A stretch of 53,278 nucleotides of DNA, the filler included, from Sphacelaria rigidula (Eukaryota), in the NCBI GenBank assembly GCA_964200075.2. It is 4 parts of 4 records of this genome, joined end to end, with 100 filler letters (N's around TTAATTAATTAA, not from the genome) between each part and the next. Parts side by side here need not be neighbours in the genome. Positions count along the whole stretch, not along the records: positions 1 to 13,246 come from CAXNAA020003032.1; 3 more parts are not named here. The stretch is one strand, 5' to 3'. Positions 1 through 53,278 of the stretch are shown one piece after another (positions within the stretch are counted from its first letter, which is position 1; each line of letters opens with the position of its first letter). The notes below the pieces were generated by a model. It was not told where the DNA came from and searched no databases. It worked only from the letters and a program-made list of their open reading frames with translations. The translations under genes were made by a program, and so were the position numbers.

Positions 1-2463
1 CCTAAATATACTCCCCCCCCCCCCCCCCCCCCCCACCCCACCCCCTTGATACGTACAGAGTTTCGAAATATCCCAGAGCACATGTGTGCAAAATTTAAGG
101 GTCTCACTTGAAAAACTTGCCTGAAAAATTGCGCGCGTGTGCCTTGAAGTGTACAAAATGTACACGGAATGCCCCCAATTACTTTAATGTAGTATACCAA
201 AGACGTTTTCCTTGTGCGCTTGAGATTTAGATTTTCGAGTTACTCAACGTAACTTACTACAAAATACAAACTTTCTTTACTCGTAGACCACCTCGGGACG
301 ACTCAAATTTGAATTGATTATTTTTTGTTTTGAGGCAATCTGTCCCGTCTTCTAGGGGTCTTCACGCGGGGACCCACGGAAGCCGCTGGAGAGCGGTAAA
401 CTTTGAAATATTCAACATTATTTTCCCATTTGGAGTATCCATATGCACCAAATTGCCAAGTTGTGAGGATGATCGGAGCTTTTCCACGACAGGAACAAGC
501 GAAACCGTCACGATGCTTTCTGGATCTTTGGTGCATATATCAGGACTGGAATTTCGACGACAAGACCCTCCATCGCCGAAATGCCACGTTCTGGGGTATG
601 AATCGCTCCAATACGAACCGTTTTCAACCCCGCTCTTCGCGTTGGATTCCCTAGCTGATGACGGTCACTGAGATTTGATGCATGAGATCAGGAACAACCT
701 GTCAGGATTTCACTTTTGTAATTTCACAATAATTTTAAGGCCCCTAATTGGCCGAGAAACATCTTCAATACCAGTGCCACGGCAGAGGATGCAAGAAAAT
801 ATCTGGCTATGTCACACTGTTCCACACCTTGGACAATATATGATCAATAGATGCAATAGTATAGGCGTATTGCAAGTATTGCTGGCTGACAATAGCCGCA
901 ATATGCCTATACTCTATGCAGTACGTTTCTCGTCTAATGCATATATTGTCCAAGGTGTGTACTATTCGCTCGCTGGTGGGGGTCACTACGATACCAAATA
1001 TGTTTCTATCAGGTCGGGTTTGCGTTCTGTATCTATCAACAGTGGGGCATAAATTTTTGGGTATTCACCCCGAGCCAGCCTGTAGCGTCCAGTCGTGCAG
1101 GAGGCCTTTTGTTCGCCGGGTAACTTGGGGGCGTTCGGAAAAGTTGGTCTGATGAAGACACAACGCCTACATGAAAGTAGGGAAGTCTGAGTCCGCTGGG
1201 TCGCTGACGCAGACGTACCCGTGTGGGTATCGGTGCGGCTAGCACAGCACAGAGTATCGAGCGATCTCCGCCGTATGCCGAGTTTTTCCGAGCGCCACCA
1301 TTGTGCTGACAGAGCCTTCGACACATTCAGGCGCAAGTACGATGCTGTGTGGTATGAACGCCCCAAAAACTTGCACCTGATCCCTTGGTTAGTAAGCGTA
1401 GATTCTACGGTTGCCATGCAAAACAAAGATCAGTATTTGTGTCTGACTCAAACCGCTTTTTTGTATACGCATATTTGTCCGATTTGAGCAGGATGTTGAC
1501 ATACAAAAAGTCAACGCCCACAAATGGGCAAATTAATCTAGTTTTCTCATAGATAGCCGGGAAACATGACCCAACGGGTCCGAAGACTCGATCCGCGGGA
1601 GGGAATCGGTTGCAGACATGGTGAAATCCCCAGATCTGTACAAGTGCAGATTCCTCCCTATAAAAAGTGGTATCGCGCTCGAGGGGAATAAAAGGACCGT
1701 TTACGCATAGGATTGCCATACTCCGAATGTCCCCGGGACTGTCAAGCCGTATTTTCGGAACAGGTGTTCATTTGTCAACTATAGACCTCTTTTCGGGAGA
1801 GGGATACGGCCAGTTCCTGTGGGTATGAAGGAGGTATGTGCAGAAAAATCCGGCGAATCAGCGCCGATTGTTGCTCGAACACGGACATTGGCGGGTGGAT
1901 AGCTTGCTGTACTCTTGGGTGGATTCCAGCGTACTCTCACGATTTTTCGTGCACATGGTTTTACTTTTTGCCATACTAGCCGTTTGTCGATACAAATACA
2001 AATAAAAAAATGTCGCTTTCCTGCGAGTTCGCCCGAGTCATTTCGGGAAAGCTGGAAGGATTTCTACCGCTGTGTGAAATAAATCCCTTGCCCGGCCAAA
2101 ATCAAACTGAGCGTGCGACAGACAGCAGGAAGTTTTTTTGAGGTGGCACAACCCGCCGAGCGACTTTTCCGGACCAAAGTCCGTGCCTAATCGCAACAAA
2201 AGGCATTCAGGGAGGAAAGTTTTCTTCATACCCATAGACGGCCGAAGGAGCATTCACAGCGTGGGTAGTTGAGCGCTAGGTTCTGAGCAGAATGATCGCC
2301 CATATCGTGAGATGTAACCCTGGCGACCTTCCCTCAATAGCTGCGGTCCCAAAAGAAACAGTACAATCTGGAAAAGCTTGGACGTTTTCCCAGTGAGCTC
2401 TTGTATTCACGTTTGTCGAATTGTGCACCAGGAAAGCTCTGTGAACGGGGCAAGATGAGGGTT

Positions 2464-2536
2464 GGGGGGGGGGCATACTCATTTGTTGCTTTCCTTAGTC
2501 GTTTGACCATTGACCACGCATCCCTTTCGAGACGGA
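2464..2536 (+). repeat. Dispersed repeat also present at 22406-22488
   Basis: Poly-G followed by ...ccttagtcgttt(g/t)(a/g)ccatt(g/a)accacgc(a/g)tccctttcgagacgg in both contigs 1 and 2. Confidence 0.75.
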
Positions 2537-5500
2537 GCACCGTGGCAAGATGAGGGTGGGAGGTGTTATTCCACAAATACAAACCTGCCCCTAGTATAGA
2601 TACTTGCACTAATTGGCGGTACCAAGTGGCAGTACCAGCAGTTTCTGCCAGCAAAAGCCACCCTCAGTTCCGTATATACATCCCAAGTCACATCACATCT
2701 TCATGGTGCATATGCAGGTCATTGAAAAACAGGCAGAATGTATAGACCGCGCACATACGAGCAAATCACGGCTCTGGTGACTGTGGGTGTGCCTTCCCTG
2801 CGATGGCGAGTCCTCCCCGTTGTGAAACCCGCTCTTGGTAACACTACTGTCATCAGTCCTTCTGGTCTCAACATCGTGCCTTGAAATTGTATATTGCACA
2901 CCCACGAGGATCTGCTACTGGCGATTTTCATGGGTATTCTTTTACTGTGAGATTATTTCATCATCGCGCCATCGCAACCGCCCCTTCGAGTCGCGAGAGC
3001 ACATGCTGAGCGAACACTTGCAACGGCTTGCCGCCGACGGCTGCGACCTTTATTAAGGAAACTATCACGACGTCTGGAATACTACGCAAATGCCGCTACC
3101 GCATGTCTTGAATACGATGCATCGTCTCATTGAGAGGAATCTAACCCACCTGTCAGGTTTGCTCGGCTTCGCGGTTTCGAAAACCCCAACTTAACAAACA
3201 CCCGAATAGGAATGAAGAAATGTAGCATTGGTGGTGATATCTAGGAGGTACCCTAAAACCCTAACCCCATGTCCACGTATTGCTCTTCACACAGCACACA
3301 CAACGCCTTGGCGCTACTAAGGCACATTTTTTTCACCAGGTCCCTTCACCGCGAACTGACTCCATTGACTCCTTGTACACTTGATGACTATGTATGCAGT
3401 TTGAATCCACAGTTACACAATGACATGTCGGATATTAGGTGGTTGCCAACAATTGCAACAGGAGAACAAGTGTACTGCGTCAAGTGTCGAGCCTATTGCC
3501 TGCCAAAAGGCATAGGCTCGATACTTGATGCAGTGCACTTTGTTCTCGTTGCAACTTCTATACAATACTGCAGCACCTATTGTCCAAGATGTGAACACAA
3601 ATATATCAGCTCAGACGACTGTACGACTCTAAGTGCCCTTTTCTTTTCCGTATCACTATCATTGGGTCGTTGACCGTGGTACATATGGCGCACTACACTT
3701 TCTGTCACACGAATGTGGATCACAGTTGTTCCCACGACACAGAAGACACACACGTGATTCCTTTTTGCCGACTCTACTCACATATTCCACTTTCCCGCGA
3801 ATTCTTCACACCAACTTTGTGGTCACTCCAACAAATGGTCAATCGGTCCTTTTGATATGACCACCCTGAGGCGTGAGGTGTAGGAATGATGATCTCGTGG
3901 ATCACAGGGATTCGCCACTGGTTCAAGGCTGCGTGTGTGCGTTTGTCTACGTGGATGCTGTCTCGGGTCCAGAGAAGTGACGTCAAGGGACAATTGTGGT
4001 ATACACCATGCTCCGAGTGACTGTGGGGGCTGCAATGGACACTGATCCGAGGTGACTCGGCGTTCATTCCGCAAGAATACGTGGGAAACATGCGGAGGGA
4101 CGATATTTTGCCACTTGCATGTGGGCGTGTTCGGGATGACGAGGTGATCTGGTTCTACCCCACCCCCCACGCCCTCCTCAAATATGATTGCCTCCAACTG
4201 ACCACGGCATTAAATCTCAAATTATGCGAGGCACTGGCGGCTGCCGCTAAAGCGCTTAGCCGGAGCGGTCTTGGCCAACACAATTAATTCGTGAGCGGTG
4301 ATTGATAGCACCGTGGAAATAGGTTGGAGACGGACGTATGTTTGAATAACGAAAAGTGTTGGAGAAAATATACGATTTATTGGAGTGCCACCTATGACGG
4401 GAACTAGCAGGTACTACTTACTGTGCTCAAGGGCACTCACTCACTCCCGCACGAGTAGACAATCAATAGGCGAACCAAACATAATTGCTAGTAAGACAGT
4501 AAAACAGGTCGGAGATTGGCATCGATTTTGTCAACCAAGGAACGTAGATGATACAAACAAGAGTGAAATAGTCGCACATACATGAGGGACAACGCAAATA
4601 GTTCCCACGAAGCCAAAATAAGGGGACGAGAGGGGTAGACAGTGTACAATTTAATTGGGTTTTTACCTGCAGTTGAACTTGAAATGGGGCATCTGCAGAA
4701 CTAAAAGATATATGCCACTCCTTGAGACTAGGTGACACGCACGAATGCTCCAGATAGGAACATGCTTAACTAACTCCTCGAACGCGGACGAGAAGACCAA
4801 AACAATGAACCTTCAATCCATACACGAGCAGGAAGCGAAAACGTGCATGGTCTTGGCACATGCATCCCAAGAAAAGTGTCCTGTCCTCGAAAATTATGGT
4901 GACTCATGATTAAAGCGAACGGGAAAACCGCAAAACCAACCCGTGCTTGTACACAAACGAAACGTGGATGTCATCCCTCACGCTCACGCAGGGTGGTTAC
5001 GTACGTATGTATGTGCTCAGAAAAAAAAAGAAGTTGATTTTGAGCAAGAAACGGTGAATGCTGCCGAGTGCACAAAGCGCCGAGTAACCGTACTGGCGCA
5101 CTTCTCACAGCGGTAGACGAACACCTGACAAAGCGGAATGGCAAACAAAAAACGAAAGCGTCTGACCAATTGAGAAAGAGGAGATAACTAAAAGCTTATT
5201 GGAGAGAAAATAGACGCGTGGAAGCAAACCGTGCAGGAACGCATGTGTAGCACGAACGGAAAAAACTAGAACAATCCTCACGAGATCGAACGGATACTAA
5301 CTTTCCCACGTAGGGATGCATGCATGTGCCGGAAAGAAGGGGAGATTTCGTCCTGAGCTATGAGTTGAAACAAGTTGGGTGCACGGAGTTCCAAGGAGCC
5401 GTGCACGTGTAGCAGAGCACCAGAGCACCCTTCAGAACGGCCGCTGAAGATCACATCAGAGAGATACATGCCAACATCCTACACCAAACGAGATGGTGCT

Positions 5501-6336
5501 ACTGTATGGAAAACAAACTAGAAGAGATTCTGGCCCCCCACGGAGGCAGGGGTGCGCTAAAGATAGCGAAGATTTCAGGATAAAGTGGACTACACGCAGG
5601 CACGCAACTGGAAAGACAAAAGGCAATCAGAGTCATGTCTGCGCTGAAAATAGGGGGGGAAATCGTTTCAAGCGAGAAAGATGAGTAAATACTGGGTGCA
5701 CAGAGGGAGGTGCAAATAACCGTACAGCACAGGTGCGCCCCTCACGGCGGCCATGAACACCAGCAACGTCACAGAGATACGAACGTCCCGAACCAAGAGT
5801 ATAAAAAGCGACCATATCAGACGCCAACGTGATGAGCAAGTATTGGAATGGTGTGGCAAACGTATATATAGAACAAAACAGAGAGAGCTAACAGTGGACA
5901 ACCCGTAGGGAAGTGATGCGAAATGGGGAGCAACAGCTCGCTGAAGACTTGGAGACCTGAAGAAGAATGCCCACCGCTGAAGCCGCAATAATCGAATGCT
6001 AAGCGCAAATTTGGGGTCTGGGGAGGTATTGTAGCAAAATGTTGCATTTTTACCGCGATTATCCAAACCAGGGCAGGAAGAGATAGAATTGGGCGTCGAA
6101 ATCTCCTTGCAAGATCCCTTGGTGCTTAGACGGCATTATTGGCAAAGATCGCGAAGGCCGAAAATGTTCCGACCAACGCTGCGCAGGCAGAAATTTTGTA
6201 GCTTGTAATTTCTCCATGTGAGAAATGTAATATGTCAAGTGGGAAAGGGATTCAGAACAGGGCGTTTGGCGAACGTTCGACTCAACATATGCCCGAGGTA
6301 TGATCGTGAAGAAGGTGGATGGAAAGAGCGAAATAA

Positions 6337-6378
6337 TGAAGTGTAGCAGCTGAAGTGTAGCAGCTGAAGTGTAGCAGC
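6337..6378. repeat. 14-bp tandem repeat x3 (tgaagtgtagcagc)
   Basis: Three exact copies. Confidence 0.9.
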
Positions 6379-6927
6379 ACGTGAGTCATGGAAACTACTT
6401 GTGTGGATTCGTTAATCAGAACCAGATGACATCGTGCCAACTCTTCGATGTACAAGAGCTGATCGACAAGGAAGCGGTTAGCAACGAGATGTTGTTTCCC
6501 CCTCTATTGTTGATAGCAGAAAATGATATAGTCAGTAGTCGATCTAAGGTAATGAGCCCCCGACTCGGCCCTTACCTTACCCCTCCGCAGTCAGCTTTCG
6601 CCCGTCGTGTACAACGCCAGCAACGGCGGCGGGCCGACGAAAATCAATTTCCATCTTGGACGAATGACAGAGTTTGGTGACCACTAACGTTGAGTCACTA
6701 TACGGTTTATTCCTGGGCATCAAAGTCCCTGTTCCCGACCTGAAGGCAGACTCGCAGACATCGAATTTGAATCCCTTACAATGGAAGGAATAGAAAGATG
6801 TATCCTGGTACTCACATACATACCATCTGGCGTCAGCACGATGGAATCGTCCGTCACATTCCTTCCTGTTATTACCAAACGACTGAATGTCATGCTTCCG
6901 TCCGACTCAAACTTGAACCGTTGACAG

Positions 6928-9900
6928 GCATGGCTGGACGACAACGGTAACTCTCGGATGAACCGCGGGTTCAGAATCCAGTATTCCAGCGCGCTGGGCC
7001 CTTATGAGGGCGGATTGCACTTTAGTGGGGGCATGAACAGCGATGTCTGCAAGGTGGGACAGTTGGAACGCCTCATAATCTTCACTGGATGAAATTTATT
7101 CCTTCGTGTTTGTGCGGGTCCTTGTGTACGCACAGAGCTAGCGTCGTCGGGTGTTGAAGTTGGCGTTGACGGAGATAAGAGGTGGCCTCGACAACCCATG
7201 AAATTTGGGTTTGGCCAACTGACATCTGAAAAAAATAGGCAATACAAGCCAAGGCCTTTTATTGGTGAGGGTGGTACATGGCAACCAACCTTGCTCCATG
7301 TTGATGCTTGTGATACATGGAAAATCCTTAACAGGCGCTTGGCATGGAGACCGTGTTCTCGAACGCTCTGACCGGGTGCAATCTTGGGGCAGCGGTGGGT
7401 GGAGCGGACTTCAACCCTCACAACAAGAGCGAGGCGGAAATCCAGAGGTGTGTATGTGAGTCTGATCACCGTTTCTCGGCATGAGGACCCACGAGAAATA
7501 GATGTCATGTGTGCCCTTTGTGGATACGGTGTTATTGTAGTGTTTTTGTACTGTTGATGTACTTCCTGATCCGTCTGCGACCCAGAGTTGTTCGTTTGAG
7601 CATAGTCTATCTCTCCGTGTCGACGACAGGAAAAATTCCTTTTGTTTCAGGTTTGTCCCCACTTGTTGTAGATTTCACCACTTAACAGAGGACACCATAA
7701 CTTGGACAGGTTTTGCCAATCGTACATGACAGAGCTGTCGAAGTACATCGGCCCGGACCTGGATATACCGTCGATGGGGTATGGCGTCGGACTCCCTGAG
7801 GTACGTTTCACTCAGGTTTCGGGTTGTGAACTAGCGTGTAGGAACAAGTTGTTCTGTATTTCCGTCCAACAATCTCTGCGCCCTACCGCTGTCTGCAGCT
7901 GTTCAGACGTGGTCTGCAAGTGAAGTACCGTACATTGCCAATCCTCACGCGTCACATGAGTTGTAGAAGCTGTCAGCCCCATGTGTCTATCGCCGGAATA
8001 CTTCTGTGTGCGCAGGTTGGATACCTATACGGCCAGTACAAGCGGATCAACGATCACGTCGCGCAGCGGGGACGGGGTGTTCTCTGGGGAGGAACCCATT
8101 TCTACCCTGAGGTTGGTACACTTCGTGGTTGGTATCCACACTCGCGACTTTCTAGTTACGTTGATACATTGGGGTGCACATGTTTATGTAGAAATAAGGG
8201 CCCTGTGTGTATATGTTGATGTGGACATGAACACATGGACAATACGTCGTTTTTGTTCCCCCCCTCCCCTTCCGCAGGCAACGGGATACGGGGTGGTTGA
8301 ATTCGCCAAGTGCGCCCTGGAGGACAAAGGCGACACTCTCAAGGGGAAGCGATGCTTGATCACGGGAAGTGGAAAGGTATATACAGCGATGTAGGCTAGG
8401 TTGTCCCGCATTAGGTGATGCATTCAGCTGAGTGATCGGCTTCAACATTGAGCGCGGGGCAAGCCGCGTAGCATTTGAGACGGTCATGAGGCGAACATAT
8501 GCGCAGGTCTTTGTAACAGTCGTGTTTCTGTTGCACTGGCCAGGTTGCTGTGCATGTAGCGGAGAAGCTTCTACAGCTTGGAGCGATCCCAATCACGTTT
8601 TCTGATTCAAGTGGGCACATCTACGAGCCAGAGGTACGTGATTATAGCGCGGCTTTTGTTCGCTGTTGAAACGGTGTCTTATCCATATTTATGCTGTGAC
8701 AAGATTGTGTCGAGAAGCACACCGTGCCCACGACCTCGTCTTGGCAAATTGGGCCATGGGAACTATTACATGGCTTGGAAATTCCGAACGAGTACCAGCT
8801 ATTTTGTGTGTACGCGTAAGGATTCGTAGCTTATTCGGTTTGTTGTGCACGAGATATTTCCCGAATTGAATACAGCACACTGGAGACCTTGCATTGGTCT
8901 TCACCTGAGCAACATAGTCATGGTGCGTAGAGCTACGTAAATACATATTCGACACCGCGGCAAGCGAGCGTAAGTATCGTGGTGGATGACGGACGTGACC
9001 TCCGAAGGATTAATGTAAATACTCGCGTTTTGTCTGAAGTAAGAAGTAGTTTTCATACTGCCAGGGTTATATTTTTCACCACATCTTTTCACGTCTCTCT
9101 CGGTCGGTTCTTCATCGTCCATCATTGGACCCTGTTTAGTCGCTCCCGTCGGTGCTCGCTGTATCACGGGATGGAAGTAGTTTCGTTCATTCTTCTCGTC
9201 TTGACCGCGCCCGAATTATCTGGTCCTTCACAGGGTATCGACTCTGCAAAGCTGCGTACGGTGGTCAAGATCAAATCGGAAAGAGGCGCCCGAGTTGGCA
9301 GATACATCATCGCGTCCACGACTGCCAAATACCAGGTATGTGCTCAAATGATGTCATCTACTTGCTGCGTTGGCTCCGTTGACGAAGCGACCCGGAGATG
9401 GAAAAGGGATGGATGTCGCCATCTACCGGTAGAACAAACACGCTGACATCCGCGATCGGGACGCTCTTGGTTGGACCTCGATCATTGAGATCAATAAAAC
9501 AATTGACGGCGTCACGACAATCATTGTATCGCTCGTGTCGCTCGTGTCGCTCGTGTGATGCAGGAGCCGTCGAACATGTTCGACATCCCTTGCGACCTGG
9601 CCTTCCCGTGCTCTCACCGCAATGAGATCGACGGTGAGCTTCTCCACCGTTCGAAACCGAAACGAGGATTGCGTCTAACAAGGATGGGTTTGGTTTGACA
9701 ACTGGGTTTGATTCGCACGTTTGTCATAATGTACTGTATTCCAATCACTGTAGTCAACTTGTCCATGTATTTTCACAGAGGCGGCAGCGACGCTCTTGGC
9801 GGACACAGGCTGCTCCGCCGTCATCGAGGGTGCGCACAGTCCTTGCACGAAAGCGGTGAGTTCGAGGCCATCACGTCTCGATCCAAAATTGCTTAGCCAA

Positions 9901-10687
9901 TGGTGACGAGTCGAATAGAGTGCCATTTTCACTCATCTATTGTTCCCTTACCGTGTACTGAGCTACGACCGTGGTAGACTGCCCGACTGAAATGTGCGCG
10001 CTTGCTCATGGTGGAAGTAATGGCCACAGGGACACGAACGTGTCACTGAGAGCCCCGTTTTTTACTTCTAGTTTGTGCCAGAGGGCCTCTACTTCTCTCA
10101 GACATGCACAACAATGCCCCTACCCTCGTTCATCTCACTCGCGCTGTAAATGTGTGTGCTGGCTGTTTTTGACGTGACTTGCGTAGGCCAAGGCGGTGTT
10201 CCGCAAGCGAGGTCTGGTGTTCGCTCCACACTCGGCCACCCTCGCTGGCAGTGGGATCGTCAGTGGTCTAGCACTCGCCACCAACCCCCTCAGCGCGAAG
10301 GAAAACATCCACGATAGGGTGGCTGAACAGATGAGCATGATATATAGCGATGTCAAGGCGACTGCCACCGAGTTTAATTCCCGCGGCGACTACGGAGCAG
10401 GTATTCATGCTGTTCTTGTGTGTTGTGATCCTGGCGTATCCTGTGATTTCGTTTGAAGTTTCGCGGTTCCTGCGAAACACCGAGAAAAACAGACGGCGAT
10501 CCACGGTCAAATCTGAACGTTTCTCGTTCGTATAACGGATCTCTTTGAAGCTTAAATGTAGATCATCCAAGCACATGTAAATATCTGAACAGGATTCGTC
10601 TCCCACTGTGCTGTTTGGTTTGCAGGCGCAACCATATCCGGATTTATGAAGGTCGCCGACGTCATGCTTGCTCACGGCGCTGTGTAA
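6928..10687 (+). CDS. GDH: NADP-dependent glutamate dehydrogenase-like protein (ELFV dehydrogenase family), 11 exons, 5'-partial; catalytic residues substituted (probable pseudo-enzyme)
   Basis: GT-AG exons at 6928-7053, 7335-7447, 7710-7800, 8016-8111, 8278-8376, 8544-8633, 9234-9335, 9564-9633, 9779-9855, 10187-10400 and 10626-10687 splice in phase into 1140 nt (379 aa + TAA) with no internal stop. The protein is colinear with hexameric [101 protein letters not shown]. Confidence 0.93.
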
Positions 10688-13246
10688 TTTCGATGAAAAA
10701 TGTGCTCTGCCTTGCACGTGAGATGCGGGCTCTGCTGCGCAGGGCTTCACGAATGGCACTGTGTGTTGCTGAAAGGGAGGTCAAGGGGCGTGAGAGGTTT
10801 CAACACACGTTCTTCCCTCGTCCTTACAAACTATATATCGCACTCCCCAAAAGTTTGCTCGTTACATCTTGCTGCCTTTATGTTTGAAGAACATGACCGC
10901 CAATGCTGGAGGAGGCGCGGTGCGGTATCTCGGATGCTGTTGTTGGTGCAATGGTGATAACGTGTGGGACTTAGTCAGACTTGGGGCGATATTTGAACAA
11001 AGAGTGAACTCATTGAATGATGCCACCAAATTTCTTGTGCATTAGATATTGGATTTGAAATCTGTTTATACCCACGCCAAATTGTTTACTCGTCACCGTT
11101 CAGGTAATACCGTCAGTGACTGATGCTCAGGCCTCACTAATAGGCGATAGCCACATATGTGGAGATCAATACGTTACAGTGGAGGTCGATGAATTGCAGC
11201 GTTCAATATTCCGTCGCAAGCCCATAATATTTCGTCGCAAGCCTATTTAGAAGCAAGAGAGAGTTACATGTTGTTAGAGGAGATGAATGGAAGAATAGTT
11301 CCAAGCGAGACTTGAGGGGGATCGTCACCGGCCTCCGTCTTTACTACTGATGGCGGCGGCCTCGTCCCATGGTCGATGAGGTTTTCAACTTCTCTCTGGG
11401 GCAAGTGTTGTTTTCGTACCGTAGACGATCGTCTCGATGGGTGTGGGGCAAACATCGCATCGGGAAAAACTGAAACGCGCTAAACATCCACCCGTAGATG
11501 CGAACGCCTTGTTGTGTTGATTCACCTTCAGAAGATATGTTCGACTGCTTGTGAACCAATAGTGGCCACATGGAATTGATTCTATTCACTGTCGCTGACT
11601 TTGGACTCTCGGCACGGACGTCCCGAATCCAAATGAATGTCATTCCTCATGACATAAGATCAGGAAAAGCATCTCTTCTTTTAAATGTTCAACATCATTT
11701 TCGAATATAATCGGTTGTAGATGAGGACGTTGACGAAGTGTACTCGTATTTACTCAACACAGTAGCGAGGATATGGGACATTCATATATAGGCCATGATG
11801 AAACACGAACACAATACCAAGTGCAGTCCAAGTTGTCACCACTCTCTGTAATGCGCACGTCTCGATCCCTCGAACAGAGACTCCAGCCGCATCAAAGCAG
11901 GGGGGGGTAATGTGGTAGCCACTCTACTTGTATGCGAGTGATTTCCTGTAAGCACATGTAACCCGGCGACGAGGCACTCACGGGAGGAGGTCCAACAGTG
12001 ACCGAGAGATCCGAAACTTTCATGTCTGTGTACAGCGGGATATCCGGGACCCTCGGCAACAGGTCTCGGAGCTCGGAGGCATCAAGATTCAACATAATTA
12101 TGAGTATACAACGACCATCGGGCCTTGGGGAGTCACAAGTCTCTGTACCCTGTACGACTCAACTCCTCTGCTCTGTATGGATGTGTTGCTGTACACCCAC
12201 AAGTGACTGCAGCAGGCTGACGCTGGCAGATGTTAAGCTGCCGCGCGAGCTGTGGCTAAATTGTGCAAGAAAAAAGATACTATTATGTTGAATGGATGCC
12301 TATGACGAACACAGACTTACTTGTAGAGTACAATGGACTGTCGAAGTCCGGTTGAAAAGTTGGAGAAGTGAAGAGTCAAAAAGTTTGGCTCGTGGGTTCT
12401 CGGGTGCTCCTCTTCCCAAGAGCTCGTCGTATCGTAATCCTATCAAAGATTCTCGATCGTACTGGACCGTTATACTCAGATCGATCTACAGTGTACTTGC
12501 TATAGATGTAATTATAGAAAACTCCTACGAGTATATCCGATGTTTTTACCAACATCGGTTGCTCCGCATGCATACCAAACAAACGACACATGCTACCACC
12601 TGCGCTATGTCACTGAGCATTGCCTGAATAGTCTATGCCAGAGTCTATCCTTAACATGCTCACCACCCAGTCTCACGGCCAATCCTTGCTGTGAATATCA
12701 AGAGGGAAAATACACCTCGCTTTCGAGATACCTCGGGGAGATCCTCCCTAAGGAACACCCTACAACCCTAGAGAAGGAGCCTTTACAGTTGAAAACGTAA
12801 CTATATTCTGCGATGGATCAATTAATTGAACGTTACAATCTACAGTACTCGTACACTGTTACCTTCATTCCGTTTAAATCTACACTTGATACCCCACCCA
12901 CATTTGAATTAAACTCATTTCCACCAGGGTTTTATAAAAACGTTGATATCCTCGAGTGTTTAGCTAGCACGTCAGGAATAGTTGAACACCCAGGGCAAGT
13001 CGAGTAGAAGAGTATATAAACAGCCGACTCATCGAAACTGAGGATGGAGCCTGCCATTGAGGATAGGAACCCGGAGGATCAAAATATTCCATTCGTATTC
13101 ACACCAAATTGTCGAAATGAACAGCCGATTTTTCATTTTGGAGTCTGACACTAAAATGGGGCTGAAGTCGCATTTCTCTATTAACAGCAAATCATCTATG
13201 TTGAGGATGGTACTTTTTGTTGAGGATGAAACACAGTCGGAAAAAC

Positions 13247-13346
13247 NNNNNNNNNNNNNNNNNNNNNNNNNNNNNNNNNNNNNNNNNNNNTTAATTAATT
13301 AANNNNNNNNNNNNNNNNNNNNNNNNNNNNNNNNNNNNNNNNNNNN
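13247..13346. other. Artificial contig linker (N44-TTAATTAATTAA-N44)
   Basis: 100-bp N run with a six-frame stop cassette; identical linkers at 26592-26691 and 39936-40035. Confidence 0.98.
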
Positions 13347-13927
13347 AGGGTCATCATCTGCAGGATGCCCTTGTCCCCTGGTCATAATCCAGGATCCAAT
13401 ATATACTCAACCGTGACGGCGTGATTTCGCCACAGCACAAAACAACCTCGACAGCAATCGAAGGGATGCCGGAGCGTTGATCCAACGCTCCGCCACTCAC
13501 CAAGAAAGACGGCAAACGAAGCACTGAAGGAGAGATAAATTTTGAGACCGAGGGCTATATAGTTCGTCCCCTTAAAAGATGGGGTGGGTAACTGGAGAGT
13601 CTCGGCGACGCATGTATTTTTTGTCAGCGTGACTTGTGTGAGCGTACGTCTTTCATGAAAGCCACGGTTACGAGAAATTTTCTCTTGTTTACGAAATAAA
13701 TACGAAAACTCATAGTGCCGAAAGAACAAAGTCTTCCAGCTTCTTAAACCGTATACACTGAAAAAAGCCAAACCGACGACAAAAAAGCACCATTCCCAAA
13801 CCCTACCGTGAAAGTACGCGACAAACGAAGAAAAACAGCACATATGCGACAAACAATTCAAGACTAGGGATTTCCAACGCCGCCAAGGCGGTCTGGTAAA
13901 GCAATATGGAGGCCTTCAAGCTCTCAC

Positions 13928-14459
13928 CTGTCCCACATACGCCAGCTCGAACATCATGGGCACTTGCGAGTTCTTGAGGGCGAGGTTGCTACTCGCAATG
14001 GCGTCTACGATCGTGGTCATCATCTGCCCCGGAGTCACGTCTCCTAGCAGGACCCGGGCAGCGTCGCTGTATAGCATGGCTACTGTGACCTGCGCGTGCA
14101 CGTGTTTTCCCGTCATTGTTCGTTCACTGATGATCAGCATTTATCACCAACCATCATCACATTATTGTGGTCGTCATCGCCATCATCACCACCACCATCA
14201 TCATCATCATCATCATCATCGTCTTCCTCACTGTGATACGTGAGAGGACCGCGTGCTTAGAGGACCACATCGTGGCTCGGAACACCTCACGATCGATGTT
14301 TTCCAAAATCACTCGGGCCAGTCAGTCCCTGCAGGGACCACGCCCCTGACCCCAACCCCAACGCTAACCCTAACCCTAACGATAGGGATGTTCAAAGTTC
14401 AATGCGGCCCCTAAGCACGCGGTCCTCTCACGCATTACAATCATCACCATCGCCATCGC

Positions 14460-14507
<48 letters not shown>

Positions 14508-14522
14508 TATCATCATCATCAT

Positions 14523-14554
<32 letters not shown>

Positions 14555-17500
14555 TCACCAACAACATCAAACTCATCATCATGAATCATGACCATGTTTA
14601 AAAACACAAGAAGAATCAGGACAGGGGAAATAGCTCTAGCGAGAAGAAGAACGAGACACAACCACGAGAGCAACAAATGAAGCATCGTCTTCACCGCAGA
14701 CACGATGTGTATAGCCAAGAGCAGCACACACCGAAAGCGAATGCATGGACAAATGAGTGTTCTGCTTTATCGTAATGCATGTTACTCACGTCGAAATCCT
14801 GAAGCAGCACTCACAGCCAACTTAACATCTACTTCAAGTTCTAGAGCTCCAACAATCAGCACCCCCTCCCCCGTTCTATTGTCCATGTTTTCACCGTAAC
14901 GCAAAGACGCAGTTGTTCAATTTGGAATATTACGTCAGGTTACGTACCGTAACTTCTTCCTGCAAATTCCGAACAACGCCCGCGGGCGCCATAGAGTTCG
15001 ACCTTCCTCGGAGCCTACGACCGGCATCCGACGCGGTGATCGAGCTTGAGATCGTGGAGTTAGTCCCTTCATCCACGGGGTCGCTCTCCTCGAAAAGATC
15101 GAGCGAAACCTGTGGTTATTGACATTTTTGTAGACGATGGACGGGAATAAAGTAGGTGCAATATCCCAAACCGATACGCAAAAATACACAAATAATAATT
15201 GTCCCCTTTTGTGTTGAGCTTCAAGCAGAAAACACAGACAAAAAGCAAAAATGAGGGTTTCCTGCAAGTTGTGAGAGTCAATTTTGTGATGATGACCGAC
15301 TTTCGCCTGGACGTGCAGTGGTCGAGACGATTTCTGCATTGACGTTCTGGAAGCATCGCTGCTGTGGCTCACACTGGGCTGGGTTGTACTGCGTGAGAGG
15401 ACCGCGTGCTTAGAGGACCGCGCCGTAGTTCAAAATGTTAGATATCCACTGAGTCAACAGTCAGCGCTGACTGTTAGCTCAGTGGATATGTTGTACATCT
15501 AACACAAAAAAACCAGGATCGACGTTTTCAAAATCAATCGGGTCAGTCCCTGCAGGTATCACACCCCTGACGCTAACCCCAACACTAACCCTAACCCTAA
15601 CCATAGGGATGTTCAAATTCCGATGCGGTCCTCTAAGCACGCGGTCCTCTCACGCATTACAACGGTCCGTACAGTATATCACACCCGTTCACTCCAGGGC
15701 ACTGTGATGCGTGAGAGGACCGCGTGCTTAGGGGGCCGCATCGGAATTCCAACACCCCTATGGTCAGGGTTAGGGTGGGGTTTAGTGTTGGGGTTGCGGT
15801 CAGAAGCGTGGTCCCTGCAGGGACTGGCCCGATTGGTTTTTAAAACAGTCGATCCTGGGACGTTTTGGACTACGATGCGGTCCTCTAAGCACGCGGTCCT
15901 ATCACGCATTACAAAACGACCAAGTTTCAGGAACACACACACAGACACAAACGATTTGAGGATCGAGTACCTCCTGAAATGATGTGTCAAACACCATTGT
16001 CTCGACACCAACGGTGCTCAAGACGCCAAAAGGCAGTCGTATCAATCGTTGGCAAACATTACGTCGAGATCTGCCTACAGATACGACCCGCTGTTTCGAT
16101 GTCGTGCCCTTCTTCTGCTGCTGCTCGACAAGATCGAGTTCGGAATGTGGTATTTAAATATGCCGTATGAAGGTCTAGGTGCGATGAGTGAAGCGTAGTA
16201 GGTCTCTCGATAATAATCATAGGTACTACCGGGATTCGAGCGCAATACATGAACCCCACGAAGTCTCACGGCAAAAGTATGGGGTACTGCAGGCGAACGA
16301 TGAAGGCGCTCTTTTACATTGTGTTTTTCGGTGTGTGCAACCAACAATTGATGCCTCTCGACTTCCCCCGCACAAAGAGACTGACTCCCTCGAGGGACGG
16401 GCGGACATGGACACAGAAGCGTGTCGTTAGCGCTTTCTTTTCTTCAAAGAAGCAAAAGGCTGCTACCTTTTTTCGCCACCCGTGCAGTCACGGGTTCGCT
16501 GAATGGCTGATCCGGCACGATCTGTAAATGTCGGGTCCCACGTGTACCCACCCGTGTGGCCCCGTGTGTGCTCACAACGATCTTCCGACACGTGACCCTA
16601 GAATCCAAACATAACTTTTGAGCAATGGGTCCTGCGAACATTTCTCTTTATCTTACATTATATGGCTAGGTTTCAGGTGTGGGTGCCTTCTCGTCTGGTC
16701 TTGAGCAACCACGACGACACCGTTGTGCAAGTGCCCCATTGTCATCACCCTGTAATGCGTGAGAGGGCCGCGTGCTTAGAGGACCGCATCGGAATTTGAA
16801 CACCCCTATGGTTGGGGTTAGGGTTAGTGTCGGGGTTATGGTCAGGGGTGTGGTACCTGCAGGGACTGGCCCGATTGGTTTTGAAAAACATCGATCCTGC
16901 GGTGTTTCGAACTACGGCGCGGTCCTCTAAGCACGCGGTCCTCTCACGCACTACACCGTTTCCTGCAGGAAACAACCCTCGATGATGAAAAAACCCGAAA
17001 CATGAGCCCAACCTTACACCGACGGCCGAAAATCGAGCTTATATAATGGGTTGTCGATGTTCAAGTGGAAACATGAACTAAGGTCTTGTAGTCTAAGGTC
17101 GAGTCACTTCCCCTACCAGATAGGAGTCATACCTGCCAAATTGTATAGCCAAATTACTAGGACTGGCAATTTCCTTCCCTCTTCCCCTCCCTCTCTACAA
17201 AAAAAAGAAAGCAGCCGCCGGCCAAGTAAACAATCAAAAAGCCGATTCGACGCTAGGTCTCTTTTCGAAACCACATCACCCCGACGGCCCTTTCATATCG
17301 GTAAACCCGGCGCAATATCTGAGTATCTCCTCCGTTTTGTGCCAGCACTGCAGTTCGTAACAACATATCGTTCAATCCGGGATCTCAACCCTTCACCCAT
17401 GTGATGAGTCGTCTGACAATGGCTGTCGATTTTCATGATTTTTCCAGTGCTTTGCCTGGGGTCACGCCATCGGAGAGGGGACTTGATGAAGCAACAGAGA

Positions 17501-20500
17501 CGAGATCGTGGGATGGGCGATTGTTCTCGGCGAATTGGAATTTTTACTGGAATTGGCCAAGTGATTTTTTTCGGTGAGTTCTATTACCCGCGCTTACATG
17601 CCGCTGTAATAGACAAACAAGTAGATGTGTGCTGCCACTATAACCACCATGCCCTTGCGCTATTTCGATAAACGAATCGTGAACCCCGCAACGAAACGAA
17701 TGTACTCAAGACAAGAAAAAACTACCAAGCAGACAACATTTGTTCTACCTTGCTTCTGCTGTGAGTCTGAACTCTCAAACGCCTCCCCCTCCATCTCTCT
17801 CAGCGATCCTTAGATTAGTGGAGGGTGTTTGATTCCGCTGAAAATGACTTATGGGTGTGTCAGGTGACCTGTCATACTCGCGGTGCGCTCTTCTGGGAGA
17901 AGACGGCGACAAGCAGTATGAATGGGTGTTTATGTATCGGCAACCGCGCTCAAATAAGTGTTGCTGCTTCCCGACGGGAAATGCCCCCCCCCCCAATCGG
18001 ACGGTGACTCTTCTCTTCTACCCGCGACAGCTGAAAAACTAACGTCGGTGGGCACTCGGAATAAAAAGAGTAGATCCAAGGAAAGAAAAACGCACAATAT
18101 ATAATGATTGTTACTGCGTCTGCGTCGTGATCAAACGAGCACTGCTTCGTTGTAATAGAACAGCTCTACTCGAGTACGACATTACCTCCACCACGCAGAG
18201 ATCATCGGCTTCCCCTGCCTCGCAGGGAATAGACTTGAGGACCACCGTGGTGCCGTCGAGGAGCTGAGTGGTCTGTTTCCACAAGAATTTCTGCGCACGG
18301 GAGAAGGACAGGGGGGGCTAATATTCAGAAAGAATTCTCTCACATCACTTACGCATGTTCTGCGCATACAACGGGCATGCGTGCAAGGTCTCGTCGCGAC
18401 GCCGGGTAGATATACAGCCAATCAAATCTACGAATAAAAATTATGCACAGACACGTATGTATATACATGTACATATACATACAGTTTCCCCCCAGCTCCA
18501 TTGGCACAGCAGCAGGAAAATGATTAACATTTATTACTTATTTCCCCGTCATACATGAAGACGGGTGAACCGCTTCTCCGTATCACCGGATATATATACA
18601 AAAGTCCTTGCAGGATTCCTCGCAATTCTGGTCATCAACCGGACAAGACTGCAGATCGCAAATCGCAATAATAAGTGCACAACGTAATATTCTACTCTCA
18701 TAAATGTTTGACAATTTTTCTTGTTGTTATTCGTCACACAAGCGGGAACGGAACGGACGTCTCCTACTCACAACAGCAGTCATGACGAAAAATATATAAT
18801 AGGAGAGCACGCCCCCATAATCCATTCCAGAATTGTTCAGCCTGCGATTGGAACAAATGCTGTTGTCGTTCATGCTTCATTTATTTATTGACCGACAACA
18901 AAACAACGAGCTATACTACCCAGCCAACCACACACCTCAACATCACAGTCTTCACCCCACGACATGCTGATCGTGCTAGGCTCAGACTGGTTTACGCTTG
19001 GTTCCGGGTCCGTCACCACGCCTGTCCAGCTCTGAGGAATCGGGTCATGGGAACACACCAAAGGTGGTTGGGTCAGGGTTTGCATATGGGTGATTCGGGT
19101 GCACGTGCAGATGCAGGTGCGGGTGTGGGTGCAAGTGCGGGTGCCAGTACGGGTATAGAGCCATCCCACTGTAGGGTGTACGTGCAACTTTCTAACCGAA
19201 CCGGTTCTTCTGTGAGTGTGATCGATGTACACCGAGACAACTCTTTCCGTACGCATGGTGCGTTTTGGGTCCGGGTCCGGGTCCGGGTGCGAGTGCGAGT
19301 GCGGGTAGGGAATCATTTCGCGATAGGTAGGGTACGTGCGTGACTTGTTGACTGACACGTCGGGGTTCGTGGGCGTGCTCGATGCACAATGGCAAGCTTC
19401 TTTCTGCATGTTCATTGTAGCAGAATAAACATAACGCTAACAACACGCTCTTCACATGTCTCTGAACATTGACGTCAGAGTAATTCATTTCATCTTCATT
19501 TTTTTTCTACTGCCTTCGGCAATGTCTCAAATGGCTGTTCTCGGGGTACAAAGTCACCGAATACCCCCCCCTTCCCCTCTACTCTCCATATTGGGACGGC
19601 TCTTAAGTTCAGTATCCCAGCTACCTAGAGTCAATGCTTCAGCTACCCTCGTGTACTCGGCGTTGCGGAAACACTGGAAATCGAGGGCTTCTCCGGATAC
19701 GGTAACCTACGACGTTGACCGCCTTGTAAGGGAACAGTTGCTTGAGAGGAGCCACGGATTAGGAGATAACACATACATATATGAATTTTTGATCGCACGA
19801 TACTTTGGCCGAGAGCATGCCAACAGGGGACCGATTTGTTCGAGTTTTTCAAAGAGTAAATCGATTTGAGTCTTTCGCAGCGCGATCAGCTACGGAATCC
19901 GGTCGTGCTAACATCAAAGAAGCACCCACGGTAAGCACAAAGTCGGGAACAGAAATACTCGCTTCAAGAGCACTCTAGCGAAGAAGGTAGGACAAAACTG
20001 CCGGCGGGGTGATTCAGTAGCCGATGGGAAAACGCGATAAGCTGTAGATGCCGCACATGAACCGTATGTATGTGTACGATTTACACATATGCCAAATGCA
20101 TACAGACCCATTCACCCCTACAACCAAGAAACGTCCCAGGAGTGTTCTTCCACAGATACATGTTTCTCCAACATAAATATGGTCATCAGCGGAAACAACA
20201 CGCGGCGCTTACGTAGCGAGTGACTCCGTCCTCCAAGATCGCTCCGGGAACGCTGGAGAAAGATGTCTCATTGGCGGTGATGGTCTGCCCGTGAAGCAAA
20301 ACCAAGAACAAACATGGGACGGCGGTTGGCGGTGGGGGTTGGAACGGGGTACATGGAGAAAACAACAGTGCAGTGGTGCCTATGGCGGTGGCCAACAGCA
20401 AATTCCCCGCGCAAACAATGGAACAACAACAACGGCACGGCGGAATACGGAGAGGTGGGAGAGGCTGTGTATTTGTGTTTGTGTATGTAATATATGATAT

Positions 20501-21481
20501 TCCGTAGTAGTACATGGTTACAGCGACACAAGACAGCACAGATGAGCGACATCAACGTGTACATATGTCGTGTGTGTGGGGGAGTTACACTTCCTCGGAT
20601 GTTTTTGGAACTTCTCCGTGACTTCCACCAACACCCTGTGCCCTGGGGGGGACTTCGCCAGCATTCCGAAAACTTGCCGGTGGATATTTTCCGTAATTAC
20701 ACCACTATTATTCTCGAAACGGTAGGGGGAGGAGCGGGAGTATTTTCTTCATTCACACCGCGAGGAATGCTCGTCGATCTCGGATTACATATGCACGGAA
20801 AGTCACCACATACATCCCGTTTGTCCAAATAGTGTAACGCTAGTGGGCCAAACATGAGGAAGCGAGTAGAATAACCAAAGTTCCACGAGAGTCGGCGTTT
20901 TGCGGGAGTGCGTATCTACTGTAATACGCGATACCGAAATGTAAGGCGCGTATCGGAGGAGAGATTGAGGTGTGTCTCGAGACTATGGGTCTGTCCCGAG
21001 GAAGAAGCGAAGTCGAAACGTCTGACGAACATTCCGGAAAAACTGTATCCAAAGATGTGCGAAAACGAGGTGGGGGAAGGGGGGGAGGGATGACGAGTAG
21101 GTTTGGGTGAGCCCTCCAAGATTTTTGGGCGAGGTTAGCAACCTGGGTCTTGTCTTACGGTACAGGGAGGATGTCCCTGATCGCAATGTGGGAGAGTAAA
21201 CGAGAGGATTCCATCTTTCGGGTATCGTCAGCATCAGTCCTAGCGAAGCTCGACGACGTAGGGTTTTCATCTCAAACGAAACATTCGTATTCTCGACGTG
21301 TTGTGTGTGAGGAGCCACACAGTGGAGGAGGGCGGATGGGGGGGGGGGGGGAAGGAGGACCAAAAAACTAGAAGCATGAGGGAGGACCTCGGGAGGGACC
21401 ACGGGAGCGCCGGGANNNNNNNNNNTTTTCCTCTAAAACGATACTTTGGTTTGCGCGGGGGGTGGGGTGGGGGGGGCCACA

Positions 21482-21513
<32 letters not shown>

Positions 21514-24500
21514 CGATAGGCACAGAAATATCGAAGCTTATGTGAGCACTTCTGGACGGCCCACGGGATCGTCTGCAGTATCTACTGGCGAGCATGACGT
21601 TTACAATATGAAACCTAAGAAAAGTCGGCTACCGTCTGAAGGGAAAGTAGCAGAGCTGCCCAGGTTGCCACGTCATGATACTTTTGGGGGGCGTTTTCGT
21701 TGTGATGCATCTGAGGACCGCGTGCTTAGGGGATCACATCGTCGTTTAAAACACCTCAGGATCAACATTTTTCAAAACCAATCGGGGCAATCCCTGCAGG
21801 GATCACGCTTCTGACCCTGACCCCAACACAAACCCTAACCGTAGCCCTAACCATGTGGATATTTATATTTCGATGCGGTCCCCGAAGCACACAGTCCCCC
21901 CACGCATTACAACGTCCCCACTTGCGTCAAGGAAGAAGTGAGTAAAATACCCTTCAAGCACAATGCGGATACAATTCGATGAACGGTGAGGTGAAGCGGT
22001 TGCGATCATTCCAGCGGCGTTCGTTAGGCCACCGCCACGGAATGGAAATCGGGGTAGACACATCTCTACGTACTAAAACTTATTAGTCTAGAACGAGTCA
22101 CTGTTTTCTTGCATTTTGAAGGCAGAAACAAAGGCGAGGGAGACAGGTGGGGCGGACGGGCGATAGACACAAAAATCGTAGAAAACATGTCCGGTGCCAG
22201 CCCTGGCGCTCCTCTTAATTGACAGCTCACGAAGTCATGCAAAATATCTACTCGCCGTCATGATGTTCCTCTGCGTGTGTACGTGCTTCGCTGCGAGAGC
22301 AAGAAAAGAAAGACCAAAATGTTTACGCCCAACTCAGAACAAATCCATAAAAGGCGTCGGAGAACGTTCGCGGTTGTTCTCGAGGTGTCCAGGGGAAGGA
22401 AAAGTGGGGGGGGGGGGGGGGGGGCGTACTTACCTATTGCTCGCCTTAGTCGTTTTGCCATTAACCACGCGTCCCTTTCGAGACGGTGGTTGAGGGGAGG
22501 GGCTAAAGCAATGGAGTAGGACCCACTGTGGGTATATTTCCAACCCGCTGCAGGCTTTATATAAGATACCGGCCGACGCGCAGGGGAAGTGATGCCCCAG
22601 GCAGACGTCATCATGCGGGTCGTAACGGTTGGGTCGGTTTCTCCAATGGAAGAGGAGTGGTTGGAAAACAAAAACAAAGTATCATCACCTGGTTGGCCTG
22701 GATGTCGAACTTCAGCGCTGGAGCGTTCTCAGCCACCGGTAGGCTTTCGCATGACAGTCCTCCGAGCTGAATCGACCTTAATACTGTCGTTGTCACGGGC
22801 ATCGGTGCGGAAATCAAGAAGCGCATCAACGTACGCACTATATTACTGGGGTACGATCGTGACTTCAATCTGCAATGAATGCGGTTCGCATAACGTGATA
22901 CAGCGAAGTCACCACTTACTTGAAGCTCGCATTCGACCCGCGGAAACATGCGCGTTTAGTGAAGGAAAACATGGTAGTCAAACGTTCAATGGAGAGGACG
23001 AAAGCCAAATCGAATTTTCATTGTTTTATAGTTATAGTAAAATAGGTTGAGAAAATAGCGTTTTGACCTTATTGAATCATGGGTGGCGAGAGGGATACCT
23101 TGGGTAGACGCTTACAAACTCATTTTGCATTTCGACATTGTCAACGTCCGCCCAACTTGCTCGAGCTGCGCCACATTGTGGCCATAATAGCATGGGGTGT
23201 CAGATGTCGGGGAAGGGAAGTTGAACGTATTTTGCGGGAATATGGCCGTTCATTTCCCGACTACAAGTTGCCAACGTCCGCACGACTGGTCCTGATCTGA
23301 CCCGTACGGTGGGTAAAAGCAGTTGCGCAGTAAACGTTGCACAATTGGCCAGAGGGGTCTCATTTTGCAACTTGAACTCCTGTTAACAGCGGATTCTCGA
23401 AAACGGTGTTGAACGAAAAAAATGAGGTTCAACTCAAAAGTCGTGCTTTCCCTGACCTAAATTCATAACAAATGACTTTCATATGGACCACCTCATCCCT
23501 CCCCACCTCTCTAAAACTATTTCGGGGGATTTATAACCTCCCATTCCCCCAAGGGTATGTGCGAAAGCACATTTTTGCCTCGATTTCGGGGTGAAAAAAG
23601 GATGTTTTTTTGTCCCCAACATCGTGCTTTCGCACATACCCTTCGGGGGAACGGAAGGCTATAAGTCCCTCGAAATAGTTTTACGGAGGTCGGGAGGGAT
23701 GGGGTGGTCCATATGAAAGTCATTTGTCGCGGACTTAGGTAAGGGAAAGTACGGCTTTTGAGTTGAGCCTCATCTTTTTTTCAATCCCATTTTCGAGAAT
23801 CCACTGTTTGTTGGAAGAGTTCACCGAGTATGTAAAAGCGGCAGTCGACATACGATGCTAATATTACGCCCAAAATGACAAGCCCCTGACCGCCAATGAT
23901 ATCACAGTGTTGGTTATTTTCGGTACTTGCATTTGTGAATGTAACGTACGAGTAAGGGTTGTATCTGTAAGATGCGAGCTATTCCAGGTTATTGTTCAGT
24001 TCTCCGAGTCTCGGATGAACGGCAGCATCATCAGCCGCCGAGGAACTTCGCGTAGCCGACCTTTATTGTCGCGCTCATGGATATCCACTTTATTCTGCCT
24101 GCACCACCAAGTAACTCCGGGATCTAGTGAAGAGGCGTCTTCGAACAGTTCCCTTTGGATTGTTTTTCTTGTGCGTCATCGGTCTGACAAAGCGCCTCTT
24201 GACTTGAGGGAGCCTGCCACACAGCCCCAGCGTCCTCGTGCGCGGACCTGCCCTCCACTGTTTGTCGGTATCGTTGTACCGCTAGCCGCTTTGGCAGGTT
24301 CGCACGCACACAGCCAACCAATACATTGTCACAGGTCCTGAGCCTCGGTGAAGCTCACTTTTTCAAATAAGTGTGCGAAGCCGTTTGAGCCCCCGTACAT
24401 GAACACCACCCTAGTCTGATCGCAAGTTTCAAAAAGAAAAGAGTACGATAACGATTCAACAGATAAATGAGACATGGTTGGGCCGTAAAACGCTTGATTC

Positions 24501-24797
24501 TGCCCACCGGCGACGGTGTCCATGTCTCTCACCGGTGACCTGTTCATCCTCCTCAAGATCCTCCGTCACGTCGATCACCACGGCCGCCGGCACCTCAGAA
24601 CCGTCATCCGTATCATTATATATAGTGATACCCGCAAGCGGTACTGGTTCCTCAATCGGTACAAAATCGTCGTCTGCTTGCAAGCGGCGCCTTCCCATCA
24701 TCCCCGACCTTGACGTGTTGGCGCTCACTTCCGTGAGTCTGCATAGTACGGCAGTAACCGCTGCGATCAGAACCAGAATCGTGACGGTCCCCTTCAT
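13928..24797 (-). CDS. Secreted reprolysin-like / peptidyl-Asp-like zinc metallopeptidase precursor, 8 exons, 3'-partial (runs off contig)
   Basis: Phase-compatible GT-AG exons at 24797-24508 (signal peptide MKGTVTILVLIAAVTAVLC, RRRLQ), 24410-24359, 22766-22689, 20284-20213, 19031-18936 (SWTGVV), 18290-18186, 15109-14948 and 14089-13928. The last exon (VTVAMLYSDAAR...IVDAIASSNLALKNSQVPMMFELAYVGQ) resembles the first strand/helix of reprolysin-type catalytic domains. The HExxH motif is not in the contig, so the family call is an inference. Confidence 0.72.
14168..14582. repeat. (CAT)n microsatellite interrupted by MITE copy 1
   Basis: Long CAT/CAC runs on both sides of 14232-14439, inside a peptidase intron. 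Confidence 0.9.
14232..14439 (+). mobile_element. TGT...ACA MITE with internal (CTAACC)n, copy 1
   Basis: About 40-bp TIR TGT(A/G)ATGCGTGAGAGGACCGCGTGCTTAGAGGACC; internal ctaaccctaaccctaac; embedded in a CAT microsatellite. Confidence 0.88.
15385..15661 (+). mobile_element. TGT...ACA MITE copy 2 (contains nested 69-bp palindromic element)
   Basis: Same TIRs and (ctaacc)n core; flanks gggt / acgg. Confidence 0.9.
15436..15504. mobile_element. 69-bp palindromic mini-element TGTTAGAT...ATCTAACA with 5-bp TSD
   Basis: Flanked by caaaa on both sides (15431-15435, 15505-15509); central perfect palindrome aacagtcagcgctgactgtt; absent from the other MITE copies. Confidence 0.85.
15703..15913 (-). 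mobile_element. TGT...ACA MITE copy 3
   Basis: Same TIRs, reverse orientation (agggttagggtggggtttag). Confidence 0.88.
16751..16955 (-). mobile_element. TGT...ACA MITE copy 4
   Basis: Same TIRs, reverse orientation (gggttagggttag); flanks accc / ccgt. Confidence 0.9.
19100..19306. repeat. Degenerate hexamer repeats (gtgcgg/gtccgg/gtgcga) in two blocks
   Basis: gggtccgggtccgggtccgggtgcgagtgcgagtgcggg and related units; intronic. Confidence 0.75.
21701..21911 (+). mobile_element. TGT...ACA MITE copy 5 (more diverged)
   Basis: tgtgatgcatctgaggaccgcgtgcttagg ... cacgcattaca, with aaccctaaccgtagccctaacc core; flanks tcgt / acgt. Confidence 0.85.
23387..23806. mobile_element. Foldback MITE (hAT-like CAG...CTG ends) with about 185-bp inverted arms
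   Basis: cagcggattctcgaaaa...aagggtatgtgcgaaagcac pairs with gtgctttcgcacataccctt...ttttcgagaatccactg; no clean TSD. Confidence 0.82.
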
Positions 24798-26591
24798 GCT
24801 TCGCTCCCGTTTTCCCTCCCACTCCGCCTGGTACATTTTATCGTAGAGTTCGGGCTTGTTCTTCAGGATTGAAGGCGTGCTGGGTTAGAGTTAGAAAGTT
24901 CGAGCTAGCCGTCTTGTTTCATTAATATATTTGTGGACTGCAACGCCCAAGGTATGCAGTGTTATCGATCACGATATATATATATATATATATATATTGA
25001 GATTGAGAGGTTAACACTCAACTGAGGTTCACATGTGTTGCCCTTGTGAAGTCGGCATTTTGTTCACATCAAACGTTACGGCGTGACCCTGATTCTTAAC
25101 CCTGGCAGTCAAGGGTTACGAATCTGACGAGTTAGTCATTGGATGTATATTGTGAAGGCAATCAAACACCTATTATTTGCGTTTCTTCGGAATCGCGACG
25201 TATCAACACCGTACGCACGCATTCAGCGTAGTAATCAGGAGGGCCATTTTGGAATTCATGGCATCATGTCCGACGTGTCAGCATGATGACCTATCCAACG
25301 TATAGCGGCGCGTTGATGAGAGGAATGTCCCGATAGATAGTTGATACACTCGTTTTTTTTTTTATTCTTTGTTCAACAAAACGGATCGTTCCTACTGCTA
25401 CTCGTCAGTGTTTCGTCCACGAATGGAACACACGACAACAACAGCCGTCTTCCGATTAAAGGCTGATTCTCGATCATGGACTACACTCTAAATAATATCA
25501 CGAAAACCTCGTCGATCATAAAATTGGCACGTATCTGATTGATTGATTGATTGATTGATTGTCGCACTTTAACTGACCCCCCAGGGGTCAAGCCTTGGTC
25601 TCATGATTAGACGTACCTAACACTATATTCGTGAGATTCAGCGAGTAGTTTCAGACTCAGAGTCAGGATTTCAAACGGAAGAACTGTTTTCTTTGTGGTC
25701 AATTCTTATGCGAAACAGTTTGCGTCACTAATCAACCAACCCGAGCGATGAACGTTTTCATGGGCCTCCAATGTTGGTTGATTACTGACGCGAACTACTG
25801 TTTCGCATAAGAATCGACCACAAAGAAAACACTTCTTCGGTTTGAAATACTGACTCTTATTTCCTCGATTTGTGCCACATCGTGTACATCTTCTGTACTG
25901 CGGAAGAAGTGATCGACCCTCCCCCCCCAAGTGTCAACGTGACTTTCGTATCAGCCGGGATCGGTAGTGCGAGGCGATCCCGATCTGGCGCTGTTATGCG
26001 TAGTGATCTGGTTCTACTGCTCGACGGTAGTCCCTGGACATACTCTGGTGTGGTGTGTTCGTTAAAAAGAAAATGTTATACAGGCTGGTTCAGGGTGAAC
26101 GGTTGGAAATTATTCCTCCCCGGCAATTATACGCCGTTTTTTCGAGATAGATCCTGAAATATTGCATGCGGGTGCTCCGACATGGTTCAAAAAGCTAAAT
26201 GAATGGGTTCTTCCGATTTTGTCTGTTTTTTTCGCCAGATATCCGGGGTCCCAGGAAGCTGTGTCCTCCACGCTGTTTTTTCGAGCCAGACCCTGAAATT
26301 TTTACACACGGGTGCTCTGACATATTTCACAAAGCTGCATGAATGGGGTGTTCCTATTTTTTCGTTGGAGACACCGCCTCCTGGGACCCCGGGTATCAGG
26401 CGAAAGAAGCAAAAACCGGAGTGATGCTGCGATAGGGTCAGCACTTTTACGGCCTGAGATAAGAATTGTTAGGAACACTTTATCTCATCCAAAACACGAC
26501 TTTCGAAATAGGTGAGAGTACGCCAGGGTTTTTCTTCCAATTTGCTAGGGATATCCCTAATGAATTTGCAAACGGGGATATCCTCACCCAT

Positions 26592-26691
26592 NNNNNNNNN
26601 NNNNNNNNNNNNNNNNNNNNNNNNNNNNNNNNNNNTTAATTAATTAANNNNNNNNNNNNNNNNNNNNNNNNNNNNNNNNNNNNNNNNNNNN
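26592..26691. other. Artificial contig linker
   Basis: N44-TTAATTAATTAA-N44. Confidence 0.98.
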
Positions 26692-26922
26692 AGGTAAGCG
26701 GTTTCTGGAGGCGACATGTCTGTTTTCGCGTGCCCGTATCTCTCGAGTAACATGCCTTTTATCCGTTTTTTTCCGAGTCCCGGGTGCTAATGCCCCCCCC
26801 GAACAACGTGCGTGAAAAGTCTGGAGCGAAAACGGTCAAAATGGTGTGTTTGGCTGTTCTCGCGTTTCTGGCCATTTTCCGTACCTTTCTTAGGCAAAGA
26901 ACGAGAAGGTATACTTTTTCTA

Positions 26923-27076
26923 GGCCATTACCCAAAATATTACGTCGGTACCAAAAGTTTTTTTTGTTAACATGAGTTAAGGGCAATAGTCAGTTTTCAG
27001 GGATCAGTAAAATGCCCTCAACTCATGAAAAAAAACAAAAAACTTTTGGTACCGACGTAACTTTTTTCGAATGCCC
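26923..27076. mobile_element. About 155-bp hairpin / MITE-like inverted repeat
   Basis: ttacgtcggtaccaaaagttt...catgagttaagggca pairs with tgccctcaactcatg...aaacttttggtaccgacgtaa. Confidence 0.7.
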
Positions 27077-28105
27077 CATGCATTGTCCATACCAAATTTT
27101 ACGCTTCAACTCTAAATATTGGGGTGAACACACCCATGTGAACTTCAAATCCGTCTCTAGGCTGGCCCAGGTCGTACTGTACCGAGGTGTTCACGCAGCC
27201 AGCGCGTGCTCCAGATTGCAGCATGGGCGCACCCCTCTGCACCACGCTCGTAACGGTTAGATCACTACCATAGGTATATTTTTTCACTCCGTATGCCAAG
27301 GTCTCCACAAGTGTTTGGTGTCTCATACACCCCCCCCCCCCAAATGGCGTCTCGCACGCTGTTGTCGTTGGGCACCCCGAGGGTCGCTCACATACATGTC
27401 GGGTAAAATCGACGATGAATAACACCCCCCAAGTTCAAATTGGAAATATCTGTTATTTTCGCCGCACCACCGCCCTTGCTGGCATGTGTGTGATAGAGAA
27501 CAGTAGTAGCAGTGGCGGAAACATTGCCTTATATTTCAACGACATGTTTTTCAGCGCACAGAGACGCGTCCTGTCCAAGAAGAGAGGCAGAGACAAATCC
27601 ATCTTTGCGTTGGTGAGCTCCACAGTCAAGAAGAGACGACAGAATCTCGCCGCACCTCGATGTTCTGGCACATGGAAAATTTTGCACATGCTGGTAGCAT
27701 CGATGATGCCAGTGTCTCGAGCGATTGGTAATCGCCGAGCGAGGACACAAAGGACACGGGCGAGGAGCTTCCTCTCTGGCGTTGCTTCTCTCTCTGGTGA
27801 TATCGTCATCGACATGCGTGTACGCCGCATTCGTTAGGTGCACCTAGCCACAACTGCTCAACTGCTGCGACCATTTGGGGATAAGATGGCTTCGCTCGGT
27901 CGTAAGTGTTTCGCGTCATCTCTGCAAAGGAGAAATGCCACTCAACCTCGTTTTTGAGATGGACCACATTTTTCGGGGTCCGCTGTTATTTTGATGTTCA
28001 ACTTCACTGTGTTCGGCCGTTGCACTTAGCATATCTTGGTGTCATGCTCCTTTGATTAGAGCCTGCCGACCAGACACACTGCCCCTGCCTTTTTAAGCAC
28101 ATAAG

Positions 28106-31100
28106 TTGCGTACGATTATCATGTCGCACAGAAATAACGTTGGCTCTTCCCCTCAATTGGGAAACCAATCGCTTCGTCGGACACGGAGTCAAACCACTGG
28201 CGCTTCGAAATCTTTTAATATGAGTGTCACGTCACCTTCGACTCATCGCCGCACGTATGCGAGCGCTGTTCGATCTTCGGGATCTGAAGACCAACCTTCG
28301 AGCGATGCTCGTTCTTCGAGGCTTGAAGACGAGACTATGACGCAGCGACCTGCTCTCTCACGTTCCGACTCGGACTCAGAGAACAGGCTTGTGCTACTAC
28401 CTGAGTCATTGGTTCCTGACGGACATGTCAGTGAACCCATAACGGTGGATTCCGTAGCGCCCCCCTCGCTGCGTCCTGTTCTTCCGAATCCCAATGTGGA
28501 ATCCGAAGTCAGGATTGTGCCTCCAGGTGAGTCGTTGCCCCTGGACACACGTGTCCAGCTTGGCCCTGTAACGGTTGCTTCAGCCGTGGCATCCCGTCCC
28601 ATAACGGCTGACAACTCTCGAGACGATTCTGTCCCGACGAAGCGTATCGCTTCTGGGGCAAGAGACTTTGTCTCGCGGGCTTCTTCCGCTACGGACCCCC
28701 ATCGCACGACTCTCGATAGTCCCGTGCGCCCTACTGCGCAGTCCAATGTCGGACCCGCAGTCGCGGCCATGCATGCTGCCACGCAGACTCTGTATCGCAC
28801 TTCATCGGCGTCGGCGCACTCGCCAGCTTCAGCTCTTGTAGAGGCATTTACGGCCTTTTGCCAGGCCACGCTCCAAGACCAATTGGCGTCCGCTCACGTG
28901 CAATTCAACGATGATTCTGCACCGGCCAAGCCCAAACCCGTACGTTTGGCTCCCTGATCGGCGACATCGCGTCCTTCGCTCGTCACTCATGCAAAACTTA
29001 ACGAACATGAGTCCAGCCCCTCCTCAACGTCAAACCAGAGTCTTGCTCGCGCTTCTGACCGGCGCCGCACACTGACAGTTGGTCACGACCACGTCTCCCG
29101 TTCTGGCAGTTCTAAGGGTAATGCCCAGCAAAGCGTGAATTCATCGCGCGTTTATACACGCCCGAGAAATGTCGTTCATGGTCGCATATATGACGGTAGT
29201 TCACGCCATAGTTCCAATCCATCGCGCGTTCCGAAGCGCCCGGTGAATGCCAACCGTGACCGTACTTACGAGGATGATTTGCGGCACAGATCAAGTTCTT
29301 CGCGCGTTCACTCGCGCTCGAAAAAGACCGATCATGCAACCGCGCGCACCCCTCCTGCTCCGCATCTGTCACGCCGCCGTCATGTACGCAATGATAACAC
29401 TGTACATGCTGATGATATCCAAAACATGTTTTCGGACATGTCACCGGCTCTGGAATCCTCAATTGAAGGATCCGGCCGCACCTCATCGCAAAACCGACGA
29501 CCCTGCACTGACCGCGAACCACCGCCCCGCTCCGATGCTGCGATTATTCGTCGTCATCAACAACGACTGACAGACCTCGAGCGACAGCTACTAACAATGA
29601 GCACTTCAAGATCCGCTGCCGCTGCACTACAATCACCACGGAGCCCACTGGCGTTCCTGCAGCTACTGCTGCCGCAGCACCTGCCGCTGCCGCCGCCGCT
29701 ACCTTGGCCGCTACGCCTTCTGCCGCCCCCACGACGGCTCCTACAACCGCCGACGCCTCGTCTGCGGTTGACACGGACGCCGACAGTGGTCAAACCACTG
29801 GCCCGGTCGAGGATGCCCCCGTGCGCTCGCACCCATAGGTGGAGGTTCTCCCTCTGCCCGGCGACGAGCGCTGCCCGACTGGCCTCCTCTTGAGGCTGTT
29901 CCGAAACCACCCCCGCGCGGAGTAGCTGCAGCTCATTGGCGACTACGCCTCAAAAGCACCAGCACTCGCACAAGACATACTCGACCAACAACGAGAAGCT
30001 CACGCCGCCGCTGCCCGCCTCCTAATGGAGGAGCATGCTGAGAAGCAAAAGGATCTCCAGCGGCAGGCCTCCAACGCTCAATGCACGAGTACGGCTGCCC
30101 AACGAGCGCTTCACGAAGGTCGTACTGCAGCAAAGCGGCTCAGAGACGGGTGCGCAAACTGGAAGATCATATCCGACGGACGGCTGAAGAAGCGGCTACG
30201 TCGGTGGCGTGCTTGTCAAACCATCAAGCCTCTTCGCCTTCCGCCAACAAGTTGCTCAGTGCCCGTCCTCGTCGCCAGCCTTCGACCCAAACGGCCCCGC
30301 TCAAGACTGGTCAGCCATCCCACAAAATTCCACGTAAAGCTGACCAACAGTCGTACGCCGCGGCCGCTGCCGTACCCACGACGGCCCCAATACCACCACC
30401 TCGAGGAGCAAGCTCGGCGGCGAATAACGCCCCTACCCAAGGTCTTCAACTGGCACCCCACGAACGAGATTGGCTCTCTCGTTCCGCGGCCGATCATACA
30501 GGTCCTTTCCGTCGCAGCAACCACCTTCATTGCTCCCGCGAAGCATGGACCTTAATTTCGTAGCGAATGCTCCACGCCGTTGGTGTTTATGTGGACCTTC
30601 TTCCCCAATGAGGGCGTACCGGTGCTCACCTTGGGCCAACTGGTCCTTCAAACGATTATCGGCGATCACTCGGATCACCAGACTTACGTTGACGTTGTCA
30701 CCAAACGTTTTGCGGCGCTCCGCGCCGCTTACAACCCTCATCCCGGCGCCACCATCGCCGACGGAGACGAAGATGAAGATGAATGGACTCCCGCAACCAC
30801 CAACTGCGGGGGACAGAAGAAGAACCACCGGCGAGGTGACGACGACAGCGATGGCGGAGGTTCGCGCCGCCGCCATGGTGGTGGAGGATCTTCTTCGGGC
30901 GGCTCCAGACCGAACCGCCCCACTCGCAACCCTCGCAACCTGCCCCGCAAAAAAATCGGAGGTAATTCTTGCGGATCTTCCGCAACCGTCTGGAACCGGT
31001 GTGGTACAGACCTTCCCCCCTCGGGTCCGGCGACCTCCAGGCAAGTGATCCCTAAATTGGCAAAATTAAAATGATCCGCATAGTTTTCTCACATCCATCT

Positions 31101-31460
31101 GAATATACTGTCTCTGTATTGCAGCTACTCGGGCAGACTCAGCTCTATCGGAAGCTGCTTGTTCACTAGCTTCGGAACGTTCTTTGTCAGCCGCAGCGGT
31201 GGCTAAAGCGCGGGCTGCAGTAGAAGACAAAGGACGGTTAGGTGTGTCCGTATCGGATAAACCTAAAATGCGGGCTCGAATCCCAACACCAGAAACCCTG
31301 GTACCTTCACTGCGGATCGCCTCGATCCATGACGTGCCGACGCCGGCGTTCTTCGGTCTTCCACGCCACCGACAGCACGAGCGAAGACTTTCTCAACACA
31401 GCCCGCAGAGCCCTTGTCTAAAACTGCTCACTCGACTCCCCCGGCACTATCCAGGAGCGT
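28106..31460 (+). pseudogene. gag: Frameshifted gag-like / ORF1 region of the Gypsy element
   Basis: Chain of long Ser/Pro/Arg-rich + strand ORFs (28106-28957, 29135-29893, 30081-30563, 30580-31074) upstream of pol; positional inference only. Confidence 0.5.
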
Positions 31461-31625
31461 AACTGACGGCCGTTCAAATCGACTCCCGTCTCCAACCTCC
31501 ACACACTTTTCAACGCAGCCCGCAGAGCCCGCGACTAATATTATTCGCCCGGCTCCCCCGGCACTATGCAGGAGCGCAACTGACGGCCGTTGATATCAAC
31601 CATCGTCTTCACCCCTCCACACACC
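31388..31625 (+). repeat. About 119-bp direct tandem duplication between gag and pol
   Basis: cagcccgcagagccc...cccccggcactat(c/g)caggagcg(t/c)aactgacggccgtt...cctccacacac occurs twice. Confidence 0.85.
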
Positions 31626-31987
31626 GCGTAACAGTTGTCACCCCGCGACTCAGAACAATATCCGGCTTTGAACTTGGTCCTTCAGTGCCGAGTATAAGTC
31701 TGAGGTGTGGGAAGACCAACCGCCAGTCCCTGAGGCAAAGGCTTCCCTCAGCGACCGCACGCACAGGTAGTAGCAAGCCTTTTTCAGCTGAAACAAGTGT
31801 TGCTGGTTTGAGCTTCACCAGATCGGATCATGTAATTCCCACTCAGTTGGATCGAGCTCCTTCCCCGCGATTTTCAACCCGCACGGACCTTCGGCTGGTT
31901 CTAATAACAACCACCCCAACATATCTTCGGCTATGACCCAACAGCCAAGCTTGCCTGCGGAAAGCAGCCCACAAGTTTCGCTCCGTC

Positions 31988-34900
31988 ATGGACTGCTGCC
32001 GAGATAGCCCCCTCCCGAACCAGCCAAAAAAGTGCACGGAGGCGATGAGCATAAATACCGTCAGAGTTGGTATTGGGCTGCACGACGCGACTAATTTGGG
32101 CGTAATAGCTTATTTTGGACTGCTACACGCCTCTCATGTGGGTGGAATATCTGCAAACGAGCCCAATGGTGGGATCGCAGCCGTTTCGTGGGGGGGCTAT
32201 CTCGGCATTAGTCCATGCCCGATGCTGACTCCATCCACGCAACTGGACGCAGTTGTGGTTTCATCACAAAATTCTTTGGAACTTCCCCGACCTTCGTCAC
32301 GGCGGAAGAGAAAGCCCCGTAAACATGCCCTCAAGGACGCGCGCGCATCATCACGTACACCTCTTTCGAGCGGAAATCCTCAACCTCAATCTCTCCAAAA
32401 TGCGACGACTTTGAGTTCGACGGCTCTATCAATTATCCCGGAAGACACAAAATCAAATAATTCTGACGGCGCTACTCCCTCAATCGACGACTCCAGCCCC
32501 GCATTTTCTGGATCCCCCTTGGACGGTGATCCCTGTCAACCAGAGACGATTATTTACGAAATCGCCAATGGTCACTCTGACTGTGCCACATCTGGAAATA
32601 ATATACCGTCCACCCCCTTCTCTCGTGAGACATCTGACCCACCGGCGGATCACCCGCCGTGCGTCTTTGCTGTCAGCCCCGCTGACCCTGACCAATTCAC
32701 CTTTCGGGAACACGGTCCGGATCTTGTCGGCGGTAACGTGTCTGTGGATCCGGCCACTTTCACTACACGCGTTGCGATCCATTCCGGTCCAAACGCTATC
32801 ACGCCTACGAAATGCGTATCCTTGTTGGACAGCGGCAGCCCGCAATCATTTATTCGCGAATCAACATGAAAACACATGAAACAGACTGGCACTGCAACTG
32901 CAGCTTGTGAAACCACCACCAAACCTCGAGTGTGGGGCGGTTTCGGTGATTCTGCCGCACCGCTGGCGACACGTAAATCCGTACGTCTCAGCGTACAATT
33001 CTTTCACAACACCACTCGATCTGCCAGCCTGGCAGTCTGGGCATACATTGTCCCCGACAGCACCATGCATCACGCCATATTATTGGGCAGAGATGGCTAT
33101 ATGCGGTTTAATAAACGCACCTACCGCACGCTTCCACCACTAGCGCCACATTCCACGCCTCGTGGAAAATTCAATCTCGAACACTTTGGTACTCTCCATG
33201 GCGCCCTGGCTCACCAGAAAAATCCTCAAGCAACCGGAGCTGCTTACCATCTACGATACAACGATAGCGTTGGTATTACACTCTCCAACGACCCCCAACG
33301 ACCCCCAACTTTAAGAAGTTGGACTAGTTCGCCGAAATGGCGGGTCATTATTTTGCCGAAATGTTACCCGTACTGGCGCACCAGCCGACACAGAACATCT
33401 TGTGTCGGCGGGACAACGACAACAACTCCTCCCTCTTACGGGTCATTCTAACTTGGAACCCGGCGATGTTTTAGAAATCGCCGCTGCTCCCCTGATGCAC
33501 GTATCACTCGAGACGTGCGTAACAGAGCCTGCCGCGCCGAACGCCACATCTCCGGCGGAGGCAGTCCATTGTGTCGATGAACCCTATTTCGGCCTCGGCT
33601 CTGCGACTCCACCCCAGGTTCACACCGTGGATCCTGCCCAGTCAAATTCCGATCCTCCTGCTGAAGTGCTTCAACGCTTATCACCAGATTCTCGGAATAG
33701 TTTCTTGCACACGTGGAACCAACTGCCGCCACAGATACGCGACATCAATTTTGATCTTCATGGGCCCGGCTGGGAACCGGCAGTCATCCGAGAACTCAGT
33801 GATGTCCTGCTACAGTATCAAGACCGATTTTCTCGATCCAAGTCGGATCTTGGGCATTGCAAAACACTGCTCTTTGAGATTACCCTCCAACCCGGTGTCT
33901 CGCCGATTTCTTCTCGGCCATACCGAACAAACCCGATCCTTGCCAAGAAAGTAAACGCCATTTTGGATGCGTATTTGGGAGCGGGATTAATACAACATTC
34001 CTCCTCTCCTTGGGCCTCGCCCCTTGTGGTCGTCCCCCAAAAGGATGGAAACATACGCATAGCCGTGAATTATCAACAGTTGAACCGCGTCACTGTAGTC
34101 GGCAAACTTCCAATTCCCCGCATTGATGAAGTCTTCGACTCCTCAGGCGAAGGCAAAATATTCAGCATCTTCGACCTCGCTTCTGGATTTGTTCAGAATG
34201 CTATACACTCTGACACAGTCCCACTGACGGCGTTTTGTACCTCATCCGGACTCTATGAGTGGCTTCGGGTGCCACAAGGCGCCGCCACTGCGCCGGGATA
34301 CTTTCAACGCTTAATGCAACGCGTCGCAGAGGGCCTTCAGCATATCATCATGTACCTGGATGACGCTATCGCTTTCGATGCCTCACCTATTGCACATATC
34401 CGCACTCTACGAGAAATTCTCTCTCGGCTACGCACGCACGATTTGAAGCTGTCTCCATCCAAAGCTCGCCTTGGTGCGACTGACTTGGATTTCTTGGGGC
34501 ATTCGATTTCGCCAGCAGGCCTGCATCGGGATACAAACGAAGTCAAGGCGATGACTGATTTGCCGATGTCAACTAACATTTCTCAACTTCGCTCATTGTT
34601 GGGCGGGCTATCCAACTACCGCAAATTTGTGCCGCATTTATCTAAACGGATTCGCCCTCTTAGTTACTCAAGAAATGAGCCGTGTTTTCCTTCCCAACCG
34701 AAGTGGAGAATATCACCCGCGAATTCCTCAAGACGCTCACCGAGAAGCCGGTACTCTGCTTCCTTAATTGGGAGGCAGTACAAGATGGCTTCCGCCTTTT
34801 CCGACTCCACACTGACGCCAGCACAAGAGGATTTGGAGGAGGATGGCTCCGTCCGACCCCTCCTCTATATCAGTCGCGCTACCCTGCCCAACAAGGCCAA

Positions 34901-37900
34901 TTGGAGCCCGCTAGAACTGGAAGGCGGAGTAATCACTTGGGTCATTAGGCGCCTTCGACAATATCTGTTTCACGTGCCCTTTCAGATCTATATGGATCAC
35001 GGAGCACTCGAACAACTCGCCAAGGTTGACGAACACAACCCGCGTGTACAACGATGGTTGGAGTTGCTAACAGCATACCAGTATACCATTAAGCACCGTC
35101 CAGGCAAAACCAACGGGAACGCTGATCTTCTTTCTCGCCTACCTCTGCCGCTTACGGCCGCAGATTCCAGCCCGACTTGCCGTTTAACGGAACCCGATGA
35201 ACCCGGAATTGACGCGATTAGACGTTTTTTCAAGGCCAGTTTACGCCCTCGACCTCCAGTGCCCGGAAACCGGTATGCATATGGGAGAACCTCGCCCTCT
35301 ACCATATGACGCCGTCTTGGGTGGGTTAAAGTCCACTACCTCCAATTTTGTCGATTTCCGCACTTTCGGTACTTGTGCGAAGCTCTTCGCGGAGACACCT
35401 CCAGTCACCCACCTTATCTCCGACAACACGCGCTCCCGGTCTGCCGCCCGCACCACACCGAGTGCCCCGCCGCTACCGATAACACCTGCAACCCCTACGA
35501 GCCACCCAGCACAAGTTCCACGAACCAACACGCAACCCTCCGCGACAACTTCTGCATCGTGCACCACGCGCCGCGGACAATCTTCGTCGCGCGCTCTTAC
35601 AGCCCCGCCACCCATTTACGGCGCCGCAAACATCTCCTGCTCCCGAGCACGGAACTGACGACTTAGCTCCTGCTCCTGGGACAGATATTGACGTCGGCAT
35701 TTCTGCCCCGTCGTCTTTCCCCCCGCCGCCTGCCCCACCATGTTTGGTCGGCTCGCCAACGGAAGGTCAACTACGCGAGTTTCTCGCCAGCTACTCTCAC
35801 CGCGATTGGGCTCGCGAACAAAACGCAGAACCGCTATGTCGCGCAGCCATCCGGTACTTAAAACTCGACTGTCCAGTCCCTTTTCCATCCACACTTCTGG
35901 CCCCGGTTGGCACACTGCCACCACCAAATATATCTGACGTATAAGAGCTCGTGCGTAAAGGCACCCTTTTACTACGGATGAAGGTGTGCAACTACTCGTG
36001 CCTCAGCGCACATCTTTGACAGGCGCAATTGCCGCCTCAACCACGGGACGCACCGCACGACTACTCAATGACGAACCAACGCGCATATATGTGCCATTAT
36101 TAATGCACCCCTGGGTCATGAAAGGCTGCCACATAGACTTGTCATGTCACCTTGGCGTCACCCGCACCCTCGCGCTCTTGAAACGCTTCTACTGGTGGGT
36201 TGGCATGGAAATTTCAACCCGCTTCTGGATTCGGCGATGCTTCAAATGCCAAGCCCGAAACACTTCAAGACAGACAGTACGCTGGCCCGTCAGCTGTATG
36301 GGACTCCCCGACGAGCTCGGCCACCTTGTGCCCTTTGACTACTTTGGCCCTCTACCGACTACAGGTTGCGACAACACCTACATCTTACTCTTCACTGACC
36401 GTTTCAGCCGCCACGCGTCTATGTACGCGGTAACCGCCGCAGATCTTACTGCCGCCGAAACGGTCGACATATTGGTCCACGTTTACATTAAGCACTACGG
36501 TTGCCCATAGCGACTCCTTTCATACAATGGTCAGCAATTCTGCTCAGATCTCTCTGATGAGCTTTACAAGCTCCTAGGGTATCCGCAAAATTGCCACGAG
36601 CGCCTAACACCCGAACGGTAACTGTGGTACCGAAAGAGTTAATCACACCATGGCCCAGATGCTTTCTATGGTTGTCAATGACCGCCAAAATGACTGGGAC
36701 TTACATCTCTCGCACATTATGTTGTCCTACAACAACTCGGTTAATGCGTCCACAAGCCTTTCTCCGAACGAAGTCCATCTTGGACGTTACCCTCGGCTGC
36801 CTATCACCGTGTTTGAGCGCCACACGTTCGACGGCCACCAAGGATTGGATCAGGATATCCTACCACGAGCTAGCGCATGCACGACAACGCAAAGCGTTGA
36901 CCCTCGTGCGCGAACAACACGCTATCAACGCCTCGCGCCTAGAGAGATCTAACACTGCTCTCTACAACCTCATGCACGAACGCCCTAATTGGAAAGTTGG
37001 TGATTGAGTTTGGATCTACAACAGTTTGTCGACCATCCGCCAAGGCGCCAGCAAGGCAGCCAACGAAACAATTTTGAAGACCAAACTGTCCCTTAATTGG
37101 ACAGGACCATTCAAGATCCTGACAGTCGGACCATCATCATCATCACCGGATAAAAAATCCGTTGGTGACAAACTGCTCTATCTCGACTTGCCTTGCGACT
37201 TCCAGGGCAAGGACACCAAACCCCGCGTCTCCGTGCACAGATGCAAACCCTGCACGAACCCGCATGATACAAGTGGCATGCCCAAGTACTTGACTGCCGG
37301 ACTCACACAGTATGTTCTCAACAGCCACTCGACCAAGTCCCCGCCCTACCACGTTACAACCGACGACGTGACGGAACAGCCCCTTCGATTGACCGTGTCC
37401 ACCATCTCGAGCCACCAGATAACCCGTGGTCGAGGTGGCAAAATCGCTGTCATGTATAAGACACACTGGCACGGTCTTAGGAGAGCGTCTTGGGAACGCG
37501 AATCCGACCTGCAATCGCACCGCCGTGCAATCCTCTTGTACTGGACGCAATCCCAACGTCAGTATCTTGCTCTCAACAAGAACCAGCGCAACATGCGTCG
37601 CGGCGCAGCAGCCCGCGAACTTCACCGCAATCAGGGACTACGCTTCGTCGCTGATGGTTACGAACTTGTACCCGCCAAGACTTGTAAGACGAAGTTCTTC
37701 GCGAACCAGTGACTCCTGCTCAAGGGCAGCTATGCTCAAGGGCAGCTACCTTTGGTTCAAAGGCAGCGGCAACCTCTAGTGGTTGGGTTAGACCCACTCC
37801 GCTAACCTGGTTTCGGCCGACACATACATCGTGCGCTTCATCGATGACCCTGGACCCATACAGCTCAAGCTTCGGCCAGCACTCTACACCACCAGCCCAC

Positions 37901-37990
37901 CTGCACCACGCGGGTCCTGGTGCTTCCAGCGCCTTAAGTCCAAAGGACTTCGCCGCGGTCTCCAGCGCAACATCGACCATACCCACGACG
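31988..37990 (+). pseudogene. pol: Gypsy pol pseudogene: aspartic protease, reverse transcriptase, RNase H, integrase, chromodomain
   Basis: PR LLDSGS (D at 32828). RT SPWASPLVVV, FDLASGF, PQG and YLDD (34353-34364). RH LHTDAS, ELE, DHGAL and NADLLSR. IN HHCC (CH..SCHLG...CFKC), DYFGPLP, FTDRFSR and WTGPF. Chromodomain MYKTHWHG...SWERESDL. Multiple frameshifts and stops. Confidence 0.93.
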
Positions 37991-38031
37991 TCCACGCCCC
38001 GCTTTGAACCGCGCTCCCTTGTCGCAACTGT

Positions 38032-38062
<31 letters not shown>

Positions 38063-38344
38063 CTCCCCGCTATCCCCACCNNNNNNNNNNTTTGCCCCCT
38101 GCTCCCTGTTGCCAACTGTTCCCCCCCCCCCCCCTCCCCTATTTTTCTGTAGCATAGTCTACCCTCCCTTCTCCACCAGGACCCTCTTCTACGATATCGG
38201 AACAGCGCCACCTACATCAGACGACGATCAAGAATTATAGAGATGACCATTATCTACGACTACTGGAGCTATAGTATCCCTTTGCGGCTGGCGCTCGATC
38301 TGGTTGGATCACCGATTTTCAGTTTTTTAATTTCGCAGCTTTTG

Positions 38345-38512
38345 GTACCTTTGAATTCCCCCAGGTTGAAGCTTTGCTCCCTGTTGTACCTTTGAATTCC
38401 CCCAGGTTGAAGCTCTGCTCCCTGTTGTACCTTTGGATTTCCCCAGGTTGAAGCTCTGCCCCCTGTTGTCGCTTTGGCTTCCCCGAGGTCAAAGTTCTAC
38501 TCCCTGTTGTAC
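38345..38512 (+). repeat. 41-bp tandem repeat x4 in the Gypsy 3' UTR
   Basis: Unit gtacctttgaattcccccaggttgaagct(t/c)tgctccctgtt at 38345, 38386, 38427 and 38468 (last copy diverged). Confidence 0.9.
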
Positions 38513-38834
38513 TTCCCTGTTTCCCCCCCTTAATTTCTGCTAGGACGCCGAAGCAATTTGTGCTTCTTCGTTGATCACTAGCACCCAGAAGCAGTGTGTG
38601 CTTCCACAGTTCGGGGCCGTTTTTTTCTGCTCCTCGAAGCAGTCTATGCCACCCTTCTTTTGAGGTGTGGTAGTGGGCACCGGAGTGTTAGTACGGGAGT
38701 GTTAGGTACGGGAGTGTTTCCTAGGTATGCTTTATTAGCCGTTCATGACTTTATGGGTAAATAAAAACCTTACTTTTCGCTGCGCTGAGGATAGATCCTC
38801 GCAGCTGTAATAAAGGTCCGTCTGGGTGGGTTAG

Positions 38835-39184
38835 TGTCATGAAAACGCATATTAGCCTGTTGTCATGCCGCTTTAGACCCGTTGTCGAGTCTGGTTATTT
38901 GCTTTCTGGTGTTTCGATATCCAAGACTGCAGGTCTGTTCAGAGTTGGTCGGGTACGAATATGAGCTTGTATATGAGAGAGATGATGACGGCTTCGTTTA
39001 TCCTGGGACAAACGCAGCCGCGCCCTCTCTTACTACTGCTCCTCTACCCCCTCCCAGCCAAAGACGTCTAAAGCATCGGTGAGACGTATTGACTGGGTTG
39101 GGTTGGATTGATTGAGTGGATACTGGAAGTTAGAGGCAAGATAATCAAGAGGAGAAGAACCATGCGTGAGAACTCATCCTGACA
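38835..39184 (+). repeat. 3' LTR (350 bp)
   Basis: Starts TGTCATGA directly after purine-rich tctgggtgggttag and ends TCCTGACA (TGTCA/TGACA inverted termini); no 5' partner is available to confirm it. Confidence 0.75.
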
Positions 39185-39935
39185 TATTGTGCTGAGCTGT
39201 GCTGAGCTGTGCCAGACTGTCTATTGTCCATTTGCCTTGTGAGCCTGTACTTGGACTGCAAACTGTGCCTTGCTATAACAGCACAACAACCTCATGACAA
39301 TTGTCGAATAAACTCTCTTCAACAGGTGGAACGCGAGTTTAGGGTATTGGCCCGTCGCGATTTCAAATAATGGTATGTTTGTGTTGTTTGACTTCGGATC
39401 AAATATCCAACGACCAACTCTTCGAAATGCCAATTCTTTGACCTTCACGGTTGATATCTGGATCAAGCAGTAGCTTGTCAAATGACAATGATGCCGTTTT
39501 CACAATTAAATGGGCACCTCCAGTACTGCATGTCCGTTACACAGGTGGCCAACGGGGGCTCTGGAGGGTGGAATATCGGACCCTCCAGACCCTCTGCAAG
39601 GTACCTTGCCGTGGAGGGTCAGAAAGTTAACCTTGCCAGGGTATAGGTTGGAATCCATCTCAGGTCGCAGGCACCTTCAAGGCAATTGTACCATCGCAGT
39701 GGCCACTGGGGTGCCTGGCACATGCCTGAGTCCATGTTCCAGACGTTTTGCAGGGTACCTTGTCTGACCTTGTGTGGCAAGGTCAGGAACGTGACGTTGC
39801 CGGACCTTGCACGTGACGTTCCCGGACCTTGTCACACGTTGCCGAACGTTGAAGGCAGGCGTACAACTTACGAGCGCGGCTCAAGTTCGAAATTCAAAAG
39901 ATGAGGGCTGGGGGGGGCGGGGGGGGGCGGGGGGG

Positions 39936-40035
39936 NNNNNNNNNNNNNNNNNNNNNNNNNNNNNNNNNNNNNNNNNNNNTTAATTAATTAANNNNNNNNN
40001 NNNNNNNNNNNNNNNNNNNNNNNNNNNNNNNNNNN
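39936..40035. other. Artificial contig linker
   Basis: N44-TTAATTAATTAA-N44. Confidence 0.98.
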
Positions 40036-42559
40036 AAAGGGCAAAAGCACCAGTAAACAAGACATACTCAAGCGACATTAGACCCGTGACACCCCCCCCC
40101 CCAAAAAAAAAAATACACGTGTATATGGGACCGACATACAGGCAGCCCTGTGGCAATGCTGGCAACCCCTGCTGGTGGGCTGTTAGCAACGACGAAAGAC
40201 CGCTGCAAAAACAAGAAATCCAGGCGTACAAATAGGCCTGGGGCAATGTGCTGGGATTGAAAACAAATAAATGGCGGCAAGGAAAGACCAGGCGTGAAAC
40301 ACCCGTGCAGATGACCGAGGCGTCGACCCTCACCCCTGGGGTAACGCTGCCCTGCGGAACAACAAGGGTAACAGTATCCGAAAAAAAGACTTACGCAAGC
40401 GACATTAGACCCATGATCGAAGCCCATTAGACCTCCAACTTCTACGAAGGCAAAATTCGTTACGGCAGACACTCCGCGGCGTTATGACGAAGAGTGGAAA
40501 CACGCCAAACCAGAGGGAGCAAGAGGACAAAACCATGCCGTCAAGACAGTGCCCACACATAGCTCTTATGTAGCCCTCCAAGGATAGCTACAAGTTCGCC
40601 CCCCCCCCCCCCCCCCCTTCCCGACGGTTAGTCTCGGCAGGGCATGACCGAACGAAATCGCTCACCAAACAACCTCGACAAAATCGCGGAAACAATCAAC
40701 CCAGCTACAGCGCTCCAGCTGCAGGGGAATTCCCTGAGATGGTCAAGTCGCCGACCCGCCACCACCGGAGGCGGCATCACCACCGAAACGAGCCGACGCC
40801 GGCGTGTTGTATTGAGGATAGATGTTACATTCCCCGTTGCTGAATTTTGCGCTTTGGGAGCCGCGCTCCGCGTGTGGATGCTCTTACGCCGGCCTGTCCT
40901 GTCATTCATTGTGGCGGGCGTATCGTCCCGTCCCTCGTCAGCATTCCCCACGCTAGAGGGACTACCTTGAACGCCACATCGGCGTGGATGGCACGGTATT
41001 TATCCACGCGATAACCACCGTGGATGAGGTCCGTCGCCTTCGCCATCTTGTCGACCTCTAGTTATTTCATGCATGACGGGGCGAACGTGAGGAATGTCGA
41101 CACGATCCTGCAACTAAAAAGAGCAACGAGAGTGTGCGGAGGGATTTTGCAGGGTTGATGATTGCACCGATAATACCCCCTGTAGCCAACATGGTAAACA
41201 GCAAAAACCTCTTTTTAAAAATAACTCCGCCATCTGCAGCGACGTTTTCAACAACAGGACGCACCTGTAAATATCTGGAATGCAGGTGTACCTAGGGATA
41301 GGAGAGTGCCGGAGGGGGGCAACGGGGGGGGGGAGGGTGCGCCTCTGAAAACGGTGACGGCGGCAGTTTCACAATGCGCCCTCGGCACCCAAGCTGAGCA
41401 GGAGATTGCTCAAACTTTCCGAAAATACAAAACCACTTCATTCAAAAAAACAAAAGAAAATACGACAGTGCCTGGGAAAAGGGGGGGGGCGGAGGCAGGG
41501 ACGTTTTTCCAACCTGAACTCGGCGGGGGCGGCAGTGCAAGGAGGTGGCCTAGCTAAGCGGGAGAACACCCTTGAAAAAACATGTGAAATATGTTGGTGA
41601 AATTATACAACCCATCTGCAGAAAACTCCGGATGAAGCGGTACGTGTGTGGGGGGGTAATTATGTGGCCAACCTGTAAACGGCGGGGGGGCGGCACCTCA
41701 ACAAGGCGCCCAAACCGAGGACTGGTGGTCGGAAAATCTAAACTGCCAATCGCATAAATCGCAGAGCGTGAGTACGACTGGAGACGAACAGGGCGGGGCA
41801 TGGGCGGCAGAGAAATATCACTCTACGCCACGCGCCCATGCGTAGGAGGCGGATGAATCACTGTGAATATCAATGAATATTTAGAAAATAACAATGAAAA
41901 AATAACCAAAAGATGCCACATGCCGTTGGTCGGGTTTCCCACATGAGACCTGAGCGCAGTATTTGCTTTTTTGCGTGGTTCGCTTGATCGTCATCCCGTC
42001 TTTCCTAACGAAATGTGCTACCTTCCCCAGCAATACGAAAGCTCTTGTGAACTGCCGAGTCGGTCCTTTATGCTTCGTGCGGACGTACGGGTGGGCACGG
42101 GACGTTTGAAGAGTTCTTTTCGGGTCATTTGTTTTCTCCTCATCTTCTTCATATACCATACGAGCTATGTACGCACCAGGCCAACATGACGGACACCACA
42201 GCTCCGAGTTTTCTTTTACGCGAGCACATATTTTTCATGAATGCAGCACGCGGTCAGTAGTACCGTACCAACGTACGGTCAGTAACTACAATAGTACACA
42301 CGCAACAGCACAGACGTCCCAGCTTGGGCGGTTCTGCTATTTCTGCTTCCCCCTCTTGTCATACGTTTGCACGTGCTCGGAATGCTGAGGATTCGAAAAA
42401 TGCTCCCCCGTCAAGGTCTGGACTGTCTTGCGTAGGTCTTTGCCCGGAATGCTCGGATTTAGGCGTAACGTCTCATTCACTAGCGACTGGATTACTCCGA
42501 TCGACGCTGTTGTCGTGCGGCCGCTGCAGCGTACGTGATTGCGGTCGGTTCACGTCTTC

Positions 42560-43330
42560 TACTCCCCTGTCCTCTGCTTTGTGGCGCTTATGACGGCCGT
42601 GCACCCTAGATCCGTTCTGTTTTTTTTCTAGACCCGTTCTGGTTGTTTTGTCGTACTTGCGCAGTGAGTAGTAGAAAGCCTTTTTCTTCCCGCCTCCTTC
42701 ACCCGCCTTCATGCTTCGACCAGTAACAAGCAACAACCTTCCCGCGTGGGCGCACAGGTCTTCGCAATCGTTGGAAAGCAATACCTTCTGCATGACCTTA
42801 TTGTTCACTTGGTACGAGTGGGACGCAGCGGCCATCCTTCATGAACAATTTGGTTTTTCGATTTGTCCGCCGTGAATCTATTGCCCGCCCTGTCCCAGCC
42901 CTGTTCGAAGCTGTGGAACCAGCGCGTAATTGTGGGTACGGCGTTCCATGGGTTGGGAAAGTGGTAGTCGGATTGACAAAACAAATATCCCAATATATCG
43001 CCACCAGCAGCCGAAAGGTAACAAATATTATGGTGACGTGTGCACTGGGGCTGGTCGGGAACCTGCTGGTCGGGCACGTCCATCGCCAGTATAAAGTGAA
43101 AGTCAATTTGAATGGTCACAACAGGTACACCGCGAGTGTCTTTCGCCAGAAACGGTTGCAGGCGTGATTTGGCCAACCAACCGGTTGCATTTGTTGCTTG
43201 TTCTGAAATTGTCAGGTATGCCGTTTTTTCAGCGAAAATGCATGCGGTATACCGTGTTTTTGGCGATTGCCTGACGTTGAAGGGTACTAGATGATATTGG
43301 TCCAAAAAAAGACCCGACGCTGCACGGCGT
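42560..43330 (-). pseudogene. Degenerate Ulp1/SENP-like (C48) cysteine protease
   Basis: Across frameshifts: ...GWLAKSRLQPF...PVVTIQIDFHFILAMDV (His strand, about 43097) and ...QKVLLSNDCEDLCAHAGRLL (Q-x-NDC motif, Cys about 42765), in C48 order; recognised by eye only. Confidence 0.4.
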
Positions 43331-44831
43331 CATCTGGAAACAGTAGCGGTGCTCGTACAACCTTTTTACGTATGTTGCCCGCTTTTTTACTCTTCCACCG
43401 TACTGTCAGTAGAGGAGGGTGCGATTGCGTTTTGTGCTGTGTTTTCTTGGTGCAGTAATCTTGGCTCCCGAGAGGGGGCAAGCGGCAACGACTTCACCAA
43501 AACGGGCCCTCTCCTTGTGCTTGACTGGCCTACTAGTCGTTATGTAGATGATGAACTACGACTCGGCCTCGGCCGCGAGATTTTCACCGCTGGTCATGAC
43601 GTACAAGACTAGTCTACACTATTGATTGGTGCATCACTCCGCTTGCCCTCACGGTTCCCTCAGCGAGCAGTCGTTTTTATCATTCCCAACACAAAATTCC
43701 GTTTTCAAGACTACAAGATTCATTCGACTGAGGTCTCACGGGCCAAAGGTTGCGCAAGCCCTGCGCACGGGGCAGATGTCGAAGAGGAGTAGGGGACTTT
43801 TGTTCAGCAGAGTCCACGCCAACTCGGCGGCAAAACTCCATGGTTGACAATGATGTTTTCAGTGTGAACGATCATCATCGGATTTTGGAAGGCGTTACTG
43901 TCCCAATGGCTCGCCAAGCGTACGCAACGCTGCAGCGCCGATTCGCTCCAAACAGTGCACACTCTGCCTATTCTAGGGCACTGTATGTGTCTCGCTTGAC
44001 CGAGGGTACTTGGTCCGCCTGGTGCTAGGGTTTAGATTAGGTTTGGAGCTATGAATAGACGAGAGCAAAATATGTTGAAGCACAGATTTATGTCGCCGAG
44101 TTCGCCTGAACCCGCCTACCTTTTTTTCTCCTCCATTACCCTATACTCGAATGTAGTTTTGTCGGAAGAATCGGCAACACTAACTGCATCGACCGGGCGA
44201 CCCGTACTCGACCTTCATGCGTCCAGCTGTCTTGTCGTCAGGCATCCCTGGGTCACCAGCATCTGTAACACAACCTGCGGGCGACTCCAGGCTGCCATTG
44301 TGCTTGCCAGGAGTCGCAGACTCCGCTTGCCGCGTTCCGGGGTTCGCGTCGCTCATCAAGTTGAACTACCCGAAAACGATGCAGTTTTCGGTGTGCAGCC
44401 GCTCCAACAGCTTGGCAAGTTTTACGAAGCCTAGCTTACGACGGTGACGCCCTGCAGTCAACACAGTGAACTGGCTGGTTGCTTTCAGGCTGTCGTTCCG
44501 AAATTGTGATGGCGCTTCTGTCTGCCAAGCACTCAGCGCCAACAACGGCAATCGCTGTGACACATGGCACTTGACCGCCGAAATTTCCAAGCTCCAACTG
44601 ATTTTTGTTGAGTTCCCACATCCGTCTCTCCCAAGATGATGACTCACCTGCAATCATCATTTATTGACCAATCAGAAATTTTCCCGCTCCCACCAGAATC
44701 GTATTTCCGCGACTGAAAAATCATCCGCCTTGCCGTACTGCGCGATTCAGGCCATACCTTTCTGTTGTATTTTTTATGTCCAACTGAGGAATATATTGCA
44801 AGGCTGGCACCGCCACTTTTTCAATACAGTG

Positions 44832-46159
44832 CAGTGTTGAATATCGAACGGAAAAATAAGTTCGATACGATATTTTCAACGTATCGACCTCAAGACGTCG
44901 ATAGCGATATTTTTTCGACACGCGGAAAAGGACCCGATACGTATCGATACTCGATACAGATACTGGATACGATATGATACGGCTATTTTGGTGGGGACAC
45001 AGCTTGCAAGACCTCTCGGTACTACACTGACACTAGCAACCTAACCCGGAGTGGGTGCACGCCTGATTGTATGAAGGTACAGCAGCACCAGTGTGTCATT
45101 TGGCATTTGTTATCTGACATCATAGAAGTGGCGGCACAACACGCGGCGTGATGCTCCGGTTTGACAAAAATGGTTCATCGTGCAAGGGGCAAGTCGCAAA
45201 AGAGGTGGTTGATCACAACTCGAGGTGTGATGCATCATATATGGTGTGTTCTTCAAGCCGGTGATATACCACAGTATATTCCGCGGCCACTATTCGGTCA
45301 TGTTTCTATCAATTTAAGCATTCACCTCGGGTCTGCGCACTGCGAACGCACTCATAAGTCAATAAAAAACCCGCCAAACGTCGAAACTGGGCCAAAAATG
45401 ATGAATGCAAATTCGCGCTCGCTTTTTCTGTTCTCTATGCCAAACAAGGGATAAGTCGGCAGCAGAGGTCCAATTTTTTCATTGTCGGCTACACAACGAA
45501 GTATAATCTCCAGACACCTAAACGCCAAAGCAATAAAATTTCAAAGCTTGTAGCAAAAACTGGATGTGATGAGATGAGATGACCGTCTACCCTCACACGC
45601 GAAACACTCCCGCCGACAAGAAGGCTTGCAGGGATGGGTTGTATGGGAAGTCTGAAGGATCCGCTACCTTCGCGGGTAGCTCTGCTTGCCCGCTCTCTCC
45701 ACTCTTGGTTGAGGGCACTGGGGCGGCCGCTGGTGCAGCACCAGTAGCCGTAGCAGACACAGATACAAACGGTTCGACAGAAACGTCGACCGTAGCAGAC
45801 ACGGATACAGACGGCAGAAACGTCGATCGCAAACTTTTTGCTACTGCCTTTTACGAAGCCGAAGGTCTGAAGGCGGCTCATGTTGCAGACCGTGGTTCGC
45901 AGCATGTGGCTGTGTGGTGGGTGGTGGGTGGCGGAGTGGTGGGCAGTGGGGTGATGGGCGGTGGCACGATGTACTGTCCACCACCCCCCGGTAAATAAAT
46001 AAACAAATATATCGACCATACCAATATCCGATATTGATATTGATATTGACATTGATACGTATCGACAAATATCGGCTTGGGAAGCGGCGATACCGATACG
46101 TCGTATCGACCGATATTATCGAAATCGTATCGAGTATCGACATCCGATTTTCAACACTG
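44832..46159. mobile_element. hAT-superfamily non-autonomous DNA transposon (1328 bp)
   Basis: TIRs CAGTGTTGAATATCG / CGATTTTCAACACTG (14/15 match); perfect 8-bp TSD atacagtg (44824-44831, 46160-46167); dense CGATA/TATCG subterminal repeats at both ends. Confidence 0.92.
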
Positions 46160-46899
46160 ATACAGTGTATTGGGGTATGGCGTGGCTATGGCCCCTGGTC
46201 TCTGCGATACGCCGTGGCTGTGGTGTGCAAGTCCGGGCCGGATGCATAGCTTGATCTCGTTTCAAGTAGTGAGGAATAGTACTGGGTACCATATCCGAAA
46301 AGCCCACACCAGCGCGTGTGCAGCAATCACCCGGGGGCATGACTGTCGTATGACGGCCACAGAGTAGCCCTCTTTCGAAAATCCAATTTGTTATTGCTAT
46401 GGAACCGAGGGTTCTTTGACGCTTGAGCACACCGTAAATGGCTTTGGAAACTTCTTCAACGTTTTATGTTTCGGCTAGTTGTGTCTGCACGGACGTAATG
46501 TACCTCACTGTGCATACCAAAAATGTACAATACTTGAGTGTGTTGAGGGTCCTTGTTTCCTGGGGTACGCCGTGAGCACAATATACAACGACGGGAATCA
46601 GACACTTGTGAGTAAAGAAGCCAAACTGGACTCAACTGGCAGCAATTGAACCCGAGTTTCTCCAACCCGATCGTGTCAGTTGTACCATTAGACCGTTGCT
46701 TGCACAAATGGTGACGTATAGTATCTCAAGTTACAAGACGATTCCAAGCGACCCCCTTCCCACAAAAGTGCCTCCGGTTAGCTTTCGAACTTTGCCCTCA
46801 AGTGTTGCACACATGTCCGGAGGGAAGATGGGGTACAGGTTTACCATTATAGAGAGTCTAACCCATCGTTTTAAAAACAATTTCGAGCTATGCTGACAT

Positions 46900-47818
46900 G
46901 AAGTACTCCATGTATGATCGGTCGCTCCAGGTGCCGAATATCACGAAATTCCAGGCGTAAGAGTGTTGGGTTCTTCAGCGAAGAACTTTGCTTCACTCTC
47001 CCGGACGTTTGTGTGAGAATGTTCATGACAGAATTCGAACGGCATCTCTTGTGGAGAACGAGAAAAGCAGAATAGTTCAGGTCGACAGGATCTCGTTGCA
47101 CATAGTTCGTATGCCATTCTGCTCACTAATTCCAACCCTTGATTGCATGCTTTTCTTGTGATACGGGGGGGTAGGTCTGAACTTCGCATTTTCTACGTGA
47201 TTAATATACCAATATGAAAGCGTGAGCCGCGCGATGTCGATGTTGAAGAATTAGCATATGGACATTTCCATACAAAACGAAGCAAAACGGCGATATCATG
47301 TCTGGAATGCATGTTTCGTTGTTTCGGCATGGAGTACTATGTCGTGGAACAGTTTTAGTTATCGCGTTGGGTTCGTCCTGATCTCAGCATCTGGCCGATG
47401 TGTGTCAAGCATGGAATCTTCCGTGTCGTTCTTGAAAGAAGATGCGATGTTGTGTCTCTTCGTGAGACCAGCGCATAATTTAGGCCTACTTTTCCCTATT
47501 CATGACATGAGCCTGCTCTTGTGGTGAACGAACGAAAACAATTCTGAACCAAGTATATTTTCGCGCGTCGGTGTCTCTTCAGCCGACAAGCGGGTTAAGT
47601 GCATCTTGCCACCTCGCAACGACTTACTCCACTTTCCAAGATACATCCAGCGCAGTTAGCATATTTTTTGTGCACCAGTCTAGCTTTGAGATTATTTGGA
47701 ATGTTCCGAACAACCCGTGATATCCCTTCAATTCCTCGATTTTCCTGAGTCGTCTTTGCACGAATTCGGGGATTCCATTTTTTCGCCCGGAAGGTTCCTC
47801 ACTCGGCCGAAGCTCAAA
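46900..47818 (-). pseudogene. Decayed spliced gene of unknown function
   Basis: Exon-like block 47818-47627 with cacacag acceptor and gtaagt donor (FELRPSEE...SWKVE), followed by stop-interrupted frames; no family recognised. Confidence 0.3.
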
Positions 47819-48169
47819 CTGTGTGAACAAGAAAACGACGAAGTGTGCCGGAACCCTCGATGAAAAGTAGAGCGAATGATTTTGAGGTTTTAGTTTTACA
47901 GCTCGTCAAACCCCCTTTTCCAGCGAACTGAAACTCTACTTGTACAACTGGCGTGTTTGATACACTTGTCATTCTAGTTGACAGAAGTAGCCTTTTGAAA
48001 CGTTTGAGCGCTGAATGTGTAATTACTTTGCAGTCATTTTCCGCCTTGCGTCGTCTCCATCAAGGGATGCAGGTGCTCGCACTCCCTTGTCAGCTTTGAA
48101 ATTGAAGGGAAGGCTTCTCCGAGCGTTAGGAGCATTCTGTATAGTAACGCATGTACTGCAAACTAATAG

Positions 48170-50181
48170 GGTGTTCGCGTCGCGGGGCCGGTTGTTGAGA
48201 TGTTCACGCCCGGGTGATTCAGGGGTAAGATAATTGATATTCTTCGACTGTGCTGAAAATACGATTTCCAGCCGAAATATATCAAGCAAAACGTGCTTAT
48301 CCCCACGAATACTTTATTGCGCGCCTTCTGCAGGAAAAATGGACCGACCTGGCGTGTGATCTCAACACCGACAGGAGGGCACAGTACTCCAGGATGTTGA
48401 ACGAAGTCAAAGTGAGTCAAGACCGAACCCAGGCAGCCCAGCTGGAGACGTGGCTCTTGATTATGGCTGCTTCGGCAAAGCTGGCCAGCTTGGCCGCGAT
48501 CATTGCGATGCACAGAAATGCCAGGATCGTCTCCACCAAGGATGTCGAGGGTGCGTGGGACGCACTGGGTTTATTGGCCAGTCGGTTGCCTTGTGCGGCC
48601 GTTCTAGCAGTCGGCGGGCTGGAGGCCGAGTCGGATGAGGGGAGCGATGGTAGCAGCGACGAAGAGTATGACCCATTAGAAGAGTCTGCTTCTGACGATG
48701 ATGAATGTTCGGGCGATGATGATGACGACTCTGTCGATGATTGTGATGATGACAGCGATGAAGGATTCGAAGGAGGTTGGAGCTCTGAGCCCGAGCCCTG
48801 TAATCCTGACCAGGAGGAAGCAGATGAGCAAGAGGAAAGATCACAGGCCTCAAGCTGTCTCGCGCCCGAGATGAGTCCCCAGGCGTCGCACAACGACCCT
48901 GACGGGACGGCGACAGAGGAAGAGGAAAAGGAAAAACCGCAGACCTGCAGCTATCTCGCACCCGAGATGGTGAGCTCATCACCCTCTGTCAAAGAGTGTT
49001 GTGTGCATCGTTGGGTTTTGAAGTACAGAACGTAGCGGACGGGAACGTCGTTCTGCCTATTAGTAGGTTTTGAGCATGCACCGTATGGCATGTCTTACGA
49101 GTCTAGGCAAGAGTTCCCCACTATCTCTTGCTGTGATGCCGAGGTTTCAACGGTGTTGAAATGGAAGATGATTTGAACGATTGATTGTCGCACATGAAGT
49201 GATCTGCCACGAAATCAGCAGTGGTCACAAGGTAGACGTACTCAAGGCGAAGAAACGGAAGTTCTCGCGGAATGAAACTCGAGAAAGAGAAATGAGGCAG
49301 AGGGGAGGGATAGAAACGACAAGGTGAAGGACGAGAAGAACAACAAAATAGAGGAGAGGAGAGAGAAGAACATGAGACAGCAAGTAAATGCCAGGCTGCG
49401 ATCTAGTACTGGTCCCTTGGACAAAATAATGGAAGGCTTGGAAATGTGCGTGAAAATGAGGACAGTTAGCGTCATCCGCCACCAGCCTGTGATCTTGTGC
49501 ACTTCAACTATTGTATATATAGAACTGGTTCCAAAGAGAGCATTAGTCTCTAGTCCTCTTGACTTGAAAGGCTGTTCCAGGGTGCCGCTTGAAACGATAG
49601 CGCTCGCGATGTGGCTGGTGTAAATTTTCGCCATGCTTCCGTTGAATTTGTGATGGCGTGCACCATCATATGGCAGGCCACACTCATGAAAACTATCCCC
49701 CACTTCCAGTCCCCACTCACTGACTCCCATTCCGTATTCTACTGCACCCCGCCACGAACGTGTTGAACAGATATCCCGACTCAAGGCAAATTTGGTCGCC
49801 CTCGGATTGAGTTCGGACGGGACACCTAGTGACCTGGTCGGAAGGCTTCTGGAAGCTATCCCCTCCCTGCCTGCTACGTCCGTACCGATGGCTGCCCCGA
49901 CGGCTGGGGTGGCGGCGTCCGATAGCGCCAGCAGGGTTGAGCAAGAGGGAAGCCGTAGAAGTGCTGTGTCAGACGGAACGGAAGCAACGAGAAAAGCATC
50001 CAAGCGGGGCTATTCCGCGCTGCAGCATCGCAAACCACTGAGAGACATGGAAAACCGGGGAGAAGTTGTTGATGCCGTCGATGGAGAGGGCTTACTATCT
50101 GCGAGCGATGGCGCAGCCAAGAAGCAGAAGCACACGAAAACCCCAATGGGTGGTAGTGTGGACAATGGACATGTACCATAG
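48170..50181 (+). pseudogene. Histone-fold + acidic tract + SAP-domain gene, 3 or more exons, disrupted
   Basis: Exon ending at 48969 (gtgag donor) contains HRNARIVSTKDVEGAWDALG, in register with H4 [20 protein letters not shown], followed by a long D/E tract. Exon 49222-49464 has an in-frame TGA at 49273. Exon 49771-50181 begins ISRLKANLVALGLSSDGTPSDLVGRLLEA (SAP consensus). Confidence 0.55.
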
Positions 50182-50528
50182 GAATAGAACTTTGTGACGC
50201 GGCGAATACGTGGTTTTGGAAGTTACGTCGAAGACTTGGTAGTTACTGCTTGAAAATTCTCTCAAGAATTCGAAAGCAATTATCCAGTAGGAACGAAATT
50301 GACCGACCCGAGTTGATCTTTGGGAGACATTAGAACGTGTATAGGAACGGTATAGAAGAACATTCTTGTATGTAAGTATTTCTGAAAAGATGTTCGTGAC
50401 AATGGGTTTTGGGATATTTTGCAGACACGAAGTGAATATATAATAGTGTACAAATGAAGTGCTTCTGCCCCCTTTGCAGCTGTCGTCCGGTATAGTGTTG
50501 AGTAGATCGACGGTTTTTATCACCCCCT

Positions 50529-51150
50529 GTGTCGAACCTGCATGGTTACGCAGAGATGTACTCTACGCTGCGTTGTGGGCTGATGGAGCCACTGCCTAAC
50601 CGCAGGATCGCACTTGTGATCGAGAGCGGTACCACGTTCATAGTGTTACGTGATCACATGAAGTTTGATGCTCCTACTACTGTACTTCGCGATTGTGAGA
50701 GCTCGCGATCGGTTTGAGTCGACACAAGCGACGATACCGTGGAGAAAATATGTAAAACTACACGAAACTTGTTCGATACAAACTTTTCTTCCGAGTTTCG
50801 GGCCGTAATCTATCTCCGTCACCCTTATACATTTGCGGGGACATGCGCTCACATCTTGACGGGAGGCGCAGCTAACGAACATGCGGGCATAAACACAGCA
50901 GACCTTATGGTTGAAGCAGAACGTGAAGTAATATTTCTCTCAAGACGAATGCCTCAAAAGTTTAGATGGCCACATTAGATGGGCCTGGCTGTGATAGACG
51001 TGGACACGTCTGTCAAGAAGTCATGATGGCAGACCTACGCAGGAAGCTTTCACATGGTGAGTTGGGAAGCACCACGAAGAACGAGAAAGATGAGGAGAAG
51101 TGGATGCATGCTGTTGAACGATGTTCTTAGACCAATAATGATGAACCTTC
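50529..51150 (+). pseudogene. Decayed ORF of unknown function
   Basis: ORFs 50529-50717 and 50739-50978 share one frame separated by a single stop and continue through further stops; no family recognised. Confidence 0.25.
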
Positions 51151-52629
51151 TTTGAGGGGAGTTCAGCTAAACACGTGAACCTCTACTGGACCGCGCCACA
51201 ATCCTCCCCGTGAGAGGATGTAAAAACGCCGACCACTTGAACAGAGCGACAGCAAATTGAATGTGCTCTACAACAGGAAGGACCAGCAGCATGGTGGCCG
51301 TTGTGGGGAGACAAGCACCTGTAAGTCAGTTTCTCTTTAATACTGGATGCACAAAATCGGAACTTCGCATATGGCCGCCGATCAATTTCAGGCCGGTAGC
51401 TCATCTGGGTCGACGACGACGCTCGTTTAAGACGTTTCTCTTCGTTGAAACCTTGCGAAGAGAAGAGGGGGAAATGATTTCCTTCTAGCGGCGACTGGGA
51501 TTGACGGCGGTGCCAAACCAACAGAGACATCTAGACTTTATCTCTCTTTGTATCGTACACTATATATAAAGGCCTCTGTGTGCTGTTGATCAACCGACTG
51601 GTCAGCATTAGTGCGCGGGGCACAAGGGGCAGGCTGCTAGCAGAACATCTTCTGTACAAGGACAGCAGCACTGAGCGCTTGCAGGTAGATGTAACTATAA
51701 TAATCCGTGCCTCGCTCCCCCCAACATGCACAATGACTTGTAGAGATCGGGATCTTCATGTACAATGGTGTGATGCAAAAGCACTAGTATAGAGTTGAGA
51801 CATACCAATCGGCGCCCATACAGTAAACAGGCTGTTCCAGGACACCATGCCAATCAGAGACGCGACCCGCCTGTTTCCCTAATCTTTCCTGGGATACTCC
51901 ACCAGGATACACTACTTGATTTTGAACTCCTCCCTTTTCACGGCAAAGTCGAGCATTCAGGCGACGCCCTCCTTGTTCACACGATACATACTCCTGCACA
52001 CCGTCTACGCCAACCCTATTGCAGTGACGTTGCCCTAGTGGTTTGAACGCGTACTGTACACTCTAAACCTGACAAAAAAGATCATTCTCCGGCTTACTGT
52101 GCTGACCGCGGGACGTTTCCTGAAGTGGCTAGTACTGTATAGCTCTAGTCAAGGGGCCCTTCATCGGAAAATTACGGCACCAGGGCCCCCCTTGTCGCCA
52201 AAATTTCATTCTGGGGCAGGAGGAGGGGGGGATGATACCCCAAATGTGATGGGTGGGTACCCCCCCTGATCGTTGGATGATGGCGATAGTACTTGCTGTA
52301 CTGGGATAATGAAAATCAAAGCAAATAATAAGCGATACAAACAACTAATAAGCAATACAAACAACTAATAAATAATAAATAATAAATAATAAATAATAGT
52401 AAAGCATTCCCTTTACAACCTATCTCGGTGTGTTGCGTCGCAGTGCAGTATGATGGCGACATGATGTAGAGATGCACGTTGGATGAACGTCGCTGTCTGC
52501 TCAAACGCGGGCAAACCACGTGATCATATAAAATTCACATACTTTGCATATATCGTCTTCCCTTTGTCCAATAAATAGAATTTTAGGCGCCAACCAACCA
52601 TCACCAACCAATTAATAAATATACTATAG

Positions 52630-53278
52630 CATATCAAGTCCTTGGAACTGGAAGGGAAGAAGCAGAGCGACTCAACATACGTCCGGAGCGCGACTGGCGA
52701 ACTGTTGCGGGACAAGCAAGCTATACTACAACGATGGAAGGAATGGTTTGACTGAACGCAACCTCACCTACAATCGATCACTCTGTCATCGATCTCATCG
52801 AACAGCTGCCAGAGCACACATCGCTCGCGGCGGAGCCCTCGATGGCAGAAGTGAAGCAAGCGGTGGGCAAACTGGCGAACGGTAAGGCCGTTGGGACGGA
52901 CGACATCTGTGGCGAACTGTTAAAGCTCGGTCGCACCGAGGACTCTGCCATCCTGAAGTACCTCCACGACATCGTGCTCACCGTGTGGCGTCAGGAAGTT
53001 GTACCGCAAGAGTGGAAAGACACTATCATCAAGGTGCTCTTCAAGAAACATGACCCGTACGAATGCGGCAACTACCGCGGTATTTCTCTCGGGTCCCACG
53101 CGGGCAAGGTGGTGCTCAAGATAGTTGCGACTCGCCTCAGTGCCTACTGCGAGTGGAAGGGAATCCTCCCAGAAGCGCAATGCGGCTTCCGACCTGGCCG
53201 TTCCACAGTCGACATGATGTTCGTTGTACGCAGACTCCAAGAACTGGCCCGAGAGAAGAATGCTCCTCTATACATGTG
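52630..53278 (+). mobile_element. RTE-type non-LTR retrotransposon (LINE) reverse transcriptase fragment, 5'-truncated, runs off the window
   Basis: ILQRWKEWF (frameshift about 52752), then [31 protein letters not shown]...[17 protein letters not shown]...CGNYRGISL...[26 protein letters not shown]. Confidence 0.92.

Follow-up and report, generated by a model that had tools for sequence, protein, structure and literature searches.

Glutamate dehydrogenase (GDH) binds the carboxylates of its substrate through the lysines K89 and K113, and its residues K125 and D165 are catalytic; positions are given here by what we take to be the Clostridium symbiosum GDH numbering. Among the closest described systems is that of Thermus thermophilus, in which, according to two reports, GdhA is inactive and leucine-responsive and GdhB is catalytic (PMC9570180; bioRxiv 10.1101/2025.10.31.685773), a regulatory-subunit precedent that the preliminary description of the present locus had stated correctly. 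The second report also describes ADLP of T. thermophilus, an AlaDH-like pseudoenzyme that has lost its catalytic lysine, has kept NAD(H) binding and acts as an NAD+ sensor of a CoA transferase (bioRxiv 10.1101/2025.10.31.685773). In two studies of diatom nitrogen metabolism, annotated GDHs are treated as working enzymes of ammonium assimilation or recycling (PMC4588885, PMC6779911); the connection of these to the protein described below is by annotation name and not by gene identifier. The window analyzed here is the whole stretch of 53,278 nucleotides (filler included) from the brown alga Sphacelaria rigidula, and it carries part of a gene for a GDH homologue in which the four residues named above are replaced. 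In databases, the Ectocarpus and Tribonema orthologues of this gene bear the name "Glutamate dehydrogenase 1 (NADP-dependent)", and those of oomycetes and diatoms the name "NADP-specific glutamate dehydrogenase".

Gene structure and transcripts

The exon set at 6928-10687 on the plus strand comprises 11 exons with a total length of 1140 nt, which corresponds to 379 codons and a TAA stop with no internal stops (Table 1). The 10 introns are 145-600 nt long and all of them have GT..AG borders (10/10), so the exon tally bears out the 11 in-phase GT-AG exons and 379 stop-free codons claimed previously. The GC content is 0.58 in the exons and 0.48 in the introns, with a GC3 of 0.70. When the Undaria orthologue (P0002) was compared by tblastn to the whole window, 11/11 exons were recovered. 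Splicing was checked against transcripts: all 10 junctions were found in spliced contigs of the runs X1, X2 and X3, with 0 differences in the exons, whereas the junctions are absent from the DNA run X7, in which a 9691-nt contig is colinear with 2518-11500, also with 0 differences. We take X1-X3 to be RNA because of their spliced contigs, the label "RNA?" of these runs being a guess, and the read depth in the run contigs is unsuitable for ranking expression. The gene is thus a nuclear one that this brown alga expresses.

Position 6928 is an internal splice acceptor (AG at 6926-6927) and not the start of the gene. In the spliced contigs of X1-X3 this exon is joined to upstream sequence that lies outside the window; about 550-581 nt of it are present in the transcript contigs, matching nothing in window positions 1-6927, and its last codons read EPERAIQFRV, the same as in the orthologues. 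The window lacks approximately 122 codons for the N-terminus, and a tblastn comparison of residues 1-122 of P0002 to the window gave only chance matches (E above 7). The 11 exons in the window are the final ones of the gene and make up its 3' three quarters, with 379 of roughly 500 codons. The earlier designation of 6928..10687 as an intact gene therefore stands for the part that is present, but not for the gene as a whole, given the internal acceptor and the missing N-terminal codons.

Table 1. Features of the GDH-like gene, with positions counted along the window
Feature	Position	Strand	Content
Part of long upstream intron	1..6927	+	Without exon for the ~122 N-terminal residues (presequence, WRNKPLFRR motif, first helices)
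Exon 1 in window (internal in gene)	6928..7053	+	AWLDDNG...GPYEGGLHF; K89E (GAG, 7006-7008); H at R93 position
Exon	7335..7447	+	Q110T; K113S (TCG, 7359-7361); K125V (GTG, 7395-7397); junctions 7053/7335 and 7447/7710 in contigs
Exon	7710..7800	+	D165G (GGG, 7777-7779); PAGD replaced by PSMG
Exon	8016..8111	+	Ends WGGTHFYPE; R205Y (TAC, 8103-8105)
Exon	8278..8376	+	Starts ATGYGVVEF; first half of glycine-rich dinucleotide motif GSGKVA (8365-8376)
Exon	8544..8633	+	Remainder of GSGKVA (8544-8549) and SDSSG motif
Exon	9234..9335	+	Segment nearly invariant within the family
Exon	9564..9633	+	Altered canonical segment, now PCSHRNE
Exon	9779..9855	+	Altered canonical segment, now EGAH
Exon	10187..10400	+	Canonical PGKAANAGGV replaced by another sequence
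Last exon	10626..10687	+	Stop TAA at 10685-10687
3' UTR, at least 813 nt	10688..11500	+	X1 record 6 and X3 record 16 continuous over 10622-11500; contigs extend further

The position of the 5' exons outside the window is what would be seen if this were a copy that had been truncated or had lost its function recently, the real gene being located elsewhere. However, the transcripts match the exons without a difference and splice from 6928 to the upstream sequence, the frame is open over 379 codons, and the substitutions described below are shared by orthologues down to the oomycetes. These observations refute the pseudogene reading in substance, and we assign it practically no probability. The preliminary description had also considered that the protein could be one domain of a tandem GDH, namely the second and inactive one, which would suit an exon that begins inside the GDH domain and has more coding sequence upstream. 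Yet the 550-581 nt of upstream transcript amount to about 122 codons plus a 5' UTR, too short for a second GDH. Moreover, the orthologues are single-domain proteins of 417-571 aa (about 500 aa), P0002 contains one pair of PF02812 and PF00208 domains, and a search of proteins of 126-2000 aa gave 11 matches, none longer than 527 aa. The proposal of a tandem domain was abandoned, its likelihood being negligible.

Loss of catalytic and substrate-binding residues

The mapping of the motifs was checked on P0002, which is 91.6% identical to the window protein, by alignment to solved GDHs. The glutamate-binding positions K89/Q110/K113/S380 are occupied by E/T/S/S in the window protein, and GAAVGG is found at the site of GGxKGG. 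The replacements K89E, K113S, K125V, D165G and R205Y named previously are exact, including the codon coordinates where these were given, and the claim of a eukaryotic, brown-algal GDH homologue without the substrate lysines and the catalytic Lys/Asp pair agrees with the sequence. The lysines are not retained in the orthologues either, so the refuting outcome named previously did not occur, as judged from the best 120 matches of the family profile: K is found in 0/120 at the K89 position (E in 83; otherwise A, S, Q, H, D, G, V, N, T or F), in 1/120 at K113 (otherwise S, T, A, G, R, I, C, M or V), and in 0/120 at K125 (V 65, A 27, Y 12, F 9, S 3, C 3, M 1). D165 is absent from all 120, being G in 119 and S in 1. 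Q110 is kept in 9/120 and S380 in 15/120, and the R93 position of the former glutamate pocket is H in 94/120. Because K89, K113, K125 and D165 are replaced, the protein is, to judge from its sequence, a pseudoenzyme that cannot bind or deaminate glutamate or 2-oxoglutarate by the known GDH mechanism.

Of the dinucleotide-binding motifs, GSGxxA and SDSSG were assessed in the same 120 matches. In GSGxxA, G294 is present in 120/120, G296 in 101/120 and A299 in 117/120, and D318 of SDSSG is present in 120/120. The positions of PCATQ and GAN, which we presume to form the nicotinamide side of the dinucleotide fold, are variable; N373 of GAN is H in 39, Y in 23, N in 19 and Q in 15 family members, and H in the window protein. 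The dinucleotide fold is only half kept, and binding of NAD(P)(H) is putative.

Conservation, phylogeny and N-terminal motif

The window protein is 91.6, 90.0 and 89.2% identical to the orthologues of Undaria, Ectocarpus and Discosporangium, respectively, without gaps over 379/379 residues, and the identity is 72% with Tribonema, 56% with a diatom protein and 50% with that of an oomycete. The terminal branches of the brown algae are 0.05-0.11 long. These comparisons indicate that the gene is under purifying selection. The proposed search for stramenopile orthologues recovered relatives with the same losses from brown algae and diatoms to oomycetes, and the family occurs in every ochrophyte class as well as in oomycetes. 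The named ochrophyte members come from brown algae, Chrysoparadoxa, Tribonema, Heterosigma, Nannochloropsis, Ochromonas, Octactis, Chrysophaeum, Triparma and at least six diatom genera, and the named oomycete members from Peronosclerospora, Globisporangium and Pythium. The window protein shares the family traits of G at D165, V at K125 and E at K89.

In a first tree, the 25 ochrophyte rows form a single clade (SH-aLRT 100, stem 0.49) with the brown-algal orthologues nested inside, and in a second tree the ochrophytes and oomycetes group together (SH-aLRT 95). In the latter, the canonical GDHs fall together with a land-plant row beyond a branch with a support of 99, and in neither tree was a canonical GDH found within the family clade; the nearest canonical proteins, from a spirochaete and green algae, are 42-45% identical. 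A total of 65 positions are conserved at 90% or more in 34 canonical class-I GDHs, and in the family 30 of these remain, D165G is the single switch and 34 have become variable, with 53 more positions newly conserved. In the labyrinthulomycete sister group, Q110, K113 and D165 are retained and the K125 position is occupied by K, R or H; therefore, some of the wider family may still have kept GDH activity. Our verdict on the gene at this locus is that it represents an ancient, selected pseudo-GDH and neither a decaying gene nor a domain of a tandem GDH.

The same conservation would also be compatible with a neofunctionalised enzyme, in which E and H in place of K89 and R93 and hydrophobic residues in place of K125 serve another, perhaps basic or neutral, substrate in an NAD(P)-dependent reaction. 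The 53 newly conserved positions, the retention of GSGxxA and SDSSG and the strong overall conservation are in line with this, a new ligand or reaction would be consistent with the frequent E and H in what was the glutamate pocket, and the labyrinthulomycete residues point in the same direction. We nevertheless regard a new enzyme as quite improbable, given that the pocket positions K89, K113 and K125 are not fixed within the family, that no new invariant polar residue has appeared in place of the Lys/Asp pair, and that the presumed nicotinamide side is variable.

Ahead of the GDH domain, the family has a specific N-terminal motif, WRNKPLFRRxGDxRFKTG, which was detected by the pattern W[RK]N[KR]PLF.R.G....F[KR]TG in 116 of the 120 best profile matches; three of the four misses are N-terminally truncated models. 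In its longer form, GVHG...WRNKPLFRRxGDxRFKTGxEA, the motif follows a presequence. The region ahead of the motif contains 3-13 K+R vs 0-4 D+E in 22 named members, and by this composition in the orthologues the putative presequence is of the mitochondrial type. The motif is present in all four brown-algal orthologues, and the copy of the Sphacelaria gene would lie in the exons outside the window. Its conservation points to a gained interaction.

Predicted fold and self-association

The Undaria protein P0002 scores well above the Pfam cut-offs for PF00208 (ELFV_dehydrog; 185 bits vs 23.4) and PF02812 (ELFV_dehydrog_N; 135 vs 25.3). Its score for the NADP-GDH equivalog family NF006929 of NCBIfam, 441.4 bits, is below the cut-off of 536, whereas the canonical control P0015 reached 755.6. 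An AF2 model of P0002, built with 76 family sequences, had a pLDDT of 89 and a pTM of 0.88, with pLDDT values of 77-93 for the motif residues 41-60, and displayed a two-domain fold with a cleft. The best Foldseek match of the model was the C. glutamicum GDH 5gud_A (TM 0.83/0.93, rmsd 2.2).

The strand of the two-fold interface, residues 113-121, reads EPERxIQFR and is close to the canonical sequence; in the 76 sequences E113, P114 and E115 are conserved at 90% or more, and R116 and F120 are invariant. A two-copy model of residues 33-501 obtained a score of 0.32, vs 0.00 for the best of three controls, with runs that agree in at least 65% of the contacts and a partner pLDDT of at least 82. The modelled interface spans residues 106-135 and is centred on the strand 113-121, with residue 118 paired with 118. 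Of the proteins solved as one-chain pairs, 21 of 30 reached the mark used for such models, compared with 0 of 23 solved as single chains; among eukaryotes the figures are 17 of 29 and 0 of 30, respectively. This pass in the modelling may reflect likeness to the solved GDH hexamers rather than binding by the family protein.

An alternative reading is that of an inactive regulatory subunit that co-assembles with an active GDH in a hetero-hexamer, as in T. thermophilus. The strand 113-121 is among the best-conserved parts of the protein and is the one used in the self-pairing model, with the caveat of likeness just mentioned; the Thermus precedent is real, and its structure, PDB 3aoe, is among the structural matches. 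Even so, we judge such a partnership unlikely: the clade holds no canonical GDH, the nearest canonical proteins are as distant as given above, the N-terminal motif and the 53 family-specific positions point to a separate function, and the family persists in lineages as distant as oomycetes and diatoms.

Proposed function and significance

We consider it probable that the best explanation of the locus is a conserved class-I pseudo-GDH that is mitochondrial, oligomeric and a non-catalytic nucleotide-binding regulator or scaffold. Such a protein would be imported into mitochondria, would assemble through its GDH interfaces into GDH-like oligomers, and could act without catalysis as a regulator or scaffold of mitochondrial carbon-nitrogen metabolism that binds NAD(P)(H) or ADP-type nucleotides. 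What is retained under selection is the core of domain I, including the strand of the two-fold interface, together with GSGxxA, SDSSG and the N-terminal motif. For a specifically homo-oligomeric sensor or scaffold, we put the rough chances at somewhat short of even. More speculatively, and with considerable doubt on our part, the mitochondria of stramenopiles (diatoms, kelps and oomycetes) might carry an ancient, GDH-derived hexameric sensor, in which the dead clefts and half-kept folds bind a nucleotide or nitrogen metabolite and the WRNKPLFRR...FKTG arm docks on and regulates another hub enzyme of glutamate metabolism or the urea cycle.

If the sensor were confirmed, some of the stramenopile proteins that annotations and models count as "NADP-GDH" would be regulators and not enzymes. 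If the orthologues are catalytically dead as a group, both flux models and inferences from transcripts concerning GDH in diatoms, kelps and oomycetes would need to be re-checked. The protein would also be an unusually old metabolic pseudoenzyme for a eukaryote, with D165G common to ochrophytes and oomycetes. A search of the full-text literature returned no description of the family or of a dead GDH in stramenopiles.

Comparison with known systems

The class-I hexameric NADP-GDHs (3r3j, P. falciparum GDH2; 5gud and 5ijz, C. glutamicum; 4fcc, E. coli; 1bgv and 1hrd, C. symbiosum) have the same fold and domain order as the family protein. The likeness extends to the phmmer E value (5e-114 vs 3r3j), the PF02812 and PF00208 domains, the two-fold interface strand, GSGxxA, SDSSG and the C-terminal helices. 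In contrast to these enzymes, the family has K89, Q110, K113, K125, D165, R205 and N373 all replaced, scores below the cut-off of NF006929, and possesses both a presequence and a conserved motif of approximately 30 residues that canonical class-I GDHs do not have.

The land-plant "NADP-specific GDH-like" proteins of about 637 aa (P0018 cluster with 209 members, from Euphorbia, Malus, Cucumis, Prunus and others), for whose homologue we take At1g51720 to be the locus name, resemble the family in being class-I GDH-like and widely conserved and in having lost the catalytic lysine (K125A); D165 is E in them. They differ in that Q110 and K113 are kept, in an extension of their own of about 195 residues, and in having no WRNKPLFRR motif. 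The land-plant proteins group with canonical GDHs in both trees, and thus their loss of the catalytic lysine is independent.

GdhA of T. thermophilus (PDB 3aoe) is likewise a GDH homologue that has been kept without GDH activity, in a regulatory role. It belongs to another GDH subfamily (E 1.4e-29 for 3aoe_A and 8.6e-22 for 3aoe_E, vs 5e-114 for class-I GDH; 25% identity by Foldseek) and is bacterial, and the hetero-assembly and leucine binding shown there would apply to the family protein by analogy only. ADLP is a bacterial protein with a known partner, and its fold family, AlaDH rather than ELFV, is unrelated; in the family protein, nucleotide binding and any partner are putative. As a homologue of an amino-acid dehydrogenase that works as a sensor, ADLP nevertheless provides the best analogue of the mechanism proposed here.

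Gene structure and transcripts

The GDH-like gene is expressed and conserved. Reading the plus strand of the window reproduced the 11 in-phase GT-AG exons and 379 stop-free codons of the preliminary description, and the codons of the replaced residues, numbered as in Clostridium symbiosum GDH, lie exactly at the coordinates it had assigned to them. The exons sum to 1140 nt of coding sequence (379 codons plus TAA) with no internal stops, all ten introns are GT...AG and 145-600 nt long, and the G+C content is 0.58 in exons versus 0.48 in introns, with a GC3 of 0.70.

Predicted splicing was checked against contigs of runs X1-X3, whose RNA label is a guess; we took them as RNA because the contigs are spliced. 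They contain 28-38% of the sampled words of the stretch, approximately the exon share, and, mapped to positions 1-11500 of the window, they show all ten predicted junctions, each with GT..AG ends and with no exon differences. The junctions are absent from the DNA run X7, one 9691-nt contig of which is colinear with 2518-11500. The transcript contigs give a 3' UTR of at least 813 nt. Single-contig differences in this UTR, at 10931 and 10936 (C>T in X3, G>T in X1), may be alleles or errors.

Upstream of the 6927/6928 joint, each transcript contig extends a further 550-581 nt that match nothing in the window, and the last codons of this upstream part read EPERAIQFRV, identical to the residues before AWLDDNG in the orthologues. 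A tblastn search of the window with the Undaria orthologue, P0002, matched 11 of 11 exons and found nothing credible for residues 1-122. Since the upstream transcript sequence is absent from the window and residues 1-122 have no match there, 6928 is an internal acceptor preceded by an intron of more than 6.9 kb, and the window lacks about 122 codons of the gene. The counterpart of these codons in P0002 comprises a putative presequence, GVHG...WRNKPLFRREGDQRFKTG, and the first helices. Inside the long upstream intron, the short G-rich element is covered to extreme depth by each of the four runs (for bin 2305-2688, some 70,000-81,000 by X1-X3 and some 2 million by X7). It also shows many loose ends and joints that go back, and is therefore a highly repeated sequence.

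Elsewhere in the window, a GC-rich block (0.53-0.58) has a strong negative GC skew and contains the 664-aa ORF listed in the table. This ORF has a reverse transcriptase domain (RVT_1, E 1.4e-21) as well as an RT-RNase H domain (E 8.9e-17), which make it a probable LTR retrotransposon. Eight N runs, 284 bases in total, are masked stretches or assembly gaps; they form 44+44 pairs with 12 bases between, and two runs of 10.

Features of the window and residues found at the replaced GDH positions among the best 120 of 830 profile matches
Feature	Location	Strand	Sequence	Best 120 of 830
GDH-like gene, 11 exons	6928-10687	+		
K89 position	7006-7008	+	GAG, within GPYEGG	K 0/120, E 83/120
K113 position	7359-7361	+	TCG, within METVFS	K 1/120
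K125 position	7395-7397	+	GTG, within GAAVGG	K 0/120; V 65, A 27, Y 12, F 9, S 3, C 3, M 1
D165 position	7777-7779	+	GGG, within PSMGYG	G 119, S 1
R205 position	8103-8105	+	TAC, within FYPEATG	
Short G-rich element	2464-2545			
GC-rich block	28000-38200			
ORF, 664 aa	33315-35309	+		
N runs	13247-13346, 21416-21425, 26592-26691, 38081-38090, 39936-40035			

Orthologues and domain organization

With the longest exon as query, orthologues of 495-527 aa were found in the brown algae Undaria, Ectocarpus and Discosporangium, to which the window protein is 91.6, 90.0 and 89.2% identical, respectively, gapless over 379/379 residues; the database name of the Ectocarpus orthologue is 'Glutamate dehydrogenase 1 (NADP-dependent)'. 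Instead of the lysines, all three show the same altered motifs, with GPYEGG, METVF, GAA(A/V)GG, PSMGYG and YPE in common. At EGAHSP, in exon 9779-9855, the window's H stands in place of the N or S of its brown-algal relatives (EGAN/EGAS).

The suggestion that the protein is the inactive second domain of a tandem GDH was rejected, since the orthologues are single-domain proteins and the 550-581 nt that the transcripts have ahead of 6928 are too short to encode another GDH domain. No GDH-GDH fusions were found in a search among longer proteins, nor in the best 120 of 830 profile matches (417-571 aa).

Comparison with solved GDHs and predicted structure

In GDH, K89 and K113 bind the substrate carboxylates, and K125 and D165 are catalytic. 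The protein has the GDH fold without the lysines and the aspartate needed for GDH chemistry. Among solved structures P0002 matches class-I GDHs best, with P. falciparum GDH2 (3r3j) at E 5e-114 and the GDHs of C. glutamicum, E. coli and C. symbiosum at E 1e-105 to 1e-87, whereas the match to the Thermus hetero-hexamer 3aoe is much weaker (E 1e-29). Alignments of P0002 to solved GDHs show these motif replacements: in the dead-GDH family, canonical GPYKGGLRFHP, PAGDIGVGGRE and PSKAANAGGVAVSGLEMSQN are replaced, FEQIFKN reads METVFAN, GGGKGGSDF reads GAAAGGADF, IRAEATG reads FYPEAAG, and PCATQNE reads PCSHRNE. Against the NCBIfam NADP-GDH equivalog, P0002 scored 441 bits, below the cut-off of 536, compared to 756 for a canonical control.

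The AlphaFold2 model of P0002, built with 76 family sequences, has a pLDDT of 89 and a pTM of 0.88; residues 1-38 are disordered, and ten-residue blocks over the N-terminal motif (41-60) have pLDDT values of 77-93. In Foldseek, the model superposes on 5gud_A, a C. glutamicum GDH, at TM 0.83/0.93 and an rmsd of 2.2. A two-copy prediction reached the mark for a pass, scoring 0.32 versus 0.00 for the best of three controls, which, because GDH hexamers are already solved, is to be read as a predicted likeness to those hexamers and not as self-binding of P0002. Of proteins solved as same-chain pairs, 21 of 30 attain the two-copy mark, and of solved single chains 0 of 23 (on eukaryotes, 17/29 pairs versus 0/30 single chains). 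The two-copy model has a contact agreement of at least 65% and a partner pLDDT of at least 82, and its predicted interface is strand 113-121, with 118 paired with 118.

Family-wide loss and phylogeny

A family profile from eight members retrieved 830 proteins at E <= 1e-60, of which the best 120, at E 2e-287 to 5e-183, are all members of a single family. Named members among these 120 come from brown algae, Chrysoparadoxa, Tribonema, Heterosigma, Nannochloropsis, Ochromonas, Octactis, Chrysophaeum and Triparma, and from the diatoms Fistulifera, Thalassiosira, Cylindrotheca, Epithemia, Nitzschia, Chaetoceros and Leptocylindrus. Oomycete proteins (Peronosclerospora, Globisporangium, Pythium) carry D165G as in ochrophytes, together with K89M, K113R and K125H.

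In an 80-row tree, a single clade (SH-aLRT 100, stem 0.49) unites the 25 ochrophyte rows, and its internal order matches the algal classes, with brown algae, Tribonema and Chrysoparadoxa together and Triparma with diatoms. A 49-row tree (LG+G4, quick search, so that its supports are less trustworthy) joined ochrophytes and oomycetes (95), with canonical GDHs and the land-plant row beyond a branch of 99. The simplest reading of these sequences is that D165 was lost once, before the ochrophyte/oomycete split. A simple hetero-hexamer with an active GDH, as in Thermus, would be an unlikely arrangement, since a canonical partner is absent from the dead-GDH clade in both trees.

Other groups differ in their losses. 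The labyrinthulomycete group (Hondaea and relatives) lacks K89, carries K, R or H at the K125 position (K in the P0352 type, for example), and keeps Q110, K113 and D165, so the wider family may include active enzymes of other specificity. This sister group (P0019, P0347-P0353, P0079, P0110, P0130) shares the N-terminal motif and has a second conserved motif upstream (...SINSG...), along with pocket changes of K89 to H/R and A163 to E; among its members, some may be active dehydrogenases whose substrate pocket has changed. A fourth motif-bearing group (P0014, P0040, P0027, P0358) keeps Q110, has Q for K113 and F or R at the K125 position, and either keeps D165 or has G; it adjoins the canonical clade in the 49-row tree (support 86). 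A conserved land-plant class-I GDH-like protein (about 637 aa; P0018, P0172-P0185; cluster of 209 members), labeled 'NADP-specific GDH-like' or 'uncharacterized', has K89R, K125A and D165E, with Q110 and K113 retained. As it groups with canonical GDHs, its loss of the catalytic pair is independent of the stramenopile loss. The 920-aa protein P0101, with a GDH-like part at residues 472-890 after about 470 extra N-terminal residues, has odd residues at key positions and a long branch among canonical GDHs.

Conserved motif and proposed function

Besides being old, the dead-GDH family has a conserved N-terminal motif of its own, GVH(G/Q), 6-10 residues, then W(R/K)N(K/R)PLF(R/K)RxGDxxFKTGxEA, which does not occur in canonical GDHs. 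It is common to the ochrophyte, oomycete, labyrinthulomycete and fourth groups, and present in 116 of the best 120 of 830 matches, three of the four misses being truncated gene models. The region before it is basic, hydroxyl-rich and acid-poor (3-13 K+R versus 0-4 D+E in 22 named members), a composition that suggests a mitochondrial presequence.

Among 34 canonical class-I GDHs, 65 positions are at least 90% conserved. The dead-GDH family keeps 30 of them and switches one to another fixed residue (D165G); the other 34, including all substrate-binding and catalytic residues, are now variable, and 53 positions are newly conserved. A new enzyme is a very improbable reading, given that, within the best 120 of 830, the pocket residues vary and a new invariant polar residue is absent. 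In the dinucleotide fold of the same 120, G294 and D318 are kept in all, A299 in 117 and G296 in 101. The PCATQ and GAN positions, which we take to be the nicotinamide end of the dinucleotide site, are variable in the family; at the N of GAN, where the window has H, the 120 have H 39, Y 23, N 19 and Q 15, which fits a relaxed nicotinamide pocket. If that location is right, the adenosine/pyrophosphate side looks to be under selection, and the hydride-transfer side not.

We propose that the protein would be imported into mitochondria, assemble in the GDH manner and act non-catalytically, with nucleotide-binding regulation or scaffolding as the likeliest role. Sequence sources annotate members of the dead-GDH family as active NADP-GDH, and full-text literature searches returned no description of this stramenopile family. 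The nearest working analogies would be two Thermus pseudo-dehydrogenases: in passages of the sources cited, GdhA regulates GdhB (PMC9570180; bioRxiv 10.1101/2025.10.31.685773) and ADLP serves a CoA transferase as its NAD+ sensor (bioRxiv 10.1101/2025.10.31.685773). Thermus GdhA is a known dead GDH homologue; the stramenopile-wide family is independent and eukaryotic, with another pattern of loss and a new motif.
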